The notes under the pieces are model-generated. The model saw only the letters and a program-made list of their open reading frames with translations, was not told where the DNA came from and made no database searches. This document shows, in pieces, positions 1 through 58,262 of a DNA stretch of 58,262 nucleotides. The stretch comes from a virus (taxonomy: Duplodnaviria; Caudoviricetes), in IMG/VR virus record IMGVR_UViG_3300044259_000151, positions 1 through 58,262 of that record; one strand, written 5' to 3'. Made by a program: the position numbers and the translations under genes. Positions within the stretch are counted from its first letter, which is position 1. Each line of letters begins with the position of its first letter.

Positions 1-56
1 GTAAGAGCCCCAAAGGCGGGCGGAGGATTTAAACCCCCTACCCCCTGGCCACGCGG

Positions 57-392
57 TCAGGGCCGGGCGGCCAAGCGCGCGGCGCGGGCGCGGGTGGTCT
101 TGAGGGTGTGATGGCTGCCGCACAGGCATTGGCCGTTGTCGAGATCCAACAGCGCGCCGCCATCCCGACGCTCAACAATGTGATCGGCGAACAACCGGGC
201 CGGCGCGCGCACCTGGCAGCGGCGCCCATTCTCGACCCACTCGCACTGATAACCCGCGCGCGCTTTGACGTCTTGCGCCCAGCGCCGATATTCCGGCGTG
301 GTCAATTCGGCATCGACCGTCTTCGGAAGAGGCTTGACAGTGCGAGTGTCGATCGCGCGCAGCGTGGGCACCAGATTGCGAACCTTCGCCAT
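57..392 (-). CDS. HNH endonuclease (terminase/cos-associated)
   Basis: ADHIVERRDGG...NGQCLCGSHH motif; lies just upstream of terS across the genome end; start trimmed to MAKVRN. Confidence 0.9.
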   Translation of the reverse strand: MAKVRNLVPTLRAIDTRTVKPLPKTVDAELTTPEYRRWAQDVKARAGYQCEWVENGRRCQVRAPARLFADHIVERRDGGALLDLDNGQCLCGSHHTLKTTRARAARLAARP

Positions 393-456
393 CACATCAC
401 CCTTGCCGCCATTACAGCGGCGCCGTGCATGGCCGCCTCCATCCGTGAAATGCAAA

Positions 457-483
457 GCCCGCCGAGGCTGGAACCTGGCGGGC
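457..483 (-). terminator. GC hairpin in the late leader (possible antitermination-controlled terminator)
   Basis: GCCCGCC...GGCGGGC stem followed on the minus strand by TTTGCATTT; lies between the late regulator and HNH. Confidence 0.4.
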
Positions 484-555
484 CGTTTCTGATCTTTTTC
501 AGTGTGGGTAAGGTATGTCAAACAACTGCCGAGATGGAAGGGGGATGAGCAAGAT

Positions 556-1362
556 TTATTCCGCAGCGTTTTCAACGGCTTGCGAAATTCCTGCCATTTT
601 CGACAGTCTCACCCATGGCTGCCGGACGGGGTAAAACGGCAAAAGCGCATGCGCCTCAAGTCGCCTGCGCAGCTGATTTGCGAGGTGGTCAAGCGCATCC
701 TGCCACAGCTGCCAGTCGAGGCGGGAAAGAATGTCGCCGCGCATCATGCGGTCCAGCTCATATTTGCGATACGCACCGCGCAGTGGCTTGCACTTTGCCT
801 TGTCATAACCATCGGTCTCGAATGCATATTCTCGGCCGAGCGCATCCTTGGCCGTGCGTGTCACAAACCAGCGCGGCTTTCCGTTGGCGCTCACCATCCG
901 CACGCCGGGCGCCTCGCAGCGCCAGTCCGGCCCCTGCCCCAGGATCGCCGCGCCCGTGACCAGCGCCACCAGATGCCGGCCGGAAAGACGCTCGCCCTTC
1001 AGCCGCACTTCGCAGATGACGCGATCCACCTCGCGCGCAATCAGCCCATGCTCATCCTCGAATTCCGGAAACGGCGCCCAGCCGGCCGGCACCTCGAAGC
1101 TGATACCCGCCAGCGCCTTCACCGCCGCACCCACCTTCAGCGCATCCGGGTGCGGGTCGCCGTCCTCGATGAAGCCGGGCACCACACCAAAGGCATTCGG
1201 GCTTTTGTCGATCAGCGTTCCCAGCGCCGCAAAATCCTGCAGCACGCTGAAATTGCTGCCAACCACGGCCGAAAGCCCGTCGCCGCCACCGCTGCCCACC
1301 TTGCACAGCTCTTCACAGAAAGCCCAGGTCAACAGCGTTTCAATTCTCACAGTTTTTTTCAT
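556..1362 (-). CDS. Phage protein, probable late-transcription regulator (Q position)
   Basis: Last early gene before HNH/terS; IETLLTWAF and PHPDALKV motifs; function inferred from position. Confidence 0.55.
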   Translation of the reverse strand: MKKTVRIETLLTWAFCEELCKVGSGGGDGLSAVVGSNFSVLQDFAALGTLIDKSPNAFGVVPGFIEDGDPHPDALKVGAAVKALAGISFEVPAGWAPFPEFEDEHGLIAREVDRVICEVRLKGERLSGRHLVALVTGAAILGQGPDWRCEAPGVRMVSANGKPRWFVTRTAKDALGREYAFETDGYDKAKCKPLRGAYRKYELDRMMRGDILSRLDWQLWQDALDHLANQLRRRLEAHALLPFYPVRQPWVRLSKMAGISQAVENAAE

Positions 1363-1428
1363 GGCTCTCATTCCTTGTCTGAGAAGGGAGGGAAGCAAGG
1401 GAACAGATCTAATTTTTCAGGGAAGCAA

Positions 1429-1637
1429 GCAGGGAAGAGATTTATCAATAAAATCAACGCTAGGGATTGTAGGGAATGAAGTTTGACACCTTCAATGATA
1501 CGCGAAGAAAGAAACGCATCATCTGAATAGCCAAAATAGATATTGCGAAAATCATGCGCGTGCGCGCATGCGAAAGGTCGCAACCTTGGCTCCCTACAAT
1601 CCCTATCGTTGATTTTATTGGAAAATCTCTTCCCTGC
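1429..1637. repeat. 47-bp inverted repeat (1429-1475 / 1591-1637), probable replication origin
   Basis: GCAGGGAAGAGATTTATCAATAAAATCAACGCTAGGGATTGTAGGGA matches the reverse complement of 1591-1637 with 3 mismatches; extra AGGGA iterations; AT-rich, intergenic, downstream of the primase/helicase genes. Confidence 0.8.
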
Positions 1638-1780
1638 GCAAAACGCTAGGCTCCCGCCGTCGTTTCGTTCGTTCCCTTGCCTCCCGTCATCGGAGGCCCC
1701 GGACCCTTCGAACAGCGCGCAAGGGCATGTTAGGCCGAAACGGCCCTTGCTGTCCAGCGAGGGGTCCGGGTTGATCATCG

Positions 1781-2506
1781 TCACGCCCCCGAAAGCCGGG
1801 CGCGGATCTCGGCGCGAATGCGCAGGCCGCAATAGTGGCTGCCGTTGGATTTCTGGCGGTGATAGGCGCTTTTCGCCATGCCCTTGCCAAAGCCAACCAG
1901 CGTCATGTGTGGCGCGTTTGCCTGCGGCGCCCATCGGCAATAGAGCGCGTAGAGATCGGAAGCCTGCACCCGGCTCATCGGGTCCGGCTGGCAGCATTCC
2001 TCAAGAAAATCAGAAATATAGCGCGAAAGGTTGCGCTCATGCTCCGTGCCGTCAGGCGCCTCAGCCCGCCCGGTTTCCGGCAGGCCCAGCTGCCGCCACA
2101 GCGCCTGCGCCGCCTTGCGCCCATGCGTCAGGCGCATTTCCTTCACCAGGGAAAGCTTTTCGCGCACCACATCGAAATCCATCTCCGGCGCATAAACGCC
2201 TGTGCGGCGCAAGGCCGGCAGAACCTCGTGGAAGACGAAACGCTTCAGGCGCTCGGCTTCCGGCTTGGTGCTGGTGAAAATCAGGCGGAAAAGGCCCGGC
2301 TCGTTGACGCATGCCATTTCTTGCGGGCCACCAAGGGTGTCGGCAATACCGACACCCTTTTCATCATCCGGCAATCTGGCAATCGCATCACGATTGTTGA
2401 CGATGCCAAGGCAGCGGCACACATCCACCGCCACGAACCATTCCTTGCCGTCGCGCTCGAAGGCGCGCACCGGCAGGTTTTCGAAATCGAAGGTCATCAG
2501 GCTCAT
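1781..2506 (-). CDS. BRO-N antirepressor fused to a primase/D5-type C-terminal winged-helix domain
   Basis: N-terminal WFVAVDVCRCLGI...TLGGPQEMACVNEPGLFRLIFTSTKPEA...VLPALRRTGVY; C-terminal ISDFLEECC...ASDLYALYCRW...YCGLRI. Confidence 0.85.
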   Translation of the reverse strand: MSLMTFDFENLPVRAFERDGKEWFVAVDVCRCLGIVNNRDAIARLPDDEKGVGIADTLGGPQEMACVNEPGLFRLIFTSTKPEAERLKRFVFHEVLPALRRTGVYAPEMDFDVVREKLSLVKEMRLTHGRKAAQALWRQLGLPETGRAEAPDGTEHERNLSRYISDFLEECCQPDPMSRVQASDLYALYCRWAPQANAPHMTLVGFGKGMAKSAYHRQKSNGSHYCGLRIRAEIRARLSGA

Positions 2507-2775
2507 GCCACGCCCTCCACCTTTCCCTGCGCGGGCTCGCGCTGCAAATACAGCGCATACAGCGCCGCAACGGATCGCTCCGCCTGCGCAATCACATCGT
2601 CACTGGCAACGGAAAGCGCACGCAGGCCGCGCACCCTGCGCGGCAGGTCATCGATATGGCATGTGGAAAGATCGACCAGCGCCATCAGCAGGCTGCGGGC
2701 GTCGGCAATGTCGCTTTCAAGATCGGAAATCAGGGCAAATTCGTCCTTGCCCTCAGGACTGTCTTTGTCAGTCAT
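2503..2775 (-). CDS. Small protein in the icd position of a C4/antirepressor operon
   Basis: ATG at 2775 with a GGAG RBS; ATGA-coupled to the BRO gene. Confidence 0.6.
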   Translation of the reverse strand: MTDKDSPEGKDEFALISDLESDIADARSLLMALVDLSTCHIDDLPRRVRGLRALSVASDDVIAQAERSVAALYALYLQREPAQGKVEGVA

Positions 2776-2821
2776 GTGGTTGCTCCAGCTCTGTTTTGAG
2801 CCCGGCAACCACCTGTCAAAA

Positions 2822-2901
2822 TGGCGGCCGGGCGAACGCGGGTTGACAGACCCAGTGGAGCACCAGGCAAGCCTTTCGGCTTCCGCACGTCGCCCGGCCA
2901 T
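2822..2901 (-). ncRNA. C4-like antisense RNA (P1 C4 / P4 CI type)
   Basis: Closing stem GCCGGGCGA/TCGCCCGGC; loops carry GCTCCA (2856-2861) and CTGTCAA (2843-2849), complementary to target pairs upstream (2949-2954, 2964-2970) and downstream (2782-2787, 2813-2819). Confidence 0.8.
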
Positions 2902-3037
2902 AGAAAAACGCGCCCGAAAGGAGCATCTTTCCATAGCGCGTTGACTGCGCTCCATCAAAAGGGCTGTCAAACCCCGTCGCGGATTTTGCCGCGACAACTC
3001 AATGGTGCGCCAGTTCGTCACAAATTGCAAGATGGCG

Positions 3038-5071
3038 TCAGAAGCCATCGGGATAGTCCTCATAAGGCGGCGCCGTGTGGTGCCCATCGCCCGCCTGCCC
3101 GCGGAATTCATCCTTCACGCGGATGCCGTAATAGATGGTGGCAGAGGCCTTGCCCTTGCGGAACATGTGCATCATCCCGTCCAAGCCCTTCCAGGTCTTG
3201 CGCGTCTGGTCCGGCAGGCGGCGGGTGAAAGTGGGCTGGCGGAATTCGGAAAGGCCCTCGCGTCTGGCAAAGCGCATGTAGGCGTTGAACAGATCCTCGG
3301 GCGTTTCCCGGTCCTGATCGGATCCGGTCACATGACAGGCATTGCGGATGAAGGCGCCGATCGGGTCGCTTTCCTCGCGATATTCGGCGGTCGCCGCCCG
3401 CACGCCGGCCGGCACGCCCAGCCCGTTTTCCAGATAATCCAGCGCGCCGCGCACCATCCAGGCAAAAATGCCGTGCCGCTCGGCCCGCAGCTTGCGCGGC
3501 AGGTCGCGATCCACCTCATCCTCGGGGATCTGGATTTCCCATGGCACCAGGTGCACCCGCCGCCAGATTCCGTCGCTGTCATCCTTGATGATCGGCTTGT
3601 GGTTGCCGGACAGGATGATCTTGAACTGCGGGATCAGCTCGAAGAAATCCTTGTTCAGGTGGCGCACCGGAATGGGCTCGCCGCCCGTCAGCGCCTTGAT
3701 CAGCGCATCCTTGAGGTGCACGCCCATTTCCGGCTCGGAGGCCGCCACAAGGCGCACGCCGGGCAGGCGGGCCAGATCGGGCGTGGCCTCCGCGCCGCTG
3801 CGGCGTTTCTCGCCGGCAAAGCTGTCGATCGACATCGAGGCCGCGTAATCGCCCAGGATATCCACCATCAGATCCACGAAGGTGGATTTGCCGTTGCGCC
3901 CCGCCCCATAGAAAAACAGCAGGCACTGCTCACCCGTCAGCCCCAGCAGGCAATAGCCCATGTAGCGCTGCAGGAATTTGCGGTAATCCACATCCGGCAT
4001 CACCCGCTTGAGAAACTGGTCGAACAGCGCGCAGCGCGCCTCAGGATCCACATCGATCAGGGCCAGCTTGGAAATCAGGTCGCGCGGCGCATGCCGGTCC
4101 AGCCGCACCTGCCATCGTCCCGTCCGGCCCGCGCCTTTCTGGCCCTCGGCCGAGGCCTCGGAACAGAAGAACCGCAGCGTGCCGCTCTGCGTGTTGATGG
4201 CATAAAGATCAGTGTTCAGCTGCTTCACATCCACCGAGCAATAGGGAATGGCCTCGCGCAGCATGTTGTCGATTTTCGAGGAGCCGCAGGCGCTTTTGGC
4301 ATGGCTGTGGCGCGAGGACATGCGCCCGGCGCGATCGTCCTCCACCTTTTCCATGGCCTTCACCAGCGCGGTCAGTTTTTCGAACTGCCGGAAATCCTCG
4401 GCGCTCCAGCCGGATGCCGCCTCGAGAAGCCGCTTCTTTTCGGCCTCGGCCTCGCGGCCAGCCTTGATGGCCTTCTTCAGGTCGGCAAGCGCCCTGTGGT
4501 CTGCCTCTTCCCAGCCGGCTTTCGGCGCACCGAGTTTGGATTTTTCAAGCTCGGCGTCCGCGCCAGCCTTGATCAGAGCATCCAATGCCTCGATCGATCC
4601 GGCGTCCACCTCTTCCCGGGCAGGCTTCGGCTTTCCCATCGCCTTCAGCTCGTCACGCGCCTGGCGCCCGGCCACGATCGTCTGCTTTTCCTCTTCCGAG
4701 CAGTCCAGCATGATTGCTTCGTCGTCGATGAATTCGGCCGTGCGATGCGCGAATTTGCGCACCACAGCACCGGATGTATCCTCCATCCAGCGCTGGCCAT
4801 CATAGCCATGCCAGCCCACATGCGTCACATGGCGCAGGAATTTGCCATAGCGAACGCGCAGCCGCTCGCCATTGCCAATATCCGTTTCCGGAAGCGCCGC
4901 GCATTCCTCCAGGATTTCATCCGGAGAAAGCTCAAGGTCCGCTTCCTCCGGCTCTGCCTCCACCACCGACAAGGGGTCCGGGTTTGCCGCATAAAGCGCC
5001 CGCTGACCGCTCGCCTGCTGCAACATGCGCAGCACCTGTTCCGGTATCCCCGGTTTGTTCGGGTCGATCAT
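3038..5071 (-). CDS. P4-family / D5-like SF3 helicase (primase-helicase C-terminal module)
   Basis: ETDIGNGERL D5_N motif; Walker A GAGRNGKST; IKALTGGEPI; GIWRR; C-terminal winged helix. Confidence 0.92.
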   Translation of the reverse strand: MIDPNKPGIPEQVLRMLQQASGQRALYAANPDPLSVVEAEPEEADLELSPDEILEECAALPETDIGNGERLRVRYGKFLRHVTHVGWHGYDGQRWMEDTSGAVVRKFAHRTAEFIDDEAIMLDCSEEEKQTIVAGRQARDELKAMGKPKPAREEVDAGSIEALDALIKAGADAELEKSKLGAPKAGWEEADHRALADLKKAIKAGREAEAEKKRLLEAASGWSAEDFRQFEKLTALVKAMEKVEDDRAGRMSSRHSHAKSACGSSKIDNMLREAIPYCSVDVKQLNTDLYAINTQSGTLRFFCSEASAEGQKGAGRTGRWQVRLDRHAPRDLISKLALIDVDPEARCALFDQFLKRVMPDVDYRKFLQRYMGYCLLGLTGEQCLLFFYGAGRNGKSTFVDLMVDILGDYAASMSIDSFAGEKRRSGAEATPDLARLPGVRLVAASEPEMGVHLKDALIKALTGGEPIPVRHLNKDFFELIPQFKIILSGNHKPIIKDDSDGIWRRVHLVPWEIQIPEDEVDRDLPRKLRAERHGIFAWMVRGALDYLENGLGVPAGVRAATAEYREESDPIGAFIRNACHVTGSDQDRETPEDLFNAYMRFARREGLSEFRQPTFTRRLPDQTRKTWKGLDGMMHMFRKGKASATIYYGIRVKDEFRGQAGDGHHTAPPYEDYPDGF

Positions 5072-5547
5072 GGCTTGCGCGTCCTCTGCGCGATCAGATC
5101 TTCTGCTGCGCGCAGGATGTCAGACGGCGAGGCAAGTGTGCGCGTCAGGCGCCAGTTTTCACCGTTCTCATCGCAATCCATAAATTCATTACGCACCAGA
5201 TTTTCCAGCGCATTCCAGGCACATTCCTCTTCCCACTCAGGCTCGTAATAGCCAGACATACTACCCAGCATCACAGTGCCCTTGCGCGGATAAACAGGCG
5301 GCCGCATGACGACATGCCGTCCCTTGCGCGTGCAGAAAACAATGTCGGCGCCGCGTGGCGTGCCCCAACTATTATGGCCCGTAAATGTCGGGCGGCACGA
5401 TCCTCTTTCCCAGTGCTTGCGATCGCCGATGAATGCGCCGTGGTAACTTCCCCAAGATTTGGCAAAAAACTGAACACGACAATCTCCCAACATAGGCAGC
5501 ATTGGCGCCGCTCGTTTGGACAACTTCTTAAGGGTCCTCAAATTCAT
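5068..5547 (-). CDS. Hypothetical phage protein
   Basis: 159-aa ORF coupled by ATGA overlaps on both sides; lower GC. Confidence 0.7.
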   Translation of the reverse strand: MNLRTLKKLSKRAAPMLPMLGDCRVQFFAKSWGSYHGAFIGDRKHWERGSCRPTFTGHNSWGTPRGADIVFCTRKGRHVVMRPPVYPRKGTVMLGSMSGYYEPEWEEECAWNALENLVRNEFMDCDENGENWRLTRTLASPSDILRAAEDLIAQRTRKP

Positions 5548-6962
5548 ATCGCCTCCCCCTTATGCAGCGCGGCGCTGATGGCGCCGGAAAGATCGGTCCC
5601 GGCCGGTGGCCAGAGCGTGAAAATCTCGCGGCCAGCCGCGGAAAGGCGCGCTTCGGCGCGGGCCATGGCGGCGGCTGTCCAGACCGGCTCGCTGTCGCCA
5701 TCCGCCACCAGCACCAGCTCCCGCACATGCGGCAGCACCGGCATAGCCTCATCCGGATCCTGATCGGCCTTCGGCACGGGGCCCGGCACGCGCACGGCCC
5801 GAAAACGCCCTTTCGCGTCCACCTTTCTCAGCGTCGGGTGGTCGAAATCCGAGGATGGATCGCGCGGACCTGCCAGATTTCCGAGATCGCCGCCGGTGCA
5901 GTAAAACGTGTCGGCGCGCCATTCCTCGGCGCCGGCGAAGGCCACCACGTTTTCCGCGCCCTCGCTCACCACCCATCGGGAAAGCTCCGGGCCACCGCAG
6001 ACCGGCAGAAGGCCGCCCTTTTTCGAGCCGCGCATCTTCTTGGTCGGCAAACGCTCGTAGAAACCGGCCTCGATATCCTCCGGCGCAGGCGGCGCGGTAT
6101 GCCCGCCATCCTCCAGCACCGGCAGCCCGGCCACGCGGCCATCCTTGGTCAGCGCCCAGAGAACGGGGCGAAACTTGCCGGCCGGGTTGCCGATCTCGAT
6201 CCAGGTCTGATGGCAACCGATGATCTCGCCGCTCATCCCGTCCACCCCGGGCCGCACGATCGGCAGGATCAGCGATGGGCCGGCATAGATCTGCATCGGC
6301 CGCCCCAGCGCATCCTGCCCGTGGTAATAGCCGGCGCCGCGGCGAAACCGCAGATGCTCGAACACCCCATCGGGTAATCGGAACTGCGTGCGCGCCTGGA
6401 AATAGGCCCGCGCCATGGCGCGCCCCTCGACAGCATCGGGCAGAATGTCCAGGCAATCCTGCGCATTCAGCCACAGCCCGCGCGCCTGGCGAATTTCCCG
6501 CTCGCGAAACACATTGGCATCGGCAGCCTCTTCCACGCGCCTCTGTTCAGCCAGCCGCTCCGTCTCGGCAATGCGCAGCGCCCGCGCCGCGCGCTCCTCG
6601 TCCGTCTCGCGCTCGCCACCGGCCGGAACCGGCTCCCCGAGAAGAATGGAACAGGCCTCCAGAAACTCGGCGCGCCGATGCAGATCAAGATGGCGATAAT
6701 GCGCCACCAATGACAGCGCATCCCGCCCGCCCTGCCCGCAGCCGCGGCAATTCCAGGCACCCTTCAGGCGGTTCACCGAAAACCGGTCATCCCCGCCACA
6801 GCGTGGGCACGGCCCCTGATATTCCGTGCGGCTGGCCGATTTTTTCTGTCCCTTTTTTTGCGGAGTTGCGCCGGGCAAGGGAACGCCGAGAACCTCGCAG
6901 GCGCGAATGAAGGATACGGCGCGGGCGTGGGTGATGAATTCGGTGATGGCTTCGGAGGTCAT
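5544..6962 (-). CDS. DNA primase module (Zn ribbon plus Toprim-like)
   Basis: GPCPRCGGDDRFS...WNCRGC primase zinc ribbon; VVSEGAEN and LVADGD Toprim-like acidic motifs. Confidence 0.85.
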   Translation of the reverse strand: MTSEAITEFITHARAVSFIRACEVLGVPLPGATPQKKGQKKSASRTEYQGPCPRCGGDDRFSVNRLKGAWNCRGCGQGGRDALSLVAHYRHLDLHRRAEFLEACSILLGEPVPAGGERETDEERAARALRIAETERLAEQRRVEEAADANVFREREIRQARGLWLNAQDCLDILPDAVEGRAMARAYFQARTQFRLPDGVFEHLRFRRGAGYYHGQDALGRPMQIYAGPSLILPIVRPGVDGMSGEIIGCHQTWIEIGNPAGKFRPVLWALTKDGRVAGLPVLEDGGHTAPPAPEDIEAGFYERLPTKKMRGSKKGGLLPVCGGPELSRWVVSEGAENVVAFAGAEEWRADTFYCTGGDLGNLAGPRDPSSDFDHPTLRKVDAKGRFRAVRVPGPVPKADQDPDEAMPVLPHVRELVLVADGDSEPVWTAAAMARAEARLSAAGREIFTLWPPAGTDLSGAISAALHKGEAI

Positions 6963-7681
6963 TCTGCCGCCTCCACCAATTTCTCCGCATAGCCGCCCCA
7001 TTGGGCAGCAGCTGCAGCCGCAATTCCAGGGAATGTGCGACTGCGTACCTTCCACCTGTCACGGCCAGGCGGCGCACGGTGTATTGCAGACCATTCCTTG
7101 TGCGCATCCGTGCCAGCCTTGGGCGGGCGCAGACGATTGGTCGGCACCAGCTTTGGCAGACCGCGAAGATAAAAGGATGTGGCCTTAAATGCAGGATCGC
7201 CAAACCACCACGGCTGAACCGTTTGCGCCGGCGGCGCATAGTTGACAATCCGCTCCTTGGCGTGGCGGTGCATGACCGGGTTTTCCATGACAACGCGGTC
7301 AATCGGCGCGTTCCAGCATGAAGAAAAAAGAGCTGCCCCATCATCCAAAGCTTTCCACATGAAAGCCAGACGGTCGGCCTCGCTCATGCGCGCAAAGGCC
7401 AAACGCTGCTCCAGCGAATATCCTTCACCGAGATTCTTCGGCGGCGCAGAAAGCCAGCGCACGCCGCTGTTGCATAGACGCGTGCAGGGCGGATGCATCA
7501 CCGCAAGCAAATCCCATCCCCCATCGAGCACATCCCTGATATCGCAAACCAAATGTCGGTTGGTTGCATCTTCGGCCGGCAGCAAATCGCATGACCAGAC
7601 GTCATGTCCCAGCGCCGCAAATGCACGCCGCATCACGCCGCTTGTTTCGCAACCGATGAGAACACGAAGAGATCTCGTCAT
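6959..7681 (-). CDS. Short phage DNA cytosine-5 methyltransferase-like protein
   Basis: VLIGCETSG, SCDL, HPPC catalytic motif, MENP, QPWWFG, RSRTFPGIA; start trimmed to MTRSLR. Confidence 0.75.
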   Translation of the reverse strand: MTRSLRVLIGCETSGVMRRAFAALGHDVWSCDLLPAEDATNRHLVCDIRDVLDGGWDLLAVMHPPCTRLCNSGVRWLSAPPKNLGEGYSLEQRLAFARMSEADRLAFMWKALDDGAALFSSCWNAPIDRVVMENPVMHRHAKERIVNYAPPAQTVQPWWFGDPAFKATSFYLRGLPKLVPTNRLRPPKAGTDAHKEWSAIHRAPPGRDRWKVRSRTFPGIAAAAAAQWGGYAEKLVEAAE

Positions 7682-8004
7682 CCCATCACCCCCCTCAAAA
7701 ACTCCGCCGCCTCGGCGGCATCCACCGGCCGCAGCCGGCCAGCGCTGCGCATGGCGTCCAGCGCCAGCAACATTTCGTCGGAAAGATGCGCGTGACCGCG
7801 CGCGTGGCTGGTCACCGTGAAGGTAAAGAACACCGGCGTGCCATGCCGCCAGCCGCGCAGATGATGCGGCTCGGTGACGATGCGCACGCGGCCAAGCGCC
7901 GAGGCGCCGCCAAATCCGCACGCCGCAATCACCCTCCTGCCATCAGCCACCGTCTCGGCCGCAATCAGCAGAATGCCGCCGTCATGGGATACCGTCTCAG
8001 GCAT
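7678..8004 (-). CDS. Hypothetical phage protein
   Basis: ORF from MPETVS, coupled to neighbouring genes. Confidence 0.6.
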   Translation of the reverse strand: MPETVSHDGGILLIAAETVADGRRVIAACGFGGASALGRVRIVTEPHHLRGWRHGTPVFFTFTVTSHARGHAHLSDEMLLALDAMRSAGRLRPVDAAEAAEFLRGVMG

Positions 8005-8518
8005 CGGCGGCCTCCCCCATCTCGCTTGCCGCGTGCACGCGCCGCCCCTCCGGCGTGATGGCCCACAGCGTGGCGCGCGTGGAATGCGGCGCCTCCAGCT
8101 TTTCGATAAGCCCGGCATCCAGCAGCCGCTTGGTCTGGCAGCTGCCGCCATAGGGCGCGATGCCGGTCCTGTCCTCGATGGTGCGGATGCCCGCGCGCAG
8201 GGTTCCGCCGCTCTCAACCAGCAGCGCCAGGATTTTCCGGCCGTTCTCGGATAGCCCGCGCAATCCGGTTTTGGCCGGCGCCCCGCGCCAGGCCTCGCTC
8301 TCGCGCTCTGTTCTGTCAGGCGCGGCGATGGCAACGCGCGGCCGCGCACGGCCGATCGCCTGCAGCTGCGCCAGCGAAAGCCCCGTTGCCGCGCGGATGG
8401 CGCCACCCCGCGCCCCGCATTCCGCCATCAGCAGCACTGCCTCGGTCTGGAGCGCCGGCGAAAGCCCGGCAAAACGCTCAGGGTCCATCAGCACCTGTCC
8501 GTGCAACGAAAACATCAT
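7997..8518 (-). CDS. Hypothetical protein with a C-terminal winged-helix-like region
   Basis: LSENGRKILALL...RLLDAGLIEK...WAITPEG pattern. Confidence 0.6.
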   Translation of the reverse strand: MMFSLHGQVLMDPERFAGLSPALQTEAVLLMAECGARGGAIRAATGLSLAQLQAIGRARPRVAIAAPDRTERESEAWRGAPAKTGLRGLSENGRKILALLVESGGTLRAGIRTIEDRTGIAPYGGSCQTKRLLDAGLIEKLEAPHSTRATLWAITPEGRRVHAASEMGEAADA

Positions 8519-8877
8519 GACCACCTCCTCTGTCTCGGCAGACTCTCTGGCGTTTCGGCAGCCTTCGCCGCCGGTTGGTCAGACTCCGCCTCGCTCCACA
8601 GCGTGGCGCGCCATGCCATCACCTCGTCAAAAATCTGCCATCCGCGGCCGCAATCCAGCCGGTGTCGCACCTGCTCGCGCCACACCTCGCGCATTACGCC
8701 ATCCCGGTGAAACCACAGCGCGGTGGCGCGCGCGCCGGCCGGAATGGCCACCAGCTGGCCAAGCTCCGTCACCACGGTCACAAAGGCCGGCGCAAATTGC
8801 GGATCGCGGGCAAACAGCAGGATGCAAGCCTCGCGCGCATTGTCGGTGATGAGGTAAAATGGGGCCGGGGCGCTCAT
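8515..8877 (-). CDS. Hypothetical phage protein
   Basis: 120-aa ORF with ATGA coupling. Confidence 0.6.
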   Translation of the reverse strand: MSAPAPFYLITDNAREACILLFARDPQFAPAFVTVVTELGQLVAIPAGARATALWFHRDGVMREVWREQVRHRLDCGRGWQIFDEVMAWRATLWSEAESDQPAAKAAETPESLPRQRRWS

Positions 8878-11513
8878 TCGGCGGCCTCGATCTGGTCTGC
8901 GGCCATCAGGTCGAACAGGCTCGGCATCGCCTTGTCGCGCGCCGCCGCCTCCACATATTTGCAGCCGTCCAGGAAATAGGCAGGGTTCAGCTCGGTGGCG
9001 ATCGCGCGGCGATCCGCCTTGATGGCGCGGTAAGGCACCGTCATCAGCCCGCCAAACGGGTCAAACACCACCTCGCCCTTCTCGGTATATTGCGCGATGC
9101 AGCGGTCGACGATGTCGAACTGCAGCGGGCAGAGATGCATTTCCCGGCCGGCCTGCGCCTGCAGCGTGTTCATGGACAGCATGCGCGCCACATCGGTCCA
9201 CACATCCTCCTGCTTGGAATGCGGCGGCAACAGCATGAAGGTAGACGGCAGCATGCCGCGCTCTTCCAGATGCTCGGCAATTCTCACGTGATGCTCGAAA
9301 TCATAGATTTCCGAGAGGCTGTAGCGCTTCCACAGCTTGAAAATCTGATGATGCTCCAGCCCCGCCAGATCCTCGATCGGCAACAGCCGGTCGCCGGAAC
9401 TCGGCATGTAGCCATGCGCATCCAGCTGCCAGCGCGCCCGGGAATAACCGGTCTCGCTCGACCATTTGCCGGATGCGCCATCCCACTGGCGCTTGTCCTT
9501 CTTCACCGGCCGATCCGCATAACCGTTCTCGGCCGAGCTGGGCGGCTTGCGAAACACCAGCAGATATTCCGGCATGCCGTTGCCCATCCGGCTGCCATCC
9601 TTGCACTGTTCGGACCAGCCCAGCCGGTAGGTCTGGTTGTTTTCCCGCACCACATCGGTGGTAATCGTCTTGCGGGAGAGAAAGGCAAAGCCGTGCCGCT
9701 GGAATGCGCGCACGCAATCATCCGAAAACGGGTAGACCGTCTGGAAACCGAGCCCCGTCATGCCGCCCGGCACGATGCGATCCTTGACATGAATGGCGGC
9801 AATGCGGCCGGGCGCCAGCACCCGCAGCAATTCCGGGATCAGGAAATCCATCTGCCGCCAGAAATGGCCGTTATCGTCCGTGTGGCCGAAATCGCAGTAA
9901 TTCGGGCTGTATTCGTACTGCGTCGAAAACGGGATCGAGGTCACGATCAGGTCGACACTGTTTTCCGCCATCTGCTGGCATTCCAGCACGCAGTCATTGT
10001 TGATCAGCCGGTATCCGTCGCCGGAAACCTCAATCCGCTCCACGCCCAGCGACCGCTGCAGCGTGGCGGCCATGGCGGCGGCCGAAAGCCCATACTCCTT
10101 GATGATGCCGGTCATGATCCTGCGTTGCTCCTCATGGCGTTTCCACTTGGCTTCCAGCACGTCGCGCACGGGGCGCTCGGCCTCGGTGTAGATCAGGTCC
10201 AGCCGCACCCGCCGCGTCTGCATGAAGCGGAAAATGCGATGCACCGACTGGATGAAGTCATTGAATTTGAAGCCAATGCCCAGATAGATGGCCCAGGCGC
10301 AGTAAGGCTGCAGGTTGCAGCCGCTGCCCATCATCGAGGGTTTGCCCGCCATTTCGCGAATGCGACCCTCGGAAAATCCGATGATCGAGGCCTCGCGCGT
10401 CTCCAGGTCCTGCGATCCATAGACCGTCACCACATCCGGGATCGCGGCCTCGATCGCCAGCCGCTCGGCCTCGAGATCGTGCCAGATCAGGCGGTGGTCA
10501 TCCGGCGCAAGCGCCCGCAACTCCATCAGCTTTTCAACGCGGGCCGGCAAGCTGTCGCGCTTTTCCCGCGCCGCATCAGACAGTGAGGCCGAGGCATTGC
10601 GCAGCAATCGCCCCTGCCCGTTCTTCTCCGCGCCGGCGCTTGCATGGTCGGCCGGAAGCTCGTGCCAGTAAACATCCATGCCCGGCAGGTCATAACCGTC
10701 ATCGGAAAAGCCGAGATCGGACGGACGCTCCACGAACAGCCCCCAGCTTGCCACCCACAGCCAGAACTCCCGCTCCTTGTGCGGGTGGATCGTCAGCGTG
10801 TCAGCCTTTTCCGAATTGCGCTTGAAAAATCTGGTCTTGGATTGTCCTACGTCCATCACCTCCAGAAAGGCGGAATAGGCCAGAAGCTCGATATATTCGT
10901 TCGGGCTCGGCGTTGCGGTGGCAACGAACTTGAACCGCAACCCATCGAACAGCCGCATGAATTCGCGAAACGTCTTCGATCCGCCAAATCCGCGCAGGCA
11001 GGAGGCTTCGTCAAGGCTCGCCGCCGTAAACAGGCGCGGGTCGATCTTGCCATCGCGCACCGGCTCGTAATTCGTCACGCACAGGCCAGTGTCCGGCGCG
11101 GCCTCGATCGACCGCAGGAAGGTCAGCGCATAGTGTCGGCTGTCCGGCCGCGCTGCGCGCCAGGCTTTCAGGGCAGCCCGCGTCTCCGCGCTGATTTTCG
11201 GATGATCGCCGGTTTCCAGCACCTGCGCATCCCGGCGAAATTCCTGCCGCACGCCGAGCGGCGCCACGATCAGCGCCCGGCCGCCAAAGCGCTCCAGCAC
11301 CAGCCGCAGGATCTCCAGCTGCATCATGCTCTTGCCAAGGCCGAAGGCGGCAAACACCGCGCGCCGGCCGCCGCGGCAGGCCCAGATCACGATGGCCTTC
11401 TGATGCGGCAAAAGGATGGGGTTCACATCCTCCGGCGCCACGTCAAACCCGCCATCGGCGGCCATCTGAACCTTGGCTTTCAGAAAATCGAGATAATCCA
11501 GCGCGGCCATCAT
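8874..11513 (-). CDS. SNF2-like helicase fused to an N4/N6 (beta-class) DNA methyltransferase
   Basis: FGLGKS, LDEAS, TATPSPN, GCNLQ and QSVHRIFRF helicase motifs; VDLIVTSIPF, HLCPLQ and VFDPFGG MTase motifs. Confidence 0.88.
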   Translation of the reverse strand: MMAALDYLDFLKAKVQMAADGGFDVAPEDVNPILLPHQKAIVIWACRGGRRAVFAAFGLGKSMMQLEILRLVLERFGGRALIVAPLGVRQEFRRDAQVLETGDHPKISAETRAALKAWRAARPDSRHYALTFLRSIEAAPDTGLCVTNYEPVRDGKIDPRLFTAASLDEASCLRGFGGSKTFREFMRLFDGLRFKFVATATPSPNEYIELLAYSAFLEVMDVGQSKTRFFKRNSEKADTLTIHPHKEREFWLWVASWGLFVERPSDLGFSDDGYDLPGMDVYWHELPADHASAGAEKNGQGRLLRNASASLSDAAREKRDSLPARVEKLMELRALAPDDHRLIWHDLEAERLAIEAAIPDVVTVYGSQDLETREASIIGFSEGRIREMAGKPSMMGSGCNLQPYCAWAIYLGIGFKFNDFIQSVHRIFRFMQTRRVRLDLIYTEAERPVRDVLEAKWKRHEEQRRIMTGIIKEYGLSAAAMAATLQRSLGVERIEVSGDGYRLINNDCVLECQQMAENSVDLIVTSIPFSTQYEYSPNYCDFGHTDDNGHFWRQMDFLIPELLRVLAPGRIAAIHVKDRIVPGGMTGLGFQTVYPFSDDCVRAFQRHGFAFLSRKTITTDVVRENNQTYRLGWSEQCKDGSRMGNGMPEYLLVFRKPPSSAENGYADRPVKKDKRQWDGASGKWSSETGYSRARWQLDAHGYMPSSGDRLLPIEDLAGLEHHQIFKLWKRYSLSEIYDFEHHVRIAEHLEERGMLPSTFMLLPPHSKQEDVWTDVARMLSMNTLQAQAGREMHLCPLQFDIVDRCIAQYTEKGEVVFDPFGGLMTVPYRAIKADRRAIATELNPAYFLDGCKYVEAAARDKAMPSLFDLMAADQIEAAE

Positions 11514-11734
11514 CGCACCTCCAGCACAAGAGGCGCGGCCGGATAACGCTGCGGCCACCGCTGCGTCAGCTGCTGGTCGGAACGCCAGTCCTTGCCGCAT
11601 TCGACATAGATCTGCGCCACACGGTCTTCCGCCGCCTCGGCACGTCTGCGATAGATATCAATGGTTTCCGAGCCATAGGACCGGTCAGCCATGGCATCCA
11701 CATAATCGGCAATGGTGATCCCGCGCCGCATCAT
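11510..11734 (-). CDS. Hypothetical phage protein
   Basis: Coupled small ORF in the cro operon. Confidence 0.55.
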   Translation of the reverse strand: MMRRGITIADYVDAMADRSYGSETIDIYRRRAEAAEDRVAQIYVECGKDWRSDQQLTQRWPQRYPAAPLVLEVR

Positions 11735-11946
11735 TGCACCGCCTTTCTGAGGCCACCGGCGCGGAAGGCGCGGATGGCGTCGTCAAACGCCGCCACGGCG
11801 CGGTCATCCATCACGCCCGCGGAAATGCAGGCCGCCGCAGCAACGCTGATCGCCAGTGAAACGGCCAGTTGCGGATCATCCGGCAAGGCAGCAAAAATCG
11901 CCCGGAACCGGGCATCGCGCACAATATCTCCCCCCGGCGCGCTCAT
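11731..11946 (-). CDS. Hypothetical phage protein
   Basis: Coupled small ORF in the cro operon. Confidence 0.55.
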   Translation of the reverse strand: MSAPGGDIVRDARFRAIFAALPDDPQLAVSLAISVAAAACISAGVMDDRAVAAFDDAIRAFRAGGLRKAVQ

Positions 11947-12395
11947 CAGATCGCCCCCGCAATCATCGCATCCAGGCGGGCCAGCATCTGCATGGCGGGC
12001 ACGATGCTCTGGCGCACCGCCAGCCGCTCGGCCGCATCCACATGGCCATCCTCGATCGCCGCGGAAACCTCACGCACCACATTGTCCAGCACGCCATTGA
12101 GTTTCAGCACGGCGGCCGCCGTCAGCTCGCCAAAGCCGGGGCGCCCCGCAGCGCCCAGAAGCTCGCACATCGTCGAGGTGATGAACGGGTGGCCGGCCTC
12201 CGCATCCAGCCGCACGGCAAGATCCACCCGGATCACCGATTGCGCCCACTCATTGGCAGGCGAGGCATATTTGGACAGCGTACCGGCGGCCACACCGAGC
12301 AACGACGCCGCGCGGGAAACCCCGCCCACGGCCTCCAGCCCGGACACGGTTGCAGCCTTCAAGGCCGCGGCAGAACAACAGGAAAAAGCACGCAT
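11946..12395 (-). CDS. Phage regulatory protein, CII/YmfL-like
   Basis: HTH-like GGVSRAASLLGV..GTLSKY; C-terminal AIEDGHVDAAE; located downstream of cro. Confidence 0.7.
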   Translation of the reverse strand: MRAFSCCSAAALKAATVSGLEAVGGVSRAASLLGVAAGTLSKYASPANEWAQSVIRVDLAVRLDAEAGHPFITSTMCELLGAAGRPGFGELTAAAVLKLNGVLDNVVREVSAAIEDGHVDAAERLAVRQSIVPAMQMLARLDAMIAGAI

Positions 12396-12852
12396 GGAGA
12401 GACCCCTGAAAATCGGTCAAGGAAAAAGTGACAATCAATCGTTTCCGTGAAGACGGGCGCGATCCGCGCTACGTCAGGTGCATCGCAAGCTCATGGAGGC
12501 CCGCATGCACAGATCTGAATGGCAGAATGGCCGCGATGCCGCTGCAGCCACCCCTGTCCTGACGCGCCTGTCGGCATCCGCGCTCCGGGTATTCCTGGCT
12601 GGCCGGCAGGGCGCAGGCGATCACCCTGCCGGCCGAGCATCGCGGCAGCCCGAAGGCAGTCCGCCATGCCGCGAAAAATGCCCCGGCGCCTTGGGAGGAG
12701 GCTGGCGCCGGAGCCTTGCCGCCGGCGGAGACGAGGCCACGGCGACAAGAGGAGAAGAAAAAGGCCAGCCGGGCGCAACAGAGAAACACCCGGCTGGCAG
12801 GTGGCACCGGAGAGGAAACAACCGGCGCGGCAGGGAAGAAACAAAGGCCGCA

Positions 12853-13104
12853 TCATTCGGCAGCCTCCGGAATTTTCGAAACAGGGCGCGGCACGCCATC
12901 CGGCCACGCAACACCTTCCGGCCAATGATCGGAAAGCCAGCGCATCGCCTCGCCAAACCGGCGAACACCGATATCCGAACCGCGCCGGATGCCGGCGATG
13001 CGCTTGCCATCGGAAAACAGGCGTGACGACAGCGTCGCCTCGGCAATGTCAGCGCCGGCGCAAAAGGCTTCGATCACGGTCAGCAGTTGGTCGATCTGTG
13101 TCAT
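12853..13104 (-). CDS. Cro-like small regulator
   Basis: Divergent from cI; ATLSSRLFSDGKRI...WLSDHWPEG..WP pattern. Confidence 0.75.
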   Translation of the reverse strand: MTQIDQLLTVIEAFCAGADIAEATLSSRLFSDGKRIAGIRRGSDIGVRRFGEAMRWLSDHWPEGVAWPDGVPRPVSKIPEAAE

Positions 13105-13111
13105 GGCGGCG

Positions 13112-13190
13112 AATATGCGGGATATGTCCCTCATCGTCAACGGGAAATGTCCCTCTGCCGCATTTTTTCAAAATAAGGGATATTTCCCGC
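13112..13190. promoter_or_regulatory. OR-like region: three repressor operators and the cro promoter
   Basis: GCGGGATATGTCCCT (13117-13131), CGGGAAATGTCCCT (13141-13154), AGGGATATTTCCCGC (13176-13190); minus-strand TTGACG-17bp-CATATT (13140-13112). Confidence 0.8.
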
Positions 13191-13820
13191 ATGTCTTACA
13201 CGGCCGAACAGATCGTCAAACGGGTGGAACAGCGCGCCAAGCAGCTGAAGATGTCAGCGCGCCGGGTGTCGCTGGAAGCAGGCTATGGCCCGGACCTGAT
13301 CCGCGACTGGAACCGCCCGAAAGCGCCTTTGCCGCGGCTGGACAGCCTGATGAAGGTGGCCGAGGTGCTGGGCGTTCGCGCCGGCTGGCTGGCCTTCGGC
13401 GAGGGAGACAATGATAATGCCGCACAGGAAAACACGCGCCGCGTGCCGGTTATTTCCTGGGTCGCCGCTGGCCGCTTCTCGGATGCGCCGGCACAGGATG
13501 ACATTGAGCCTGCCAGTCACATTGATGTCAGCGATCTGCCGCGCGGCCGTTATTTCGGCTTGCGCATCATCGGCGACAGCATGAACCGCGTGGCGCCCGA
13601 AGGGTCGATCATTATCGTCAACGCGCAGGATCGCGAACTTATTCCGCGCAAATACTACGTTTTCCAGAACGGGCATGGAGCGACGTTCAAGCGCTATATG
13701 AACAATCCGCCGCGCCTGGAGCCCTATTCCTACAACCTTGATCACGAGACCCTGCAGGTGGACAAGGATACGCAGGTCATCGGCCGTGCCGTGCGGATCA
13801 TTTCAGACGTCGAGATCTGA
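13191..13820 (+). CDS. cI: CI-like repressor (HTH plus S24 autopeptidase)
   Basis: N-terminal HTH; VPVISWVAAG cleavage site; IIGDSM catalytic Ser; TFKR catalytic Lys; no SD before the ATG, possibly leaderless. Confidence 0.92.
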   Translation: MSYTAEQIVKRVEQRAKQLKMSARRVSLEAGYGPDLIRDWNRPKAPLPRLDSLMKVAEVLGVRAGWLAFGEGDNDNAAQENTRRVPVISWVAAGRFSDAPAQDDIEPASHIDVSDLPRGRYFGLRIIGDSMNRVAPEGSIIIVNAQDRELIPRKYYVFQNGHGATFKRYMNNPPRLEPYSYNLDHETLQVDKDTQVIGRAVRIISDVEI

Positions 13821-14654
13821 CAGCCCGAGCTTGCGGAAGCGCTTTGCCGCCGCATCATCCAGCACTGCCAGCTGCTGGCCGAATTTTTGCACCAGCTGCC
13901 GCTCCCCGCCGCCCGCTTTCATTTGCGCAAGCGCGCCGGCCGCCTCATCGAGCGTGGGCCGCGCATTTTCGATCCATTTGCGCACGGTCAGGCCGTTGAA
14001 GTCCGCAGGCGCGCTGCGCTTGCGGTGCAAGCCATCGCGCACCACAACATATTCGGCCAGGATATCCATCTCATCATCGCTCAAATCCCGGTCGGCCCGC
14101 GCAATCCAGATCAGCGGCAAAAGACCGGGCTTGGCCTTGCCCATTACCGAACCATAATCCGGGCCCGGGTCGAACAGCATCCGCCGCAAGGCGGGCACAT
14201 AGGCCTGCACATCGGATATCACCTCCCCGGTCTGCACGCTGGTCATTTCCGCCACGCGATCGGCCCGGAAACTGCGCATCGCGCGCCGCAGATGACACCA
14301 GGCCTCGAGATAGATCCTGCCATCAAAATCCGAAAATCCCTCAACCTCGATCCGCCGTTGTGTTGGCGCGGCGCTGCCGTCCCGATAGGCAATCCAGAAG
14401 CTCGCTGGCGTCACCGCCACATCATGATCCTCTGGATAGGCCGGTTTATCACGGCGTCCGGCCGGCGTGCCGCTGACCGGACTGTGCGCAAATGTCTCGC
14501 GCGGGAAATCTTCGTCCGGGGAACGGATCATCGGCCGCTGTTCCGGTTCCGCTTGCTGATCTTTCATCGTCTGCCTCGGCTGCGAACGCCCCATGCGCGC
14601 CAGCACCAGAACCAGGCCGATGACGACAATCACCAGCACCACGAACACGCCCAT
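13803..14654 (-). CDS. Membrane-anchored WYL-domain protein with a TerB-like C-terminal domain
   Basis: N-terminal hydrophobic helix; IAYRDG....TQRRI...YLEAWCHLRRAMRSFRADRV (WYL); IARADRDLSDDE (TerB-like). Confidence 0.75.
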   Translation of the reverse strand: MGVFVVLVIVVIGLVLVLARMGRSQPRQTMKDQQAEPEQRPMIRSPDEDFPRETFAHSPVSGTPAGRRDKPAYPEDHDVAVTPASFWIAYRDGSAAPTQRRIEVEGFSDFDGRIYLEAWCHLRRAMRSFRADRVAEMTSVQTGEVISDVQAYVPALRRMLFDPGPDYGSVMGKAKPGLLPLIWIARADRDLSDDEMDILAEYVVVRDGLHRKRSAPADFNGLTVRKWIENARPTLDEAAGALAQMKAGGGERQLVQKFGQQLAVLDDAAAKRFRKLGLSDLDV

Positions 14655-14675
14655 GCCATCCCCCTCCCACAATCT

Positions 14676-14727
14676 GCGGGACATATCCCTTTTTTCTATT
14701 GACTAGGGGACATGTCCCGCATACCTT
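14676..14727 (+). promoter_or_regulatory. OL-like region: two operators and the promoter of the plus-strand early operon
   Basis: GCGGGACATATCCCT (14676-14690) and AGGGGACATGTCCCGC (14705-14720) share the OR consensus; TTGACT-17bp-TACCTT. Confidence 0.8.
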
Positions 14728-14851
14728 CACCCCATCGCATCAAACCGCATCCCGCAACGTCAGCGAGAGGCTAGCAAACAGGCTTCCGCAGGACAACGCC
14801 CGTTTCAACGGGCGGCGGCTGCGTGCGCTCTTGAACATGGGGAACCACCGC

Positions 14852-15136
14852 ATGCCCGTCTTGAATTTCCCGCTGAATGCCTTGCGGGCGCGTGCCGAAA
14901 GCCGCGCCGCCCGCGCCACGCGCCACCCGCACATCCGCATCACGCCCTTTGGCGCCGCCGTTCCGGCCCGGCCCATGCCGCGCCGACGCGCTGCGCCCGT
15001 GTGGCTGTTCCGGGCCGTGGCCATCGGCTGGTGCGCCTGCATATGCACCGGCGTCACGCTGGTGCTTGCTTTCACGCTGATGACCGCGCGCCTCATCGAG
15101 ATCGAGCGCGCGCTGGAACTGGCGGCGAGGGTGTGA
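14852..15136 (+). CDS. Hypothetical protein with a C-terminal hydrophobic segment
   Basis: First ORF after the OL promoter. Confidence 0.5.
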   Translation: MPVLNFPLNALRARAESRAARATRHPHIRITPFGAAVPARPMPRRRAAPVWLFRAVAIGWCACICTGVTLVLAFTLMTARLIEIERALELAARV

Positions 15137-15138
15137 CG

Positions 15139-15384
15139 ATGCGCTTTTTGAGCTATGCATCCGCCGCGCTTCTGGCAGCCGCAAGCGCTTTTGCACGGCA
15201 CGTTCCGAGCTTTGATTTCCGGCCGACGCCGCGCGACAACACACGGCACGTTCCGGCAAAACAGCGGCACAAGAGCGGTCACCTTTATCCGCATTCGTCG
15301 AAGCGCCAGCAGGCGCGCTATGCGCGCCAGATCGCTGCAAACCAGCTGAATATGGCGGGCTGCCGCAAGGGCGGTGCGGCATGA
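15139..15384 (+). CDS. Hypothetical phage protein
   Basis: GAGG RBS; YPHSSKRQQARYARQIA motif. Confidence 0.6.
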   Translation: MRFLSYASAALLAAASAFARHVPSFDFRPTPRDNTRHVPAKQRHKSGHLYPHSSKRQQARYARQIAANQLNMAGCRKGGAA

Positions 15385-15590
15385 ACCATCAGCCTGATGA
15401 TCCAGGAACGCGCGCCGATGTGGTTATCCTGGCGTTCCAGCGCGATCAGTTGCGCAAGACAGTCACATGCCTTGGCATAACCAACGTGTTTTTGCTGCTT
15501 GCTGTCTTTTTTGCGACCGGCATGTGGGTCGATACCCGCGATGCGCTGCATCTCTGCCGCGCCGGCCTGACGCAGGAGGGGAGCCGATGA
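15381..15590 (+). CDS. Small membrane protein
   Basis: Coupled ORF with one hydrophobic helix. Confidence 0.55.
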   Translation: MNHQPDDPGTRADVVILAFQRDQLRKTVTCLGITNVFLLLAVFFATGMWVDTRDALHLCRAGLTQEGSR

Positions 15591-15799
15591 CCATCGCCCT
15601 CGCTTTCTACACCCTCGGCCTTGCCATCTGGCACGCGCAACTCTGGTTCAAGGGCCTGACGCCCGCCGATCGCGATGCACTGCAGGCGGAAAACAACCGC
15701 CTCACGGCTCAGGTGTCGTTGCTGGAAGACATTCTGCACCGCCCGATGGCCCAAGCAACCCTGAAACGCCAACCCGCGAAAAGGAGGAATGCCGCATGA
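15587..15799 (+). CDS. Small membrane-anchored coiled-coil protein
   Basis: GGAGG RBS and ATGA coupling. Confidence 0.55.
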   Translation: MTIALAFYTLGLAIWHAQLWFKGLTPADRDALQAENNRLTAQVSLLEDILHRPMAQATLKRQPAKRRNAA

Positions 15800-16041
15800 G
15801 CTGGATTTTCGGATTTCTGGGGTGGTGGTGCGCCGCCGCTTTGTTGCTGGCTTGGGGATGCTGTCTCTGGTCAGGCCGTGATTACCGGGCCGAAAATGAC
15901 GAATTGCGCGCCGCAAATGCGCAACTGCGTCAAGCCATCAAACGCGCAAAGGCAGCCATGCTTCTTTGCGATATTCGGGCAACTTACAACAGGATTGACC
16001 GTCATTTTGTCATCCCGGTAACCCCAGCAGGTGACGCATGA
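15796..16041 (+). CDS. Small membrane-anchored coiled-coil protein
   Basis: GGAGG RBS and ATGA coupling. Confidence 0.55.
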   Translation: MSWIFGFLGWWCAAALLLAWGCCLWSGRDYRAENDELRAANAQLRQAIKRAKAAMLLCDIRATYNRIDRHFVIPVTPAGDA

Positions 16042-16775
16042 ACGCGCGTGTCTCCCCCCGCACACCCTGGCTGCTGTCCGGCCCCGTCGAAGCCTTTCGC
16101 CCGGATGGGTCGATCATGGATCTCGCTTATCCTCGCGTCGAGGAGGTGGATTTTGTCGATATCGCCCGCGCCCTCTCACACATCCCGCGCTTTAACGGCA
16201 TCACCCATGGCGTGGGGTATTCGGTGGCGCAGCATTGCGTGATGGGCGCCGAGGCCCTTGCCAACGAAGGCGCCGATGCGCTGACCCAGGCGCTGTTTCT
16301 GCTGCACGATGCGCACGAATTTTATCTGGGCGATACCGCCCGGCCGGTGCGCACGTTGCTCCTCAACATGCTGGAAAATCGCGGTGGCGAGAAGGCGGCG
16401 CGCGCGCTGCGCACCGTCTGGCGCGAGGCCGCCGATGCATGGGACGTGGTGATTTATCAGGCCGCCAGCCTGCCGCCGCCCGCCGCCTGGACGAACAGCC
16501 AGCGCAATGCCGTGCTGCTGATGGATGAGCGCATGCTGCTGGCCGAAAGCCGCGCACTGTTCGGCCCGAAGGCCGCCGGCAATGTGCATGCGCGGCCGGA
16601 GGCAAGCACCGCCCCGCCGCCGAAGACAAGAGGGAAGATCAAACCATGGGGCGCCATGGAAGCAGAAATGCGTTTCAGGGAAATGTTTGTAGCACTGCGC
16701 AGCGTCGATCTGTTGCAGGAGCAACATGCCCTGCACACCGCCCATGCAACGCTCTTTGGCGGGCTGGAGGAATGA
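16038..16775 (+). CDS. HD-domain phosphohydrolase (YfdR/5'-deoxynucleotidase-like)
   Basis: DIARALSHIPRFNG, YSVAQHC and LLHDAHEFYLGD motifs. Confidence 0.88.
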   Translation: MNARVSPRTPWLLSGPVEAFRPDGSIMDLAYPRVEEVDFVDIARALSHIPRFNGITHGVGYSVAQHCVMGAEALANEGADALTQALFLLHDAHEFYLGDTARPVRTLLLNMLENRGGEKAARALRTVWREAADAWDVVIYQAASLPPPAAWTNSQRNAVLLMDERMLLAESRALFGPKAAGNVHARPEASTAPPPKTRGKIKPWGAMEAEMRFREMFVALRSVDLLQEQHALHTAHATLFGGLEE

Positions 16776-16945
16776 CGATGGAAGGTCGGCAAACCACGTC
16801 GCTGTTCCGCGTGCATTTCCTCGATGGTTCCAACCTCGACATTCCGGCGGCAAGCCCCGCCGCCGCCCGCGAAAAGGCAGAGCCTCTGGCAAAGCGGCAG
16901 GAAACGAAAATCACCAAGGTCAAGCTGCTGCGGGAGAAGGATTGA
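16772..16945 (+). CDS. Small hypothetical protein
   Basis: Coupled ORF FRVHFLDG...ITKVKL. Confidence 0.6.
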   Translation: MTMEGRQTTSLFRVHFLDGSNLDIPAASPAAAREKAEPLAKRQETKITKVKLLREKD

Positions 16946-17436
16946 TGGCCGGCTCCGTCAACAAGGTCATCCTGCTCGGCCATCTCGGCGCGGATCCGGA
17001 AATCCGCCGCACGCAGGATGGCCGGCCCATTGCCAGCTTTCGCCTCGCCACCTCCGAAACCTGGCGTGACAAGCACAGCGGCGAGCGCCGGGAAAAGACC
17101 GAATGGCACACCATCGTGGTGTTCAACGAGGCGCTCGCCAAGCTTGCCGAGCAATATCTGCGCAAGGGCTCGAAAATCTATCTCGAGGGCCAGCTGACGA
17201 CGCGCAAGTGGCAGGACCAGAACGGCAACGACCGTTACAGCACCGAGGTGGTGCTGCAGGGCTTTTCCGCCCAGCTGACCATGCTGGACCGCCGCGAAGG
17301 CAGCGGCCACCGGCCATCCGGCGCGCCGGAAGATTATGGCTATGACGCCGATCGCGCCGCCGGTTCCGCGCCGGCCCGCCCCGCGCGACCCGATCTCGAT
17401 GACGACATTCCTTTTTCCCCTGAATGGAGAGGCTGA
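16945..17436 (+). CDS. ssb: Single-stranded DNA-binding protein
   Basis: MAGSVNKVILLGHLGADPE...TEWH...DDDIPF. Confidence 0.97.
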   Translation: MAGSVNKVILLGHLGADPEIRRTQDGRPIASFRLATSETWRDKHSGERREKTEWHTIVVFNEALAKLAEQYLRKGSKIYLEGQLTTRKWQDQNGNDRYSTEVVLQGFSAQLTMLDRREGSGHRPSGAPEDYGYDADRAAGSAPARPARPDLDDDIPFSPEWRG

Positions 17437-17438
17437 CA

Positions 17439-17789
17439 ATGAGTGCACCCATCATCCGCGATGCCCAGGCGCTGCTGGGCATGCTGGAAAGCGGAGACCT
17501 GAACAGCGAAATGACGGAAACGGTCGAAGGCGTTCTGAAAAAGCTTTCCGAGCTTTCCACCGATCGGCCGCAGGCTACCTTCAAGGGCGAGGTTTCGCTC
17601 AAGATCAAGTTCGCCGTGAAAAACGGCATGGTGGATATCGACGCGGAAATTCCGCCGCCGAAACTGCCGAAGCTGCCGCGCAAGACATCCGTCTACTTCC
17701 TCACCGAGGAAGGCCGGCTTTCCACCGAACATCCGCAGCAGCGCGACATGTTTCCGGGTCCGCGCGAGATCGATCACCGCCGCCAGTAA
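17439..17789 (+). CDS. Phage protein in the YfdP position (partner of DUF2303)
   Basis: GEVSLKIKF...KLP...YFLTEEGRLSTEHPQQ; directly upstream of the YfdQ-like gene. Confidence 0.7.
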   Translation: MSAPIIRDAQALLGMLESGDLNSEMTETVEGVLKKLSELSTDRPQATFKGEVSLKIKFAVKNGMVDIDAEIPPPKLPKLPRKTSVYFLTEEGRLSTEHPQQRDMFPGPREIDHRRQ

Positions 17790-17831
17790 GGCGCCGGCGT
17801 AACACTCTTCAGTCCCAACGGAGATTTCCCC

Positions 17832-18761
17832 ATGGAAGAGAACAGCATTCTGCACACCGGCTTGGATATCGAATGCATCCGCAAGATGGCCGATGATGCG
17901 GGCAGCGACATTGTCGCGCTCAGCCTTGCTGAACACATCCCCGGTCTGCCGGTTGCGATCCCGGCCTTGCTGGATCGCGCCAACGGCCGCATCGTTTCGG
18001 TGCGCGATGAATTCGAGAAGTATCGCACCTACCCGCCCCGCAAGTTCGGCACGGCACAGGTGGAAACGCTGGCCAGCTTCATCGATCTGGTGAACCGCCA
18101 CAAGACGCCGGACAGCGCCCTGTTTGCCAGTTTCGACTGGCAGAAGCCCGGCTTCACCGCCGTGATCGATTACCACGAAAACGAGAGTGCCGGCGCGGCC
18201 GACAACGGCAAGCACCGCATCCACTATCCCTTTCCGCTGTCGGAGGAATGGAAGGCCTGGACGGGGTCGAATGCCGCACCGATGGATCAGGCAAGTTTCG
18301 CCGAATTCATCGAGGATCGCATTCCGGATCTGGCCGCCCCTGATGAAGCCGAGGCGGAACACTGGCGCGGACTGTTGGGCGGCCGCGTTGCCACGCCCGC
18401 CGACATCATCACGCTGTCGCGCGGGCTGAAGGTGTTTTCCGAAACCAAGGTCGGCAACAGCATCACGCTGTCCAGTGGCGAAGGCCAGATCACTTTCGAA
18501 GAAGAACACAAGGATGCGGCAGGCAACAAGCTCAACGTGCCCTCGCTGTTCATCATCCGCGTGGCGCCCTTCTTCCGCGGCGAGGCAATCCGCCTGCCGG
18601 TGCGGCTGCGCTATCGCGTCAAGGCCGGCAGCATCACCTGGGCCTATCAGCTCTACAAGCCGGAAAAGTTCATCACCGAAGAGGTGGAGGGCGCTTTCAG
18701 CCGCGTGACGGGCGCCACCGACCTGCCGGGCTTTATCGGCAAGCCGGAAATGTCGGCCTGA
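17832..18761 (+). CDS. YfdQ / DUF2303 family protein
   Basis: GTAQVETLASFIDLVNRH, AVIDYH, SEEWKAW, QASFAEFIED, RLRYR motifs. Confidence 0.8.
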   Translation: MEENSILHTGLDIECIRKMADDAGSDIVALSLAEHIPGLPVAIPALLDRANGRIVSVRDEFEKYRTYPPRKFGTAQVETLASFIDLVNRHKTPDSALFASFDWQKPGFTAVIDYHENESAGAADNGKHRIHYPFPLSEEWKAWTGSNAAPMDQASFAEFIEDRIPDLAAPDEAEAEHWRGLLGGRVATPADIITLSRGLKVFSETKVGNSITLSSGEGQITFEEEHKDAAGNKLNVPSLFIIRVAPFFRGEAIRLPVRLRYRVKAGSITWAYQLYKPEKFITEEVEGAFSRVTGATDLPGFIGKPEMSA

Positions 18762-18822
18762 TCCGCTTCGCCTCGCCTCTCCGCCGCATCACGCGGGCCT
18801 GCCGGAGAGGCGTTCGAAACGG

Positions 18823-19146
18823 ATGGAGACCGATATGAAAAACATTATCCGCGCAGACCTTGAAGCTTTGGCGATGCAGACATGCGATGCGGTGACCGGA
18901 GAACCCGCATTTCCGCATGAACTGCAGGATTTGGACAGCAATCAGCTGCTCACCCTCGTCACCGTCGCGCAGTTCGTGACCGATCTTTGCATCAACGAGC
19001 TGGAGCGCCGCAACATGCTGGAGGCGTGCGAGGATTGCGGCGGCCCGCAGGTGCCGTACATCAGCGATCACGGCGTCCTGACCATCTTCACGCGCGACAA
19101 TGACGAAGGCCAACCCGCTGGCGCAGGCCAGCCCACGGCGCATTGA
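18823..19146 (+). CDS. Hypothetical protein
   Basis: ORF with a GGAG RBS; one CxxC. Confidence 0.55.
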   Translation: METDMKNIIRADLEALAMQTCDAVTGEPAFPHELQDLDSNQLLTLVTVAQFVTDLCINELERRNMLEACEDCGGPQVPYISDHGVLTIFTRDNDEGQPAGAGQPTAH

Positions 19147-19152
19147 TCCGCC

Positions 19153-19449
19153 ATGCCCGCCGTCCCCGTCACGCCGCATCCGATCAGCGCCAATCCGGCC
19201 GCGCAAAACCCGCTTGCGGCGCTGACCAGATCCGAACGGGCCTGCCTGCAGGCCATTGCCTTTTACCGCCGGCAAACCACGACGATCGGCGGCGTGCGGA
19301 TCGGGGATCGCATCTGGCACGGCCGCACCCTGCAAAGCCTGCGCCGCAAGCAGATGATCAGCGGCGCGCCACCCGCCTTGCGCCTGACCACCGCCGGACA
19401 GCTGGCGCTGGATCGCCTTTCCAACCGCATAAGGAAACACGCATCATGA
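19153..19449 (+). CDS. Hypothetical protein, winged-helix-like
   Basis: LTRSERACL...TLQSLRRKQMI...LTTAGQLAL. Confidence 0.55.
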   Translation: MPAVPVTPHPISANPAAQNPLAALTRSERACLQAIAFYRRQTTTIGGVRIGDRIWHGRTLQSLRRKQMISGAPPALRLTTAGQLALDRLSNRIRKHAS

Positions 19450-19973
19450 CGACGGAACATGCACCGCAGCGGTTGTGGTATCCGGTCGATCTGCTGGACG
19501 AGATTCTGCCCACCGGATTGTCCTCGGCCGAGGCCTGGTTCGATCCAGGCATGCAGCGGCAACTGGACGAGCATGAGGCAAGCTATATTCGCCGGCACGG
19601 GCCAGGCGATCGCATCGCGTTCATCTGGATCGAGGATCGCGGCACGGTCGAGCTTGCCATCAATCTGGATGGTACGCTCAATCGCCCCATGCACTGCCGC
19701 GAGACGCCAGACCTGTTTGGCGCTCCGCCACCGCCACCTCCGGATGAAATCCCGGCCGATGCGAATGTTTTCTGGGAGGCGGAAAGCGAGACTTACGCCG
19801 AAAGCGCCGAGGAATTCGCACAGCTTTACGCGGACCCCTATGCGGATGGTGGCATTCTGCACGTCACCGTTCATGTCTCGCACCAGAGCCGCGCCATCCA
19901 TTTCGAGGTCGGCCCCGATGGCCGCAGCCTCATGCAAATTGAACCCCTGAAACAGGAAAACACCTCATGCTGA
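19446..19973 (+). CDS. Acidic hypothetical protein
   Basis: AGGA RBS and ATGA coupling. Confidence 0.6.
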   Translation: MTTEHAPQRLWYPVDLLDEILPTGLSSAEAWFDPGMQRQLDEHEASYIRRHGPGDRIAFIWIEDRGTVELAINLDGTLNRPMHCRETPDLFGAPPPPPPDEIPADANVFWEAESETYAESAEEFAQLYADPYADGGILHVTVHVSHQSRAIHFEVGPDGRSLMQIEPLKQENTSC

Positions 19974-21076
19974 CCGCCAGCCGCGCCGCGCTGACCGCGG
20001 CCCTCTCGCTCTCGGGCAAGATTGTCGAGCGCCGCAACACCATTCCGATCCTCTCCAACGTGCTGTTCACGCGCGGCGAAAAGGGCCTCGCCCTGCGCAT
20101 GACGGATCTGGATATCGAGCTTCAGGTGGAGGTTGCCGCAGATCTCGCCATGGATTTCAAGCCCTTCACCGTGCCGGCGAACTTGCTGCACGAGATTGTG
20201 CGCAAGCTTCCGGAAGGCGCGGATTGCACGCTGGAGCCGGCGGATGCCGGGGCAAGCCAGATGCGGCTCAAAAGCGGCCGCTCGAAGTTCACACTGCAGG
20301 TGCTGCCGGAACAGGATTTCCCGGCTACCATTGCCGATGGCAGCCTCTGCCGTTTCAGCGTGCCGGCCAAGACCTTTGCCGCGGCGCTCTCGGCCGTCTC
20401 TTTCGCGATTTCGACGGAGGAGACGCGCTATTATCTGAACGGCGTGTTTTTCCACCCGGCGCCCTGCGGCGTGCTGCTGGTGGCAACGGATGGTCACCGG
20501 CTGGCAAAGCGCGCCGTGCCACTGCCAACAGGCGCACCGGCCGGCATGCCGGGCGTCATCATCCCGCGCAAGACGGTTGGCGTGCTGGCAGCGCTGTTGC
20601 CCGCCGACGGCGAGGTGACGATCGACGTTTCGGACGCCCGGATCACGTTTCACCTCGAGGGCAAGCGCCTGTCCTCGAAACTGATCGACGGCACGTTTCC
20701 GGATTACCAGCGCGTCATCCCCCAGGGCACGGCGCCCGTGGCCGAGCTGGAAGGCACCGCCCTCAAGGCCGCCGTGGACCGCGCCTCCACCGTGGCAATC
20801 GACAAGGGCCGCGCGATGAAATTCGCGTTTACCCCCGGTGGCCTTTCGCTGTCGGTCCAGAACCCGGATGCCGGCACCTCCGAGGAAACGCTGGATTACG
20901 AGGGAGAGATCGATCTGGCGATCGGTTTTAACGCCAAATACGTGCTGGACGCCATCAACAACCTGCCGAACGGCACACTGACCATGTCCATCACCGACGC
21001 CGGCAGCCCCGCCATTCTCCGCGCCGATGGCGACCATGCGGAAAACCTGGTCGTGCTGATGCCGATGCGGGTGTGA
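19967..21076 (+). CDS. dnaN: DNA polymerase III beta subunit (sliding clamp), phage-encoded
   Basis: RRNTIPILSNV, STEETRYYLNG, VATDGHRL, SKLIDGTFPDYQRVIP, GFNAKY, VLMPMRV. Confidence 0.97.
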   Translation: MLTASRAALTAALSLSGKIVERRNTIPILSNVLFTRGEKGLALRMTDLDIELQVEVAADLAMDFKPFTVPANLLHEIVRKLPEGADCTLEPADAGASQMRLKSGRSKFTLQVLPEQDFPATIADGSLCRFSVPAKTFAAALSAVSFAISTEETRYYLNGVFFHPAPCGVLLVATDGHRLAKRAVPLPTGAPAGMPGVIIPRKTVGVLAALLPADGEVTIDVSDARITFHLEGKRLSSKLIDGTFPDYQRVIPQGTAPVAELEGTALKAAVDRASTVAIDKGRAMKFAFTPGGLSLSVQNPDAGTSEETLDYEGEIDLAIGFNAKYVLDAINNLPNGTLTMSITDAGSPAILRADGDHAENLVVLMPMRV

Positions 21077-21088
21077 GAGGAGATCACG

Positions 21089-21751
21089 ATGACCGACAAA
21101 CTTTATTACGCCAGGGGCCTGGACGTCTGGAAGGCACCCGTCCGCACGAAAGTCGAAGGCGGAACCAATGTGACCATCGGTTTTCACGCCTGCACCGCCA
21201 CTGAAATCATCGGCGAAGATGGCGCACAAGCGATTGCAGAACTCCTGACGCTGGGCGAACAGGCGCAGGCGGGCTGGACCAACATCACGCCGTCATCCCC
21301 TCAACAGAATAAGTTGGTGACAGACGAAATGGTAGAGAAGGCCGCTGCTGCGTATTGGCTCGAAGTTTATGGCCGCCACCGCAAAAGCCAAAAGTGGCCT
21401 GAAGACGTGTACGGTTCGCATCAACAATTGTTTCGAGACGGTTGCCGAGCGGCATTGTCAGCCGCCCTGGCCGACCATGAGGCTGGCGTCGTGGCGGCTG
21501 TCGAAGCCACGCCGACCGTTGCGCATGGGCAGTGCATGCTTGCTGCTTTCGAAGCCGCTTATCCCGAACTGTACTACCACATTGCCAAAGGCAAGATCTG
21601 CGCCGGAGAACCGCTCTACGGCGCGATCATCACCACGATGGGTACGACTGAGATTGGCCACGGCGAGAGCAATATCAGCGCCGACGATGCGCTTCGCGTC
21701 GCAATTGATAATGCTGGTCTTTCGCTCTTCGCCACGGAGGGCAAGGCATGA
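21089..21751 (+). CDS. Hypothetical mosaic early protein
   Basis: GAGGAG RBS; internal VTDEMVEKA motif common in shuffled phage early proteins. Confidence 0.6.
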   Translation: MTDKLYYARGLDVWKAPVRTKVEGGTNVTIGFHACTATEIIGEDGAQAIAELLTLGEQAQAGWTNITPSSPQQNKLVTDEMVEKAAAAYWLEVYGRHRKSQKWPEDVYGSHQQLFRDGCRAALSAALADHEAGVVAAVEATPTVAHGQCMLAAFEAAYPELYYHIAKGKICAGEPLYGAIITTMGTTEIGHGESNISADDALRVAIDNAGLSLFATEGKA

Positions 21752-22188
21752 GCCGCCAAGTCAACCGCTACCTCAAAGACAAGGCGATGGATCACATCGA
21801 CCACGCCATTGGCCGTCCAGTCGATCCTATGGTCGAGAGTTTTCGAAACCACTACGCCGTCGAACGCGATAGCGAGGCCGCGAAGGCGTTTTCGTTGTCT
21901 CCATATTGGGACACACACGGCAGCACAGAGCCAAGTCGCATGGTCTATTTCTTCGTGACCGATGCGGGCCGCGCGGCTCTCAAACAGCACCTCAAAGAGA
22001 TCGGAGACAAGCACCGTCTCTTTGATGTGACCTATCAGGGACAGACCAGCTCAGTGGTCGCGGTATCCGCAGCCAAGGCCAAATATAGCCTTTGGCTTGA
22101 GATCTCTGATTGCTTTTGTGACTTAAAATTTGGGGTTTTTGCGCGTGCCGCGTCAGTTCGGCTTGCCGCCACGGGTGGAAAACCATGA
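21748..22188 (+). CDS. Hypothetical phage protein
   Basis: HAIG..RNHY...FFVTDAGR pattern; coupled. Confidence 0.65.
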   Translation: MSRQVNRYLKDKAMDHIDHAIGRPVDPMVESFRNHYAVERDSEAAKAFSLSPYWDTHGSTEPSRMVYFFVTDAGRAALKQHLKEIGDKHRLFDVTYQGQTSSVVAVSAAKAKYSLWLEISDCFCDLKFGVFARAASVRLAATGGKP

Positions 22189-22613
22189 CCGACCTTTTCA
22201 AACTTGCCGATCGCGTAGCCGCCGGCGAAATCAAAGCTCTCAGCATCAAACAACCGTACCCGCATCATATCTTCCACGACGGCAAGGACGTTGAGAACCG
22301 CGACTGGCCGACGAAGGGCAGAGGCTGGTTCATCGTTCATGCGGGCGTGTCGAAATCAGAGATCGACAAGGATGATGCAAAGCAAATGGCAATGCCGCGC
22401 GGCGGCGTGGTCGGCATGGCCCGGATCGTCGATTGCGTCCGCGCGATGGACAGCGAATGGTTCTACGGCAAGTTTGGCTTTGTGCTGCGCGATGCCTTTC
22501 CGCTGCCGCTGATCCAGTGCCGTGGCGCGCTTGGCTTCTTTAACCTTGAGGCGGATGTAAACCAGCAGGTGGCCGTTGCCATTCGCGAACATGCGAGGGG
22601 CATGGATGCCTGA
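22185..22613 (+). CDS. ASCH-domain protein
   Basis: ALSIKQPY...GKDVENRDW....RG...VHAG...RGALGFF. Confidence 0.88.
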   Translation: MTDLFKLADRVAAGEIKALSIKQPYPHHIFHDGKDVENRDWPTKGRGWFIVHAGVSKSEIDKDDAKQMAMPRGGVVGMARIVDCVRAMDSEWFYGKFGFVLRDAFPLPLIQCRGALGFFNLEADVNQQVAVAIREHARGMDA

Positions 22614-22971
22614 CCGCACGCTCTATCTCGAAAAACTATGGTCCGTCACCAGATGCCCGGTCTGTGGCGCCGCACGGGCCGAAATCATCGAAACCGGCCG
22701 CACCGCCTGCGCATCCTTTTCCTGCGGCGCCCGCTTTGCCGCATCGGCCGACAAGATCCTGTCTGTGCAGCCCTGCCCGGCCGGCTCAGACCTGGCGGCC
22801 GAGCATCTGACCGACGAAGCCGCCGCAGACCCGAGTGACGCAAACCGTCCGCCGCTGATCGAGAGATTGTCCAGCATTGCCGGGAAATCCAGACGCATCG
22901 GCGCCGCCGCCCATGCGCAATGGATCGAGGAATTCACCTTTGGCAGCCGTGAGGGTGTGATCAATGAATAA
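22606..22971 (+). CDS. Hypothetical protein with CxxC
   Basis: CPVCG...CG...CP; coupled. Confidence 0.55.
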   Translation: MPDRTLYLEKLWSVTRCPVCGAARAEIIETGRTACASFSCGARFAASADKILSVQPCPAGSDLAAEHLTDEAAADPSDANRPPLIERLSSIAGKSRRIGAAAHAQWIEEFTFGSREGVINE

Positions 22972-23782
22972 GCCAGTTGAGAACAGTCAGATTGTCAAGG
23001 ATCTGACGGAGCAGCGCAATCTCTACAAGGCCAAGTACCGATCAATCATCACCCTGCTTCGCCGCGCCCGTTCCGAAATTCGCGAAATCAGCGACCATAC
23101 GGAAAACGAAGGAGACCGCGTTTATTTCGGCAGCACGAACCATGCCGACCAGTTGCAGGATCTGGCCGAGACCATGCAACGATGGGAGTTTGATTACGAC
23201 CTGCCGGCCGGTGATCTGAACAAGATGGAGCGTGATCCCTACGCGGAGATCCGCGCACAGCGGAAACTGGTTGCCAAGGCCAGGGAGGATGTCAAGCGCC
23301 TGGAGGTCGAACTGCAGGGAGCATTGCTGCGGATCGAAAAATTGAAAACGGTTGTTCGCGCGAGCGCCGTCGAACTGCTGGCCATGGCAAAGCATGCGGG
23401 GCCGGAAGCCGACGCGCTTTTTTATCGCGGCGTGGCGGCTGCGGCGGATACGCTGGATATCACGTTTCGCCGACACATGGCCGGCGAAACGCCATCAGAA
23501 CTTGCCGCCGAACTATTGATGGACAAGGCCCGTCTGGATTTCCTTGACGAGTGCAATCGCAGGCTCAATGCCAGCTGCGGCACCCGGTATGGCTGGGACA
23601 TGGTGATGAACCACAACGTGACCCGCCTGATGAGCGGCCGGCACCTCGACATCGATCTCAACGACAGCAAGGCCCACGGCGCACCGAGCTGCCGTGACGC
23701 GATCGACAAGGAGATCAAGCGGATTGCGGATGCGCGGATGCGGCAAGAGGCAAACGGGAATGGGACCGACCATGCCGGATGA
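22964..23782 (+). CDS. Hypothetical coiled-coil phage protein
   Basis: 272-aa ORF; DKARLDFL motif. Confidence 0.65.
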   Translation: MNKPVENSQIVKDLTEQRNLYKAKYRSIITLLRRARSEIREISDHTENEGDRVYFGSTNHADQLQDLAETMQRWEFDYDLPAGDLNKMERDPYAEIRAQRKLVAKAREDVKRLEVELQGALLRIEKLKTVVRASAVELLAMAKHAGPEADALFYRGVAAAADTLDITFRRHMAGETPSELAAELLMDKARLDFLDECNRRLNASCGTRYGWDMVMNHNVTRLMSGRHLDIDLNDSKAHGAPSCRDAIDKEIKRIADARMRQEANGNGTDHAG

Positions 23783-24062
23783 GCGCCCCGAAATCCGCGT
23801 TACCTGCAAACCAGAGCCTCCGCGCGAGGTGCTGTTCACGTGCATCGGTTGCGGGCAGCAGGTTGAAAAGCCACGCTGGCATTATTCAGGCATGAGCCGG
23901 CTCACGCGCGAGCCTTTGTGCAATGCATGCACAACCCAATGGGGGCGGAAAATCAGCGGCCCCGTTTTCAATCGCCAGAACTTTCACACGTTGCGGCAAC
24001 TTTCCGCTGCCATCACCATGCTGGAATGGGAGATCAAGAATGGCCGAAGACATTGGCGCTGA
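23772..24062 (+). CDS. Zn-finger hypothetical protein
   Basis: CIGC...CNAC. Confidence 0.6.
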   Translation: MPDERPEIRVTCKPEPPREVLFTCIGCGQQVEKPRWHYSGMSRLTREPLCNACTTQWGRKISGPVFNRQNFHTLRQLSAAITMLEWEIKNGRRHWR

Positions 24063-24297
24063 ATTCGACGTGCCATCGATCATCCGTGGCCTCAATCAGG
24101 ATCTACTTGATCTACGCGCAGGAACGATCACGCCCAACGAGGCAAAAGTGCGCGCCGATATCGCAAAGCAGATATTCAACGGCCTGCGCATGGTGGTTAC
24201 CGCGCAACGTTTCCTGAGCGAGCGGGCGCGTAAACTCAACGAGATTGGGAGCCGAGACGATCAGCCAGAGGAGACAAAGCCATGGGCCGCCGGCTGA
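24040..24297 (+). CDS. Hypothetical phage protein
   Basis: GGAG RBS; LRAGTITPNEAK...IAKQI. Confidence 0.6.
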   Translation: MAEDIGAEFDVPSIIRGLNQDLLDLRAGTITPNEAKVRADIAKQIFNGLRMVVTAQRFLSERARKLNEIGSRDDQPEETKPWAAG

Positions 24298-24376
24298 TCC
24301 CCTTCACGGAAAACGCTGTGTTCCGCGCCATCCGCGCCGTGAAAAGAGCCGGCGTCGAGATCAAGGGGGCACGCCC

Positions 24377-24652
24377 ATGACCGCCCGCCGACCAGCGCAA
24401 ATCCCGCCGGGCACATGGCCGCCGCGCATGATGGCGGAAATGGCTGCAGGCTATTGTGGCGAGCGGCATGTGGAGGATTTTCTGGCGCGCGTGGGCACGG
24501 TCTATCCGAAACCGCGCACGCAGGAGACGACACGCCGCAAATTCTGGTATCGCTCTGATCTCGACAAGGCGCTGGGAATTGGCGCAGATAACCAGGTCAA
24601 TGATCTGGGGGCAAAATTCCGTGAGGCGATCCGGGAAAAGCGGCGTGGTTGA
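24377..24652 (+). CDS. xis: Excisionase-like DNA-binding protein
   Basis: WPPRM.AEMAAGYCG...YPKP...WYRSDLD; immediately upstream of int. Confidence 0.7.
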   Translation: MTARRPAQIPPGTWPPRMMAEMAAGYCGERHVEDFLARVGTVYPKPRTQETTRRKFWYRSDLDKALGIGADNQVNDLGAKFREAIREKRRG

Positions 24653-25826
24653 ATTGCCGAAATTCGTGCACCGCGTCAGGAAGACGCGCAAACGCGGGGC
24701 GCCCATGGTCTATACCTTTTATACCCGCCACCGGAACACGTCGGCAGCCTGGCCGTCGCTGGCCCTGCCGGATCCGCTGGAACGCGAGTTTTCCCGCCGG
24801 CTGGCAATCTGCGAGCAGATGGAGCGCGACGGCAGGGGGTTTACGCTGGATGGCGTCCGCCTGCCGGATCACAAGCACCCGGATTTCTGGCGTGAGGCCG
24901 AAAAGGCGCTTTCGGCGCTGGAAAAGCGCGGCCGAGAGAATCGCAGGGATTTCCACGCGCTGGTCGAGGCGTTCCAGAGCGAAAACAACCCGCACTGGTC
25001 CAGCCTTGCCGCATCCACCCGACGCGGCTACGCGGCGAGCGGCAAAATGGTGATCGAGATCTGGGGGGATGATCTGCCGGCCGAGCTGTCAACGGTCAAT
25101 GCGCAGGAGGCAATTGACGCGCTCGGCGAAACGCCCGCGACCGCCAACCAGTTCCGGGCCTACCTGTCCCGCCTCATGGCATGGGGCATCCCGCGCGGCT
25201 TTTGCCACGCAAACCCGGTCGAACACACGGAAAAAATTCCGGGCACGGAGCCGTGGTCACCATGGCCGGAATGGGCCTTCGAGATCCTGCTGCAGCACGC
25301 TCCGTTTCACCTGCAGCTGATTGCCATGAGCGCCTTTTTCACGGGCCAGCGCCAGGGCGATGTGCTGCAAATGCGCCGCCCGAAAAGCGATGACGCCACC
25401 ATTGAGGTCCGCGCCCAGAAAACCGGCCGCACCGTGTGGGTGCCGATCCACTCCGCCTATCGCCGGTGGATCGAGCGCGCCCCGAAGGACGGCATCATGC
25501 TGCACGCCGCCGTGCGCCAGCCGAGTTACAAGACGCCGGACGGTTTCCGCTCGGAATGGCAAAAGCTGATGGACAAGCCCGAATTCAAGCCGTTCCGCGA
25601 ACACCGCATTGTCTTTCACGGCCTGCGCAAAAATGCCGTGATCAATCTGCTTGAGGTCGGCTGCACGGAGGCCCAGGCAGGCGCCATCTGCAACATGTCT
25701 TCGCAAATGGTGCAGCACTATGGCCGCGAGGTATCGCTGCGCGCACTGGCGCGAGACGCCATGAAGCTGATGGAGGAGCGCTGGCCGGAGATCGAGCCCC
25801 TTGCCATGCGCGATCCGCGCCGGTAA
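24645..25826 (+). CDS. int: Tyrosine integrase
   Basis: TGQRQGD (R), QKTG (K), HGLRK (HxxR), QHYG (Y); GTG start overlapping xis; adjacent to attP. Confidence 0.93.
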   Translation: MVELPKFVHRVRKTRKRGAPMVYTFYTRHRNTSAAWPSLALPDPLEREFSRRLAICEQMERDGRGFTLDGVRLPDHKHPDFWREAEKALSALEKRGRENRRDFHALVEAFQSENNPHWSSLAASTRRGYAASGKMVIEIWGDDLPAELSTVNAQEAIDALGETPATANQFRAYLSRLMAWGIPRGFCHANPVEHTEKIPGTEPWSPWPEWAFEILLQHAPFHLQLIAMSAFFTGQRQGDVLQMRRPKSDDATIEVRAQKTGRTVWVPIHSAYRRWIERAPKDGIMLHAAVRQPSYKTPDGFRSEWQKLMDKPEFKPFREHRIVFHGLRKNAVINLLEVGCTEAQAGAICNMSSQMVQHYGREVSLRALARDAMKLMEERWPEIEPLAMRDPRR

Positions 25827-25840
25827 CCCGGAAATCACGC

Positions 25841-26075
<235 letters not shown>

Positions 26076-26080
26076 TTCGC

Positions 26081-26095
26081 GTTCTGTTCATGTTC
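26081..26095 (+). promoter_or_regulatory. Alphaproteobacterial LexA (SOS) box
   Basis: GTTC-TGTTCAT-GTTC matches GTTC-N7-GTTC; upstream of the ORF at 26217. Confidence 0.65.
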
Positions 26096-26216
26096 GCGGT
26101 TGCAACATCAGACTCGACGTGATCGCCAGTCCATGCCATATCATCCGCACCCGATAGGCGGCGGGTCGATTATCAATCATGACCGTATGCGGCCGGTCTC
26201 TGCGAGGAGACGCGCC

Positions 26217-26513
26217 ATGCAGCGCATTGTCGGCAATTTAAAATTTACCAAAGTCCAGATCGGCGATCCGGATCTCAACACCCTGACCGAGCATGTCGAT
26301 CTGCTGGCATAGTGCCGCGCCTGCGGCCATCGGAAAATCTTGCCGAAATCCGCCATCGCCAGCCGCCGGCTGCACCACAAGCGCTTGAGCGTCATTGCCC
26401 GCCACATGACCTGCACCGCCTGCGGCGCGCGCGATTGCGACCTCACATCCGGCATTATCGTGCCGGCCGATGGCACATCGACGATCAGCGAGTTTCCCGA
26501 TGGCGCCCAATAA
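26217..26513 (+). pseudogene. Small Zn-ribbon protein gene interrupted by an in-frame TAG (26310-26312)
   Basis: GAGGAG RBS; MQRIVG...HVDLLA*CRACGHRKIL...MTCTACGARDC...DGAQ reads on in the same frame to TAA at 26513. Confidence 0.7.
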
Positions 26514-26515
26514 AA

Positions 26516-26628
26516 ATACGCTGTCAGCGCATTTAGTGGCTTGCGCATAATACGCTGATGGCGTATAACAAACTCATCAGCACGGAGCTGATGAGGGCGC
26601 CTCGCCGGAACAGGGGCGGAGACGGAAA
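26516..26628 (+). promoter_or_regulatory. Operator/promoter/structured-leader unit, copy 1
   Basis: Palindromes ATACGCTGTCAGCGCAT (26516-26532) and ATACGCTGATGGCGTAT (26550-26566); TTGCGC-17bp-TATAAC; two leader hairpins. Confidence 0.85.
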
Positions 26629-27009
26629 ATGACCAATCTGATCGCAGAAATCTCCCGCATGATTGCAGGCGCCAAGGCCATGGGCGCACCGATGTTCGGC
26701 CTTGAGGAGATCCTTGTTGCAGCCGAGCGGGTCTCGGCCAGCATCGACCGGGCCGAGGCACGCCGCGCCGCCGGCGATTATGACAACAGCCTGCCTTTTG
26801 CGCATTTCGTAGCCGATGCCGAGCAGGAAATCGCCGACCTGAAAATCATTGAAACCGCTGCCCGCGCCGCATGGGCCTTCGTGGTTTGCAAGTACCTGCC
26901 GCATGCGCTGCGCGATCTCTATGCCAACGACATCACCGAGGGCCTTGGCAAGGACCTGAATGACGCCATCAATACCGGCATTGCCGTTGGAAAGCGGTAT
27001 CCCGCATGA
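26629..27009 (+). CDS. Hypothetical protein (first gene of the accessory operon)
   Basis: GGAG RBS in the leader; 126 aa. Confidence 0.75.
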   Translation: MTNLIAEISRMIAGAKAMGAPMFGLEEILVAAERVSASIDRAEARRAAGDYDNSLPFAHFVADAEQEIADLKIIETAARAAWAFVVCKYLPHALRDLYANDITEGLGKDLNDAINTGIAVGKRYPA

Positions 27010-27725
27010 GCCAGGTCGCAAACCCGATCATCAACGCCATGGCCGAACAGGCTATGGCAACAGACTGGCCCATCAGCGGCGTCACGATCGCCTCGCCGCA
27101 GGTCACCGCCTCCCCCATCCTGGCAATAAACTGGGCCATGATGCTGCCGGACGATGCGCCTGAGACGCCAACCGGCGTCAGCGCCAGCGTGCTGTCGCGC
27201 GTGCCGCCATCGGTCGTCGCGCTGCCCGCCATGGTGCAGATGGAGCCGCTGATCATCGAGGCGGCATGGGCCTATGGCGCCTGGGATATACGCCGCACCA
27301 GCATTCCGGCCTCGTTTTCCGGCGCAATCCCGCCTTACCTTGACACCCTGCCGGAGATCATCCGGCGGGAGGGCTATGTCAGCTGGTATTTCCGGCCGAT
27401 GCTGCGCGGCCCGGAAAGCCGGGCCAAAGCCAATGCCGCTCTGGATGTGACGCTCAATCGCTGGACACTCGGCCGCGATACGGCGCCGCCGGACATGCGG
27501 TTTTCCAGGATCCGCGAGGGGCAGGAAACGATCATCAAGCTGGGCAAGGGGGAAAAGACCGAAAGGCCGGTGCGCCGGCCCACGCCGAGAAATCTGGCGA
27601 CAATTTTGCAGCGCGGCTATCTCGGTCGATTGCTGCGGGCGGCAGGCCTTGACGACACATTGCCGGCCGATCTCACAAAAGACCAGGCATCCGCCTGGAT
27701 TGACAGGCTTAAGGGCAAATCATGA
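27006..27725 (+). CDS. Hypothetical protein with a C-terminal AT..Q..YL..L...LTK.QAS..ID.L helical motif
   Basis: ATGA coupling; C-terminal motif visible in the translation. Confidence 0.7.
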   Translation: MSQVANPIINAMAEQAMATDWPISGVTIASPQVTASPILAINWAMMLPDDAPETPTGVSASVLSRVPPSVVALPAMVQMEPLIIEAAWAYGAWDIRRTSIPASFSGAIPPYLDTLPEIIRREGYVSWYFRPMLRGPESRAKANAALDVTLNRWTLGRDTAPPDMRFSRIREGQETIIKLGKGEKTERPVRRPTPRNLATILQRGYLGRLLRAAGLDDTLPADLTKDQASAWIDRLKGKS

Positions 27726-28180
27726 GCGCCTATCTCAACCATATCACGCTGGAGACAGGCCATGTGCACAGATCGCCGCGCGCGGACATCTCGGCCGAAA
27801 CGCTGCAGTTTGTCACGCCGCACCTGATGCGGGCGATTGAGCGGGGAGAGGACGTCATCCTTGCGCCCGGCGAAACAGGGGAGTTTGTGTTGCGGGCCAC
27901 GGCGGCCGGTGCATTTTTGCTGGCCACGGCGATCTCCAGGCGGCACGGCCCGCTGATCACGTTTGGCGTCGCGCCGAGATCCCGCAATGCCGGCAGATTA
28001 TGGGAGAGCCTGCATCAGGGCCGCACTGTCGAGACGCATAGGGGCGACGTGCCGGCCGCGCCGTGGCTGGCGGCGCGGATGGAAACCACCAATGTCTTGG
28101 CCTTGGCCTCCGCGCGGTGGCTGGCGGATTACAGCCGGTGCTTGGCATGGGCATGGATCGAAAGCCGCAAGGCAGGCTGA
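27722..28180 (+). CDS. Hypothetical protein
   Basis: YLNHITLETGH..RSPR N-terminus; ATGA coupling. Confidence 0.7.
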   Translation: MSAYLNHITLETGHVHRSPRADISAETLQFVTPHLMRAIERGEDVILAPGETGEFVLRATAAGAFLLATAISRRHGPLITFGVAPRSRNAGRLWESLHQGRTVETHRGDVPAAPWLAARMETTNVLALASARWLADYSRCLAWAWIESRKAG

Positions 28181-28184
28181 AAAA

Positions 28185-28296
28185 ATACGCTGATAGCGCA
28201 TTTTGCGGTTGACGGCGATACGCTGTCAGCGTATAACGGTCTCATCAACAGAGGTTGATGCGGGCGCCTCGCCAAGACAGGGGCGGAGACAAGACC
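28185..28296 (+). promoter_or_regulatory. Operator/promoter/structured-leader unit, copy 2
   Basis: ATACGCTGATAGCGCAT (28185-28201) and perfect ATACGCTGTCAGCGTAT (28218-28234); TTGACG-17bp-TATAAC; leader homologous to copy 1. Confidence 0.85.
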
Positions 28297-28641
28297 ATGA
28301 TTACCAAGTCCAAGATTTTCAGCGCAGCATGGGCCGTCGCAAAGCAGGGCGCCGCAAAGTTCGGCGGCTCGGCCCGCCAGTATTTTGCCGAAGCGCTGCG
28401 CATGGCTTACGCCGCTGTTGCTGCCCGCGCCGCCAAGGCTGCCGCTCCGGTCATGACGACAGCCGCAAAGATCAACGCGCTGGCCAACATCCTGATGTCC
28501 TGGTCGCGCCCGGCTCGCAAGAGCTTTGCCTGGACTTTTGTCATGGATAATGCCGAGCGCGTTGCTCGTTTTGGCGAAAAGACCACGTTTTCCGCCAAGC
28601 AGATCGAAATCATCAACGATCTCTATGCAAAATACGCTTGA
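28297..28641 (+). CDS. Hypothetical basic protein
   Basis: KSKIFSAAW..AK...YFAEALRMAY N-terminal motif; SAKQIEII C-terminal motif. Confidence 0.75.
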   Translation: MITKSKIFSAAWAVAKQGAAKFGGSARQYFAEALRMAYAAVAARAAKAAAPVMTTAAKINALANILMSWSRPARKSFAWTFVMDNAERVARFGEKTTFSAKQIEIINDLYAKYA

Positions 28642-28657
28642 TCAAGAAAGGCAAGAA

Positions 28658-28885
28658 ATGAGCGATCGCGACAAAATTCAACTTGCAGCAACACTTGCGG
28701 CAGAATGCCGCGCATGGCGCGACACGCATGGCATCACGGCAAAGCGCGGCGCGGAAATGCTGGGCATCCCGCACCGGACCTTGCAAAACGTCGAGCAATC
28801 CCGCGGTTTCCCCTACCCAGATCTCTTGCGCATTGGCATGGCCGCAATTTCTGCTGGCCTCACTCCTCCCCCGTCCGCACCGTAA
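28658..28885 (+). CDS. Small XRE-type HTH regulator (Aca-like position)
   Basis: CRAWRDTHGITAKRGAEMLGIPHRTLQNVEQSRG HTH; last gene of the cassette. Confidence 0.8.
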   Translation: MSDRDKIQLAATLAAECRAWRDTHGITAKRGAEMLGIPHRTLQNVEQSRGFPYPDLLRIGMAAISAGLTPPPSAP

Positions 28886-29144
28886 AGCGCTTGATCAGCG
28901 GTCCCGCCAGCCAGGGGCTGGCGAAGGCCACCAGCATGGCGCCGGCCATGACCCTTTCGGGGTTGGCAATGTCCCATCGGAAAAGCTCGACGGGCACAAA
29001 ATAGAGAACAGCGCCGGCGATGATCGAGAACAGAAGCCGACACAGCATGTCGAGCAGGTTTTTGGGTCGCACGAACAACAGTCCGGCGACGGCCCCGAGA
29101 AGAGCGCCGAAGGCCTTCAGAAACAACAAGTCAGCGTTGATCAC
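28860..29144 (-). CDS. Small multi-pass membrane protein (holin-like)
   Basis: GTG start; three hydrophobic segments; end of the late operon. Confidence 0.6.
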   Translation of the reverse strand: MINADLLFLKAFGALLGAVAGLLFVRPKNLLDMLCRLLFSIIAGAVLYFVPVELFRWDIANPERVMAGAMLVAFASPWLAGPLIKRFTVRTGEE

Positions 29145-29692
29145 CCTCCCCGCTCCCTCGGCCAATCCCATCGCGCCTTGGAGGCGCGCGTCGGCCGGAA
29201 TCGCGACGTGGCGGCAGAGACAAGAGGCGCAGAAGCATGACGGCCATGACGCCGAGGCAGATCCATCCCATCGGCCCAGTCCCTCACACCACGATAGCCA
29301 ATCATCAGCAGAGCAGCGGCCGTGATTGCCTCCAGAATGGAGGAATAGGCATCCACGGGCAGCGGCGGTGGGGTCCCGCTCAAAATTGCAAGCGTCTGGA
29401 TGAAGCTGACCATCGAGGATGTCGCGAACGGCACGAACAGCCTCCAGTAATCCCGCTCGTCCTCGTGCACCGCATGGATGAAATAGGCCAGCGCCGCATC
29501 GCAGAGGAAGGTCACGGCAGGCGGCGCCCACGGCGCATCGGTCAGATGCGCCCGCGTGAAAGCGACGGACGCCACATAGGATAGCGCAATGCCGCAAACC
29601 CACAGCCGGCCATGCGGCACGCGCCGCGCCGGCCACCAGGTAAGGAAGGCAAGCACGGCCAGCGCAAAATGATACCAGCCGAGCCCCAGCAT
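29141..29692 (-). CDS. Multi-pass membrane protein
   Basis: About five hydrophobic segments; TGATG coupling. Confidence 0.65.
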   Translation of the reverse strand: MLGLGWYHFALAVLAFLTWWPARRVPHGRLWVCGIALSYVASVAFTRAHLTDAPWAPPAVTFLCDAALAYFIHAVHEDERDYWRLFVPFATSSMVSFIQTLAILSGTPPPLPVDAYSSILEAITAAALLMIGYRGVRDWADGMDLPRRHGRHASAPLVSAATSRFRPTRASKARWDWPRERGG

Positions 29693-30027
29693 CAGCGTCC
29701 CCCGCCCATGACGGTGACGCCACCCGTGGCGGCGTAGGCATCCGGCAGCACCACATCGCAATCAGCCTTCTTCGCGGCCAACGTGCAGATCTCATGGCCC
29801 GCAATGGTCTTTTCCAGCGCGCCCGCCAAGTTGCCCTTGGCCGATGTGAAAAGGCTCCTGATCCGCAGAAATTGGCCCTGCGTGCCGATCTCCAGCGCAT
29901 GGCAGGCGGCGATCGCCGCGATCAGCTGGTCATAAAGCGCCTGCTGGCGCTCGTTTTCGGCCTCGATCTCGGCGAGGATCTTTACGGCAGCCTCAACGGC
30001 CGCCAGCTTTTCGGCTTGCGTTGACAT
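29692..30027 (-). CDS. Hypothetical protein
   Basis: AAAGGA RBS; 111 aa. Confidence 0.65.
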   Translation of the reverse strand: MSTQAEKLAAVEAAVKILAEIEAENERQQALYDQLIAAIAACHALEIGTQGQFLRIRSLFTSAKGNLAGALEKTIAGHEICTLAAKKADCDVVLPDAYAATGGVTVMGGGR

Positions 30028-30125
30028 GGGGGACGGTCCTTTCGGGTGGAGTGGTGGTCAGGCAGTCGTCAAGCAATCCTTGACGACTTCAGGCACGTAC
30101 ACATGCGGTTAGGGAGGCGACATGG

Positions 30126-30275
30126 TCAGGCTGGCTTAGGAGCCAACCGGTCCATGATAGCAAGGAGCATCTCAATCTCTTCCGCTTCAAGCGTGTCACC
30201 ACTCCGCCCCTCATCGCGGTTGGCTCTCAGGCCTTCGATGAGCGTACGCTCATCCTCACTAAGATTATCGTCCAT
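30126..30275 (-). CDS. Small acidic hypothetical protein
   Basis: AAAGGA RBS; MDDNLSEDER. Confidence 0.4.
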   Translation of the reverse strand: MDDNLSEDERTLIEGLRANRDEGRSGDTLEAEEIEMLLAIMDRLAPKPA

Positions 30276-30300
30276 GTGCTCATCCTTTGATCTTGGGGTG

Positions 30301-32253
30301 TCACCACCCATAGATATTGATGTGATCCGCGAGGCCAATACCGCCAAAGTACGAGCCGCGGTTAGAGAGGTGGATGACATCGCCCAGGCACGACCGCGGC
30401 GCGAGACCCGCAGCAGCGTCTGCCACATCGTTTGCGGAGCCATCTGACCCGTTCGCCACCAGATAGCCCTGAATGTCAAATACGCGAGAGGCGGGCATAT
30501 TTGCCTTGAGCCAAGCATTCGCGGCTTTTTTCTGCGTCTCCCGGATTGTGCCTTGGTCGTCATAGGTCACGATCAGTGTAAAATACAGGCATCCTCCAGA
30601 TGTCTGTTCATCGATCCATTGGTAAAATGGGATGACGCGGGACCATAGCTCCGTGTCGGTGCCAGCGTTATTGTGGCCGGTCCAGACGAGCAGGCGAGAT
30701 CCTGGATAGAGGTCTTTGTTGGCGAGATATTGCGCTTTCGCGCTCACGTCCACGCTTTCGTCGGGCTTGAGGCCGTCCGTGACCGATCCACCCAACCCTT
30801 TGCGGACAAAAGTGCGCGGTGCCTCGGCGACACGGGTACGCGCTACGTGTGCGTAGCCAAGATATGCCAGCGTAGCGGCAGTCTGGATTGACAGGCTGTC
30901 ACCAACACCGAGCCACTGGCGCTTGGACGATGCCAGTGCGGCAAGCTCCACGTCGGTCGGCGCCGTGGATTTGAGCCAAAACTCCTGCATCCACGCGCCG
31001 GCCTGATTAAAGCCGTTGGACCGGCACCCGATATAGACCCGGCTGATAGACGGATTGAGCGTGATAGCAGCCGAGTTGCCGATCACACCCTCAATTGCCG
31101 ACTTCTGAAAGCCGTCAGAGGACCAGCGCCGAGCGTAGCGGTACGACTGCCGCTGGATATCCCAGCCGTCAAGACCGGGCGTTCCGCTGGGCATATTGGT
31201 CGGGCCCGCCTCCATCAACACATTGCTGGTGGTGCCATCAGAGATCGAAAATGCATAGCGGTTTTCCCCACCACCACCATTGCGATCACACGCATTGACA
31301 GACCTATACATGATGGCTCCCTGCGTCTTGCTCACGCCGACTGCCGTCATGGGGATATACAACACATCTGCCGAGACGCTTTGCACAGTGCCAGTCGTCA
31401 GCAGCGGTGGTCCCGTGTAGATGGTATCGCAGAGAGTCAGGTAATCCACCTGGATCTGATCACCGGATGTCGCGATCTTGACCCCTACCGAGGGATTTGT
31501 GGTGCCGACCACGTATGTATTGACACGCGCATAGCGGTCGCTGCGGAGCCACTCAGTGATATCGACCCATGTCGCGCCGCCATCGGCGGTGATCGAAATT
31601 GCGCCGCTGCCCGTCACTCGCTTGATGTAGAGGGCAAGGCCGCGATTGCGCGACACGGCGTCGGTGATTGCCTGCAGCGACGTGGCATTTGCAGCGGTCG
31701 CGGTCAGCAGGGTCGCCGCATTTGCCGCACCGTCCAGACCGGTCGCGGTTTTGGCAGCCGTCACATTGGTGTGCGTCCAGACTGCATTGGTCCAATCGCG
31801 ACCCCAGAGATTGCGGGGAGTGAGGGCAGGCCAAAATGACGGGCCGAGCGGCTGCAGTGTCGCGGGGTCGTACTCGATCGGCAGCACACCCGCTGCGGCC
31901 TCGACCCGGACGCCAGACGCATTGATGTACGGCTTGACGCCAGAGCGCGTATAGACAGCGCCCATCGCCGTCAACGCCGCCGCAGCCGTATTGTAAACGA
32001 CGCCGTTGTAGTAGCCACGGTCGCCAGTCCAATCAATGCCGAGATCGGCGCGCACCCATGACGGGATTGCGCCTTGGGGCACCGGCACGAGATACGTGGT
32101 ATCCCGCAGCCATCCATTGCCATCTGTGGCACGCACGGTAATGCTCTGGTCTCCAGCGATCAGTTCGCCGGCAGCCTCGATCTCAGGGCCGGTTGAGGCG
32201 CGAAGCCGAAATTGGCCTCCTGCCGAGTCGCGCATCGTATAGGTCAAGCTCAT
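30301..32253 (-). CDS. Multidomain protein: partial cadherin-like, beta-sandwich/LamG-like, and C-terminal SGNH/GDSL hydrolase
   Basis: GVGDSLS, GLGG, GHNN and DVIH SGNH blocks; SITVRATD cadherin-like strand; start trimmed to MSLTYT. Confidence 0.75.
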   Translation of the reverse strand: MSLTYTMRDSAGGQFRLRASTGPEIEAAGELIAGDQSITVRATDGNGWLRDTTYLVPVPQGAIPSWVRADLGIDWTGDRGYYNGVVYNTAAAALTAMGAVYTRSGVKPYINASGVRVEAAAGVLPIEYDPATLQPLGPSFWPALTPRNLWGRDWTNAVWTHTNVTAAKTATGLDGAANAATLLTATAANATSLQAITDAVSRNRGLALYIKRVTGSGAISITADGGATWVDITEWLRSDRYARVNTYVVGTTNPSVGVKIATSGDQIQVDYLTLCDTIYTGPPLLTTGTVQSVSADVLYIPMTAVGVSKTQGAIMYRSVNACDRNGGGGENRYAFSISDGTTSNVLMEAGPTNMPSGTPGLDGWDIQRQSYRYARRWSSDGFQKSAIEGVIGNSAAITLNPSISRVYIGCRSNGFNQAGAWMQEFWLKSTAPTDVELAALASSKRQWLGVGDSLSIQTAATLAYLGYAHVARTRVAEAPRTFVRKGLGGSVTDGLKPDESVDVSAKAQYLANKDLYPGSRLLVWTGHNNAGTDTELWSRVIPFYQWIDEQTSGGCLYFTLIVTYDDQGTIRETQKKAANAWLKANMPASRVFDIQGYLVANGSDGSANDVADAAAGLAPRSCLGDVIHLSNRGSYFGGIGLADHINIYGW

Positions 32254-32495
32254 TAGACTGTCCTCAGTGTGCCGATAAGCGTGCCAATCGGCGTATCCGT
32301 GGAGACGCCGGACGCTAGGTCCAGCGTGATATTGGATGGCCGGCGTGGGCCGAGTGTGTAGGAGAGCGTGCCGACGACAGTGCCAATCGGCGTGTCCGTA
32401 GAAATCCCCGACGCCAGCGTGAGGCTCACAATAGCTGGATCGCCACCACCCCCGCCGCGGGTGGCGCTGAGCGAAAGGCTCAAGGAAAGTCGCAT
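32253..32495 (-). CDS. Small protein with a duplicated cadherin-like N-terminal segment
   Basis: ASG(I/V)STDTPIGT(V/L)(V/I)GTL occurs twice; GGAGG RBS. Confidence 0.6.
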   Translation of the reverse strand: MRLSLSLSLSATRGGGGGDPAIVSLTLASGISTDTPIGTVVGTLSYTLGPRRPSNITLDLASGVSTDTPIGTLIGTLRTV

Positions 32496-32498
32496 GGC

Positions 32499-32897
32499 TT
32501 AGTCCTCCACCGTGGCAACCGTGGCCGTGGCAGCCGTCACCCGCCGCACGCTGCCCTTGCTTCCAAAATTGTCGAAGTCCTTGGCGCTCAGGCGCCGGCG
32601 ATAATCGGTCCACCAGGCGCCGCATGCGGCCGCCTGGTCATTGCGGCTGGTGCGCAGCACGCGCCATCGGTCCAGCGTCACCACCCAAGGCTCATCGGCG
32701 CGAGGATGCGCGGCCTGCATTTCAGCGGTGCAGGTCTCCGGCAGCTTTTGCGGCAAGTTTTTCGCCAGTTCGCCCGTCACGGCTCGCGCGCTTGTTGTGG
32801 CGGAAAGGTGGCCCTGCTGGCTGCTCTGGCAGGCGGTCAACGTCAGCGCCGGCAAGGCCAGCAGCGCCGCAATCAACGCGATGCGCGATCGAGCCAT
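32499..32897 (-). CDS. o-spanin (Rz1-like lipoprotein)
   Basis: Signal peptide with lipobox LTAC; overlaps the i-spanin 3' end. Confidence 0.7.
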   Translation of the reverse strand: MARSRIALIAALLALPALTLTACQSSQQGHLSATTSARAVTGELAKNLPQKLPETCTAEMQAAHPRADEPWVVTLDRWRVLRTSRNDQAAACGAWWTDYRRRLSAKDFDNFGSKGSVRRVTAATATVATVED

Positions 32898-33262
32898 TGC
32901 AGATCCTCCGCACTGGGATAGGTCAGCCCCGGCTGCGCAGCCGCCTCTGCCGCCCGCGCCTTGCGGGCCACTTCGCGCTCATCGGCGGTGCGCGCCAGCC
33001 CGGCCGCGCGCTCCCGCTCGGCATCCGCTGCATCATCGGCCACCTGCCGCAGTCGCTCGGCTTCCGCCAGGCGGGCGGCAAGCGCATCGCGCTCGGCGGC
33101 GGAGACCATGGTTTCAATCCGTGCATCGCAAGCGGCCTTCTCTTCAGTGCGAAGGGTGGCGTCATGCGCGGCGAGCCACAGCCGGGCGCCCAGCAGCGCA
33201 GCCGCCAGCGCCGCCGCAAGCCCAAGCCAGCGGCCCAAAGGGGAAAACAGAAACGTCAGCAT
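32873..33262 (-). CDS. i-spanin (Rz-like)
   Basis: N-terminal TM helix followed by an Ala-rich coiled coil; in the lysis cassette. Confidence 0.7.
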   Translation of the reverse strand: MLTFLFSPLGRWLGLAAALAAALLGARLWLAAHDATLRTEEKAACDARIETMVSAAERDALAARLAEAERLRQVADDAADAERERAAGLARTADEREVARKARAAEAAAQPGLTYPSAEDLQWLDRASR

Positions 33263-33519
33263 CAGCCTTTGCCTTCCGCCGGCGCCACGTTTTGCGCGAT
33301 GCCCGCCAGCAGCTCGCTGGCCTTGTTGCGGTCATCCAGCATCGCCACACCCAGATAGGCGCCGGATACGGCAATCAGCGTCATGAATGCGCCCGTCACG
33401 ATGGACTGGCGCACCGGGTCTGCACCGCCAATCGCCATGCCGGCAAACAGCAGCAGAATGCAGGCGCAGACAATCAGGAAGACGATGCTGCGCCGCCATT
33501 TCCAAGATCTCTCCATCAC
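33262..33519 (-). CDS. Holin
   Basis: 85 aa, two TM helices, directly after the endolysin. Confidence 0.65.
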   Translation of the reverse strand: MMERSWKWRRSIVFLIVCACILLLFAGMAIGGADPVRQSIVTGAFMTLIAVSGAYLGVAMLDDRNKASELLAGIAQNVAPAEGKG

Positions 33520-34154
33520 AGGCCGCCTTTCCGCAGCGCGCCAAGAAACGCGCTGGCATAGCCCGCCACATCATCGGCGCGATCCATGGCGTTGATGATC
33601 TGCCGCGCCCCGCGCCAGTCCTCCACGGATGCATTGAAGAAATCGGCCAGTTTCCTGCCGGTGAAGCGGCCATGGATCATGCCGTCGAACAGGATGTGCA
33701 CGGCCACATCGTCTTCGAGCGCCTTGTCCGGATCGTTCTCGATGCCATAGGTGCGGTAATTGTTGCGGCCGGTGATCTGCACCAGACCGCGCCCGCGAAA
33801 GCGCCAGCCATCGCCGCTGGCCTCATCGCCATTGCCCATGCGGTTGGCATAGGCCCGGTTCGCAATTCTTTGCGGCTGCCTCTGGTAAGCCTGCGCTTCG
33901 GCATAGGAGAAATATTTCGGGAAGGTGGCGCGCAAGCCCGGCGCGCCATAGTTCAGGTTTTCCTGCACCGGCTGCATGGCCCGGCCCGTCTCGTGATAGG
34001 CAGTTGCCAGCATATAGGCCAGCCAGCGCGCATCAGTCAGCGCGTTGGCCGTCCACCGGTCCAGAATGGCATTGATGCCGCGCACCTGCGCTTGCGTCAT
34101 TTTCGACGCAAACAGGCGATCGCGCACGGCGGCGAAAAACGCTGCGGAGTTCAT
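33516..34154 (-). CDS. Endolysin, glycoside hydrolase family 19
   Basis: LATAYHET, ENLNY, YANRMGNG, GDGWRFRGRGLVQITGRNNY. Confidence 0.92.
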   Translation of the reverse strand: MNSAAFFAAVRDRLFASKMTQAQVRGINAILDRWTANALTDARWLAYMLATAYHETGRAMQPVQENLNYGAPGLRATFPKYFSYAEAQAYQRQPQRIANRAYANRMGNGDEASGDGWRFRGRGLVQITGRNNYRTYGIENDPDKALEDDVAVHILFDGMIHGRFTGRKLADFFNASVEDWRGARQIINAMDRADDVAGYASAFLGALRKGGL

Positions 34155-34218
34155 CGGATATCCATCAATCACGTTGCAATTTGCGCATATGCCGAAACGG
34201 CTTGAGCGCGCGGCGACC

Positions 34219-36321
34219 TTACGTCGTCTTGACGATCACGCTTGAACTGTTGTTGGTGATCAGCGTGCCCACGTTGAAACCTGTGGGATATCGAATGCTG
34301 CCGTTAGTGGTATCGGACGAAACCACGATGCCATAATCGAAATAGGCGAAATTCGGGGCATCCACACTGATATCCAGGCAGCTTTGGAAAAAGAGGCCAT
34401 ATTGAACGATCGAATCGTTCTGACCGCCGAATTTGGTGTTGTCGACAAAAACATCCGAGCACTGGTTGATGTACGCACACACATCATTGTTCTGTGTGGG
34501 GACGCCGGCCTGATCGGTCAGGTAGAAGAGGTTATCCGTCAGGAAAACAGACGCAGCCTTGGTCAGCTGAACACACCCGCGATTGGCGGCGATATGCGTG
34601 CCGCGCACGGCAAAGTGCGGGCGCACATCGGCCACCGATGTCTTGCGAACGCCCCAATTCACCGCCGCCGCAGAACAATCCTCAATACGAACACCCTCGC
34701 ATTCATCTCCCGAAATAAGCCAGGCATCCTGGGCACCAGCAATGTCGCAACGGCGGAAGTGGTTATCAATGCAACGCGTGCCGATGTCAAAAGCCGCCTC
34801 GTACCAATGGCTTGACCCACGAATTTCGATGTTTTCGAAATTGCCGCCACAAATGTGCTGCATGAAGACGGCCTTGTTGAAGTAATTTGCATCCCACGAA
34901 AGGATTGCCACCCTGTTGATGTGTGCGCTGTTGCGAAAATCAGGGCCACTGTCACCACTCAGCGAAAGCGCCGTGCCGGCATTGGGAATGAGCGGGATCA
35001 GACCAAGATCGTACATCTCGATCGTGTCATTATCGTTTACGCCGATCGGAACGCCGCCAGAACCGGCAAACATCAACATGGACGTATATTGCCCCGCACC
35101 ATTGATCCGGACAGATTTGTCAATGGATGTGATCGACGTCAGATAATATCCGCCCTCCGGAAGGTAAACGGGGAACGGGCTACCAAACGGCCCGAATCCA
35201 TAGAACGTCTGTTGTTTCGCCGCCGCATAGGCAATCGCCGCATTGATGGCCACGTCATTCACCTGCTGCGTCAGCGCCGAGGCGGATGGCAAGAGCCGCT
35301 GCGCCGCGCCGAGGCTGCTGCCGAACAGGCTGGACAGCAATCGGCTGTTGCCATCACCCCAGGCGCCAAACTGGCGCACATTGGCGCAATCACACACCAG
35401 CTCGTACCATGCCGTACTGGCATCGCTCAGCGTGATATAGAGTTTGCCCGGATGGCTCGGCTCGGATGACACTTTCTTGTAGGTCGCGCCCCCACGGTCT
35501 CCGGGTGCATAAAAGCCGCCGGTGGTGATGAGATCCGGCGCCACCTTTGGCCGGTAGAAAGCCGACACTACCCAGGCCGCGCTGGGATGGATGCGCTCGA
35601 TCGTCTGCGTCTCGTAGCCGGACAGGTCCGACTTGACGGTCAACATCCGGCCGCCATCGCCACTGGCGAGAATTGGCAAATTGACACTGGCCGCCGCCGC
35701 CACCGCCTCATCGCGCGCGGCCTCCGCCTGCGCCACCAGCGCCGATACGTCCTGGTCATTGAGCAGCCTGAACGTGCTGTCCGAGGTGCGCACCCGCCCC
35801 CACACATCCATGCCAGCGGTCAGGGCGCTTGCGTTGCTGCCCCGGTTGGTCTTGAGGGTCAGCGCCGCACCGCCATTGATCGACACGGTCACCGGGCTGC
35901 CGGTGGTCGATTCGAACAGGGAAAAACAATAGACCGCGCCGTCGAAAGAGGGGACCACGGACGTCACCTGAATGGCATTCGCCGTGCCCGCACCACTGTC
36001 TTCTGCGACGGAAAAGGCATAGGGCAGCGCAAGGATTTTGTCCCACGATCCGGATCCGGATGCGCCGATCTTGCGGTAGATGCCATTGTAGCTGGCCGTG
36101 CCGTCGGCATAGACCCAGGCCATCACATCAGCCGCATGCGCCAGATCCGCATAAAGCAGCGCGCGGGTGGATTTTGCAATGGAGCCGGCGCCCGAGGAAT
36201 AGGCATCAATGGCCGCCTCATACTGCGTCAGCAGCGCGCGGATCTGCGATTTTTCCGGCTGCGCAGGCGACGAGCCGGGGCCATCCGCGTAAACCGTTGC
36301 GGCGTTCGGAGAAAAAACCAT
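34219..36321 (-). CDS. Tail fibre/tailspike with a C-terminal beta-helix (putative polysaccharide depolymerase)
   Basis: GFYAPGDRGGATY, NVRQFGAWGDG, INAAI, VYLPEGGY, then beta-helix-like repeats; lower GC in the C-terminal half. Confidence 0.85.
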   Translation of the reverse strand: MVFSPNAATVYADGPGSSPAQPEKSQIRALLTQYEAAIDAYSSGAGSIAKSTRALLYADLAHAADVMAWVYADGTASYNGIYRKIGASGSGSWDKILALPYAFSVAEDSGAGTANAIQVTSVVPSFDGAVYCFSLFESTTGSPVTVSINGGAALTLKTNRGSNASALTAGMDVWGRVRTSDSTFRLLNDQDVSALVAQAEAARDEAVAAAASVNLPILASGDGGRMLTVKSDLSGYETQTIERIHPSAAWVVSAFYRPKVAPDLITTGGFYAPGDRGGATYKKVSSEPSHPGKLYITLSDASTAWYELVCDCANVRQFGAWGDGNSRLLSSLFGSSLGAAQRLLPSASALTQQVNDVAINAAIAYAAAKQQTFYGFGPFGSPFPVYLPEGGYYLTSITSIDKSVRINGAGQYTSMLMFAGSGGVPIGVNDNDTIEMYDLGLIPLIPNAGTALSLSGDSGPDFRNSAHINRVAILSWDANYFNKAVFMQHICGGNFENIEIRGSSHWYEAAFDIGTRCIDNHFRRCDIAGAQDAWLISGDECEGVRIEDCSAAAVNWGVRKTSVADVRPHFAVRGTHIAANRGCVQLTKAASVFLTDNLFYLTDQAGVPTQNNDVCAYINQCSDVFVDNTKFGGQNDSIVQYGLFFQSCLDISVDAPNFAYFDYGIVVSSDTTNGSIRYPTGFNVGTLITNNSSSVIVKTT

Positions 36322-36330
36322 GGGAAGACC

Positions 36331-38586
36331 TCAGGTTGTTGTAAAGGCACCGGTGGGCACGCGCGTGCCCTCGACGCCGGAGGCATTGACCGAGGCCACC
36401 CAGGCATACCAGGTGCCGGCCGAAAGCGTGATCGTCTTGGTGTAACTGCCGTTCGCCGCCCCTGAAATGCTGGGGCTGGCGTAGCTTGCCGTTGAGGCAT
36501 TGTTGACCGCGCTGTAATAGACACGCGCCCGCACATAGAGCGGGTCATTCGGCGCGGTCCAGGTGACGCCGGCCTGACCCGGTATGCCGACAATCACGCC
36601 ACCGACGATCGGGTCGGCGGGCGGGGTCGGGTTGACCGTGCTATAGGCCGTCTCGATGGCCGACCACTGGCCATATTTGCCCTTGGTGGTGATCCACGCC
36701 GCCTCGACCTCCAGCCGGGTATCGCCGGGCACCACATCCGTGCTGACACTGACAAAACCGCCGGAGGGCGATGCATCCGGGTAGGTCTTTTCCACCCAGT
36801 TGCCGGGCGATCCGCCACCGGCATCCTGCACGCGATAGCGCACGGCTGGCGTCAGGCTGGCATCGGCGGGGTCAACGATCGACACATTGAAATAGACCGA
36901 GCCGCCGGAGGCCACCGGCGTCACCCCGTCAATCACCGCCTGCGGCACATTGGCCGCATTGGCGCGCGGCGGCACGGGCGGCTTCTGCCCTTCGAGCGAA
37001 GTGGACCAGGCGTCGATATCCTCCGGGTGCTGGATGAATTCCATGGCAAAGCCGCCCTTCATCAGGTCCAGCGTCGAGCGGCGATTTTCGATCAGCTTGC
37101 CATTCAGCCGCGGCAACCGGTTCGGCGTCTCAAGCCGCACCCACCGCGTGTAGACCGCATTGATGCCGGAAAGCCGCACATTCATCTGACCCCGCACCTT
37201 TTGCTGGATGCGCAGCCATTCGCGATAGCCCAGCCTGCGCGCCTGCCGCCAATTGGTCACCCACTGATAATTGGCATCCTCGGACAACACGCGGCCGGCC
37301 TGCAGCTGGCGGCTGGTGTCCTCGAAAAAGTCGGTGTCGGCCGTGGAGTAATCCGTGTCCGGATAGTTGAATTTCGGGACGAGGCGGTTGATTTCCTCCT
37401 CGAACAGCACGTCATATTGCACGCGGTGGCCGACGATATCGTCATCCGTCAGCGTCACCACCCGGTTTTCCCGGAACTTGCCGACCGTGAAAAGCAGCGC
37501 ACCATCGCCGCGCTCGCAGATCCAGCCATCGCAGGCCGCCAGAATGGCATTGGTGCCGACTTTCGGTTCACGCTCGGTGGTATCCCAGCCGCTGCATTCA
37601 TATCGTTTGTCAAAACCGCCGGCCGCCGTGGCGATGAGCTCGTCACAGACATCCGCCTCCTCGATCCACATGTCGAGCACAGGCAGAATGGCCTTGCGAT
37701 AATCCCGCCGATGGCCGAACTCGTTAAAACACCAGTGCCACGCCATTTGCAGCGACGGGTTTTTTGAAAAGGCCCAGGTGGAAGGATCGTTCGGGTCTTG
37801 GTCCTCATCGCGAAAGTCCCAGACCAGCGCCAGGTCCGCCTCGACGGAGAGTTTCGGCACGCCATAGGGAAACCGCGTGTTGAAATCCTTGGATTTCGGG
37901 GTGCGGGCAATCATCGCCACCGAGGCCTGACCATCGCCCCGGTGATTGTTGGTCCACAGATCCTGATCGGACAAAGCCGTTACAAAATCCGCATAGGCGG
38001 TCTCCGGATTGGCGCCCAGCCGATGGAAAATTGAGACCTTGCCATCGCCATAGCGACCATCATCGAGGCCGATCACCGTGCCGGAGCTGTCAATCGTCAC
38101 CTCGTCATCCTGCAGGTAATAGCGATTGACCGAATGGATGCGATGACCGGCAATGGCCTGCACGGCATAGAGATTGGCGCCCACCGCCTCCCACAGCATA
38201 TAGGCCCCAGCAACCCGCGTGGTGCCGATGCCCCAGATGCGATAGGGCACCGATTGCGTGATCGGCGCCTTGCCGTCCTCGGGCTTGGGTGGCTTGGGCG
38301 CCATCAACAATTGCAGGCCAACCGTGATGGCCGTCGTCACGACAGCCGTTGCAATGCCAGCCGCAATGGATGCCGCCGTTGCCGAAAACCCGATGCTGCT
38401 GAAAAACGACGTGAAGATCGGCGTAAAAATCGGATCGTGCTGGATCCGGCTGTAATGCGCGGTTGTCCACGTCAGATAGGTGCGCGGCCACATCAGCCGC
38501 TCGATTTCCTCCGAACCCGCACGCTCGAAAGGGTCGCCCAACATCCCCGGCATGCGATGATTGTACGGCACGACAAGGCGCGTCAT
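36331..38586 (-). CDS. Central tail / host-specificity protein with C-terminal FN3-like domains
   Basis: Position after NlpC/P60; GTTRVAG, WDFRD..QDP, VTWTAP, SGVEG. Confidence 0.8.
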   Translation of the reverse strand: MTRLVVPYNHRMPGMLGDPFERAGSEEIERLMWPRTYLTWTTAHYSRIQHDPIFTPIFTSFFSSIGFSATAASIAAGIATAVVTTAITVGLQLLMAPKPPKPEDGKAPITQSVPYRIWGIGTTRVAGAYMLWEAVGANLYAVQAIAGHRIHSVNRYYLQDDEVTIDSSGTVIGLDDGRYGDGKVSIFHRLGANPETAYADFVTALSDQDLWTNNHRGDGQASVAMIARTPKSKDFNTRFPYGVPKLSVEADLALVWDFRDEDQDPNDPSTWAFSKNPSLQMAWHWCFNEFGHRRDYRKAILPVLDMWIEEADVCDELIATAAGGFDKRYECSGWDTTEREPKVGTNAILAACDGWICERGDGALLFTVGKFRENRVVTLTDDDIVGHRVQYDVLFEEEINRLVPKFNYPDTDYSTADTDFFEDTSRQLQAGRVLSEDANYQWVTNWRQARRLGYREWLRIQQKVRGQMNVRLSGINAVYTRWVRLETPNRLPRLNGKLIENRRSTLDLMKGGFAMEFIQHPEDIDAWSTSLEGQKPPVPPRANAANVPQAVIDGVTPVASGGSVYFNVSIVDPADASLTPAVRYRVQDAGGGSPGNWVEKTYPDASPSGGFVSVSTDVVPGDTRLEVEAAWITTKGKYGQWSAIETAYSTVNPTPPADPIVGGVIVGIPGQAGVTWTAPNDPLYVRARVYYSAVNNASTASYASPSISGAANGSYTKTITLSAGTWYAWVASVNASGVEGTRVPTGAFTTT

Positions 38587-39005
38587 GCCAGCCTCCAGCA
38601 CGCCAGCATTTGCACGCGTGATGCAGCAACGCCGGCCGGCCCGTGCGGCCCAAATGCAACCCACAGGGGCCCAAACCGCAAAGCGGAAATTTGCGCCATG
38701 CCTGGAGCGCCACCATCCAAAGCGGCAAGCGCCTCGATCACGGCCATGTCGCCATTGATGGCGTCTGAAACACGGGTCCATCCCGATTTTTGAAGCCTTG
38801 GCGCCACCGTGCCAATCAGGCCGCCATGTCCGGCAATCACAGCCACAGCGCCATCGCGATCATGATAGGTCCCGCGCAGATCCGCCGCCGGGTCCTCGCC
38901 CGTCAAAAGCTCCGCATAGCGCGCGCACCAGGTGGTGCAATCCTCGCCAGCCACACCGCCCCAGACAAAGGGCGTGCGAACGCGCAGAAAGTCACGGACA
39001 TTCAT
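38583..39005 (-). CDS. Tail-tip NlpC/P60-like protein
   Basis: FVWG....DC...A......TG.DPAA..RGTY. Confidence 0.75.
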   Translation of the reverse strand: MNVRDFLRVRTPFVWGGVAGEDCTTWCARYAELLTGEDPAADLRGTYHDRDGAVAVIAGHGGLIGTVAPRLQKSGWTRVSDAINGDMAVIEALAALDGGAPGMAQISALRFGPLWVAFGPHGPAGVAASRVQMLACWRLA

Positions 39006-39018
39006 TCGGTCGAGAACC

Positions 39019-39630
39019 TCAGAAATTTGGCCAAGCAGGGTTGACGGTGCGCGCCAGTCGCCCGGTGTTGTCGCAAAACCTGTCGGTGGAGGAGACGGCT
39101 TTTTGCTGCGCAGATGACCACAACGCACGCGAGGGCCGCGACCGCATGTTTTCGCCGGCCACCACCGAGAGCGCCAGCGTCAATGTCGGCATCTCGCTGC
39201 GGGAAACGGGCGACATGCTTTCGGTGACGCGCGCCGCAATGCCCTGCCAGAGCGGAATGATATTGGTTACGGGCTGGTAATAATCATCCAGCACCGTGAT
39301 GCCGATATGCACGCGTGCGCCGCGCACATCGGGGATGCTGTCCAGCATGGCGCCGCCCGTTTCAGGATCGACGCCAGACAAAGTGAAATCCACGGCATCC
39401 GACGCGCCGGCCAAGAGCATTTCCAGCGTCGGCAAGCCCGCCAGACGGCCCCCGCCATAATAGACCTGCCCGGTCTCATCAATGCTGTCAAAGCTTGCCG
39501 GTATGTCGTTGACACCAAACCAGATATGCAGGGCAGGGTCCGTTTCAACCCGCATGAAAAGCCCCAGAACACCGCTGCCCTGCAAGCGGGAAACCAGATC
39601 ATCGGGCACATAATTGACGCTATAGGCCAT
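39019..39630 (-). CDS. Tail-tip protein
   Basis: Synteny; YYGGG.L, FTLSGVD, SSAQQ....S.DRFC. Confidence 0.75.
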   Translation of the reverse strand: MAYSVNYVPDDLVSRLQGSGVLGLFMRVETDPALHIWFGVNDIPASFDSIDETGQVYYGGGRLAGLPTLEMLLAGASDAVDFTLSGVDPETGGAMLDSIPDVRGARVHIGITVLDDYYQPVTNIIPLWQGIAARVTESMSPVSRSEMPTLTLALSVVAGENMRSRPSRALWSSAQQKAVSSTDRFCDNTGRLARTVNPAWPNF

Positions 39631-39633
39631 GGC

Positions 39634-40395
39634 TCAAAACGCCTCATCGAACTGCAGCGTCGGCCGCATCAGCCAGAACCCCTCCACATCGTCGAGCACC
39701 GATGTGCCGGGCGTCAGCTTGGCGGCAAAGCGCGGCCGGGCAAATTCCACCCGCGTGCCGGCAGTCACCGCCGCCCGCAGCGCCGGGTTGATCGCCAGCG
39801 TGTATTCCTGGTAGGCAGACGGCGTGCCAGCAATCGTCTCCGTGCCATCGTCCCAGCGCGTGATCACCTCCCAATAGCGATAGGCGCGCCATCCCTTGGC
39901 GGCGCTGTGGTAGATCGAAAACCAGTCGCTATGCCGCAGCGGCCGGGACGGATTGTAGATGCGCAGGCGCAGCGTGCCGGCATTGAGCGCCGCATCCTCC
40001 ATCACCTGCCCCCAGACGGTCGCCTGGCTGTAGCCCGCGCCATCGGAAAACAGCGCGCCATCCGAATGCGGAATGTCGGAAACAAACAACGCCGGGTAGC
40101 GATCAAACACCGGGAAAGGACCCTGCCAGTCGGTCTTGAGCGGCACGTTGATGAAGCGGAAAGACCCGTTCAGTCGTGCTGCCAGCCAGCATGCATATTC
40201 ATGCTCCTCGCGCCCTTGCACCCAGCAGCTGCCATAGGTGCAGGTGACAAAACCACCGCCCGACATTTCGTAGGAAATTTCCTGCCCGTTGCCATTGCGG
40301 CCGCCCGAGACGGCATTGCCGGTCACATCGAAACGCATCCGCTGCGGCCTGATGAAATCCACCGCCAGCAAGGGCAGGTTCAGAAATCCGGCCAT
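39634..40395 (-). CDS. Distal tail protein
   Basis: Directly after the tape measure gene; INPALR.AV, F.EAF C-terminus. Confidence 0.7.
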   Translation of the reverse strand: MAGFLNLPLLAVDFIRPQRMRFDVTGNAVSGGRNGNGQEISYEMSGGGFVTCTYGSCWVQGREEHEYACWLAARLNGSFRFINVPLKTDWQGPFPVFDRYPALFVSDIPHSDGALFSDGAGYSQATVWGQVMEDAALNAGTLRLRIYNPSRPLRHSDWFSIYHSAAKGWRAYRYWEVITRWDDGTETIAGTPSAYQEYTLAINPALRAAVTAGTRVEFARPRFAAKLTPGTSVLDDVEGFWLMRPTLQFDEAF

Positions 40396-40398
40396 GCC

Positions 40399-43300
40399 TT
40401 ACCCTTTCCGGCGCATGTAATGCTGCTGCGTGGAGGCAAAGCCGCCGCGCTCGCTTTCGATCTGTTGGGCCTGCAGCGCGGCCGACACGCCCTGATCCAC
40501 CATCTTGCGGATCTGCTCATCACCATTGGCGCCCTGGATCACCACCTGCAGCACTCCATTGGCCGAGCGGCCATTCCCGCCGCGATTGTTGTTGGCGGCA
40601 CTCAGCAGGCTTTCGGTGCGATGGTTGGGCACCACCTGCGCACCGCGCGGCAGGTTGACGATCTCTCGGCCGCGCTCGCCGACCATGGCGAGACCGCCCG
40701 AGGCAAACTCCGTGCCGTCGGCATGGCCGTTGATCAGGAAACTACCCAGCGTGGTATTGGCGCGCCACAGCGAACTCGTCGGGCTGAAGCCGCCGAACAG
40801 CCGGCCGAGGCCGCCCAGCAGCGAACCAAACAACCCACCCCCGGCCGATGCGCCACCCGTCGAGGCAATCGTGGCGACCTGCTGGGAAAAACTGCCGCCC
40901 ATCGAGGTCAAGCCCTGTCCCAGTGCGCCAAGCCCCTTGCCGAAACCGCCGAGATTGCTGCTGGCGCCCGCCAGCGCCGCGTTGAACTTGTTGACATACT
41001 CCGTGCCCGTCGTGCCCAACTGATCCGACCAGCCGGCGCCGCGCCCCACAGAACCGGGCCCACCGAACCAGGCTTGCGCCGCACCGGACGGTCCGTATTT
41101 GCTGGCGTAGCTGCCGAACCGCCAGTTGAACACGGCGTCCTGCGCAGACGGGTCGGCCAGAAACTGCGACGGCGACAGCGAACGACCAAGCGCGCCTTGC
41201 GTCCAGGCCGGCACATTGGCGCCCATCACCTGATAGGCGCCGTAAGCGCGGTCTCCGGTGCGCGTCAGCGGGCCAAGCGCGCCGTAATTGCCGCCGCTCT
41301 CGATCGACTTGATCGCCGCCGCATAGGCCGAAATACCGAGCGCGCTGCCATTGTCATTGGCGGCGACGCCGCCCGTCACCGCCTTGGCCGCCGCGCCGCC
41401 AAAGCCCGTGACTGCGCCCGACAACACGCCGGCGCCGCCGGCGCTTTCGCCAAACAGGCTCTTGACCAGCAGTCCGGCCAACCTGTCCATGGCAAGATCG
41501 GCAGCCTTGGTCATTTGATTGAGCAGCGCATTAAGCAGGCTGTCGCCCAGCGCCTTGCCCACCTTGCCGCCATTGCTGACCAGCGCAGACCGGAAATCCG
41601 TGAAAAAGCCGGTAATCGCCGTCTTGGTTTCCTGCATGCGGATGCTCTGCCGCATGTAATCGGCCTCCGGCGATTGCAGATCTTCCGGCAGGCCGGCGGA
41701 CCGCAGCCGCTGGGTCACCGCCAGATCATTCGGCGCCAGAAACAGATCGGATCGCTGCACCTGCAGATCTCGCCGCAGCTGCTGGCGCGCCAGCTGCTCG
41801 TTGAGCGCCGACATTTCTGCCGTGGCGGCCTTGATGCGCTCGATTTCCGCCGGATCGACAATCGTGTTGTTGCGCGCCGCCTCCTGCTTGAGGTTGGCAA
41901 TCAGCTCATATTCCCTGCGCAGCGCCGAGGCTTCCAGCGCCGTCTTTCCGACCAGCGAGATTTCCATCTGCTGATCGGCAATCGAGCGGGCAAGGCCGCG
42001 CGCCCGCTCATCCTGCGCTTCGCGCAACTGGTGCTCCAGCTGCAGCCGGGCCATTTCGCCGGCCTGGTCGATCCGCTGGCGCCGCGCCTCCGGCGTTTCG
42101 GACTGGTCATAGCGCGCAGCCTCCGCGCGCCGGGCCGCCGCCTCGCGCTCGGCCGGGCTTTTGGCCCCGAGACCAGAGATTTGCGCGTCAAAAGCCTCGC
42201 GGCTGCGGCGCGCGATGATCGCCTGCTGCGATTCGTAAAGCGCCAGATTGCCGGCATCGTCACGATTTGCCGTGCCCTGCGACAACAACATGCCGTTCGG
42301 GCCGACGGTGTTGAAGATGGCAAGCTTGCGCGCGTCCAGTTCGCGTGTCTGCTGGTTCAGCTCGAACAGCGACTTGCCAATCACAATGATCTGGTCGGCC
42401 ACATTCAGCAGACCGCGCTGTTGACCAATCTCCGTCACATCCTTGAGAAAACGGGAAAAGGCATCCGGCGACCTGTCGGCCAGCCCCAGCTTCAGCCGCG
42501 CGATGGACGCCGAAAACGGCTCGAGCGATTGCGTGGTTTCCTTGCCGTCATCGCCCAGGACCTTGATGGAGCCGCCCGCCGTCAGGAAGCTTTCGCCCAA
42601 CAGCTTCACGGCATCGCGCGAACGGGACAGGTTGTCGGTGTATTCCGAGGATGCCAGCAACCCATTGAAGGTCGCATCGACCGACGCCTGAAACGCCGCC
42701 AGATCCGGGTTGCCGCGGCGGATCGCATCCAGGAAGGCATTGACCGGCTGCTGGAAATCCTTGAGACCGCCGGTCAGGCCGGTCAGGGTTTCCACCTTGA
42801 CATTGGTCGAGCCGAACGGCGAATAGCCCATAAGGCCGGCGCTGGATTGCAGCGTCGAGACATAGCGCTTTTCCTCCTGGCGGGACACCGCGCGCAGGAT
42901 CTGTTCGTTGGAGCGGATATTGGCGTCCAGAAAACCGGATCCCAGCAGAGAGCCCGATGCCTTGGCCTGTTCGCCCAGCTCGCCATAGCGCTTGCGCAAC
43001 AGATCGACATTGTCCGCATGCGCCTTGACCGCGTCATCCATCGTTTTGACCGGGTTCAGCGCCTGAGACCCGAACTGGATGGCGGCCGCCGTCGCAGCCG
43101 TCAAACCGACCGCGATCAGCGACACCGGCGACAACAGGCCACCGACAGCACCCGCCAGCGTCGCACCGACCTCTTTGAGACCCATGCCGGAAAACGAGCC
43201 GGCCAGCTGCGAACCCTGCTGCAGGCCGATCAGGCCGGGGCTCATTCCGCCGGCGGCGGTGGTGACGATATCCTGCAGCTGATAGGTGGCATTGATGGCG

Positions 43301-43992
43301 GCAAAGTTATTGCCCTGGCGGTTGTCGTTTGCCGTGTTCTTGTTCAAGCTTGCGACAAACTGATCATGACGGCCTTGCGCCAGGGCCTGAGCACGAGCGA
43401 ACTCTTGCGAATTGATCGCGCCCGCCTTCAGAAGGTTGCTGTATTCCGCCAGTTCGCTGTTCAGGCGAGCCTGAGATGAACCGACAGGATCAATAGAGGC
43501 GCGAAGGGATGCGGCCTGCTTGGCAAACATCGCGGTCTCTTCTGCGGCGCGGTCCATCTCGTTTGCCGCCGTGCCAAGAGCCAGCATCTTGCTGTTCACT
43601 TCGGTGATGACGGCCCCGAGCTGAGCAAACCCCTGCTTGGAGATCTCACTTCCGTTGGCGACCAGACCGAGGGCTTTCACCATGTTGGTGTAATAGACCG
43701 CCGCTTCGTCAGCCTTGACATTGCCTTTCTGCATTTCGCTGTTGAGCGTGGCCAATTCACGTTCGAGTGTAGCGGCAGCCTTGCCGCCATCACCCCACGA
43801 ACGCGCCAAGCGCGCCGACTTGGTTGCAGCATCAGAAATGCGGACGTTTGTTTCGGTAACGGTCGCGCTGACCTGCTGACCACTCTTTGCCATTTCGATG
43901 TTGGCTGCGCTGATGGCCTTTGCACCGCGCGCATAATCGTCCGAGGCGAGGATGGCCCGAATGGACAACGTTTTGACCTGCTGTTCAGCCAT
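40399..43992 (-). CDS. Tape measure protein with a lysozyme/SLT-like domain
   Basis: YQLQDI...QQGSQL TMP motif; IKSIESGGNY...AYGAYQ; GLAMVGERGRE. Confidence 0.93.
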   Translation of the reverse strand: MAEQQVKTLSIRAILASDDYARGAKAISAANIEMAKSGQQVSATVTETNVRISDAATKSARLARSWGDGGKAAATLERELATLNSEMQKGNVKADEAAVYYTNMVKALGLVANGSEISKQGFAQLGAVITEVNSKMLALGTAANEMDRAAEETAMFAKQAASLRASIDPVGSSQARLNSELAEYSNLLKAGAINSQEFARAQALAQGRHDQFVASLNKNTANDNRQGNNFAAINATYQLQDIVTTAAGGMSPGLIGLQQGSQLAGSFSGMGLKEVGATLAGAVGGLLSPVSLIAVGLTAATAAAIQFGSQALNPVKTMDDAVKAHADNVDLLRKRYGELGEQAKASGSLLGSGFLDANIRSNEQILRAVSRQEEKRYVSTLQSSAGLMGYSPFGSTNVKVETLTGLTGGLKDFQQPVNAFLDAIRRGNPDLAAFQASVDATFNGLLASSEYTDNLSRSRDAVKLLGESFLTAGGSIKVLGDDGKETTQSLEPFSASIARLKLGLADRSPDAFSRFLKDVTEIGQQRGLLNVADQIIVIGKSLFELNQQTRELDARKLAIFNTVGPNGMLLSQGTANRDDAGNLALYESQQAIIARRSREAFDAQISGLGAKSPAEREAAARRAEAARYDQSETPEARRQRIDQAGEMARLQLEHQLREAQDERARGLARSIADQQMEISLVGKTALEASALRREYELIANLKQEAARNNTIVDPAEIERIKAATAEMSALNEQLARQQLRRDLQVQRSDLFLAPNDLAVTQRLRSAGLPEDLQSPEADYMRQSIRMQETKTAITGFFTDFRSALVSNGGKVGKALGDSLLNALLNQMTKAADLAMDRLAGLLVKSLFGESAGGAGVLSGAVTGFGGAAAKAVTGGVAANDNGSALGISAYAAAIKSIESGGNYGALGPLTRTGDRAYGAYQVMGANVPAWTQGALGRSLSPSQFLADPSAQDAVFNWRFGSYASKYGPSGAAQAWFGGPGSVGRGAGWSDQLGTTGTEYVNKFNAALAGASSNLGGFGKGLGALGQGLTSMGGSFSQQVATIASTGGASAGGGLFGSLLGGLGRLFGGFSPTSSLWRANTTLGSFLINGHADGTEFASGGLAMVGERGREIVNLPRGAQVVPNHRTESLLSAANNNRGGNGRSANGVLQVVIQGANGDEQIRKMVDQGVSAALQAQQIESERGGFASTQQHYMRRKG

Positions 43993-44365
43993 CAGTGTTC
44001 TCTTTCGGGCCTGTCGAAGCCTGGCTTCGTCGCATGTTGATGAAAGCCGTATCGATCTCGGAAACGAACCTCACCAGACGGTCAAAATCCTCGCCATCGA
44101 TCCCGTATCGGGTCGCATAGCGGTCAATGGCCGTCCAGTAGATCGGGTATTCAGCGCCATCCGCCCCGGCGTAGGGGCGATCGTATCTCAGCGAGTGCCA
44201 GACATGCCAATAGAAGGCATGCCAAGGTTTTTCCGTGAAGTCCGGCGCCTGCTCAAAACCCGCCGCAATCCAGTCGTAGCCCTCAAGACTGCGGGCCACC
44301 TCCCCAACGTAGTTTTGCTGGTCAACCGTTATCTGGGGTCGGAATTTCCAGCTTGCGGCTTTCCC
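43985..44365 (-). CDS. Tail assembly chaperone GT extension (-1 frameshift frame)
   Basis: The -1 frame is open from G-GGA-AAG (44365-44359) to the stop at 43985. Confidence 0.85.
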   Translation of the reverse strand, partial: GKAASWKFRPQITVDQQNYVGEVARSLEGYDWIAAGFEQAPDFTEKPWHAFYWHVWHSLRYDRPYAGADGAEYPIYWTAIDRYATRYGIDGEDFDRLVRFVSEIDTAFINMRRSQASTGPKENTDG

Positions 44366-44808
44366 AGGTTATCGACCTCCGCCGTGACGAACTCGACCTT
44401 CTTTTTGCCGACCTTGGCTGCGCACGAAAGGATCATCTGACGAATGGTGCGAGCCGATGATTTTTGTAACGCAGCCCGGGCCACATCTGCGGAATAATCA
44501 ATGTCAAACCCCTTCCAGCTCAGAAGCAGCCTATCCGCGATCAGCTTGCCTTCCAGCCCATCGACGATTTCGTCAGGGACGATTTCATCCGGATAGGATT
44601 TTTTCTGAATTTCCAGTTCCTCGATCATTTTCTGATGAGCCACGCGATAGGCAGGGTCGTTGATGGACTTGACGTGGAATTCAAGGCCCGGCAGCTCCGT
44701 AACGGAATAAGGCAGGTCCGGATCAAGTCCATACCAGCGCTTAACCGGGACCCATTCACCTTCGGACTCCGCCTTGGTGTTGATCTCGAGACTTTCAAAC
44801 TTGATCAT
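44329..44808 (-). CDS. Tail assembly chaperone G
   Basis: Between tail tube and TMP; EGEWV, LLLSWKGF; slippery site near its 3' end. Confidence 0.85.
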   Translation of the reverse strand: MIKFESLEINTKAESEGEWVPVKRWYGLDPDLPYSVTELPGLEFHVKSINDPAYRVAHQKMIEELEIQKKSYPDEIVPDEIVDGLEGKLIADRLLLSWKGFDIDYSADVARAALQKSSARTIRQMILSCAAKVGKKKVEFVTAEVDNLGKPQAGNSDPR

Positions 44809-44924
44809 GCAAAACTCCTGTTCGGGTTAGGAGAAAAGGAAGGGGAGGACATCCCGACATGCCCGCCCCATCCTCTGCCGCCTGCGTTGGGTGCGAAAAG
44901 GACACCCGGCGACAGTTGGAGGCG

Positions 44925-45113
44925 CTATTTGTCGGGCGCCAAGTTCTTTGCGCGGATCAGGGCCGCGTATTCGGGAGAGACCGGAATGCTTTCCTTTCCG
45001 GCCTCGAAAAACACTTCCTCGCCCTCTGGGTAGCCATAGAAGCTTTCCGTTGGAACAAAGGTCGCGGTGGCAGGAACATCCTGTTCCGCGTCTGCGGCGG
45101 TGGTTCCAGCCAT
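44925..45113 (-). CDS. Small tail-region protein
   Basis: TGATG coupling to the tail tube gene; F.GYP.G. Confidence 0.6.
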   Translation of the reverse strand: MAGTTAADAEQDVPATATFVPTESFYGYPEGEEVFFEAGKESIPVSPEYAALIRAKNLAPDK

Positions 45114-46045
45114 CAGACACCCCGCTCGATCTGGATGATGCACGAGGAAGCAGAATCGTATTTTGCTTCGAACGGCATCTCGACCATGACGGCCTGCGTG
45201 GCGCCGCGGGTAATTGGGCCACCATTGACGCCCTTGAACTTCGGAATTGTCAGCGTGTAGGAGGCGCCGGATGCCGCGCCCAGATCGGCCGAGAACGCCA
45301 GATCATCATGACCCAGGATGGCCTCATACAGATCAAGGCTCTTGAAATAGGCGGTGATCGAACCGGACACTTTCATGATGCCAAGGCCGATGCTGTCAGG
45401 GGCATAAGCGCCGACGCTATAGTTCGCGTATGCGCCATTTGCGACATTGAGGTTCATCGATTGGATGACCGCGCCACCCGTAAAGCCGGTGAACGACAAG
45501 TTGCCGACGTTCAGCGCCGCGTTCAGGATCGGGTTGCTGTTTGCCGCAGTATAGGTCGCACCGGAAATGATACCGGTCCCGCTGGCGCCATCCTGAATGC
45601 CAAGCACGTTGAACGAAACACCGATTGATTTCTGGGCCGTCAGCTGGAGCGCCATCGACGTGACACGGCATCCGGTATAGCGCGTGAAGGAGTACGATCC
45701 GCCGCCGTGGTCGAAACGCTTTTCGAAGGCAAGCGTCGAAGGCGTGACGCCGTTCTTGAGGACGTTCGTGCTCCACGTGCTCCGGAACAAGGACGCGAGG
45801 AAATCGTCCCAGGTCGCGTAGGACAGGAAGCCGTTGACACCGCCACCCACGCTACGGCCGACATCCACAACGTCGGTGGTGCTGGCATGCGGAACGATTT
45901 CCTGCGGCATGTCGACCTGCTTGTCGACATTGATGGACTCGTTTTCGTAGCGGAGGATTTTCCACGTCGGAGTGGTCGGGATGGTGTTCGGGGTCCCCTC
46001 AACCAAATAGGCAAGTCGCGAAAGGACGCCATCTGATGTTGCCAT
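45113..46045 (-). CDS. Tail tube (major tail) protein
   Basis: LAYLVEGTP..P..P.WK.LR, LKNG, YTGC.V, VSGSITAYF; synteny. Confidence 0.88.
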   Translation of the reverse strand: MATSDGVLSRLAYLVEGTPNTIPTTPTWKILRYENESINVDKQVDMPQEIVPHASTTDVVDVGRSVGGGVNGFLSYATWDDFLASLFRSTWSTNVLKNGVTPSTLAFEKRFDHGGGSYSFTRYTGCRVTSMALQLTAQKSIGVSFNVLGIQDGASGTGIISGATYTAANSNPILNAALNVGNLSFTGFTGGAVIQSMNLNVANGAYANYSVGAYAPDSIGLGIMKVSGSITAYFKSLDLYEAILGHDDLAFSADLGAASGASYTLTIPKFKGVNGGPITRGATQAVMVEMPFEAKYDSASSCIIQIERGV

Positions 46046-46163
46046 TGTGCGGCTCCATGGTCTGGAAGCGAGCTTGCCGAAGGCTCAGACAGGCAGGAAT
46101 GGCCGCCCCTTGCCTCGGAGGAGACCAAGGGAAACGGTGTTGTAAATTTCTGAGAATGGCGCG

Positions 46164-46610
46164 TTACGTGTTGTAATCGCGCCTGTGCCACTGAATGGTG
46201 GCCGTGATGGAAAAGTAATTCGGGAAGTCCCGCCCTGGGTCGCCGGCGCCGATGCTCATCTCCGGCATGAAAAGCCGCTCACCCGTAACGTTGTCCACGA
46301 GGATGGGCTTCTCCCGGAAAAGATCGATCAGGGTCTTTGCCCATACTCGCCCTTCGCTGGAGCCCATAAGGGATTTGGTCATGACGTGCATCCACGTCGT
46401 GCCGTACTCAGTCCAGAGGTTCGAACCGGGCGACCCCATAGACTCCTGGCTATACCCCTCGCCATAAATCTCAACGTAGACGAAAGGCAGGTTTCCTTCG
46501 GTAAGGACCTGAGCCGGTTCGTTTTCGAAGACGACAGGCAGATTTCCCGGAATTGCAGCCCATGCATCAAGAACGCCCTTGAAGGCGCTGAAAGTCTCTG
46601 GACTGGCCAT
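46164..46610 (-). CDS. Tail terminator-like protein
   Basis: Synteny; FENE, W.E.G. Confidence 0.7.
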   Translation of the reverse strand: MASPETFSAFKGVLDAWAAIPGNLPVVFENEPAQVLTEGNLPFVYVEIYGEGYSQESMGSPGSNLWTEYGTTWMHVMTKSLMGSSEGRVWAKTLIDLFREKPILVDNVTGERLFMPEMSIGAGDPGRDFPNYFSITATIQWHRRDYNT

Positions 46611-46612
46611 GA

Positions 46613-47266
46613 TTATTCCCGATTAATGAGGATTGACGGGTAGGTAATCGGCATTCCGGCCTGCCGGTCTTTCCGTCGGCCCTGGCTGCCCTTCAGAATG
46701 TAAGGCATGCCTGCGTAGACGCCCGCCGCGAAGTTCAGCCATTTCGTTTCGAACCGGAACACGCCCGCATTACTGCCGCGCTGCCCAAAACGGCGCGCCA
46801 TGGCATTCTTTGAGCCGTCAAAAATGTAATACCGCTTTACCTTCAAAGCCCCAGTCTCGGCTTTTCGGACATAAGGCTGAAAATTCGTGATGATCACTTC
46901 TGCATTCGCCGGGATCGCATCCCAATCCGTCACCAGTTTCTGGTTTGCAAGCACGATGAAACTGTTCCGAAACCGTCCGGACTTCGAGGGCGAACGCTTT
47001 TTCAACTCTTCAATCGTGGCGTCAATGACAATGCCCCACGACGAAAACTCATAAAGAATGCCGCCCGGGACTTTAACAGTCTCTTCCGCCGCCCCTCTGA
47101 CCTCATTGACGTATTTTTCATAGACCGAAGAGGCTTGACCGCTGGCAATAACCTTGGCGAGTTCCTGCCTCGCAAACGCCGCCAGAGCGCCGTTGATCGC
47201 GGCCGGCTCCAAGTCTGCGGTGGCAAGCTTCAAATCCCGTTCGAAGAATTCAAAGCCGGTCGCCAT
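46613..47266 (-). CDS. Neck/tail-completion protein (HK97 gp10-like)
   Basis: SP..SGRFRNS and N.QPY.RK.E motifs; synteny. Confidence 0.65.
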   Translation of the reverse strand: MATGFEFFERDLKLATADLEPAAINGALAAFARQELAKVIASGQASSVYEKYVNEVRGAAEETVKVPGGILYEFSSWGIVIDATIEELKKRSPSKSGRFRNSFIVLANQKLVTDWDAIPANAEVIITNFQPYVRKAETGALKVKRYYIFDGSKNAMARRFGQRGSNAGVFRFETKWLNFAAGVYAGMPYILKGSQGRRKDRQAGMPITYPSILINRE

Positions 47267-47652
47267 CAGCCCGCAACCACCAGATCGGTGCGCACCCACA
47301 CGCCGCCGACAAACACCGGCTTGGACACCTTGACCTGCCGCGCACGCCCTTGCACCACCATGCTGTCTGTCGTTTTCGGCAAACGCTGATCCACCGTGCT
47401 GCCACCCGGCACAGCATCATCCGTGCCCGGCCATCCGGCAGCCAGGATCTCCGTTGGGCCGATCACCACGGTGAGGTCATTGAGCGTGATCGTGCCGGCA
47501 ATCTGCTCGGCCGACACCGACCTGACCGCCGCCCGGCACACAACCGAGGACACCACCGTGCCCCCTCCGCGCTTGACGGTGCGCGTCAACGTCACATCCT
47601 CGCCCGCCCGCTCCAGCGCTGCATCCAGTGCGGCAATTTCGGGTATGCTCAT
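47266..47652 (-). CDS. Head-closure/head-tail joining protein
   Basis: GEDVTL.R; synteny. Confidence 0.65.
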   Translation of the reverse strand: MSIPEIAALDAALERAGEDVTLTRTVKRGGGTVVSSVVCRAAVRSVSAEQIAGTITLNDLTVVIGPTEILAAGWPGTDDAVPGGSTVDQRLPKTTDSMVVQGRARQVKVSKPVFVGGVWVRTDLVVAG

Positions 47653-47656
47653 CAGA

Positions 47657-48304
47657 TCACCGGATCACAGGCACGCGGTAATTGTTCAACACGTCGAGCA
47701 CATCGGGCGGCAGGTTGCCGGCGTCGGTGCCCGTGGCCACCCACCAGCTGGCATCGCGGACACCTGGAATATTTTCAGATCGCAGCGACGGATCACGCCC
47801 ACCTGCAAAATAACGCGCGGTGACCATGCGGACGATTTTGCCGCGCACATCCGGCGGGATGGTCGCATAACCGGCATCGTACTCAACGACGATGGCAAAC
47901 GTTGGCCAGCGGCGCGGATAGCCGTTGGCATCGAGGCGGATCAGCTGACCCATGTCGGCGTCAATTTTGTAATCCACGTCTTCCACCAAAGCGGTTCCGT
48001 TTTCGACCACGCTTTCAACCGAGACCAGCGGCCAAGTGGTCAATTGCAACGGCATTTCTCCGCCGGGCAACGGACTTGGGATCGCGTCTCGCATCGGCCA
48101 GAACTGGTCGCGGATGCTTTCGACCGCAAACACACGATTGCAGAACTGTTGCGCCGCGGCCGAGGCCTCCTGGATATAGCGCGTCAATTTTGCATCGGCT
48201 TCCGTGCCGGAAATATTCAATTCGTCCTTGACGGTGGCAAGATCGGTCAGATCCTTGCTGGCAGCCGCCTCGAGAACGGTTCGGATCACCGTGCGCAATG
48301 CCAT
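47657..48304 (-). CDS. Head-tail connector (adaptor) protein
   Basis: LTDLATVKDELNI...D..L..YI..AS....FCNR; Y.AGY..IP.D. Confidence 0.82.
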   Translation of the reverse strand: MALRTVIRTVLEAAASKDLTDLATVKDELNISGTEADAKLTRYIQEASAAAQQFCNRVFAVESIRDQFWPMRDAIPSPLPGGEMPLQLTTWPLVSVESVVENGTALVEDVDYKIDADMGQLIRLDANGYPRRWPTFAIVVEYDAGYATIPPDVRGKIVRMVTARYFAGGRDPSLRSENIPGVRDASWWVATGTDAGNLPPDVLDVLNNYRVPVIR

Positions 48305-48306
48305 GA

Positions 48307-48687
48307 TCAGGGCCAGAAATAGAGAACGATGGTGCCCGACTTGGCGTTGCCGGCATTGCTGATGACAGGCGTCAGCGGTCCGGCCTCCAGCAAAAGCACC
48401 GGGGCGCCATCCGGCGGCGTGGAATAGGAGCCGACGGCGTTGGAAAGGTTGGCTCCGCCGCCGCGCAGCACATCAATGCCATCGGCATCGTTGATCACCA
48501 CGTCATAGGCATCGGTCGGCTGCGTGCCGCCGGAGCCCGGGATGAACTTCAGCTGGAGAAGTCCGCCACCCTTGACATCAAACGAGTTTCCGGACACGGC
48601 GCCGCTGCTGTCGGATGTCCACTGCACGGTGTACCTTGTTGCCTTTCCGACGATTTCGGCGGCGCTGACGGAAATTGTTCCGGCCAT
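48307..48687 (-). CDS. Putative head-associated structural protein
   Basis: Gly/Ser/Thr-rich beta protein between capsid and connector. Confidence 0.6.
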   Translation of the reverse strand: MAGTISVSAAEIVGKATRYTVQWTSDSSGAVSGNSFDVKGGGLLQLKFIPGSGGTQPTDAYDVVINDADGIDVLRGGGANLSNAVGSYSTPPDGAPVLLLEAGPLTPVISNAGNAKSGTIVLYFWP

Positions 48688-48766
48688 TTTTCACGGTCCT
48701 CGGATTGGTGCGGCTGGGGAACGCGACGCCCGAAGGGCCGCGCTGCCCTGTTGATGGGGTCCGGCA

Positions 48767-49507
48767 TCAGCGGTTTTGCCAGATCTTCACGTAATCAATC
48801 AGCATGGTGCCGACGCCAGCTCCCGAAGCCTTGTAGAGACCGAGGTAAGGCTGGAGCACTGCCAGTGTGCCGGTGGCGGCAAAATTGATCTGCCCGGACG
48901 TGGTCACCTTGTCGCCATTGATGAACACCGACACATCGGTGATATCCGTGCAGTCAATCCGCACGATAGCCCAGTCGGCGGTGGTCAGCGTGACCCCGGA
49001 CGACGCGGAAACGGCGGTGACGCCGTCATAGGACCGCACAGACAGCAAGCCCGATCCGTTGGCCTGCACCTGAATGTAGCAGGTATTGTTGTCGGGGCCG
49101 TCGATCCAGTCCGACGAAAGACCGGCCACGGCCTGCACGCCGGTTACGGACGGCAACACGGAAAGCTTGATCCGCGTTTCGAACACGACGCCCTTCGTGA
49201 CATCGATACCCTTCTGGTCTCCCCAGTAAAGGCCGGCGTCCTGTTTCTGCGATGCGCTGGTCAGCGCGCACGAGATCTGGCCGCCAATGGCGTTGGCGAC
49301 ACCGGCCACGGTCGGAGGCGCTGCGCCCACGATCTTCTTCACCCAGTCGGCGCCACTTTCTCCGGAGCCCGCCGCCGGGATGACCAGCGAACCTGCGCCG
49401 AGGAAATCGTCCTGGTATCGCACCGGCGACATCTTGTGCACGGTCTCAAACGTGGCGTCATCGAAGAACGACTGGACGCCACCGACATATCTTGCTTTCG
49501 TACCCAT
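48767..49507 (-). CDS. Putative head decoration protein (lectin-like beta sandwich)
   Basis: DDFLG, FETR.K, IDYVKIWQ; downstream of the capsid gene. Confidence 0.6.
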   Translation of the reverse strand: MGTKARYVGGVQSFFDDATFETVHKMSPVRYQDDFLGAGSLVIPAAGSGESGADWVKKIVGAAPPTVAGVANAIGGQISCALTSASQKQDAGLYWGDQKGIDVTKGVVFETRIKLSVLPSVTGVQAVAGLSSDWIDGPDNNTCYIQVQANGSGLLSVRSYDGVTAVSASSGVTLTTADWAIVRIDCTDITDVSVFINGDKVTTSGQINFAATGTLAVLQPYLGLYKASGAGVGTMLIDYVKIWQNR

Positions 49508-49594
49508 AATTGTCTCCTTACCGGCCGCTGCGCGGCGGCCGTCACATGACGGTTTGGAGGGGATGCGGGCGGCCTGTCAGCCGCCCGCGCCGGA

Positions 49595-50080
49595 TCAGTC
49601 GATGATGGCGCTCGGCGGCGTGGCCTGCTTGTAGCTGGTATCCAGATAGGCCGTGGCCGAAACGAAATTGGTGGCCTGCGACGACGTCGCCTGCGTGAAG
49701 TAGATGCAGTCATAGCCGTTGGCCATATCGAGGCGGGCCGGATCGATTTCGAACACGACCTGCTTGTTCTTGACGTCGGCGGCAACGGCATAGGAGGCCG
49801 CGTCGGTCTGGCGCACCAGGGTATCGGTGGCAGCCGTATCCTCATTGGCCCAGATGGCAACAGAAGGTCCGGCCTTGTTGGTGCTGCCGGCAACCGAGGT
49901 GGCCTGCCGCAGCGTCGGCGTGGTCGCGTGGCCGGCGGCCTGCGTGTACTCGAACACGACCCAGGCCTTGTGCGCCGTCTTGAGGCTGATCACGTCGGTG
50001 GTCAGCGCGCCATTGGTGGTCTGCGGCTGCAGCATCTGGACGATCTTGAAATGCTGCGGAAGCGAAAGCTGTCTTGCCAT
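49595..50080 (-). CDS. Putative capsid decoration/accessory protein
   Basis: GAGGAG RBS; first gene after the capsid gene. Confidence 0.6.
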   Translation of the reverse strand: MARQLSLPQHFKIVQMLQPQTTNGALTTDVISLKTAHKAWVVFEYTQAAGHATTPTLRQATSVAGSTNKAGPSVAIWANEDTAATDTLVRQTDAASYAVAADVKNKQVVFEIDPARLDMANGYDCIYFTQATSSQATNFVSATAYLDTSYKQATPPSAIID

Positions 50081-50185
50081 GGTGATGGCTCCTCTGGTTT
50101 GAAAGCGACCTACACCAGCAGGTCACCGGGAAATGGCCGCCGCAACGGTCACTGCGGCGGCCAGTTTCGCATATGCGCGAAACGA

Positions 50186-51568
50186 TCAGCCGCGGGTGGC
50201 GAGCGTGACGAACGGCGACAGGGTGTTCGCGCCCTTGTAGGGCGTCAGCGGCGCGTGCCAGATCGGCCGGCCATCGACGCGATAGGTGATGCGGAACACC
50301 ATTTCGTCGGTCAGGAAGGCAACGTGCATGGAGGACGCCATGTTGACGCCGCCCTTGTCGGCCAGAGAGTACTGGCCGAAATCGACCAGCGAAATGTCGC
50401 CTTCCGTGCCCAGCGTATCGGCATATTCGACCGGCATGACCGGGCGCCCGAACAGCGTCCCGTAAGGCTGTCCCGAAATGCCGTTGGCCGGCAGATAGAC
50501 CGGCACACCGGCGGTCCCGATCACCTGAGACATCGAATACAGCTGCGGCTCGACATCCTGATTGATCAGCCACATGGAGTTGGCGCGCGACCGCGCCCAC
50601 ATGCGAGACCACATGTCGAGCACGTTGTCGTAAGTGATGGTCTTGGCCGTCTGCCCGGTTCTCTTGGCGACGGCAACCTTGGCCGGCGAGTTGAGGAAAC
50701 CAAGCGGCATGCCGCCGCCCGAGCCGCGGAACATCGCGTCCTCGGTCATGAACGCGATTTCCTCCGAGAATGCCTGGGTGGCGATTGTGCTCATCACGGA
50801 GGCATCGGCCATCAGTTCGTCGGAAACATACCAGTTGGCCATCAGCTTCTTCAGGTCGAGCTCGACCAGACGGAACTTCGGCTTGCTGCGCGTGGCTGCG
50901 TCACCTTCACCGACCCAGTAGGACTGGACGCCACCCCAACGGCTGCCGGTGGCGCGGCTGGTTTCGTCGACTCCGGGGATCTTGATACCGTTGGCGGCGG
51001 TGGACAACGACAGTTTCTGGGCCTGGCTCATGATCTGGCCCATATCGTAGGCGCGGGCGAACACAGCGGTCGCGAAATCGGTCTGCACCAGGAAGCCGCC
51101 GGCGGACGGATCGACTTCACCGGCACCCGTTGGCGCGCGCTGCAGGCGAGGGTCCATGCGACCAGGGTCGCGCGTAAGGTAATAGTTGGCAACGGCGCGC
51201 AGCTGTTCGCCGAAAGAGCCGAAATGCTGCTGCGGATCCGGCGTGAAATTCAGGGTCGAACGCACACCGCGGATGTAATCGTCAGCGGACCAGGTCTGCC
51301 GCACCGAGCGCGACGCAAGATGGTCCAGCGAAAAGCCGGTCGGGACGGTGATTGCGGTCTGTTCATCGCCCGTTCCGCCGGTGGCCGGACGCGCCAGCGA
51401 CGCCGAGCGCGCGCGCGCCTTGGTCAGGCGGTCGATCTCACCCTGCAGGTCCTCGATTTCCTTTTCCTTGGCGGAATACTTGCCAGCGTCACGCACGAAT
51501 TCATCCGTGCCCAGCTGATCGACAGCCCTGCTCAGGGCCTGGCGGAGTTCGGTCAGTTTATCCATCAT
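50186..51568 (-). CDS. Major capsid protein, HK97 fold with N-terminal delta domain
   Basis: AGGFLV, WVGEG, SDELM.D, G.G.G.PLG, TLFGRPV, FR..YRVDG.P. Confidence 0.95.
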   Translation of the reverse strand: MMDKLTELRQALSRAVDQLGTDEFVRDAGKYSAKEKEIEDLQGEIDRLTKARARSASLARPATGGTGDEQTAITVPTGFSLDHLASRSVRQTWSADDYIRGVRSTLNFTPDPQQHFGSFGEQLRAVANYYLTRDPGRMDPRLQRAPTGAGEVDPSAGGFLVQTDFATAVFARAYDMGQIMSQAQKLSLSTAANGIKIPGVDETSRATGSRWGGVQSYWVGEGDAATRSKPKFRLVELDLKKLMANWYVSDELMADASVMSTIATQAFSEEIAFMTEDAMFRGSGGGMPLGFLNSPAKVAVAKRTGQTAKTITYDNVLDMWSRMWARSRANSMWLINQDVEPQLYSMSQVIGTAGVPVYLPANGISGQPYGTLFGRPVMPVEYADTLGTEGDISLVDFGQYSLADKGGVNMASSMHVAFLTDEMVFRITYRVDGRPIWHAPLTPYKGANTLSPFVTLATRG

Positions 51569-51682
51569 ATATCTCCTTGTGACGGATGAGCCGCGCATGC
51601 GGCAATGTTCCCGCGCCAGGTGGCTGCGGATCTCGGTGGTGTGCGATGTCGGGATACGTGGCGCGCTGGACGCGCAAACAGG

Positions 51683-53326
51683 TCAGGCGGTTGCAGCAAC
51701 CGCGATGCGGAGTTTCATGGCCGCCGCGCGGCGAAGGCGAATGGCGCGCTCGGTTTCGTCCGCATCAACAGCATCACTTTCCTCCGGGGCGCTCTTTTCC
51801 AGAAGTTCGCGGATCATGCCGCATCCGCGGTCGATCATGTCATGCGCTTCATGGAGCATCGCGGCGTTGTCTGAGGAAAGCATCTTTCCGGCGCGGGCCA
51901 TGGATGCGCGAGCGCGATTGCGCAGCAGAGAAACCGCACGGCTGCGGCTGGTGGCCGCATCATCGGTTTCTTCAGCCGGGCCAAGCATGGCAGCCACTTC
52001 TTCGCCGACCAGCTGGACCAGGACCTCACCCAGCGCAGCCTTGATGACCATCAGCTCATCCGGGATCACGGTTTCCTTTTCACGGTATTGCTTTTCCCAG
52101 TCGATATCCTGCTGCACGCAATCGAGGTCGCACAGCACGCTGGCCAGCCAGCTGACATGGTACATGGAGCGCTTGAATTCCTCGATCGTCATTGTGGTTC
52201 CTTTTGATGGTGCGCGCGCTGAAGGCGGGAATTCAGCCTCGACAAGATCGTCACCCCACCCATCGGAAATTTCTTCAAAGCGCTCGGGCCCAAGAACGAT
52301 TGGGCCGTCATAGGCAACCACGTCCGCCGGGGCATCGCGATAGGTGAGCGTCACATGCGGGTGATATTCGGCGAAATCCCACGAAGCGCCGGCATCGCGG
52401 ATTTCCTGCCAGCGAGAGGCAAGGGCGTCGCTGCGGAAGCGCAGCACCTTTGCGCCACCATCGCCGAGCGGCGTGACGGTTCTTGCATCGTCGCGTTCGA
52501 CGGTCAGCTCATCGTCACTAGGCGTCAGACTTGACCAGTCCAGAGGCTCCCGGCTGTAGGCGACGGTGACGTGCATATCCTCGCCGGGCAGCGAGCTGGC
52601 GAAGCCCGCATCGCGCATCCATGACCGGATTTCATCGTGATTAACCACCGGCCGCGATACGTACAAGGTCTTGCCGGATGCACGCTTTCCGATGGGCATG
52701 CGAGCCGCGCGGCGCAGATTTTCAACATCTGCACGCGCCATCATCATCATGCCGCCTTCATCGAGAATGCGGCCTGCCCAATCGAAAATCGGGCTTGTGT
52801 CGATGCCATTGGCGCGGGCCGTCACAAGCGCCGTCGGGAGGGATGGAACGGGCACCTGCGAAATTTCCATCAGGTCCACCAATTCGAAGTCAACGCCGCC
52901 AGGGCGTGATTTGTCGTTGGCAAGACGCCATTTCAGCGGGTCCCATGATACCGAGGTGGCATTGAGATAACCCTCCCTGACCATCTGAAAGATGGTGTCG
53001 GCAAAGGGATAGATTTCCCGGTCCATGTATTCCACGGACCCGGAGAGTACGCCATCGCGCTGCACGAGATCGACGACACGGCCAATCGGCGGCTGCGACA
53101 GATCATGGGCCCAGAGAAACACCGGGTTCCGCAGGTAGTTATCCAGAGTCCAGGCAGCGATCGTGTGATTGTCGCGTGCGACCGACGGGTCGGAAAACAG
53201 ATAGCGGATGATCCGGCCATTGCTGTTGGCAAGATCGACCTGACCAGCGGCACGCATGACGGCGGTCTTTTGCGGGGGCGCACTGGTCACTGCCTGCCGC
53301 GCAAAATCGTCAATCGTGATGGTCAT
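51683..53326 (-). CDS. HK97-type prohead protease with an inserted 2H-phosphoesterase (Acb1-like) domain and a C-terminal helical domain
   Basis: NPVFLWAHD...PIG, GYLNATSV, LMEISQVPVPS.P.A protease motifs; then TLYVSR...HVTVAYS...HPHVTLTY...LGPE.FEEI. Confidence 0.9.
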   Translation of the reverse strand: MTITIDDFARQAVTSAPPQKTAVMRAAGQVDLANSNGRIIRYLFSDPSVARDNHTIAAWTLDNYLRNPVFLWAHDLSQPPIGRVVDLVQRDGVLSGSVEYMDREIYPFADTIFQMVREGYLNATSVSWDPLKWRLANDKSRPGGVDFELVDLMEISQVPVPSLPTALVTARANGIDTSPIFDWAGRILDEGGMMMMARADVENLRRAARMPIGKRASGKTLYVSRPVVNHDEIRSWMRDAGFASSLPGEDMHVTVAYSREPLDWSSLTPSDDELTVERDDARTVTPLGDGGAKVLRFRSDALASRWQEIRDAGASWDFAEYHPHVTLTYRDAPADVVAYDGPIVLGPERFEEISDGWGDDLVEAEFPPSARAPSKGTTMTIEEFKRSMYHVSWLASVLCDLDCVQQDIDWEKQYREKETVIPDELMVIKAALGEVLVQLVGEEVAAMLGPAEETDDAATSRSRAVSLLRNRARASMARAGKMLSSDNAAMLHEAHDMIDRGCGMIRELLEKSAPEESDAVDADETERAIRLRRAAAMKLRIAVAATA

Positions 53327-53769
53327 TGCGCGGTATCCTCCGCAATGGTTGCGGACAGCATCCATGCCCACTTCTTGTGCGCATCCATGCGTTCCTGCAG
53401 GTAATTGCTCAATCCCCGCTCCAGCTGAATGGTTGCTCGCCGGTCGGCCTCACCCAATGCATTAACCACGGCAGCATTGGCATCAATCAGTTCGACAATC
53501 ATGGCGGCGGTTGTCGGAATGCCGGCGAACGTGATGGATGCCGGTGCTGCAATCTCATCGAGCGACGCTGGCGCCATGGCATTGAGCGTGCGGATCCGTT
53601 CGGCCAGGCCGTCAACAGCGCCATGCGCATCCTCGTAAATGTCGCCGAACAGTTCGTGCAGCTGCGGGAAAAGCGGGCCCCGCACGTTCCAGTGAAAACT
53701 GTGCGCCTTGAAATACAGGCACCAGGTTTCGGCCAGCGCCGTCCTGATGGCAGTCAACAGCTCATCCAT
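53323..53769 (-). CDS. dps: Dps-family mini-ferritin
   Basis: KAHSFHWNVRGP.F..LHELF...Y......D.LAERIRTL...H.K..WML; AGGAG RBS; overlaps portal and protease. Confidence 0.93.
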   Translation of the reverse strand: MDELLTAIRTALAETWCLYFKAHSFHWNVRGPLFPQLHELFGDIYEDAHGAVDGLAERIRTLNAMAPASLDEIAAPASITFAGIPTTAAMIVELIDANAAVVNALGEADRRATIQLERGLSNYLQERMDAHKKWAWMLSATIAEDTAQ

Positions 53770-55189
53770 ACACATACTCCTTGTCGCGCAGGAAAGACGA
53801 GCCACCGGCCGCACGAAGACGGCGCGAGATTTCCTCAAGGGCAACGTCATCGTGGCCATGGCGCGGGGCAGCGGCTGCCTTTGCTGCCGTCACGGCCGGG
53901 CCACGCGCCGCAGATTCCTGCTTGCTCGGTCGGCCAGCGTCATCAGGCGCCGTTCCCGTGGACTGGCTGCCCGACGCCGCCATATTCTGCGGGAAATGCA
54001 ATTTGGCGGCCTCGCCGCCTTCCGGGCGCATGCCAAGATCAATGCGGGCCTCATCCGGCGTTGCCATCATTGACATAATCATGGTGCGCCAATTGTTGAC
54101 GCGCGCCGTCATGTCGGCCGTCGTCAGTTCGCGGTAATCGAAATCGATCGAACGACCATCACGCCACAAACCGAACGTGCTTTCGATTTTCCGGCTCCAG
54201 CGGTTGGTGTAACCGGTCAGCGTGTAGTTGACATATTCCTGCGACTGCTGACCGATGTTGTTGTTGGTCGAGCGGTCGAGAATGCCGACCATGTGCATCG
54301 GCACCCGGAAAATGCGCACGACATCCTCAAGCTGAAACTTGCGGGACGCGATGAATTCCAGATCGGCCGATGTCATTTCCAGCGCCGAGAATTTCACGCC
54401 CTGCTCAAGCACCGCAGTTTTGCCAGAGTTCTGCAACCCACCGAACATCGTTCGCCAGTCTGAAGACATGCGTTCGGCGGCGCCCGGCGACAGTTTCTGG
54501 TCCGTCATCAGAATGCCGGACGGCTTGGCACTGTTGCCCATCCAGCGGGCTGCCTGCTGTTCCTGCGCGATCGACAGCCCGATGGCCTCGCGCGCGACCG
54601 AAATGCGCGACACACCCAGAAGCCCATTGAGCGAGAAGCCGCGAATATGCAGCATGTCGCCATCGGGAATGAGAAATGGCTGCCCGGCAAGTTCCGAGCG
54701 CAAATGCAGGCCCTGTGGCGTGACGCGGTAGAACAATCCGCCGTCCGGGGCTTCCCACAGAGCGACCCAATCCGCATTGATCGGGACAAGCTTGATGGGA
54801 TATCCGCGCCGATCGCGCACGATCACTGAATAGGCATTGCCCCGCAGCACAAGGCTGATTTGTTTCTGTTCCCGGTACTCCAGCCCGTTCTGCCAGTCGT
54901 TCGGTTCCTGCAACAAATCCGACAGGTAATGCGCACGATCTTCGACCTTGCTGCCATCGTCCAGGCGCTGGTTCACCGACCATGGCAGTTTTGCCACATC
55001 CTCGGCCAGCATTGTGACGCAGGCCAAAACCGCAGACGCGCTCAAGGCGGACTGCTGATTGACCGCGACCCCGGTAACCGACGGGGTGGAAAACACAGAG
55101 TCCTGCCACATCCGCGGGTCATCCATGCTTTCGGAGCCCGAGCGGCTGTTTGCCCCGCGCGCGATGGTGCCAAAGATGCCACGCGCCAT
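53762..55189 (-). CDS. Portal protein, HK97 family
   Basis: AVLACV..LAEDVAKLP, EPNDWQ, LRGNAY, MLHIRG, AVLEQG, RIFRVP. Confidence 0.95.
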   Translation of the reverse strand: MARGIFGTIARGANSRSGSESMDDPRMWQDSVFSTPSVTGVAVNQQSALSASAVLACVTMLAEDVAKLPWSVNQRLDDGSKVEDRAHYLSDLLQEPNDWQNGLEYREQKQISLVLRGNAYSVIVRDRRGYPIKLVPINADWVALWEAPDGGLFYRVTPQGLHLRSELAGQPFLIPDGDMLHIRGFSLNGLLGVSRISVAREAIGLSIAQEQQAARWMGNSAKPSGILMTDQKLSPGAAERMSSDWRTMFGGLQNSGKTAVLEQGVKFSALEMTSADLEFIASRKFQLEDVVRIFRVPMHMVGILDRSTNNNIGQQSQEYVNYTLTGYTNRWSRKIESTFGLWRDGRSIDFDYRELTTADMTARVNNWRTMIMSMMATPDEARIDLGMRPEGGEAAKLHFPQNMAASGSQSTGTAPDDAGRPSKQESAARGPAVTAAKAAAAPRHGHDDVALEEISRRLRAAGGSSFLRDKEYVYG

Positions 55190-55368
55190 CAGCCAGCCCT
55201 CGATGCCAGATAACTGCCGACGATCGCGAGCGCGCCACCCACGATGAAACCGGCAGCCGGCGTGATGATGTACGCGCCATAGGCAACGCTTCCGGCGCCC
55301 GCAATGCCGACGACATCCCGGACAACAATTGGCGTATAGACCGCAATGGCCCGGAGAACCGTTTTCAA
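55189..55368 (-). CDS. Small membrane protein between terL and portal (59 aa, absent from the ORF track)
   Basis: TAAGGA RBS, TTG start, two hydrophobic segments, TGATG coupling to portal. Confidence 0.7.
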   Translation of the reverse strand: MKTVLRAIAVYTPIVVRDVVGIAGAGSVAYGAYIITPAAGFIVGGALAIVGSYLASRAG

Positions 55369-55377
55369 GGCGTGTCC

Positions 55378-57180
55378 TTATCCGAAAAACAAGAGGCCGC
55401 GATCGGCGGAATAGGCAAGAGCCTGCTGGTAGGGCTCCGGGTTCTTCACCATGACCGTCGCCGCGTTGAACAGCGCGATGGCCGGGTCAATCTTGGCGTC
55501 ACCCGCCGTCTGCTTGGTCGCGCGGATGGCGGTCGCCGTGGGCTCGATTTTCAGGTTGGGCACACACCAGCGCATCAGCGGGCCACCGGTGTGCAGCAGC
55601 ATGCCATTCGAGAGACCGCGCTCGCAGGTCTTGATCGGGTTCATCAGGGCAAAACCCTGCGGCACGCCGACAAGCAGGCCATTATCCTGCGTGATATCCA
55701 CATCCGGCGCGGCCATGGCCTCGACGAAATCGCCCAGGCAGGCAGGGTCAACGGCGGTGGCGGCCAGCAAATCCCTGTCTTTCACCAGACGGATGATTTC
55801 GATGATGGCGGCAATATCCTCGAGCGCCGTATCGAAAATCGTCAACTGGCCGGATTTCTGAATATCCAGCAGGATCGGCGCAATTTTCTTGCGCCGCTTG
55901 AGCACGTCCCGGTGGCAAAACGCATGCGACCAGGCAAGCCAGCGCTTTCTGGATGCACGGCCGCCCATCGGAAACATTTTTCCGGTAAGTTCGACTTCAT
56001 CCTGTTCGCGGCCGAGGACGCAAAGACCGAACAGGTCATCCAGGCCACCGCCATCAATGCCAACGACCGCGACTTCGCAACGGTCAAGCAGCCGATCCAG
56101 CGCCTCGAAATGCGGCAGGGCGGCCAGTTCCGGATCTTCCGCCCGGTCCCAGTAATCCGAGCCGACCCAGCGGTTGGCCCGGTTGCGCATGCCGATTTCG
56201 ACATTGAGGTGCTTTGCCAGAAAGCTCTGGACGGTGTCCCGCTCCTCATCCGCGCCGGAACGCACGTTCTGGAATTTCCGCTCCAGCCAATCCTGGCGCA
56301 CCGATCGCCCCATATTGGGGTTGGTGATGTACCAGTTGGCCGGGTCGAGATAGGCCTCGTTTTCCAGCATCGCATCCGGGAACTCGTAGAGTACCGGCAG
56401 GGAGGCTGGATCGTCGATCTTGCCATCGCGAACATCGCGAAAATAATCCAGCTTTTCCTTGAACACGCCGGCCGGAGGCTCATCCGATTGCGTGGTGATG
56501 TAGATGACGAACCCTTCCGGGCGCGAAATCAGGCCGCCGGTGGCCTCCTGCAACATCGCGCTGGCGCCGGCTTTCTTGCCAAACAGCCACAGCTCCTCGA
56601 CCAGAACGAACGCAGCTTTCTTGCCCGAGGCCGTCTTGCTGTCTGCCGACACAACCTTCAGGACCGCGCCGGTCAGTTCGTGCGTGATCTGCTTCAGCTG
56701 ATCCTGCACGCGCAGCAATTTTACCAGCTCCGGATCCGCGCGCACCATGGCGGCCGCCGGCTTGAAACTGTTGCCAGCCACCTCCTGCGTGGGGGCCAGG
56801 ATCAGCAGTTCCTGATGATGACGCCAATTGCGGATGAGCGCCGTCAGCATGATGCCGGCGGCGATGGTGGACTTGATGTTCTTCTTCGAGATGAGGAGCA
56901 TGAACTCCTCAATGTGCCGTTTGGCATTCGCTGCATCGTAGGCGCCGAAAATGGCGGCCACGAAATCAAACACATAGGGCTCGCAGACTTCGCCGAATGT
57001 CGGGTGCCGGTGGCGCTCCAGCCTGCGATCGTAGAACTGTGGCAGGTCGCAGATCTGCAGGTCGCGGAACACCGATAACGCCGCCTCAGCCTCGTCGGGA
57101 AACAGAGGCTCAAACGGGATCAGGCTTTCGCGCGCAACGATGCGGCGCTCCCAATCCGGGCAGGCGGTTGTCCAGCGCAT
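55378..57180 (-). CDS. terL: Terminase large subunit
   Basis: WTTACPDW, KKNIKS Walker A variant, VEELW Walker B, ITTQS, GIDGGGLDDL, KIDP. Confidence 0.95.
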   Translation of the reverse strand: MRWTTACPDWERRIVARESLIPFEPLFPDEAEAALSVFRDLQICDLPQFYDRRLERHRHPTFGEVCEPYVFDFVAAIFGAYDAANAKRHIEEFMLLISKKNIKSTIAAGIMLTALIRNWRHHQELLILAPTQEVAGNSFKPAAAMVRADPELVKLLRVQDQLKQITHELTGAVLKVVSADSKTASGKKAAFVLVEELWLFGKKAGASAMLQEATGGLISRPEGFVIYITTQSDEPPAGVFKEKLDYFRDVRDGKIDDPASLPVLYEFPDAMLENEAYLDPANWYITNPNMGRSVRQDWLERKFQNVRSGADEERDTVQSFLAKHLNVEIGMRNRANRWVGSDYWDRAEDPELAALPHFEALDRLLDRCEVAVVGIDGGGLDDLFGLCVLGREQDEVELTGKMFPMGGRASRKRWLAWSHAFCHRDVLKRRKKIAPILLDIQKSGQLTIFDTALEDIAAIIEIIRLVKDRDLLAATAVDPACLGDFVEAMAAPDVDITQDNGLLVGVPQGFALMNPIKTCERGLSNGMLLHTGGPLMRWCVPNLKIEPTATAIRATKQTAGDAKIDPAIALFNAATVMVKNPEPYQQALAYSADRGLLFFG

Positions 57181-57197
57181 GCGCGGTATGACCTTGG

Positions 57198-57518
57198 TCA
57201 GGCGGCCGGCTGGCTCTGCTGCCACAGAGATTGGCGCAGCAAGTATCCCTCAAAAGCCCAAATCTTGTTGCGGGCATTGTCGCGAGCGATCTTGCGGCCG
57301 ATCTCTTGATCAAAATTTTCCGGGCTGGCGGCCGCACTTTCCCCAGTCACGCAAAAGCCGTTCTGCAGCGTCAGGCAGCACACCGTTAGCGTCGTTCCGT
57401 GGAAAACATGGTATTGCTCGCCGGCAATCTGCGCGTCAATCAGCTCCGGCGTCAGCCGCGGCGCCTTCAAGCCCTTGGCCTGAATTTCCGCCTCGATGGC
57501 CTGTTCATCTTTCACCAT
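57198..57518 (-). CDS. Gp49 / Sf6 gp66 family protein (candidate nucleotide-signal sponge)
   Basis: APRLTP..ID..I, LTVC.L.LQNGF.VTGESA.ASPENFD.EIGRKIA..NA..KIW..EGY.L. Confidence 0.85.
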   Translation of the reverse strand: MVKDEQAIEAEIQAKGLKAPRLTPELIDAQIAGEQYHVFHGTTLTVCCLTLQNGFCVTGESAAASPENFDQEIGRKIARDNARNKIWAFEGYLLRQSLWQQSQPAA

Positions 57519-57588
57519 TCTCTTCTTGTCCTCGACCGGGAACATTGCCGGTGGTTGTCATCACGTATTCAGCGGTCCCGCCACCGTC

Positions 57589-58077
57589 TTACTCGGTGGC
57601 CAGAGCCTGGCCGTTGCTGGACACCAGCCGCGGCGGAGGCGGAGGCGGCGCGAACTTGCCGCCGACCTGCGCAGCCTCATCGCGCTTCGTCTGCTTTTTG
57701 CTCACGTAGCCCCGGGCCGGCGCATTTGCCGCCTTGGACCGCAGATCGCGCTCCGTCCGCTCGGCGGCCACGCTGTCCAGCGTCTTGATCGCGGCCGAAA
57801 GCGCCGCAGCATTCCCACCCAACCCCTGTTGGATCTGCGCGGCGCGCAACTTGGTCCGCAACCGTTTCAGCATGGCGGCCTTTTCGCGGAGGATGTGGCC
57901 GTAGTGCTTGCGCAAGGTTTTGGCATCCACGCCGAGCGTTGCCGCGATGTCCTTGACCGGCTCACTGGCGGCAACCATCAGCGAGACCATGATTGTGCTC
58001 TGTTCGGTCGGCTCATGCCCCGGCCGGCCGCGCGGTGGGAAGTATGGGTTGCCGAAGAGGTCAAGATCCTGCGTCAT
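57589..58077 (-). CDS. terS: Terminase small subunit
   Basis: DLFG.P...RGRP.H.PT, HTH IAATLGVDAKTLRKHY, GNAAA, KF.P.PPP; first gene after the genome end. Confidence 0.85.
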   Translation of the reverse strand: MTQDLDLFGNPYFPPRGRPGHEPTEQSTIMVSLMVAASEPVKDIAATLGVDAKTLRKHYGHILREKAAMLKRLRTKLRAAQIQQGLGGNAAALSAAIKTLDSVAAERTERDLRSKAANAPARGYVSKKQTKRDEAAQVGGKFAPPPPPPRLVSSNGQALATE

Positions 58078-58262
58078 CGCTCCATCATTCCCCAAGCGGC
58101 CAAACAGGGAAATATTCCGCGCTTTTCACCCGCCACCGCCGCTTGGCAATTATCAACCCATTGATGCCGCTTGCTTTTTCATCAAGCCCGCCCACCGCAA
58201 CACCAAACCCCACCCGCACGACGGGAAAAATCACCCTCCCCGAAAAAAAACATGCAAATGAG

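Follow-up and report, generated by a model that had tools for sequence, protein, structure and literature searches.

A probable Aca-like two-operon cassette with paired palindromic operators, a terminal HTH gene and a structured leader in a putative Rhizobiales phage

The stretch of viral DNA analysed here (58,262 bp, hereafter the window) contains a two-operon cassette at positions 26512-28885, composed of ORF1-3 followed by ORF4 and the gene for a 75-aa HTH protein. This locus raises the question of what controls the two operons and what purpose the genes under this control serve. The question bears on the search for genes directed against host defences, as new ones are found mainly by way of Aca-type regulators. 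To our knowledge, almost all known Aca families come from gamma-proteobacteria and Firmicutes. Our reading of the sequence is that one small XRE-like HTH protein runs both operons of an Aca-like, autorepressed accessory cassette, and that this cassette occupies the attP-proximal end of a temperate phage with Rhizobiales-type (root-nodule-type) hosts. Taken as a whole, this reading is probable.

Layout and genomic setting

The cassette comprises the following genes:

26629..27009, + strand: ORF1, 126 aa, with no family and no homologue in the loci compared
27006..27725, + strand: ORF2, 239 aa, with a novel N-terminal domain and a C-terminal DUF3072-like helical motif
27722..28180, + strand: ORF3, 152 aa, alpha/beta, with its start overlapping the ORF2 stop (phrog_28365, E 3.2e-5)
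28297..28641, + strand: ORF4, 114 aa, the N-terminal half of which is Phage_Gp111, a family of unknown function
28658..28885, + strand: HTH protein, 75 aa, with the motif W-R...LGIP-RTL--VEQ-RGF-YP-LL, the proposed repressor of both promoters

Two features on the 5′ side indicate the position of the cassette relative to the attachment site:

24456-25826: integrase gene (phrog_1, E 3.3e-26)
25941..25988, + strand: 3′ fragment of a tRNA gene ending in ...CACCCACCA, just 3′ of the integrase gene

ARAGORN reported no complete tRNA for the fragment, which is the probable attP core and would place the cassette at a prophage end. At the related locus L009, a tRNA-Arg gene lies directly 5′ of the cassette. 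The only relative of the integrase that was found belongs to a provirus (G001) without the cassette. A blastn search of positions 26000-29000 against GenBank phages gave no match. Of the sequencing runs listed as containing this DNA, none is an RNA run, and two are DNA runs of sediment metagenomes from which it may derive.

Operators, promoters and the HTH family

Each operon is preceded by a promoter unit of about 110 bp. The two units form a direct repeat (28181-28290 versus 26512-26623, 77% identity, E 1.6e-17), and each contains two copies of a 17-bp palindrome with the consensus ATRCGC-N5-GCGYAT. One palindrome lies 5′ of the -35 element, and the other is located 33-34 bp further downstream, within the 17-bp spacer and reaching into the -10 element:

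26516..26532: operator O1 of unit 1, ATACGCTGTCAGCGCAT, between an A-tract on its 5′ side and CATTT on its 3′ side, 5′ of the -35
26541..26569, + strand: promoter 1, TTGCGC (26541-46), 17 nt, TATAAC (26564-69)
26550-26566: operator O2 of unit 1, ATACGCTGATGGCGTAT, in the spacer and covering the first 3 nt of the -10
28185..28201: operator O1 of unit 2, ATACGCTGATAGCGCAT
28209..28237, + strand: promoter 2, TTGACG (28209-14), 17 nt, TATAAC (28232-37)
28218-28234: operator O2 of unit 2, ATACGCTGTCAGCGTAT, a perfect palindrome in the spacer, overlapping the -10
28629..28638, + strand: operator half-site together with its A-tract, the third exact copy of AAAATACGCT, in the 3′-terminal part of ORF4

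The earlier note on this DNA had placed palindromes upstream of and within both promoters, and they were confirmed at these four sites. Allowing up to three mismatches, the pattern gave eight strand matches, all on the four sites and none elsewhere in the 58,262 bp, compared with 0.69 matches expected from shuffled sequences, in which eight were reached in 0 of 100 cases. A half-site-like element noticed at 28629 also proved to be genuine: AAAATACGCT occurs in three exact copies against 0.04 expected, and the third copy, a half-site only, stands 20 nt before the start of the HTH gene. As to the promoters, the hexamers and the 17-nt spacing were borne out, but "near-consensus" was too generous a description. 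The first -35 (TTGCGC) agrees with the consensus at four of six positions, and both -10 elements lack the final T. Since the -10 elements end in C and the hexamers depart from the consensus, the consensus scanner listed neither promoter; for the same final C, promoter strength is to be taken as an assumption.

All five ORFs described earlier are present, including that of the terminal 75-aa XRE-like HTH protein. The Pfam match of the HTH protein is weak (HTH_31 at E 5.7e-4 and 20.6 bits with a cut-off of 27; HTH_3 at 16.7 bits with a cut-off of 23), and the assignment is backed by homologues, one of which, in locus L041, reaches 26.4 bits against the HTH_31 cut-off of 27. Single-sequence searches with the HTH protein gave nothing in viral contigs and genome contigs and only the protein itself in an index of 5.8 billion proteins. 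These misses reflect a limit of exact-word searching; with tblastn and profiles the family was recovered, and it amounts to 423 cluster representatives. A search for the exact two-operator pattern in viral contigs returned no match.

The operator was found to accompany this family. In tblastn over the loci compared at that stage, the HTH protein matched only in L041 (50% identity, E 1e-9). Among 58 loci, L041 is also the only one besides the window whose promoter contains an ATACGC-N5-GCGTAT site. The locus of a third homologue, L059, has two palindromes 33 bp apart around a TTGCGT/TATACC promoter. Viral HTH loci were then collected with a 24-sequence profile (n = 21, 19 of them new). A palindrome with no more than one mismatch lies within 1.5 kb 5′ of the HTH gene in 17 of the 21 loci and in 15 of the 19 new ones; it was not found at L065, L071, L072 and L076. 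With up to two mismatches, 42 palindromes were counted in 31.5 kb upstream of HTH genes versus 15 in 64.45 kb elsewhere. At promoters of the family, the palindromes are usually paired, 32-35 or 15-17 bp apart, and the operators of L062 are identical to positions 28218-28234 of the window. The family is apparently undescribed; its 17-bp operator is clear, and the sites have a paired geometry.

The HTH proteins of the window, L041 and L059 match one another at E 1e-13 to 1e-18, and their cargo proteins show no match to each other. In all three loci the order is the same, with the HTH gene terminal after one or more small genes, and cargo genes vary from locus to locus across the family. Repression of both operons by the HTH protein through the palindromes, as predicted from sequence comparison, is strongly supported. 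Another regulator, either the phage CI-like repressor or a host factor, might bind the palindromes instead, leaving the 75-aa protein unrelated to them, and the phage does encode a CI-like repressor in 12519-13817. This is barely credible, given that the palindrome follows the HTH family through 17 of 21 otherwise unrelated viral loci and is absent elsewhere in the window apart from two one-mismatch background matches.

ORF4 and the HTH gene might also be read as an autorepressing toxin-antitoxin pair in the higBA order, with the toxin first and the HTH antitoxin second. The gene order fits, palindromic operators over promoters are carried by toxin-antitoxin operons as well, and the HTH protein is weakly similar to the antitoxins HigA-2 and HipB (E 0.03 to 1.6). 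However, ORF4 matches Phage_Gp111 only and no toxin family, the genes 5′ of the HTH gene show no relationship among the window, L041 and L059, and the same operators serve a second, three-gene operon. A toxin-antitoxin pair is therefore very improbable.

Among known systems, those nearest to the type favoured here are acr-aca operons, such as those of Aca1 in Mu-like Pseudomonas phages and Aca2 in Pectobacterium phage ZF40. The proposal of an acr-aca-like architecture with the terminal HTH protein as repressor is well supported by comparison, through the recurrence of the palindrome, the conserved regulator with unrelated cargo, and the position of L041. As in acr-aca operons, inverted repeats lie at or over core promoter elements (O2 over the -10 in both units), small variable cargo genes come first and a small HTH gene last, and a conserved regulator is combined with cargo that varies. 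In L041, which is from a Mu-like phage, the unit (a 78-aa ORF and the HTH gene) has a Phage_tail_S/Mu G-family gene on one side and the gene for the head maturation protease on the other; in Mu-like Pseudomonas phages, acr regions lie between a Mu G-like gene and the head protease (PMC3993853). Unlike in acr-aca operons, no cargo gene of the window is a known Acr, the HTH protein has its own operator and no detectable similarity to solved Acas, members of its family also head operons with integrase and superinfection-immunity genes, and repression is read here from sequence comparison. Among 13 PDB matches at E ≤10, none showed similarity of the HTH protein to a solved Aca. Searches of PDB chains with the single sequence and with the profile (E ≤1 and ≤10) likewise returned no Aca, a result that covers structurally solved Acas only.

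For Aca proteins, control of adjacent operons by way of repeated DNA motifs has been predicted, and they include RHH proteins such as Aca14 (Feussner et al., NAR 2026; PMC13551039). The cassette resembles such multi-operon regulation in having one regulator gene, two adjacent operons and repeated DNA motifs, with a hairpin motif of the 5′ UTR RNA after each of them, and it resembles the Aca14 case in that an RHH protein replaces the HTH protein in the related cassette L015. No Rhizobiales terms occur in the main text of PMC13551039, and PMC9410906 contains no operator strings of this cassette. With a defined operator, regulons of the HTH family may be read directly from sequence.

The leader RNA

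Both predicted transcripts begin with the same motif, which was described by a covariance model (R1):

26572..26631, + strand: leader RNA motif, copy 1 (67.4 bits, E 1e-19)
28240..28299, + strand: leader RNA motif, copy 2 (62.8 bits, E 3e-18)

The next best match to R1 in the window scored 9.4 bits. The layout of the leader is 5′-AUCARC-loop-GYUGAU, a short stem closing on GCGCCUCG, CAGGGGC and the SD sequence. In copy 1, hairpin 1 spans 26573-26595 and hairpin 2, around the invariant GCGCCUCG, about 26595-26607, followed by CAGGGGC, the SD sequence GGAG and ATG; the fold of this copy has a z-score of -3.1. In the alignment, 96.6% of cells are paired (≤48.5% in slid controls), and 18 cells are changed on both sides versus 6.4 in shuffles, a number reached in 0 of 500. 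The two-hairpin leader, supported by this covariation, is a conserved, previously uncatalogued RNA fold at the predicted start of both transcripts. Rfam, searched over 26000-29200 at E ≤10, yielded no leader family, the only match being a chance miRNA (E 4), and at gathering thresholds it reported only C4 (2820-2905) in the whole window. A leader peptide (MRAPRR...) was considered, which shares the reading frame of the ORF both in unit 2 and in L008. It was rejected because it is out of frame in unit 1 and because the flanks of the stem covary as RNA.

At least 13 other viral contigs carry the leader, behind at least 10 different operator sequences, and the regulators at these loci differ or are absent. 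As operators and regulators are unrelated among the loci that share the leader, its partner is not this HTH protein. Among 151 genomes, R1 gave nine matches (E ≤1e-3), of which three (G004, G435 and the variant G466) were accepted by eye and the other six lacked the promoter and ATG context. Aca operons have structured 5′ UTRs, and an RNA motif is bound by the cognate Aca in the case of Aca1 and Aca2 (PMC13551039). The present leader, found behind at least 10 operators, differs from these motifs in not being specific to the HTH protein.

Another comparison is with phage HK022. Its put RNAs form two stem-loops just 3′ of the early promoters and act in cis on RNA polymerase. Both systems have two copies per genome, two hairpins in each and a position immediately 3′ of the promoter. 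Unlike put, the leader abuts the ribosome-binding site, and it has neither sequence similarity to put nor an Rfam match, so the resemblance is a lead only. Candidate actions of the leader are those of a 5′ stabiliser, of a translation gate in which a CCUC loop would contact the SD sequence, and of a put-like modifier of RNA polymerase. We tentatively suggest, while considering it rather doubtful, that the leader is a portable cis-acting RNA of alphaproteobacterial phages, marking operons fired at entry through a conserved host or polymerase partner and not through the local repressor. Absent from Rfam and travelling apart from the regulator, the leader tags at least a dozen further phage operons of uncharacterised genes. 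If this suggestion is correct, it would provide a regulator-independent handle for mining unassigned early or anti-defence genes, in addition to the new Aca-like HTH family.

Proposed circuit and possible roles of the cargo

The circuit may be envisaged as follows. When phage DNA enters a cell free of the HTH protein, both sigma-70-type promoters, each with its two palindromes, would fire. Transcripts would start at or near the invariant AUCA and would carry a 5′-terminal hairpin and a second hairpin presenting GCGCCUCG before the ribosome-binding site. The HTH protein, encoded by the last gene of operon 2, would accumulate and bind the palindromes, probably as a dimer and probably with cooperativity between the two sites, blocking RNA polymerase at both promoters. 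With such a block, expression would come as a burst and then drop to a self-limited low level in the lysogen. The pairing of operator and HTH protein, the modular architecture and the structured leader follow from comparison, while the burst kinetics, the dimer and its cooperativity, and the transcription start are what we infer.

None of ORF1-4 belongs to an anti-defence, defence or other known functional family in Pfam, PHROG, PADLOC or NCBIfam, and PADLOC and NCBIfam detected nothing on the cassette except a weak HTH_VI match. The similarity of ORF4 to PF07410 (E 3.7e-10, 40.8 bits with a cut-off of 27.1) is confined to residues 8-66, and ORF4 also matches phrog_29806 and related families of unknown function. 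ORF2 scores 24.4 bits with PF11272 (DUF3072; cut-off 27.5), a family given by the precomputed table for ORF2 and all nine of its homologues (46-57% identity). ORF2 and ORF3 are conserved together. Homologues of ORF3 are present in L008, L009, L010, L015, L018, L034 and L044, of which L010 is a prophage of the cultivable Mesorhizobium sp. Root157. The last gene of the ORF2-ORF3 cassettes encodes a different small protein at each locus, once RHH_1 (L015), and the palindrome in the spacer changes along with it. Searches of GenBank phages by tblastn with ORF2, ORF3 and ORF4 gave no match, and an ORF2 profile run over 401 genomes of the order of G004 matched once, in G004 itself. No paper on DUF3072 was found in the literature, and for Gp111/PF07410 the matches listed contained only unrelated drug papers.

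ORF2-ORF3 is a conserved gene pair with confidently predicted structures (AF2 pLDDT 81 for ORF2; pLDDT 89.1 and pTM 0.86 for ORF3), and the models have no clear match to a solved fold. Foldseek found nothing in the PDB at E ≤1e-3 (best 0.078 for ORF3 and 0.039 for ORF2). The best VIA-align hits, with Z 5.2 for ORF3 (a GNAT-like chain, rmsd 3.5, 88 aligned) and Z 4.6 for ORF2 (rmsd 4.3, 78 aligned), are below the level that the tool regards as meaningful. For ORF3, BFVD contained one unnamed viral protein (E 2.2e-7, TMq 0.66), and ESM Atlas gave scores ≤0.82 with a structural TM ≤0.34, which is uninformative. A complex prediction for ORF2 and ORF3 scored 0.00, which makes no call either way.

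The leading guess, which we regard as possible rather than probable, is that ORF1-4 act in counter-defence or host takeover at entry. If the cargo is counter-defence, Rhizobiales phages would be opened to guilt-by-association mining. In the neighbourhoods of the HTH homologues, proposed in the earlier note as a check, the palindrome that accompanies the HTH gene and the L041 unit in the acr slot of Mu-like phages agree with an acr-aca-like architecture. Anti-defence cargo does not follow from the regulator alone. In L074, an HTH-family operon contains Imm_superinfect (PF14373, E 2.2e-19) followed by an integrase gene, the assignment of which was confirmed. The presence of both genes in one operon means that the family is not devoted to anti-defence cargo. 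If the cargo is not counter-defence, the operons with Imm_superinfect and integrase would show Aca-like circuits to be a general "entry-burst" controller, which would matter for the use of aca genes as markers.

The superinfection-immunity gene of L074 also supports a different role, in which ORF1-4 form a moron cassette expressed in the lysogen and serve the prophage-bearing cell (superinfection exclusion, defence or host modification), with the HTH protein holding expression at a steady low level. The setting suits this role, since the cassette is a self-contained unit with its own promoters, located between the convergent late genes and att at the prophage end next to a tRNA, where morons expressed in the lysogen are frequent as well. 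Most morons are single genes that carry a terminator and are constitutive or CI-independent. The present cassette differs from them in its proposed dedicated autorepressor, paired operators and conserved leader. In addition, no ORF matches a PADLOC defence model, setting aside the weak HTH match, none of the four looks like a membrane protein by eye, and the L041 relative sits in a head-gene block. A repressor site over the -10 combined with strong hexamers fits a burst followed by shut-off as well as it fits steady expression. A lysogen-expressed cassette is rather unlikely.

Integrase genes are the basis of one further explanation, according to which the cassette serves DNA transactions of the phage or the control of integration instead of conflict with host immunity. 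ORF2 and ORF3 would act on DNA, SSB or recombination, and the HTH protein would be a regulator of the int-operon type that here governs a neighbouring module. In about seven HTH loci, the HTH gene comes first and is followed by small genes in an operon running into a tyrosine integrase gene, that of L074 being the confirmed case. In the window, however, the integrase gene is upstream, across attP and outside both operons, and cargo is unrelated among the HTH loci. This explanation is clearly improbable. Two observations remain in its favour. The C-terminal motif of ORF2 aligns weakly with the C-terminal domain of Red-beta, which binds SSB and lambda Exo (8tfu, Z 4.3, rmsd 2.5, 46 aligned; 6m9k, Z 4.2, rmsd 2.0, 44 aligned), although these scores too are below the meaningful level of the tool. 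In L034, the ORF3 homologue belongs to a leader-driven operon, beside a PAPS-reductase/DUF3440 protein and a ParB-like protein.

The phage and the position of the cassette

The window, 58,262 bp long, is a whole IMG/VR virus record, and CheckV puts its completeness at 100%. In addition to the features listed below, PHROG matches indicated a helicase/methyltransferase, a sliding clamp and tail fibres.

Features of the phage genome
about 1781-2506, minus strand: Ant anti-repressor (PHROG match), adjoining the C4 antisense RNA
2820-2905, minus strand: C4 antisense RNA (Rfam, 52.9 bits), upstream of the Ant gene
12519-13817: CI-like repressor (PHROG match)
24456-25826: tyrosine integrase
about 25941-25988: 3' part of a tRNA gene, probable attP, downstream of the integrase
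26629-28180: ORF1-3, first operon of the cassette
28297-28885: ORF4 and HTH, second operon of the cassette
28658-28885, plus strand: 75-aa XRE-like HTH protein
55378-57222, minus strand: large terminase (PHROG match)

The C4 RNA and Ant form a P1/P7-type immunity module, present alongside a CI-like repressor in one phage. Since the partial tRNA gene follows the integrase gene and ARAGORN found no complete tRNA in the window, it is probably attP. The cassette lies directly past it, between the probable attP and the convergent late genes, and in an integrated prophage would be the first block beside the tRNA, which is exactly the layout of the related locus L009. In the frame at 26037-26513, an in-frame TAG (26310-26312) splits a 91-aa ORF from a same-frame CxxC...CxxC zinc-ribbon-like stretch downstream of it; this may be a broken gene or a case of read-through. 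The related locus L010 encodes, near its cassette, a 106-aa CxxC...CxxC protein (4110-4430, minus strand) that resembles this stretch by eye.

Operators, promoters and the HTH family

The cassette promoters lie in a direct repeat of two units of about 110 bp, 77% identical. Four 17-bp palindromes start at 26516, 26550, 28185 and 28218. The pattern gave 8 strand matches in a window-wide search against 0.69 expected and none elsewhere in the window, which bears out the earlier note's four palindromes at two promoters. Their described placement was also confirmed: in each unit one palindrome lies 5' of the -35, and the other fills the 17-nt spacer and extends three bases into the -10, TATAAC. The paired sites are 34 bp (unit 1) and 33 bp (unit 2) apart, start to start. 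From this position across the spacer and the -10, repression is predicted. The description of the promoters as near-consensus stood only in part: the hexamers are good and the spacers measure 17 nt, but the -35 of unit 1 reads TTGCGC, C is the last base of each -10 and a consensus promoter scan listed neither promoter. The half-site-like sequence noticed at 28629 is real, with three copies of AAAATACGCT against 0.04 expected. The third exact copy (28629-28638), an A-tract plus an operator half-site, lies within the 3' end of ORF4, 20 nt ahead of the start codon of the HTH. In the public annotation the HTH is 86 aa long and begins at 28625, with no visible ribosome-binding site.

In word-based searches the HTH had no relatives and looked like an orphan; profile and tblastn searches later found its family. 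Tblastn against all loci then fetched gave one homologue, in L041, a locus originally fetched for its leader RNA. The site ATACGC-N5-GCGTAT occurred in one of 58 loci, again L041, in a promoter spacer. A two-sequence profile led to L059. Its order is integrase, a TTGCGT/TATACC promoter bearing two sites of this type at a distance of 33 bp, two small ORFs and then the HTH. The HTHs of the window, L041 and L059 match mutually at E 1e-13 to 1e-18; their cargo genes are mutually unrelated. With a cut-off of E 1e-3 a three-sequence HMM matched 423 cluster representatives, 96 of which also passed E 1e-10. They form two size classes: stand-alone proteins of about 60-90 aa and proteins of about 137-187 aa with a C-terminal HTH. 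A conserved N-terminal region (...PL...LDQRKAAAAL...) in or before many members (L061, L062, L068, L070, L080, L041) accounts for the class of about 140-190 aa and is lacking in the window HTH.

A 24-sequence profile yielded 21 viral loci, 19 of them new. In 17 of the 21, the 1.5 kb ahead of the HTH gene contained the palindrome (at most one mismatch), mostly paired at 32-35 or 15-17 bp, and the L062 sites match the window's perfect site base for base. The palindrome was missing upstream of the HTH in L065, L071 and L076, and L072 has a two-mismatch variant only. Sites with up to two mismatches numbered 42 in 31.5 kb upstream of HTH genes versus 15 in 64.45 kb elsewhere. The pairing of the HTH family with the ATRCGC-N5-GCGYAT operator can be taken as established by comparison. 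The regulatory side of the acr-aca-like reading is likewise supported, the HTH being kept while the cargo varies, and comparison favours the cassette as a new form of the Aca-type circuit, whose regulator family is new, whose operator is defined and whose leader RNA is uncatalogued. In L041, a GC-rich hairpin followed by TTTTT (11513-11543) separates the HTH gene from the gene for the 78-aa cargo protein, and could be an internal attenuator reducing regulator dosage relative to cargo.

The leader RNA

Conservation past both -10s extends beyond the operators, into a two-hairpin 5' leader with covariation.

Leader copies in the window
26572-26631: unit 1
28240-28299: unit 2

A pattern derived from the conserved leader matched 31 IMG/VR contigs. 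By inspection, 13 are true units with promoter, palindrome, motif and, about 25 nt further on, an ATG (L019, L022, L025, L029, L031, L032, L034, L035, L036, L041, L043, L044 and L048, where L025 is L010 again and L036 is L022 again). The other 18 were rejected as coding or lacking the promoter, palindrome or ATG context. The leader is also present in L008, L017 and L051, and in four of the 19 new HTH loci (L061, L062, L065, L068); the phages and prophages that carry it have a GC content like that of alphaproteobacteria.

Fifteen distinct leaders align to the two hairpins. One pair of hairpin 1 is A-U in seven, G-C in seven, G-U in one and never A-C, all four combinations having been permitted by the search pattern. 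In hairpin 2, GCGCCUCG is invariant, and the flanks, left free in the pattern, alternate between C-G and G-C (10/4 and 8/6, plus one U-G). Overall, 96.6% of cells are paired, against at most 48.5% in slid controls, and both-side changes occur in 18 cells versus 6.4 in shuffles, none of 500 reaching 18. In the window a covariance model recognised two copies and no more, at 67.4 and 62.8 bits, with the runner-up at 9.4. In 151 genomes of the family of G004, a genome with an ORF2 homologue, it gave three acceptable matches. Rfam held nothing resembling the leader.

Because it is found behind many unrelated operators, the leader is, judging from its distribution, a separate module with a partner other than the local repressor. 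An invariant AUCA lies 6 nt downstream of the -10, so that the transcript probably opens with hairpin 1. A role as RNA stabiliser is plausible, and the CCUC of hairpin 2 may interact with the SD. L044 carries two leader units on the minus strand (4382-4441 and 3517-3576), both with the palindrome AATCGACA-N4-TGTCGATT upstream of the -35 only; its second operon opens with a GSEKQ..WA..IR-motif protein that likewise comes first in L009 and L017.

Cassette genes and the anti-defence reading

Cassette proteins
ORF1, 126 aa: no family; no homologue in any fetched locus
ORF2, 239 aa: nine homologues (46-57% identity); C-terminal DUF3072-like motif
ORF3, 152 aa: sole match a PHROG without assigned function
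ORF4, 114 aa: N-terminal half matches Phage_Gp111, a family without assigned function

PADLOC and NCBIfam scans of the cassette proteins added nothing. AlphaFold models built from our own alignments were confident for ORF3 (pLDDT 89.1, pTM 0.86) and ORF2 (pLDDT 81.1). Foldseek against PDB gave no match for either at E up to 1e-3, and the top VIA-align Z scores (5.2 for ORF3, 4.6 for ORF2) were under the tool's own bar. The sole structural pointer is that the C-terminal helices of ORF2 weakly resemble the C-terminal domain of Red-beta (Z 4.3 and 4.2). Third-position GC bias is weaker in ORF4 and the HTH than in ORF1-3, and crude GC3 gene picking favoured antisense ORFs there; these two genes may have been acquired recently.

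All nine ORF2 homologues come from Rhizobiales-type sources. The ORF2 alignment led to three genomes (a Pararhizobium MAG, a Mesorhizobium MAG and Mesorhizobium sp. Root157), four metagenome contigs and one IMG/VR provirus, whose match coordinates and sequence equal those of Root157 and show it to be a second record of that locus. In these loci ORF2 and ORF3 are invariably paired with overlapping stop and start codons, and are always followed by a small gene that differs in kind. The promoter layout is conserved, and the spacer palindrome is locus-specific.

Small gene after ORF2-ORF3, and spacer palindrome
L008: 70-aa protein; CAGCAAATTGCTG
L009: 84-aa protein; ATACGGATAAAATCCGTAT, in two identical repeated units
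L010: 84-aa protein; AATGGGTATAATATGCCTATT
L015: RHH_1 protein, above the Pfam cut-off
L017: palindrome ATGCAC-N6-GTGCAT, twice
L018: 66-aa protein

By eye, the small proteins of L008, L009, L010 and L018 are candidate DNA-binding proteins. The pattern is that of regulator-operator pairs exchanged on a shared chassis. Members of the ORF2 family are rare: of 401 genomes sampled from the order one carried the gene, and that one was the query genome. ORF3 also travels without ORF2: in L034, a homologue of ORF3 belongs to an operon driven from a leader unit (4674-7806) that runs divergently to the terminase and portal genes. Its other products are a 252-aa protein without assigned function, a PAPS-reductase/DUF3440 protein and a ParB-like protein.

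An anti-defence role of the cargo is favoured by the architecture, which is that of acr-aca operons, and by a conserved regulator with variable, small cargo without assigned function. The L041 unit, between Mu F-like and Phage_tail_S (Mu G family) genes and the head maturation protease, shares its genomic slot with the anti-CRISPR region of Mu-like Pseudomonas phages, as located by Pawluk et al. 2014 (PMC3993853, Fig. 1 legend). According to a 2026 paper (PMC13551039), neighbouring operons are predicted targets of Aca proteins, the associated 5' UTRs are structured and an RHH protein can fill the Aca role. Against this role count about seven loci in which the HTH comes first in the operon and a tyrosine integrase last (among them L074 2417-4638, L064, L072, L078, L079 and L081), in the order operators, HTH, zero to three small genes, integrase. 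One of the small genes of L074 encodes Imm_superinfect (E 2.2e-19). A Pfam scan of 20 proteins from HTH-first operons gave this match, one integrase and one sub-threshold match, with no match for the other 17. On account of the HTH-integrase operons and the Imm_superinfect cargo, the HTH circuit appears to serve attachment-site-proximal accessory operons in general. We infer that the operons it controls share a need to fire on entry and then stay low; that the cargo of the window is anti-defence is possible, though less likely than not.

What the first reader, a model, noticed from the sequence alone, without database searches (positions are those of the whole stretch)
51683..57518. Packaging/head operon interleaved with a candidate counter-defence set: terS-[Gp49]-terL-portal-[Dps]-[protease::2H phosphoesterase]-capsid
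Seen: three non-structural modules are placed in the normally compact packaging block. A Gp49-family gene lies between terS and terL. Dps overlaps the portal stop by 8 nt and the protease start by ATGA. A 2H domain is in frame inside the protease. Established: late/head proteins such as terminase, portal, capsid and prohead protease are known triggers of anti-phage systems, and Acb1-type 2H enzymes destroy CBASS cyclic oligonucleotides. Inference: each trigger is co-expressed with, or fused to, a countermeasure (signal nuclease, signal sponge, iron/ROS sink). This is the best candidate in the window for an undescribed system.
Basis: partly seen in the sequence, partly recalled or inferred. Interest (0 to 1): 0.92.

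Follow-up and report, generated by a model that had tools for sequence, protein, structure and literature searches.

The report
Phage head genes carrying anti-CBASS cargo
A temperate phage of root-associated bacteria has slipped two recognisable anti-immunity genes and an iron-handling Dps gene into its head-building operon, one of them built into the very protease that is known to set off the bacterial alarm it destroys.

Summary
On the minus strand the order is putative terS, Acb4-family gene (PF13876), TerL, small membrane protein, portal, Dps, prohead protease with an internal Acb1 domain (PF23474), capsid. The 8-nt and ATGA overlaps are exact.

Two of the three inserts belong to characterised anti-CBASS families. 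The Acb1 domain keeps both HxT motifs. It is a clean insertion between the protease domain and a conserved helical C-terminal domain.

The "one undescribed system" reading is not supported. None of 87 portal-related loci held Acb4, Dps or Acb1 by tblastn. Relatives carry other cargo at the same junctions: PBECR3, DSPc phosphatase, DnaJ and unknown domains.

2H domains fused to portal or MuF head proteins are already in print (Iyer 2017, 2022). Here the carrier is the prohead protease, a proven CBASS trigger in T4.

Unexpected extra: Dps fused to prohead proteases is widespread. The search gave 263 protein clusters, and all 120 listed carry both domains. My two paper searches found no description of this. 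The window has an unfused, translationally coupled form from a separate Dps lineage.

Verdict: new variant of a known kind, moderately interesting.

The parts
57589..58095 (-). Putative small terminase subunit (168 aa)
   Evidence: Only phrog_12540 (unknown function), E 9e-22. Homologues at 31-37% identity lie directly upstream of TerL in L011, L072, L079, L125 and L126. The assignment rests on position only.
57198..57545 (-). Acb4-family (PF13876, Gp49/gene 66) candidate cyclic-dinucleotide sponge; likely start at 57518
   Evidence: Pfam E 3.3e-31. PDB 9e4w E 3e-4. AF2 model pLDDT 80; top Foldseek hit 9e4w, probability 1.0, TM 0.66-0.72. Homologues begin at the second Met.
55378..57225 (-). 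Large terminase subunit (start 57225 GTG or 57180 ATG)
   Evidence: PF03354 and PF20441; phrog_9 E 7e-112; start candidates read.
55189..55368 (-). 59-aa small membrane protein between TerL and portal
   Evidence: phrog_502 E 4.5e-11. A gap of about 160-260 nt at this place occurs in 18 of 66 related loci, and direct homologues are seen in some of them.
53762..55189 (-). Portal protein
   Evidence: PF04860 E 4.5e-89.
53323..53769 (-). Dps (148 aa), ferroxidase residues intact, translationally coupled on both sides
   Evidence: PF00210. PDB 8ff9 E 3e-22. H26, H38, D53 and E57 are invariant in 16 of 16 aligned phage Dps sequences. Overlaps read.
52694..53326 (-). Prohead protease domain (residues 1-211 of the 547-aa protein)
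   Evidence: Peptidase_S78 E 6e-4, just below cut-off; phrog_80. Relatives are annotated as HK97 prohead protease. AF2 pLDDT 85-96; best Foldseek hit T4 gp21 5jbl, probability 0.99, TM 0.48. H74 and S125 are invariant in 14 sequences.
52202..52693 (-). Acb1-family 2H phosphoesterase domain inserted in the protease protein (residues about 212-375)
   Evidence: PF23474 E 5.2e-35, profile 1-143 of 144. Pam3 portal C-terminus 8hds E 2e-22 and Acb1 7t26 E 7e-10. HxT motifs at H252/T254 and H324/T326. Insert-less relatives align on both sides.
51683..52201 (-). Conserved all-helical C-terminal domain (residues 376-547), scaffold-like; possible internal start at 52192
   Evidence: It aligns with the C-termini of the insert-less proteases P0011, P0015, P0019 and P0039. 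AF2 gives five long helices, pLDDT mostly 70-94. AAGGA lies 7 nt before the ATG at 52192.
50186..51598 (-). Major capsid protein with an N-terminal region of about 165 aa ahead of the HK97 fold
   Evidence: PF05065 at residues 167-455, E 2e-46.

Best explanation
This is the late packaging and head operon of a temperate phage of Hyphomicrobiales (Rhizobiales). It has picked up three accessory modules independently, at junctions that are insertion hot spots in this phage lineage.

(1) A small Acb4-family protein sits between terS and terL. It most likely forms an oligomeric sponge that sequesters CBASS-type cyclic dinucleotides (inferred).

(2) An Acb1-family 2H phosphoesterase domain has an intact HxT/HxT catalytic tetrad. 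It is inserted between the catalytic domain and the helical C-terminal domain of the prohead protease. It most likely hydrolyses cyclic oligonucleotide alarm signals (inferred).
- Because it is part of the protease polypeptide, it is made at the same time and in the same amount as the protease.
- In T4 the prohead protease is the protein that switches a CD-NTase on.
- The domain is also likely drawn into the prohead with the protease (inferred).

(3) A Dps with an intact ferroxidase site is translationally coupled to the portal and the protease. Its role is the least certain.
- It may simply have landed in the portal-protease hot spot.
- The widespread fusion of Dps to prohead proteases elsewhere suggests a head-associated role instead.

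Shown here: gene order, overlaps, family membership by sequence, the catalytic motifs, the Acb4 fold, the insertion topology, and the lack of co-occurrence in relatives.

Inferred: all activities, encapsidation and timing.
For: Family matches:
- PF13876, E 3e-31.
- PF23474, E 5e-35.
- PF00210, E 5e-16 (all).

PDB matches:
- 9e4w Acb4; 7t26 Acb1; the Pam3 portal C-terminus 8hds; Dps 8ff9.
- The Acb4 model matches 9e4w with probability 1.0.

Catalytic motifs:
- The HxT/HxT tetrad defined in Hobbs 2022 (PMC9117128, passages read) is present.

Insertion topology:
- Alignment A1 shows a clean insertion between two domains that insert-less relatives share.
- It also shows an independent N-terminal Acb1::protease fusion in P0038.
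- L126 carries a portal::Acb1 fusion directly upstream of the protease.

The Acb1 domain as a fusion module:
- 126 of the 149 best library hits to this domain are 300 aa or longer.
- In a census of 75 of them, fusions were as follows:
  - 8 to Peptidase_S78_2 and 1 to Peptidase_S78;
  - 7 to Mu_F;
  - 5 to Portal_Mu, 4 to Phage_portal_3 and 4 to Phage_portal;
  - 7 to ART-PolyVal.

Hot spots in relatives:
- 21 of 50 relatives have 423 nt or more extra between portal and protease.
- 8 of 21 have 127 nt or more extra inside the protease gene.
- 0 of 5 have anything between terS and TerL.
- Other cargo is seen there.

Expression:
- No minus-strand promoter-like site was found in 50000-58262. Terminator-like sites numbered 3, against 7.7 expected.

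A target exists:
- SMODS CD-NTase scores over its cut-off in 38 of 401 sampled genomes of the host order.

The trigger:
- T4 gp21 protease activates a CBASS CD-NTase by cleavage (preprint passages).
Against: - No activity was measured.
- The AF2 model of the Acb1 region is poor (pLDDT 32-58), so its fold rests on sequence alone.
- The Peptidase_S78 match is just under Pfam's cut-off.
- Only 3 of the 10 SPO1 Acb4 ligand-contact residues are identical (F64, F78, I82), plus one conservative change (D79). This is my mapping onto section 7 of PMC11722364, so the ligand cannot be named.
- GC3 of the inserts (0.66-0.72) is not sharply different from the protease and portal (0.69-0.73). The time of acquisition is therefore unknown.
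- The closest relative (P0002, 83% identity, a Rhizobium sp.) could not be inspected for Acb4 or Dps. Co-inheritance within the immediate lineage is untested.
- The window's Dps is not nested in the protease-fused Dps clade.
- In 3 of 3 cultured phages checked, Dps lies among replication and nucleotide-metabolism genes.
Confidence: 0.6

Rival explanations
1. Virion cargo for the next cell. The Acb1 domain, and perhaps Dps, is carried into the prohead by the protease and freed by self-cleavage. It is then kept in the mature head and delivered with the DNA, so the counter-measure is already present when infection starts. This is the model Iyer et al. proposed for 2H fused to MuF or portal.
For: - The Acb1-like domain is attached again and again to proteins that end up inside the head. 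These are portal C-termini, MuF and prohead proteases.
- In the window it lies between the protease and the conserved C-terminal domain.
- Iyer 2022 (PMC9503650, passages read) states this reading for 2H-MuF and 2H-portal fusions, and for Nudix fused to the capsid-processing peptidase.
- Head-packaged anti-restriction proteins are established in P1 (Dar) and T4 (internal proteins) (PMC9024508, passages read).
Against: - There are no virion proteomics data.
- In T4, CBASS is activated late, so an injected enzyme is not obviously needed.
- Fragments of prohead proteases usually leave the head in HK97 (recalled, not checked).
- A folded Dps dodecamer could not pass a tail tube.
Confidence: 0.25
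2. The three inserts are one co-selected counter-defence system in which each head protein that triggers immunity is paired with its own antidote.
For: - All three sit in one operon with tight coupling.
- Two are anti-CBASS families.
- The protease is a known CBASS trigger.
Against: - 0 of 87 portal-related loci carry any of the three.
- L126 has Acb1 without Acb4 or Dps.
- Acb4 relatives at 52-79% identity sit in unrelated phages. In L094, L099 and L091 they lie in structural modules of another type.
- Relatives hold different cargo at the same junctions.
Confidence: 0.06
3. The 2H domain is not an anti-CBASS enzyme. It acts on RNA ends (2',3'-cyclic phosphate healing) or acts as an RNase, as in other 2H families.
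For: - phrog_755 is labelled 'RNA ligase'.
- Weak matches to 2_5_RNA_ligase2 (E 0.0025). LigT_PEase matches 20 of 75 relatives.
- Iyer 2017 (section 20) offered an RNase role as one option.
Against: - The Acb1 profile fits far better (E 5e-35 against 0.0025) and over its full length.
- Direct similarity to the solved Acb1 7t26 includes both HxT motifs.
- No RNA ligase turned up in the parts of the window examined (30 proteins).
Confidence: 0.08
4. Dps is only a passenger. It would be an iron or oxidative-stress auxiliary gene that landed in the portal-protease hot spot, with no link to head assembly or to defence.
For: - 21 of 50 relatives have unrelated inserts at this junction.
- In 3 of 3 cultured phages checked, Dps sits with replication or nucleotide-metabolism genes.
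- The 5 standalone viral Dps loci examined showed no recognised head genes beside them. L103, L104, L105 and L108 were checked by Pfam on neighbours. L109 was checked only by tblastn with the window's proteins.
- The window's Dps lies outside the protease-fused clade.
Against: - Dps::prohead-protease fusions are numerous. There are 263 clusters, and all 120 listed carry both domains.
- They involve two protease families and both domain orders.
- The window's gene is start- and stop-coupled to the portal and the protease.
Confidence: 0.4

Closest known systems
Acb1 of phages T4 and FBB1 (Hobbs et al. 2022, PMC9117128; PDB 7t26)
   Same: Same Pfam family (PF23474, E 5e-35, full profile length). 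Both HxT motifs are present. Direct sequence match to 7t26 at E 7e-10.
   Different: T4 and FBB1 Acb1 are free-standing proteins of about 150 aa. Here the domain is an internal segment of a 547-aa prohead protease protein. Activity is untested. The words 'fused' and 'portal' do not occur in that paper's main text. Its supplementary list of 273 Acb1 proteins could not be seen.
Acb4 of Bacillus phage SPO1 (Chang et al., PMC11722364; PDB 9e4w)
   Same: Same family (PF13876). The model matches 9e4w with probability 1.0 and TM 0.66-0.72. The ENF-D/N-xEIGR core is conserved.
   Different: About 28-30% identity. 6 of the 10 named ligand contacts differ. There is an extra N-terminal helix. Oligomer state and ligand were not tested. 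Table S3 of that paper (1,331 homologues) could not be seen.
2H domains fused to MuF or portal, and polyvalent proteins (Iyer et al. 2017, PMC5512222 section 20; 2022, PMC9503650 section 3.4.5); Pam3 portal gp3 (PDB 8hds)
   Same: The same Acb1-like 2H subfamily is attached to head-internal proteins. The Pam3 portal C-terminus is the best PDB match (E 2e-22). Portal fusions occur in Pseudomonas, Rhizobium and Synechococcus phages.
   Different: The carrier here is the prohead protease, and the domain is internal rather than terminal. Those papers name MuF and portal for 2H, and name the capsid-processing peptidase only for Nudix.
T4 prohead protease gp21 as CBASS activator (bioRxiv 10.64898/2026.03.04.709575; PDB 5jbl)
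   Same: The window's protease domain has gp21 as its best structural match (probability 0.99, TM 0.48). It plays the same role in head maturation.
   Different: 13% identity. Whether this protease activates any CD-NTase is unknown. T4 encodes Acb1 as a separate gene.
Dps::prohead protease fusion proteins of uncultured phages (L107:2749-4161 / P0275 and 262 further clusters; no name found)
   Same: Dps with the same ferroxidase residues, linked to a prohead protease right after the portal gene.
   Different: In the window the two are separate genes joined by an ATGA overlap. The window's Dps lies outside the fused clade in the tree.
Encapsulin nanocompartments with ferritin-like cargo (recalled, no call)
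   Same: An HK97-fold shell gene next to a ferritin-superfamily gene.
   Different: This is a complete phage with terminase, portal, protease and tail genes. No cargo-loading peptide was identified. This is not a member.

Membership tests
Acb1 (PF23474, 2H phosphoesterase) | Full-length match to the family profile above its cut-off | tested here: met
   120.7 bits against a cut-off of 27, E 5.2e-35, profile positions 1-143 of 144.
Acb1 (PF23474, 2H phosphoesterase) | HxT/HxT catalytic tetrad (H44, T46, H113, T115 in T4; PMC9117128) | tested here: met
   H252-V-T254 and H324-V-T326 align with the two HxT motifs of 7t26.
Acb1 (PF23474, 2H phosphoesterase) | Compact 2H fold | tested here: inconclusive
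   The AF2 model of residues 212-380 has pLDDT 32-58, and no second fold job was available.
Acb1 (PF23474, 2H phosphoesterase) | Cleaves 3'3'-cGAMP and cyclic trinucleotides; rescues phage from CBASS | not testable with these tools
   Needs biochemistry and plaque assays.
Acb4 (PF13876) | Match to the family profile above its cut-off | tested here: met
   108.1 bits against a cut-off of 27, E 3.3e-31.
Acb4 (PF13876) | Protomer fold of SPO1 Acb4 (three-stranded sheet flanked by helices) | tested here: met
   Model pLDDT 80. The top 10 Foldseek hits are all 9e4w chains, probability 1.0, TM 0.66-0.72.
Acb4 (PF13876) | Ligand-contact residues of SPO1 Acb4 (K36, F48, E49, V56, Y57, F62, N63, I66, T70, K81) | tested here: inconclusive
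   3 of 10 are identical (F64, F78, I82), 1 is conservative (D79) and 6 differ. This is my mapping of the alignment onto. All eight homologues tested in that paper still bound 3'3'-cGAMP.
Acb4 (PF13876) | Tetrameric pinwheel; binds cyclic dinucleotides | not tested
Dps (ferritin-like, PF00210) | Profile match and ferroxidase-centre residues | tested here: met
   59.3 bits against a cut-off of 24.5. 8ff9 E 3e-22. H26, H38, D53 and E57 are invariant in 16 of 16 sequences.
Dps (ferritin-like, PF00210) | Lysine-rich N-terminal tail used for DNA binding by E. coli Dps (recalled) | tested here: not met
   There is no Lys before K21, and the first helix starts at about residue 3 (sequence). DNA binding by that route is unlikely. 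This feature does not define the family.
Caudovirus prohead protease (Peptidase_S78) | Profile match, protease fold, conserved His and Ser | tested here: met
   The Pfam score of 20.3 bits is just under the 21-bit cut-off. Relatives at 50-66% identity carry PF04586. The best fold match is T4 gp21. H74 and S125 are invariant. The catalytic assignment is inferred.
Head-packaged effector fusions / polyvalent proteins (Iyer et al. 2017) | Effector domain fused to a head-internal protein (MuF, portal) in the late operon | tested here: met
   The Acb1 domain is in frame inside the prohead protease. The carrier differs from those named for 2H in the papers.
Head-packaged effector fusions / polyvalent proteins (Iyer et al. 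2017) | Presence in the virion and delivery to the host | not testable with these tools
   Needs virion proteomics.
Encapsulin cargo system | Shell without portal or terminase; cargo with a loading peptide | tested here: not met
   Terminase, portal, protease and tail genes are present. No loading peptide was identified.

The most novel reading that the evidence does not exclude
Prohead proteases may be general loading vehicles that carry enzymatic cargo into HK97-type heads. The cargo seen includes Acb1, a DSP phosphatase, a HAD phosphatase, unknown small domains and, most strikingly, a ferroxidase-competent Dps. Phage heads loaded with Dps would be a viral counterpart of iron-storing encapsulins. 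They could protect packaged DNA from Fenton damage or carry iron. In this phage the Dps gene, coupled by ATGA to the protease, would be the unfused form of that arrangement. The protease::Acb1 fusion would tie a CBASS trigger physically to its antidote.
Probability: 0.2. Interest if true: 0.8.

Novelty: new variant of a known kind. Interest (0 to 1): 0.55.

Why it matters
Recent work shows that the prohead protease is what some CBASS systems sense. A natural protein in which that protease carries an Acb1 nuclease domain gives a direct test. One can ask whether phages couple a trigger to its antidote in one polypeptide, and whether the antidote travels in the particle.

The wider pattern found here is that prohead-protease genes act as platforms for cargo. 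It points to a source of unannotated counter-defence domains.

The Dps-protease fusions number 263 clusters in the one search made. My two paper searches found no description of them. If Dps sits inside heads, that touches three topics: capsid-internal proteins, the evolutionary link between phage capsids and encapsulins, and iron carried by phage particles.

Tried and rejected
- **Complex prediction** of Dps with the full protease::Acb1 protein gave no answer. Both runs were under the mark and the controls were not folded. It counts neither for nor against binding.
- **AF2 of the 547-aa protein** on a mixed alignment (A3, 95 rows) gave a poor model for the Acb1 segment. MAFFT probably misplaced the short Acb1 rows. 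Both fold jobs were then spent, so no Acb1 fold comparison was made.
- **The closest relative's context.**
  - The search for related loci with the whole fusion protein in viral contigs gave 0 relatives.
  - The order-wide search gave 5 of 401 genomes at E <= 1e-10, none with a full-length match.
The prophage holding P0002 (83% identity) could therefore not be inspected.
- **Recent acquisition.** GC3 gave no clear signal.
- **Dps copied from a host-order chromosome.** The four cellular Dps genes of two Hyphomicrobiales genomes are only 24-30% identical. They form a separate, fully supported branch. Four sequences is a small sample.
- **The window's Dps as a split product of the fused clade.** It falls outside that clade, on a long branch with weak placement.
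  - Rows used: 53.
  - I left out 81 of the 107 S78-fused rows (every fourth was kept).
  - I kept all 13 S78_2-fused rows, P0271-P0274, 5 viral standalone rows and 4 cellular rows.
- **Paper searches for a description of Dps-protease fusions.**
  - 'Dps' with 'prohead protease' gave 2 papers. In the one I opened, 'DPs' means decoration proteins; the other I judged from its title and the start of its abstract.
  - 'ferritin' with 'prohead protease' gave 6 papers. Only one was opened (a tail-associated ferritin idea), and it does not describe the fusion. The other five I judged unrelated from their titles and the start of their abstracts.
  - 'ferritin' and 'Dps' occur 0 times in PMC5512222.
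  - This covers only the held library.
- **Supplements** are closed. Table S3 of PMC11722364 and the Acb1 list of PMC9117128 may already include these lineages.

Full report
**What the window is.** The window is a whole IMG/VR virus record of 58,262 bp that CheckV rates as complete.
- It is a temperate phage. It has an integrase-like gene at 24456-25826, a CII-like gene, a WYL regulator and a Bro-N protein.
- It also encodes a D5_N primase, a 908-aa DNA methylase protein, SSB and a DnaN clamp.
- Relatives of its portal and protease lie in Bradyrhizobium, Xanthobacter, Rhodoblastus and Methylocapsa genomes. The closest protease relative comes from a Rhizobium sp..

**The observation.** All genes of the finding are on the minus strand. 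Pfam and PHROG scans give this order:
1. A 168-aa protein with only phrog_12540 (unknown function). I accept it as a putative terS because its homologues sit directly upstream of TerL in five related loci.
2. A PF13876 protein (E 3.3e-31).
3. TerL.
4. A 59-aa membrane protein (phrog_502), which the finding did not mention.
5. The portal (E 4.5e-89).
6. A Dps (PF00210; PDB 8ff9, E 3e-22).
7. A 547-aa protein with a prohead protease domain and a PF23474 Acb1 domain (E 5.2e-35, profile 1-143 of 144).
8. The capsid.

I read the junctions base by base.
- The Dps ATG at 53769 overlaps the portal stop by 8 nt, and AAGGAG lies 7 nt upstream.
- The Dps stop and the protease start form ATGA, and GGAGGA lies 9 nt upstream.
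- The Acb4-family gene most likely starts at 57518, where its homologues start.
- No minus-strand promoter-like site was found across 50000-58262. Terminator-like sites were fewer than the shuffles gave (3 against 7.7). This fits one late transcript.

**The protease::Acb1 protein.** Fourteen relatives were aligned (A1).
- Residues about 20-211 are the conserved protease domain, with H74, S125 and E154 invariant.
- Residues 376-547 are a conserved C-terminal domain. Insert-less proteases of 375-460 aa (P0011, P0015, P0019, P0039) have it too.
- The Acb1 domain sits exactly between these two.
- AF2 models the protease domain with pLDDT 85-96 and the C-terminal domain as five long helices. The Acb1 segment is modelled poorly, at pLDDT 32-58.
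- The best structural match of the model is T4 gp21 (5jbl, probability 0.99, TM 0.48, E 0.026).

By sequence the Acb1 segment matches two solved chains:
- the C-terminal 160 residues of the Pam3 portal chain 8hds (E 1.8e-22);
- Acb1 of phage FBB1, 7t26 (E 7e-10).

Both HxT motifs are present, at H252/T254 and H324/T326. They form the catalytic tetrad in Hobbs et al. 2022.

**How common the fusion is.**
- Among 120 listed homologues of the whole protein, 4 carry PF23474: the window's own, P0002 (83% identity), P0003 (61%) and P0038.
- P0038 has the Acb1 domain at the N-terminus of the same protease family. That is a second, independent fusion.
- In L126, a related head module, Acb1 is the C-terminal end of the portal reading frame, directly upstream of the protease gene.

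**How the Acb1-like domain is used elsewhere.** A full-library HMMER search with the domain alone found 1,968 representatives at E <= 1e-3 and 273 at E <= 1e-30.
- Of the 149 best hits other than the query, only 23 are shorter than 300 aa, and 12 exceed 1,500 aa.
- I scanned every second one, 75 of the 149, against Pfam. All 75 match Acb1. Their fusion partners were:
  - Peptidase_S78_2 in 8 and Peptidase_S78 in 1;
  - ART-PolyVal in 7;
  - Phage_Mu_F in 7;
  - Portal_Mu in 5, Phage_portal_3 in 4 and Phage_portal in 4;
  - DUF2213 in 5.
- In cultured phages the domain lies in portal genes of Pseudomonas phage phiPSA1 and its kin, Rhizobium phages (RHEph04 and others), Synechococcus phages and Pam3.

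This is the pattern that Iyer, Aravind and colleagues described.
- In the 2017 paper (section 20), 2H domains are fused to MuF or portal in polyvalent proteins. They are suggested to act as RNases or to degrade defence nucleotides.
- In the 2022 paper, such fusions are suggested to be packaged into heads and injected. That paper names the capsid-processing serine peptidase as a carrier only for Nudix.

So the kind is known. The protease as carrier, and the internal position of the domain, are the variant.

**Why the carrier matters.** A 2026 preprint (passages read) reports three things.
- A late T4 factor activates a type II CBASS.
- The activation is proteolytic. The gp21 prohead protease is tested in wild-type and catalytically dead forms.
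- An LPE motif in a disordered loop of the CD-NTase is needed.

An earlier screen from the same laboratory names the prohead protease as a determinant of type I CBASS activation and evasion. I saw only its title in a reference list and the start of the preprint's abstract. The words 'fusion' and 'fused' do not occur in the 2026 preprint.

A protease that carries Acb1 in the same chain therefore couples a known class of trigger to a known class of antidote. Whether this protease triggers anything is untested. CD-NTase genes do exist in the host order: SMODS scores over its cut-off in 38 of 401 sampled genomes.

**The Acb4-family gene.** PF13876 is the family that Chang et al. define as Acb4.
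- The window's protein matches 9e4w by sequence (E 3e-4).
- It also matches by fold. The model has pLDDT 80, and the top ten Foldseek hits are all 9e4w chains (probability 1.0, TM 0.66-0.72).
- I mapped the ten ligand contacts named in the paper through the alignment. Three are identical, one is conservative and six differ. The ligand cannot be named, although all eight homologues tested in the paper bound 3'3'-cGAMP.
- Relatives at 52-79% identity occur in 14 IMG/VR loci, and none shows similarity to this phage's TerL, portal or protease.
- In L094 and L099 the gene lies in a structural module of another type, and in L091 it lies next to a head-closure gene.

It is a mobile gene that tends to sit among late genes.

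**Do the three inserts go together?** I fetched 70 viral and 17 genomic loci through the portal. I then searched them with the window's proteins by tblastn.
- 0 of 87 hold Acb4, Dps or Acb1.
- Extrapolated gaps show the following:
  - nothing lies between terS and TerL in 5 of 5 loci;
  - 423 nt or more of extra DNA lies between portal and protease in 21 of 50;
  - 127 nt or more lies between the two protease domains in 8 of 21.
- Pfam on 20 proteins from these places found several kinds of cargo:
  - a PBECR3 nuclease gene (L026);
  - a DSPc phosphatase fused to the protease (L043);
  - a DnaJ-domain gene (L124);
  - a second capsid-family gene (L006);
  - several inserts with no family.
- Six proteases carry an unknown domain of about 100 aa at the same internal site. 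Its nearest atlas clusters are small viral proteins without a family.

The junctions are hot spots with changing cargo, not a fixed triad. tblastn with single queries can miss distant homologues. The nearest relative (P0002) could not be inspected.

**Dps.** Dps is rare in cultured phages, matching 35 of 50,697 records. In the three I opened it lies among replication or nucleotide-metabolism genes.
- Eight IMG/VR loci hold relatives.
- In one of them, L107, the gene after the portal encodes a single 470-aa protein, with Dps at residues 26-164 and Peptidase_S78 at residues 253-407.
- A search with the first 230 residues of that protein found 263 clusters at E <= 1e-5. All 120 listed carry PF00210 together with a prohead protease family. 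By my count of the listing, 107 have PF04586, 13 have PF14550, and 46 also have PF03767.

Domain orders:
- HAD phosphatase, then Dps, then S78;
- Dps, then S78;
- S78_2, then Dps, sometimes followed by a Hva1_TUDOR domain;
- one InPase, then Dps.

Other points on Dps:
- The ferroxidase residues are invariant in 16 of 16 aligned sequences, the window's included.
- In a quick ML tree (53 rows) the protease-fused Dps domains form one clade (SH-aLRT 99), with the S78_2-linked ones nested inside it.
- All viral Dps are separated from four cellular Dps of two Hyphomicrobiales genomes (support 100).
- The window's Dps lies outside the fused clade, on a long and weakly placed branch.

So the window's Dps-protease adjacency is either an independent case of the same association or a chance landing in a hot spot. 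I put the two at roughly equal odds. My two paper searches found no description of Dps-protease fusions; I opened only one paper from each and judged the rest from their listings. The Iyer 2017 text never mentions ferritin or Dps.

**Mechanism, with what is shown and what is inferred.**
- Shown: gene order and coupling, family membership, catalytic motifs, the Acb4 fold, the insertion topology, recurrence of Acb1 and Dps on head-internal proteins, and lack of co-occurrence in relatives.
- Inferred:
  - The Acb4 homologue sequesters cyclic dinucleotide signals.
  - The Acb1 domain cleaves them.
  - Both act late, when head proteins and the protease accumulate.
  - The Acb1 domain enters the prohead with the protease. 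From there it may be released by self-cleavage and even carried to the next cell.
- The title of Duda, Oh and Hendrix 2013, on HK97 protease domains and encapsidation, was seen in a reference list. The paper is not held. Its content, that the protease C-terminus targets it into the prohead, is recalled.
- An in-frame ATG at 52192 has AAGGA 7 nt upstream. It lies just after the Acb1 domain. Its Met is conserved in the three proteins with the internal Acb1 insert and absent from the other 11 aligned proteins, including P0038, which is gapped there. It could give a separate scaffold-like product, as in nested protease and scaffold genes of other phages (recalled).

**Verdict.** The finding is real and well read at the level of annotation. 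Its 'undescribed system' claim does not hold.
- The protease::Acb1 protein is a new variant of a known kind.
- The Dps-protease link is the part most likely to be new.
- I score interest at 0.55.

Noticed in passing
L107:2749-4161 (IMG/VR locus) and proteins P0275-P0394: A large family of single proteins joins a Dps domain to a prohead protease (PF04586 or PF14550). Many also have an N-terminal HAD/PNKP-like phosphatase. There are 263 clusters in one search, and all 120 listed carry both domains. My two paper searches found no description of this.
   Followed up: partly
window 52190-52205 (minus strand): An in-frame ATG (M379) with AAGGA 7 nt upstream lies exactly at the end of the Acb1 domain. 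The Met is conserved in P0001-P0003 and absent from the other 11 aligned proteins, including P0038, which is gapped there. It is a possible internal start for a separate scaffold-like C-terminal protein.
   Followed up: partly
P0012, P0034, P0041, P0044, P0059, P0068 (for example P0044 residues about 210-330): An unknown domain of about 100 aa is inserted at the same site of the protease where the window has Acb1. Pfam finds no family. The nearest atlas clusters are small viral hypothetical proteins (scores 0.91-0.93). It is a candidate for further cargo or counter-defence domains.
   Followed up: partly
L043:4684-7179 (also L044-L047 and L064, same layout by tblastn): Prohead protease with an N-terminal dual-specificity phosphatase domain (DSPc, E 3e-11) in a more distant head module.
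   Followed up: no
L026:9364-9801: A PBECR3 (barnase/EndoU/colicin-like) nuclease gene sits between portal and protease in a relative, at the junction where the window has Dps.
   Followed up: no
L126:about 2316-4217: The portal reading frame continues into an Acb1-like domain (47% identical to the window's) and is followed at once by the protease gene. P0038 has the domain on the protease N-terminus instead. The domain seems to switch carriers at this junction.
   Followed up: partly
L010:1262-3250, L073:9302-11317, L004:7305-9290: Proteases of 661-671 aa with an internal insert of about 260 aa, or an N-terminal extension of about 190 aa, that matches no Pfam family.
   Followed up: no
L093:4759-6324; L097:6001-6318: In L093 the Acb4-like domain is the C-terminal end of a 521-aa open frame. 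This is a possible fusion or an ORF-calling artefact in GC-rich DNA. In L097 the Acb4 homologue has an in-frame stop.
   Followed up: no
window 8874-11600 (minus strand): A 908-aa protein whose C-terminal part is an N6/N4 DNA methylase. The N-terminal 540 residues have no Pfam match. It may be a further anti-restriction element.
   Followed up: no
window 16726-21076 (plus strand): The phage encodes its own SSB, a DUF2303 protein and a full three-domain DnaN sliding clamp.
   Followed up: no
P0274: Dps is fused to an InPase (inorganic pyrophosphatase) domain, a family known from polyvalent proteins. This is another non-protease fusion of a phage-type Dps.
   Followed up: no

Follow-up and report, generated by a model that had tools for sequence, protein, structure and literature searches.

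A Dps mini-ferritin gene set between the portal and prohead protease genes of a tailed phage, with protease-fused relatives in uncultured phages

Why would a tailed phage keep the gene for an iron-oxidizing mini-ferritin among the genes that build its head? The locus that raises this question lies in IMG/VR record IMGVR_UViG_3300044259_000151 (Caudoviricetes), whose stretch of 58,262 nucleotides was analyzed as a whole and is called the window here. A sequence-only reading of the window had described an intact Dps gene overlapping the genes for the portal and the prohead protease, and had offered three possible functions for its product: late-expressed protection of DNA during packaging, a counter to iron- or ROS-linked killing, and capsid cargo. 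The genes and signals concerned are the following, in their order of transcription.

55378..57225, minus strand: large terminase TerL (Pfam TerL_ATPase, 2.5e-11; TerL_nuclease, 4.7e-12)
55189..55368, minus strand: small membrane protein of 59 aa in the TerL-portal interval (phrog_502 "membrane protein," 4.5e-11; without a Pfam match)
53762..55189, minus strand: HK97-family portal (Pfam Phage_portal PF04860, E 4.5e-89)
53777..53782, minus strand: Shine-Dalgarno sequence AAGGAG of the Dps gene, 7 nt 5' of its ATG at 53769 (junction sequence)
53323..53769, minus strand: Dps mini-ferritin, 148 aa plus stop (ORF translation; PF00210; phrog_3636, 2.6e-25)
53323..53326, minus strand: ATGA overlap of the Dps stop TGA (53325-53323) with the polyprotein start ATG (53326-53324) (junction sequence)
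51683..53326, minus strand: head polyprotein of 547 aa, with an S78/HK97-type prohead protease N-domain, an Acb1 domain, and a helical C-region (Pfam, phrog, and NCBIfam profiles)
52799..53164, minus strand: prohead protease (S78) domain of the polyprotein, about aa 55-176 (Pfam S78, TIGR01543, phrog_80)
52250..52672, minus strand: Acb1 domain (2H phosphodiesterase, anti-CBASS) between the protease and the C-region (Pfam PF23474, 5e-35)
50186..51598, minus strand: HK97-fold major capsid protein (Pfam Phage_capsid PF05065, 2.2e-46)
47657..48304, minus strand: head-tail adaptor, the downstream limit of the head module (phrog_442, 1.4e-33)

Our analysis confirmed that the minus-strand frame encodes a real Dps. 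The protein matches the Pfam Ferritin family over residues 7-144 (E 2.8e-16; 60.2 bits against a cut-off of 24.5), and its AF2 model (pLDDT 95.5) places helices at residues 2-28, 34-61, 70-74, 87-114, and 118-147, a four-helix bundle with a short BC-loop helix. The ferroxidase site of Dps proteins lies between subunits, with two histidines coming from one subunit, an aspartate and a glutamate from the other, and a tryptophan nearby. In the window protein, these ligands (H26 and W27 in HWNV, H38 in LHELF, and D53 and E57 in DGLAER) are intact as had been claimed, being invariant in 34/34 aligned sequences and aligning with the equivalent residues of the solved structures 8ff9 and 1n1q. Four residues past the second histidine, at the position of a secondary aspartate, the window protein has Gly42. 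In a Foldseek search, the best match of the model was Pseudomonas aeruginosa Dps PA0962 (8ff9; TM 0.90, 36% identity), with more than 20 solved Dps chains falling at TM 0.88-0.91, and a profile comparison with 8ff9 gave E 9.4e-38. The window protein is predicted to form a dodecamer with ferroxidase activity.

The protein lacks a basic DNA-binding tail of the Lys/Arg-rich E. coli type, in agreement with the earlier reading: helix A begins at residue 2, the C terminus (SATIAEDTAQ) is short and acidic, and 20 Asp and Glu residues stand against 11 Lys and Arg. Basic C-terminal tails are present on some unfused relatives in the 34-sequence alignment. Neither the sequence nor the alignment revealed a C-terminal extension, a cargo-loading peptide, or a recognizable targeting tail on the window Dps.

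The two junctions also have the form described earlier. The portal stop codon (53764-53762) falls within the first Dps codons, giving an overlap of 8 nt with the Dps start, and the Dps gene has its own ribosome-binding site. At its other end, the ATGA overlap is preceded by GGAGGA (53341-53336), 9 nt 5' of the polyprotein start, and is predicted to be a site of termination-reinitiation coupling from Dps to the protease polyprotein. A programmed frameshift that would join Dps to the protease, whose frame is -1 relative to Dps, was rejected because no slippery heptamer precedes the stop. Between positions 49500 and 58262, we found no minus-strand promoter-like site and fewer terminator-like sites than expected from shuffled sequence; a promoter or terminator of its own was likewise rejected for Dps, as the sole intragenic terminator-like hairpin belongs to that below-chance count. 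The base composition of Dps (GC 0.591, GC3 0.691) is close to those of the portal gene (0.607/0.729) and the protease gene (0.604/0.681). The operon structure suggests that Dps is expressed late. Sequencing runs carrying the window sequence comprise 2 DNA runs, both from sediment metagenomes that may be its source, and 0 RNA runs.

These observations bear on the idea that Dps is a lysogenic-conversion moron, which would benefit a lysogen through tolerance of oxidative stress or iron and would owe its place in the head module to the chance of insertion. A tyrosine-integrase-like gene at 25299-25721 (E 8.1e-8) indicates that the phage is probably temperate, close Dps homologs occur in Rhizobium and Bradyrhizobium genomes, and the Dps gene of Clostridium phage phiCT9441A lies on the opposite strand in the early region. 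However, the window gene is co-oriented with both head genes and overlaps them, resembles its neighbors in composition, and has no promoter-like site, while the protease fusion found in relatives (see below) cannot be reconciled with expression from a prophage under repression. We consider a moron very unlikely.

Downstream of Dps, the gene expected to encode a prohead protease proved to encode more than that. The earlier placement between portal and protease stands for the portal and for a protease domain, but not for a plain protease, since the product is a polyprotein that also carries Acb1 and a helical C-terminal region ending with a basic amphipathic helix. The protease domain scores just below the Pfam S78 cut-off (6.1e-4; 20.4 bits against 21) and below that of TIGR01543 (2.5e-7; 30.9 bits against 59), and it matches phrog_80 at 6.7e-7. 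Relatives at 40-64% identity pass the S78 cut-off (30.6 bits for L271), and a local HMM made from such relatives matches the canonical S78 domain of L006, a fusion protein introduced below, at 3.6e-28. Protein P0276 is likewise 547 aa long. In the window, then, a Dps gene lies directly 5' of a gene with a predicted S78 domain in a TerL-portal-protease-capsid module, which, with its place in the tree described below, puts it in the phage Dps clade linked to the S78 protease as defined here, in whose modules Dps is 5'-adjacent or fused to the protease.

Acb1 is widespread as a fusion to portals and proteases; among 70 relatives of the window portal, none has the Acb1 domain, and relatives carry the protease N-domain and the C-region without it. 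Prohead proteases are said, in a preprint of 2026, to activate CBASS, so that in the window polyprotein trigger and antidote would share one polypeptide. With such a neighbor, Dps itself might act in counter-defense, blunting a host response that depends on iron or ROS while Acb1 works in parallel. Its coupling to a polyprotein that contains an anti-CBASS enzyme and the frequency of Acb1 fusions fit this idea, as does the presence of HAD, zeta-toxin-like kinase, and RelA/SpoT domains in some Dps-protease fusion proteins. Nevertheless, Dps chemistry is generic, we know of no defense system that Dps would counter, and our literature search found none, which leaves counter-defense highly improbable.

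A closer indication of what Dps may do at this position came from proteins in which it is covalently joined to the protease. Used as a query for longer homologs, the window Dps returned 4 proteins; the fusions surfaced via a fold search and a search with one of them, L006, a single 448-aa frame downstream of a portal gene that contains both Ferritin and S78 domains (S78 at 4.2e-47). Among the best 150 of 23925 representative matches to L006, 30 have both domains, 20 with Dps preceding S78 and 10 in the reverse order. In 39 of those proteins analyzed with Pfam, Ferritin was found in 39/39, S78 in 27, and S78_2 in 3. Of the 80 top-ranking loci in IMG/VR, 58 show colinear matches to both domains, and besides L006 all seven fusion loci that we opened (7/7) are single ORFs. 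The fused forms include L407 and L452, and in the latter TerL, an HK97 portal, a Dps-S78 protein of 465 aa, and a capsid protein follow one another in the gene order of the window. In the proteins with S78 first, Dps sits between the protease and a C-terminal tail, the very position that Acb1 takes in the window polyprotein. The window locus appears to be the split form of a Dps-S78 fusion arrangement that is common in uncultured phages, and our literature search found no published description of a fusion between Dps and an S78 prohead protease.

Fusion to a prohead protease suggests that Dps acts at or within the capsid during its assembly. The ferroxidase ligands are unchanged in 8/8 aligned fusions, and among the 39 proteins the tryptophan, the second histidine, and the aspartate are invariant and the first histidine and the glutamate are present in at least 90%; this retention indicates that the chemistry is under selection. 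It also speaks against a purely structural role, in which the Dps 12-mer would serve as a hub that concentrates or activates the protease and scaffold, with iron chemistry being secondary. A single cage would display up to 12 protease/scaffold arms in the fusions, Dps is known to accept fused passengers (engineered PDB chimeras such as 7rzq and 8fa1), and the linker in the L006 fusion model is about 80 residues long, of low confidence, and probably disordered. On the other hand, the window Dps is untethered, and 0/70 portal relatives carry Dps, so that it is dispensable for the assembly of this type of head. An assembly hub is thus improbable, though a little less so than the two explanations set aside above.

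The genomic context of other phage Dps genes argues for more caution. In a set of 85 upstream neighbors of viral Dps loci, cytidyltransferase (15), DUF6321 (11), Crp-like HTH (8), and small terminase (7) are the most frequent, as opposed to 2 portals and 2 S78-type proteases; a set of 85 downstream neighbors includes 6 large terminases and 1-2 capsid proteins. A local S78 profile detected a protease in only 2/248 viral and metagenome Dps loci. Most phage Dps genes do not adjoin head genes. In L094 (Dps 53%), the order is protease/scaffold, Dps, and capsid protein, another position within a head module. The portal and protease genes are directly adjacent in many of the 70 Dps-free portal relatives, and among four portal-protease slots opened by hand, one lineage has a ParE/Phd pair at the junction. 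The junction is thus a general accessory slot, and the position of Dps taken by itself is weak evidence.

The main alternative, quite possible if somewhat doubtful, is that the window protein is a soluble, late-expressed Dps that scavenges Fe(II) and H2O2 in the cytoplasm, thereby preserving the infected cell and the DNA under replication or packaging, borrows only the timing of the head genes, and never enters a capsid. Published work has proposed such a function: Dps is carried by gut phages, among them the "Gratiaviridae," and by myophages of Lactobacillus plantarum, which have it near DNA-metabolism genes, and both reports suggest a role in host tolerance (PMC8008677, PMC6669764). The location of most phage Dps genes outside head modules, the accessory nature of the portal-protease junction, which unrelated genes also occupy, and the unfused, tailless state of the window protein all fit this explanation. 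What it leaves without a reason is the repeated covalent fusion, in both orders, to a prohead protease that acts in the procapsid. Also against it stands the coupled order of portal, Dps, and protease, which persists at about 61% identity.

This persistence is best seen in the metagenome contig L172 (portal 61%, Dps 62%), where portal, Dps, and the protease N terminus are again linked by ATGA overlaps at both junctions; together with L171, it is one of two close Dps loci found in the metagenome scan. Rhizobium sp. SGZ-381 has an 86% identical Dps and a 548-aa protease-Acb1 homolog that is 77% identical across its Acb1 part; for both proteins, the longest contig given is 34816 bases. Elsewhere, similarity falls off quickly. 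All 56 cultured-phage records with Dps (56/56) are below 60% identity to the window Dps, the best reaching 32%; a scan of IMG/VR with close-family Dps patterns gave no match above 44%; and the best match in a scan of genome contigs was 42% among the matches listed. In a sample of genomes from the order of a Rhodobiaceae MAG, which may not be the order of the host, 0/401 matched at E<=1e-30.

In a FastTree phylogeny of 379 rows, the window Dps falls within a 259-row clade with a stem of 0.55 and a support of 99, which holds 134/134 of the IMG/VR rows, 45/46 of the metagenome rows, and 1/79 of the genome-derived rows. This tree rests on 145 columns and is uncertain in its deep order. The window Dps also falls short of the cut-off in each of the three NCBIfam equivalogs compared, namely haloarchaeal DpsA (51.5 against 170), Dps PRK09448 (41.4 against 114), and cyanobacterial DpsA (37 against 300). 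It appears to be a member of a phage-specific lineage, with no recent host capture. The comparison with host dps genes that the sequence-only reading had called for thus came out on the phage side, and the scenario that it had named as fatal to its proposal, a one-off recent capture from a host, is contradicted by the viral and metagenomic clade, the synteny at about 61%, and the scores below the cellular equivalogs.

Considering these data, we propose that the window Dps is a ferroxidase cage that acts together with the protease core either at the head or within it, a reading to which we would give about an even chance. In this model, translation would run in series from the portal upstream through Dps to the prohead protease polyprotein downstream, and Dps would be made alongside the protease/scaffold core when the procapsid assembles. 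At its intersubunit ferroxidase sites, the 12-subunit cage that it would form would use H2O2 or O2 to oxidize Fe(II). Working at the head during assembly, and probably in its interior, it would shield DNA from iron and peroxide during packaging and storage. For the unfused window Dps, a physical link to protease or capsid is presumed, as is any protective effect, and the fusions in relatives could serve timing, stoichiometry, or oligomerization instead of packaging. A complex prediction for Dps with the whole protease-Acb1 polyprotein scored 0.00 against a mark of 0.32 and carries no weight for or against. A folded Dps 12-mer is too large to exit through a tail, which makes a role after ejection unlikely. 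Of the earlier interpretation, the link to the capsid or head has gained real if indirect support, from the Dps-S78 fusions at the equivalent place in the head module and from the particle proteomics of phage G discussed below, and the three functions themselves stay candidates. This opens the way for a broader and more tentative hypothesis, which we rate as possible but short of an even chance: phages may load a Dps cage into capsids by way of the protease/scaffold polyprotein, as a fused or coupled passenger; the polyprotein may be a general cargo loader that takes Dps, Acb1, or HAD in the same positions; and ferritin-loaded heads may be the viral counterpart, possibly even the evolutionary source, of iron-storing encapsulins.

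Phage Dps genes have hitherto been viewed as scattered auxiliary genes that aid host oxygen tolerance. They now appear as a large, almost purely viral and metagenomic lineage, in a sizeable part of which Dps is linked to the prohead protease by coupling or by fusion. If Dps enters heads, an internal antioxidant iron cage would protect stored phage DNA and would be a new factor in virion decay in iron- and peroxide-rich waters and sediments. It would also be a case of natural enzyme cargo loading in HK97-type capsids and would connect phage capsids with ferritin-loaded encapsulins in a concrete way.

How does this locus compare with known systems? With cellular Dps proteins such as PA0962 (8ff9) and B. 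brevis Dps (1n1q), the window Dps shares the four-helix bundle, the short BC helix, and the H/W/H/D/E ligands. Unlike them, it belongs to a separate, long-stemmed clade, falls below the NCBIfam Dps/DpsA cut-offs, is acidic without a basic tail, and is encoded in a phage head operon instead of a stress-regulated single gene. Published phage Dps proteins are closer, being of the same phrog_3636 family. Phage G gp346, a ferritin-like protein, is reported in viral particle proteomics by authors who consider that it binds DNA or metal and guards against DNA damage (PMC12484599). The available portions of the three reports on phage Dps (PMC8008677, PMC6669764, PMC12484599) do not mention coupling or fusion to a prohead protease, in which the window differs from them. 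Among phage proteins, the fold of the window model matches one of Lactobacillus phage Semele as well as gp346 (TM 0.88).

The internal proteins of T4 offer a precedent of another kind. They bear a capsid-targeting sequence, enter the prohead core with the protease and scaffold, are cut by the prohead protease, and are retained. Our proposal is similar in concept, since it too has nonstructural proteins carried into the prohead core. In contrast to T4, however, no T4-like targeting sequence is recognizable in the window Dps, the protease is of the S78, HK97 type, and a 12-mer is unlikely to be ejected.

The neighboring protease-Acb1-tail protein is itself a fusion of the sort described as "polyvalent proteins," in which 2H/Acb1 domains are joined to MuF or portal proteins (Iyer et al. 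2017, PMC5512222). The same logic underlies the Dps-protease fusions, some of which add HAD, kinase, or RelA/SpoT domains. The words "ferritin" and "Dps" are both absent from the main text of that article (0 occurrences each). The Dps-protease fusions differ in that the passenger is a cage-forming iron enzyme and not a nuclease or nucleotide enzyme, and in the window, the Dps is a separate polypeptide.

Encapsulins offer another comparison. Their idea is to confine iron chemistry within a capsid-like shell, and in those with ferritin-like cargo (EncFtn, Flp, IMEF), the gene for an HK97-fold shell lies near a gene of the ferritin superfamily, as it does in the window. The window differs in that it encodes a full tailed phage, whose terminase, portal, protease, and head-tail adaptor are all present. 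Moreover, its ferritin-like protein is of the Dps type, a 12-mer family, and not an EncFtn, and it has no C-terminal cargo-loading peptide. Where an encapsulin relies on such a peptide, the Dps relatives have a covalent fusion to the protease, which would itself be the loading device.

Our searches revealed that the fusion of Dps to a prohead protease of the HK97-type S78 family is widespread, and that the placement of the window Dps gene, between portal and protease, mirrors this fusion. The window record looks complete (CheckV 100%, 58,262 bp) and has a GC content of about 61% along its entire length. The features on which the discussion turns are these.

53323..53769, minus strand: Dps, 148 aa (Pfam Ferritin PF00210, E 2.8e-16, 60 bits against a cut-off of 24.5; phrog_3636)
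51683..53326, minus strand: protease polyprotein, 547 aa (weakly matching S78/HK97 protease N-domain, Acb1 and a helical C-terminal region)
about 52250-52672, minus strand: Acb1 (anti-CBASS) domain (PF23474, E 5e-35)
55189-55368, minus strand: 59-aa predicted membrane protein (phrog_502) between terminase and portal

With respect to the protein itself, an AlphaFold2 model built from a 34-sequence alignment, taken from 120 listed homologues, reached a pLDDT of 95.5 and had the helix arrangement of a Dps, with four long helices and a short one in the BC loop. Using Foldseek, the model superposed on solved Dps structures, best on Pseudomonas aeruginosa PA0962 (8ff9; TM 0.90, 36% identity), which a profile search also matched (E 9.4e-38). 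The ferroxidase motifs named in the sequence-only reading are present as H26/W27, H38, D53 and E57, invariant in 34/34 aligned homologues; together with the PF00210 match and the modeled fold, these ligands bear out its description of an intact Dps. It had also noted the absence of a basic tail, and indeed helix A begins at residue 2, the C terminus is acidic, and 20 D+E residues stand against 11 K+R. The claimed junctions were found as well: AAGGAG lies 7 nt 5' of the Dps ATG, the Dps start and portal stop share 8 nt, and an ATGA joins the Dps stop to the ATG of the next gene, the protease polyprotein, which has GGAGGA 9 nt 5' of its ATG. From the terminase to the capsid gene no promoter-like sites were detected on the minus strand, terminator-like sites fell below their count in shuffled sequence, and the composition of the Dps gene resembles that of its flanking genes.

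A word-indexed search returned 158 protein matches at E<=1e-3. The closest homologue is from Rhizobium sp. SGZ-381 (86%), next come other assemblies, and Bradyrhizobium and Shinella proteins stand at 56-59%. Dps relatives are encoded by at least 585 stretches in IMG/VR and at least 595 in species-representative genomes, with a best identity among the matches listed of 53% versus 42%. For the phylogeny, matches with fewer than 115 aligned residues were dropped, proteins longer than 200 aa were trimmed to their first 175 residues, and identical rows were collapsed from 443 to 379 distinct rows of 145 columns; FastTree is a quick method, here applied to few columns. The window falls within a 259-row clade (stem 0.55 substitutions per site, support 99) and, inside it, within a 44-row subclade (support 96). 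The large clade takes in 134/134 IMG/VR rows, 45/46 metagenome rows and 78/119 unlabelled database rows, and 1/79 of the genome-derived rows, which represent the best 80 of at least 595 genome stretches. This sole genome-derived member, L012, is a 4.8-kb contig of a GTDB 'Bathyarchaeia' MAG, probably viral and binned into the MAG. Phylogeny had been proposed as a check on recent host capture, and the position of the window Dps in a viral/metagenomic clade contradicts such a capture, even though prophage copies of Dps certainly exist in bacterial genomes. Against the three cellular Dps equivalogs of NCBIfam, the window protein scores far under every cut-off. The window Dps is a real, intact and phage-adapted protein.

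Its placement in the head module is conserved. The 1.1-kb metagenome contig L172 repeats the window arrangement exactly, portal-ATGA-Dps-ATGA-protease, with 61% (portal) and 62% (Dps) identity and a protease N terminus reading MKISPDEFAAAA against MTITIDDFARQA in the window. Rhizobium sp. SGZ-381 encodes, besides its Dps, a 548-aa homologue of protease-Acb1 (77% across the Acb1 region); the longest contig given for each is 34816 bases, which suggests that both lie on one contig. Of 70 IMG/VR loci whose portal is related (28-70% identity), not one carries Dps or the Acb1 insert; portal and protease abut in many, and a gap of 0.5-3.4 kb separates them in others. Four of these slots were inspected by hand. 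One holds an opposite-strand ParE toxin/Phd antitoxin pair (L271:6262-6878, minus strand), two hold an added 352-aa capsid-family protein of the HK97 fold between portal and protease (L256:2631-3689 and L262:3539-4597; PF05065, 2e-39 and 1.2e-36) along with a downstream capsid-like gene, and in the fourth, L254, the protease is lengthened at its N terminus by about 200 aa. The junction between portal and protease is an accessory slot of variable content, and with unrelated genes and variable gaps found there, the position of Dps alone is weak functional evidence. This favors the main rival explanation, an ordinary soluble Dps that has nothing but timing in common with the head genes.

The genomic contexts of phage Dps point the same way, most of them being outside head modules. 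In a neighbor survey of 88 IMG/VR Dps loci (85 upstream and 85 downstream ORFs), the upstream gene was a cytidyltransferase in 15, DUF6321 in 11, a Crp-like HTH protein in 8, a small terminase in 7, and a portal or an S78-type protease in 2 each; downstream stood a large terminase in 6 and a capsid protein in 1-2. In many IMG/VR phages, L002 and L004/L005 among them, Dps lies directly 3' of or within cytidyltransferase-like genes (phrog_3041, phrog_395), or beside DUF6321. In about 7 IMG/VR loci among L091-L170, it sits between a T4-type small terminase (the 7/85 upstream) and the large terminase (6/85 downstream), which is a further late-module position. The window subclade itself is mixed, with Dps between protease/scaffold and capsid protein in L094 (Dps 53%), ahead of a 92-aa ORF, TerS and TerL in L171 (Dps 57%), and amid cytidyltransferase-like genes in L004. 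Cultured phages contributed 56 Dps records, all less than 60% identical to the window Dps; in Clostridium phage phiCT9441A, the gene lies in the early region on the opposite strand. Phage Dps is thus an accessory gene of wide occurrence and varied contexts, of which head and packaging modules form a recurrent minority. The window also carries a tyrosine-integrase-like gene at 24456-25826 (plus strand; PF00589, E 8.1e-8, 27.4 bits, barely above cut-off) and no tRNA genes. The former suggests a temperate phage and would suit a Dps acting as a lysogenic-conversion moron, a role we consider very unlikely.

Evidence of another kind comes from the fusions. At locus L006, a single frame runs from Dps into a canonical Peptidase_S78 (Ferritin 8.6e-11, S78 4.2e-47 in Pfam; 448 aa analysed, inside a 470-aa ORF); upstream of it lie a portal gene and an ORF of 89 aa, and downstream an ORF of 395 aa. 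The model of this fusion has two folded domains with a linker of about 80 low-confidence residues between them. When the window model was compared with predicted viral structures, Dps folds appeared within 'Prohead protease' proteins of 333, 432 and 763 aa and in long 'Dps' proteins (290-679 aa); every match with an embedded Dps fold came from uncultured Caudovirales. With the L006 protein as query, full HMMER searching of 1.84 billion cluster representatives found 23,925 matches, the best 150 of which were sorted with local Dps and S78 profiles.

Domain orders (N to C) among the best 150 matches to the L006 fusion
Dps>S78, both domains: 20
S78>Dps, both domains: 10
Long Dps without S78: 9 (one a tandem Dps-Dps)
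Short Dps: 4
S78 only: 107

In the 39 long Dps-bearing proteins, Pfam recognized Ferritin in 39/39, S78 in 27 and S78_2 (XkdF-type) in 3, with added HAD phosphatase (6), Hva1_TUDOR (4), AAA_33 (2), Zeta_toxin (1) and RelA_SpoT (1) domains. Larger polyproteins that combine HAD acid-phosphatase-like, Dps and S78 domains account for 6/39, and others carry the tudor, AAA_33 or zeta-toxin-like kinase, or RelA/SpoT additions; P0126, L405, L407 and L414 are among these composite fusions, and the 777-aa P0139 has two tandem Dps domains. Eight of the 20 Dps>S78 fusions were aligned for a scan of IMG/VR, which yielded 586 loci; among the best 80, 58 match Dps and S78 colinearly (a single ORF in the 7/7 inspected), 4 are broken by a contig end and 18 match Dps only. 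Locus L452 encodes TerL, HK97 portal, Dps-S78 (465 aa, starting right at the stop of the portal gene) and capsid protein, which is the window order with Dps and protease joined; the window Dps and this fused domain share 38% identity (E 4e-32). In L407, a capsid protein gene follows HAD-Dps-S78 (672 aa). Within the cultured-phage collection, no record spans both domains, and 0/649 matching records reach 80% coverage. The ferroxidase ligands, like the conserved protease His and Ser positions, are invariant in 8/8 aligned fusions, and across the 39 long proteins the ligands are invariant or present in at least 90%. That Dps serves as an oligomerisation hub seems to us very unlikely.

In the ten S78>Dps proteins, Dps follows the protease domain and precedes a C-terminal tail, and four long ones (P0241, P0248, P0262, P0272) share a terminal motif, ..APWL.PY.QR.L....EE, a candidate capsid-binding peptide. 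Some unfused Dps of the window subclade have basic C-terminal tails (e.g., ..RKKMRSLYRGNRL) that appear, suggestively, to resemble the end of one fusion (..RMRNLEVARLYLRG). The window Dps has neither tether nor tail, which again suits a soluble protein.

The 'prohead protease' read downstream of Dps stands as to its weak but probably real S78/HK97 N-domain; as a plain protease it does not, since the gene encodes a three-part polyprotein. Its Acb1 domain occupies the internal site that Dps occupies in S78>Dps proteins, and it ends in a basic amphipathic helix (..RLRRAAAMKLRIAVAATA), as do the Dps>S78 fusions and some S78>Dps proteins. By precomputed Pfam labels, 94 long homologues of the Acb1 region are mostly fused to head proteins, most commonly DUF1073-type portal and also Mu-type portal, HK97 portal (3), S78_2 (7), S78 (1) and PF09979 (3). 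Fusions of 2H domains to MuF and portal proteins, proposed as packaged, were described by Iyer et al. 2017 (PMC5512222), in the main text of which neither 'ferritin' nor 'Dps' occurs. A 2026 preprint reports activation of CBASS by prohead proteases (10.64898/2026.03.04.709575; its text contains neither 'fusion' nor 'fused'). In the protease-Acb1 gene, the reported CBASS trigger and its antidote would be one polypeptide. A counter-defence role for Dps itself strikes us as highly improbable.

An enzymatically intact Dps has repeatedly been fused to the protease, in both orders and beside other enzyme domains; the simplest reading is that selection has favored a shared place, the procapsid core. 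In HK97- and T4-type systems, the prohead protease works within the procapsid; the termini of Dps face the outside of the 12-mer, and engineered Dps chimeras in the PDB tolerate fused passengers. Given fusions of the L006 and L452 type, this protease site and the tolerated passengers, we therefore favor, with moderate confidence, a capsid-linked Dps. In this scenario, the window Dps, coupled yet separate, may be a split version of the fusion; its ferroxidase cage would work alongside the core of protease and scaffold, either at the head or within it, and would shield packaged DNA from Fe/H2O2 chemistry. A capsid-located function is plausible for the unfused window protein, and the soluble Dps described above is possible, at a lower probability.

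A full-text literature search, with most subscription journals outside its reach, found no link between Dps and prohead proteases, nor did the literature searched describe the widespread fusion. Phage Dps genes as such are known: oxidative-stress tolerance has been proposed for those of gut 'Gratiaviridae' along with 36 further phages (PMC8008677), and for those of Lactobacillus phages (PMC6669764). Detection by particle proteomics has been reported for the ferritin-like gp346 of phage G (PMC12484599), and the ferritin-like gp217 of a Vi01-like phage was detected by mass spectrometry (PMC10892097).

Follow-up and report, generated by a model that had tools for sequence, protein, structure and literature searches.

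In phage T4, Alt and IPI*, proteins that act against the host or its defences, are directed into the core of the prohead; the head protease trims them, and they are then injected along with the DNA. Alt is cited by Iyer et al. (2017), who found 2H domains both on MuF and portal domains and within phage polyvalent proteins, and argued that such proteins are packaged and injected. In the same account, assemblin-like peptidases occur at the C termini of polyvalent proteins, and degradation of defence nucleotides is put forward as a possible task of the 2H domains, with roles as RNases or on 2'-5' oligoadenylates proposed as well. Acb1 was defined by Hobbs et al. (2022), with an HxT/HxT catalytic tetrad, and all nine further Acb1 homologues assayed in that work cleaved 3'3'-cGAMP and cAAA. 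The T4 gene adjoins ipI, and its Acb1 activity is seen from about 15 min into infection (Hobbs et al. 2022).

Prohead proteases have been reported to activate CD-NTases via loop cleavage (Hobbs and Kranzusch 2026, preprint), and CBASS is described as firing late in infection, both in the discussion of that preprint and by Hobbs et al. (2022). CBASS escape mutations map to the 'scaffolding prohead protease' of T1-like phages, a protein composed of an N-terminal protease and a C-terminal helical scaffold, and the helical scaffold domain alone induces CBASS toxicity (Richmond-Buccola 2023, preprint). The original prediction for the locus described here, made from its sequence alone, held that a prohead protease contains an in-frame insertion of an Acb1-like domain, and appealed to the activation of CBASS cyclases by such proteases, a report that is indeed in print in the 2026 preprint.

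The window, meaning the whole stretch of DNA analyzed, is a viral record of 58,262 bases that is complete according to CheckV (100%). Its late operon lies on the minus strand, in the order large terminase (55378-57225), portal (53762..55189; phrog_12 portal protein, E 2.8e-99), a ferritin/Dps-like gene (53323-53769 or 53859), the fusion gene (51683..53326) and the major capsid protein gene (50186..51598; phrog_10 major head protein, E 6.8e-43), with tape measure and tail fibre genes further downstream. The fusion gene is thus located between the portal and major capsid genes, as is expected of an HK97/S78 prohead protease. Its ATG at 53326 forms an ATGA overlap with the stop codon of the Dps-like gene and has a GGAGG 10 nt upstream, and two homologues, P0002 and P0003, begin at the same Met. 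The frame remains open for 547 amino acids, with no internal stop before the stop codon at 51683-51685. There is no SMODS/CD-NTase match in the 58,262-base record, which is that of a phage and not of a host, and there is no RNA run among the sequencing runs listed as containing the sequence.

The gene consists of three parts, a protease core, an Acb1 domain and a helical tail. The first of these (52694..53236, minus strand; residues ~31-211) is a prohead serine protease core of the HK97/S78 type. His74 (53105-53107), within a WAHD motif, and Ser125 (52952-52954) are invariant in 29 homologous sequences and are the candidate catalytic residues. The Pfam S78 model PF04586 scores 20.4 bits on the core, just below its cut-off of 21, and TIGR01543 gives an E value of 2.5e-7, with 30.9 bits against a cut-off of 59; the PHROG matches are to head-maturation protease and major-head/protease families. 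The whole protein is matched by 215 database proteins. The core HMM matches all 120 of the listed homologues, many of which share 50-66% identity in the core, bear PF04586 and have been given the name HK97 family prohead protease. In the AlphaFold model the core has pLDDT values of 80-92, and the top Foldseek rows for it, weak at E 6.5e-3, are T4 gp21 and herpesvirus assemblins.

At the other end of the protein, a linker follows the Acb1 domain (52178..52249, minus strand; residues 360-383) and varies among the three window-type proteins P0001-P0003 except for a Met. Of the 21 internal in-frame ATGs of the gene, that of Met379 in this linker (52190-52192, with AAGGA before it at 52199-52203) is alone in being preceded by a Shine-Dalgarno pentamer, the background rate being 10 in 134. 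The C-terminal helical domain (51686..52177, minus strand; residues 384-547) is common to homologues that lack the insert. A conserved RAGKxLSxxNxxxLxxAH motif occupies residues 478-495, and the tail HMM matches 102 of the 120 listed homologues. Residues 389-546 are modelled as long helices (pLDDT 66-83), and no Pfam or PHROG family matched residues 384-547. By its likeness to the corresponding part of the T1-like scaffolding prohead protease, the tail is probably a scaffold or docking part. A complex prediction that paired residues 1-135 of the capsid protein with residues 380-547 of the tail gave a score of 0.00, which is informative for neither side.

Between these parts lies a 2H phosphodiesterase domain of the Acb1 family (52250..52681, minus strand; residues 216-359), which was located by Pfam, by a profile search of the genome, and by AlphaFold and Foldseek. 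The original prediction placed it at 52258-52672, which corresponds to residues 219-356, bracketed by TLYVSR and LGPERFEEI, with the protease core upstream and a helical region downstream, and this placement proved accurate. The Pfam Acb1 profile (PF23474) aligns with residues 219-359 along its full length (positions 1-143 of 144; E 5e-35), with 120.8 bits against a cut-off of 27, well beyond chance, and the profile search of the record finds the domain at the same site (E 1.2e-37, 124.3 bits). In a phmmer search of the PDB, the best sequence match is the portal protein of cyanophage Pam3 (8hds, residues 456-614; E 1.8e-22), and Acb1 of phage FBB1 (7t26) is matched at E 7e-10 with both HxT motifs aligned. 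The first motif, H252-V-T254 (52565..52573), stands opposite the first HxT of 7t26 in invariant columns, and the second, H324-V-T326 (52349..52357), stands opposite the second HxT in nearly invariant columns. These are the motifs previously noted as HVTVAYS and HPHVTLTY, with His codons at 52571-52573 and 52355-52357, respectively. The HxT/HxT tetrad of Acb1 is accordingly present in the window domain.

Eleven columns are invariant in an alignment of 33 domain sequences, including those of R225, W236, H252, T254, S258, G313, G346 and E348, and the window row has all eleven by construction; H324 and T326 fall in nearly invariant columns. The alignment to 7t26 passes through ...GPERFEEISDGW, with Trp357 and Glu residues opposite ...REYSEELDLEW, and their equivalence to the base-stacking aromatic residues, the adenine-contacting Glu and the C-terminal lid of Hobbs et al. 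(2022) is uncertain. In the full-length AlphaFold model the Acb1 part is poorly folded (pLDDT 30-55), because only three alignment rows cover it, and the fold comparison was instead made with a domain-only model built from the 33 sequences (mean pLDDT 94). With this model, Foldseek ranks the solved Acb1 structures first (7t26/7t27, E 2e-9, TM 0.77-0.81), with a phosphodiesterase of Burkholderia phage BCSR5 third (9q2y_B, E 2e-6) and E. coli LigT fifth (5ldm, E 3e-5). As modelled, the fold resembles solved Acb1 more closely than it does LigT, CPDase or Usb1, and the best match is thus not of the LigT type that, according to the original prediction, would refute it. The 2H active-site signature is intact and the fold is Acb1-like; sequence and modelled fold place the domain with the Acb1 type of enzyme rather than with the LigT type. 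Identity to solved Acb1 is only 27-28%, and the PHROG label for the domain's family is 'RNA ligase'.

An alignment of ten sequences places the Acb1 domain after a conserved LRRAAKMP and before the helical tail, at a site that is taken up in insert-less homologues by a short linker of variable sequence; the in-frame insertion that was originally proposed is thus seen both here and in the 547-residue open frame. The original prediction had also suggested a survey of protease homologues with and without the insert. Among the 120 listed homologues, four are positive for the Acb1 HMM, with the domain in the linker in P0001-P0003 and at the N terminus in P0038. In the 102 listed homologues with both flanks, core and tail are joined by a linker of median length 38 aa, and in about a quarter of them it is 129 residues or longer. 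A different insert of ~130 aa occupies the same linker site in 24 of the 120; these inserts are mutually homologous and belong to no known family, and the same alternative insert is present at a Methylocella MAG locus. Five of the 120 listed homologues have a common N-terminal extension with no assigned function. Atlas searches with the alternative insert and the N-terminal extension returned only unnamed viral clusters or nothing. Since Acb1 or other inserts occur in the linker, and Acb1 or the extension at the N terminus, the protease family has two slots that take extra domains. A search of genome and viral contigs with the single window protein found no related loci, and an alignment-based search found 80, in which the matches cover the protease core, or the core and tail in one locus, L004. 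That locus, the one of the 80 that was inspected, has a different insert.

The carriers of related Acb1 domains were surveyed from the domain outwards. A phmmer search with the domain against 1.84 billion representatives gave 1972 matches at E 1e-3 or better. The best 150 of these include 140 new proteins, of which six are shorter than 200 aa and 113 are at least 300 aa long, so that Acb1-like domains near that of the window are mostly embedded in larger proteins. Pfam scans took in 137 of these 140 nearest new representatives, the three largest being left out. Partner families in the 137 are Peptidase_S78_2 (18), DUF2213 (10), Peptidase_S78 (3), portal proteins of three families (24), MuF (13) and ART-PolyVal (10), and GNAT, NUDIX, InPase, ParB-like and polyvalent-protein domains are also present; the families listed for them include no capsid, tail or terminase family. 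The DUF2213 proteins match a PHROG head-maturation protease family (E 2e-130). Head proteases are the commonest recognised partner among these nearest representatives, with at least 31 of 137 compared with 24 portals.

A second search, restricted to proteins of 300-958 aa, found the domain in 105, for which partners were counted from precomputed Pfam assignments. Portals make up 73 of the 105 (38 PF06381, 30 PF06074 and 5 PF04860), and S78 or S78_2 proteases 14 (four S78, three window-type and seven S78_2). The remainder consists of four DUF2213 proteins, one MuF protein and 13 proteins without a partner family. Among eight S78 proteases, Acb1 is N-terminal in five and in the linker in three, the latter being the window trio. 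In another protein, P0229, Acb1 is placed after the RAGKxLS motif, and in P0302 the order is ART-PolyVal, Acb1 and a C-terminal protease. In a quick maximum-likelihood tree of 106 domains there are 16 changes of partner family and the S78-linked domains fall in three places, but the strongly supported branches alone are compatible with a single origin of the S78 label. Among cultured phages, portal-Acb1 fusions are found in phiPSA1 and its relatives, in Rhizobium phages RHEph04-06 and the RHph series, in Synechococcus phages and in Pam3, and at least one such portal fusion is named 'anti-CBASS protein Acb1 family protein' at NCBI. No cultured phage with a protease-Acb1 fusion was found, with coverage of at least 80% in 0 of 773, 0 of 688, 0 of 631 and 0 of 358 matching records of the phage collection for four protease-Acb1 queries.

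The reading that we prefer, with a probability of about one half, is that of a scaffolding-type prohead protease that carries Acb1 as capsid-targeted anti-CBASS cargo. Because every recognised carrier is located inside the procapsid, and because an ART of the polyvalent type accompanies Acb1, targeting to the capsid interior is the simplest common explanation. The protease-scaffold would be one more carrier, with the insert accommodated in a cargo-tolerant linker. The fusion protein would be built into the procapsid in the same way as its insert-less relatives, which would bring tens of copies of Acb1 into the head. The protease would next cut the linkers on either side of Acb1, and the freed and folded domain of ~16 kDa would remain with the DNA and enter the next host in the manner of T4 Alt and IPI*. 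[quoted passage not shown] The original prediction offered packaging in the head as one alternative, and it is this alternative that fits the evidence best, with packaging itself something that we infer.

Several points count against the cargo reading. Proteases of the HK97 type usually undergo digestion and do not stay in the head, and no protease cleavage sites could be inferred in the linkers that flank Acb1. Early delivery is not obviously needed, since T4 Acb1 is active only from about 15 min and CBASS fires late. Finally, that head proteases are the commonest of the nearest carriers could point to a reason specific to the protease.

Such a reason is supplied by a tentative alternative, in which the antidote is tethered to the trigger: selection would have favoured the fusion because the prohead protease, or its scaffold, is what CBASS cyclases sense. 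Each cytosolic trigger would then bring along its own signal-destroying enzyme, in 1:1 proportion and made at the same time, and packaging would be irrelevant or incidental. This would be consistent with the activation of CD-NTases by prohead protease cleavage (Hobbs and Kranzusch 2026, preprint) and with the work on the T1-like protein, which has the same backbone layout as the window protein (Richmond-Buccola 2023, preprint), and between them these reports tie both halves of such proteases to CBASS activation. Three protease families (S78, S78_2 and DUF2213) are joined to Acb1, in at least 31 of the 137 representatives, and Acb1 occupies three positions relative to S78 cores, namely N-terminal (five of eight), in the linker (the window trio) and after RAGKxLS (P0229). 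The late action of T4 Acb1 (Hobbs et al. 2022) would also suit this timing. However, the same domain is borne by carriers other than proteases, including the portals (73 of 105), MuF proteins and ART-bearing polyvalent proteins, and in P0302 an ART likewise rides on a protease, so that the protease looks like a general carrier. Nor do the starred branches of the tree require the S78 label to have arisen more than once. The role of the protease as trigger, which the original prediction gave as the reason for the fusion, is conjectural; the domain is found on portals and MuF proteins at least as often, and with ART in polyvalent proteins.

The cargo and antidote-trigger readings are not mutually exclusive. 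It may be that the fusion is a self-neutralising trigger, in which the Acb1 on each protease destroys the alarm that the protease provokes, and that a packaged fraction is injected as well, so that the next infection is pre-armed. We consider this combination doubtful. On this reading, evolution would have left a footprint of protease sensing by CBASS in many hosts, in that Acb1 would have been joined repeatedly and independently to three unrelated families of head protease.

It is unlikely that the 2H domain instead acts on a substrate unconnected with CBASS, such as 2',3'-cyclic-phosphate RNA ends, 2'-5' oligoadenylate-like molecules or the cA3 of type III CRISPR systems, or as an RNase. RNase and 2'-5' oligoadenylate roles have been proposed for 2H domains in polyvalent proteins (Iyer et al. 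2017), the 'RNA ligase' label and the low identity to solved Acb1 would fit such a reading, and the Acb1 activity of the head-fused clade is a prediction from sequence. The Acb1 model is nevertheless matched over its full length, solved Acb1 ranks ahead of LigT, CPDase and Usb1, and every one of the nine further Acb1 homologues cleaved 3'3'-cGAMP and cAAA (Hobbs et al. 2022).

That an assembly or frame artefact has joined two genes, which the original prediction allowed for, has a negligible probability, given that all 547 codons are open, that the layout is repeated with its motifs kept in P0002 (from an NCBI Rhizobium genome, 83% identity) and P0003 (61%), and that Logan contigs from two sediment-metagenome runs span 51600-53400 in one piece with 0 differences, at depths of 28 and 24. 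Since the record may itself derive from these two runs, the contigs show only that a second assembler gives an identical join.

Work on anti-CBASS enzymes has until now dealt with free proteins that are expressed late. If capsids carry Acb1, counter-defence against nucleotide signalling would start at DNA entry, and virion proteomes would have to be read as anti-defence arsenals. The link to the protease is also directly relevant to the 2026 claim of head-protease sensing by CBASS, and the fusion is a natural construct in which trigger and antidote could be separated by simple mutations (of Ser125, or of His252/His324). The other domains found in the N-terminal and linker slots of the protease are candidates for new anti-defence activities.

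In the literature, a search for Acb1 by name on a protease or portal yielded no description. The main text of Hobbs et al. (2022) has no occurrences of fused, portal, capsid, prohead or virion, although its supplements may list fused homologues, and neither 'fused' nor 'fusion' occurs in the accessible text of the 2026 preprint. In the searched passages of the Pam3 structure paper, 'phosphoesterase' has no occurrences and the domain is unmentioned.

Among known systems, the window domain has its best structural match in the Acb1 proteins of T4 (gp57B) and Erwinia phage FBB1 (7T26/7T27), with which it shares the 2H fold, the two HxT motifs and a full-length match to PF23474. Those proteins stand alone and are about 150 aa long, whereas the window domain is internal to a head protease and its activity is predicted. 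The portal and MuF 2H fusions (Iyer et al. 2017; Pam3 gp3, 8HDS; phiPSA1, RHEph04-06 and Synechococcus phages) have a domain of the same clade on a carrier of the head interior, but there the domain is appended, whereas here a protease is the carrier and takes the insertion in its middle. The scaffolding prohead protease of the T1-like phage Bas13 resembles the window protein in its N-terminal protease and C-terminal helical scaffold-like domain, but has no enzyme cargo between the parts; the window protein has one, and its tail may play a scaffold role by analogy. Lambda C/Nu3 and P2 gpO, scaffolding prohead proteases of a similar layout, are likewise not known to carry enzyme cargo between the parts. 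T4 Alt and IPI* use a short targeting peptide, are not fused to a protease and are unrelated in sequence to the window protein, so that the likeness is one of proposed mode of action. Polyvalent proteins join several conflict-related domains in a single phage or plasmid polypeptide, and an assemblin-like peptidase, where there is one, stands at the C terminus (Iyer et al. 2017), whereas the window protein has one effector and an N-terminal peptidase and so falls outside that definition. P0302, with its ART-PolyVal, Acb1 and C-terminal protease, fits the polyvalent layout, which Iyer et al. (2017) predict to be packaged and injected. By analogy, the window protein may work like a minimal polyvalent protein without being a typical member of that class. 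Acb1 was thus known already, as were 2H domains borne by head proteins (portal and MuF); what is new relative to the searchable literature is the insertion site within a protease, in the middle of the protein, and the recurrent and broad link to proteases.

The linker slot that holds the Acb1 domain in the window protease is occupied by a different insert of ~130 aa in 24 of the 120 listed homologues (among P0004-P0118), and the protease encoded at positions 4959-6671 of a Methylocella MAG locus (L004) carries this same alternative insert. All these inserts are mutually homologous, with the shared pattern DWKxGAxRxLP...WDGxAA...SYKxPxA...AAASRLPQTD. A Pfam search with the insert matched no family, and in the Atlas sequence clusters it retrieved only unnamed viral clusters. 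It is a candidate for a further cargo or regulatory domain. Five homologues (P0004, P0005, P0007, P0010 and P0100) also have in common an N-terminal extension of ~185-210 aa, located where Acb1 sits in P0038, a homologue with an N-terminal Acb1 domain; this extension gave no usable Atlas match.

Acb1 occurs in other protease architectures as well. In the 608-aa protein P0302, an ART-PolyVal domain, Acb1 and a C-terminal XkdF-type protease are combined in a single chain. In P0229 (513 aa) the S78 core is followed by the RAGKxLS motif described below and then by Acb1. For the Acb1 domain of the window protein, the next-best fold match behind Acb1 itself is the phosphodiesterase of Burkholderia phage BCSR5 (PDB 9q2y/9q2g), the structures of which capture its lid in open and closed states.

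The neighbouring gene on the minus strand (window 53323-53859, likely start at 53769) encodes a ferritin/Dps-like protein (Pfam Ferritin, E = 5e-16; phrog_3636, "DNA binding protein"). It lies between portal and protease and overlaps both genes, the portal stop with its start and the protease ATG with its stop. The presence of a Dps-like protein in a head-assembly operon is unusual.

Within the helical tail of the protease, the motif RAGKxLSxxNxxxLxxAH (residues 478-495; window 51842-51895, minus strand) is invariant or nearly so in an alignment of 29 homologues, and it is found again, in other contexts, in P0229 and P0038. Our guess is that it might serve in docking or self-cleavage. Where the tail begins, the ATG of Met379 is preceded by AAGGA at a spacing of 6 (window 52190-52203, minus strand). 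Among the 21 internal in-frame ATGs of the gene, this is the only one with a Shine-Dalgarno pentamer (background, 10 of 134), and Met379 is retained in P0002 and P0003, which have the same three-part layout. Internal initiation here, yielding a tail-only (scaffold) product, is possible but weakly supported. The precedent for such a product is lambda C/Nu3, which a tail-only scaffold from the window protease gene, if made, would resemble.
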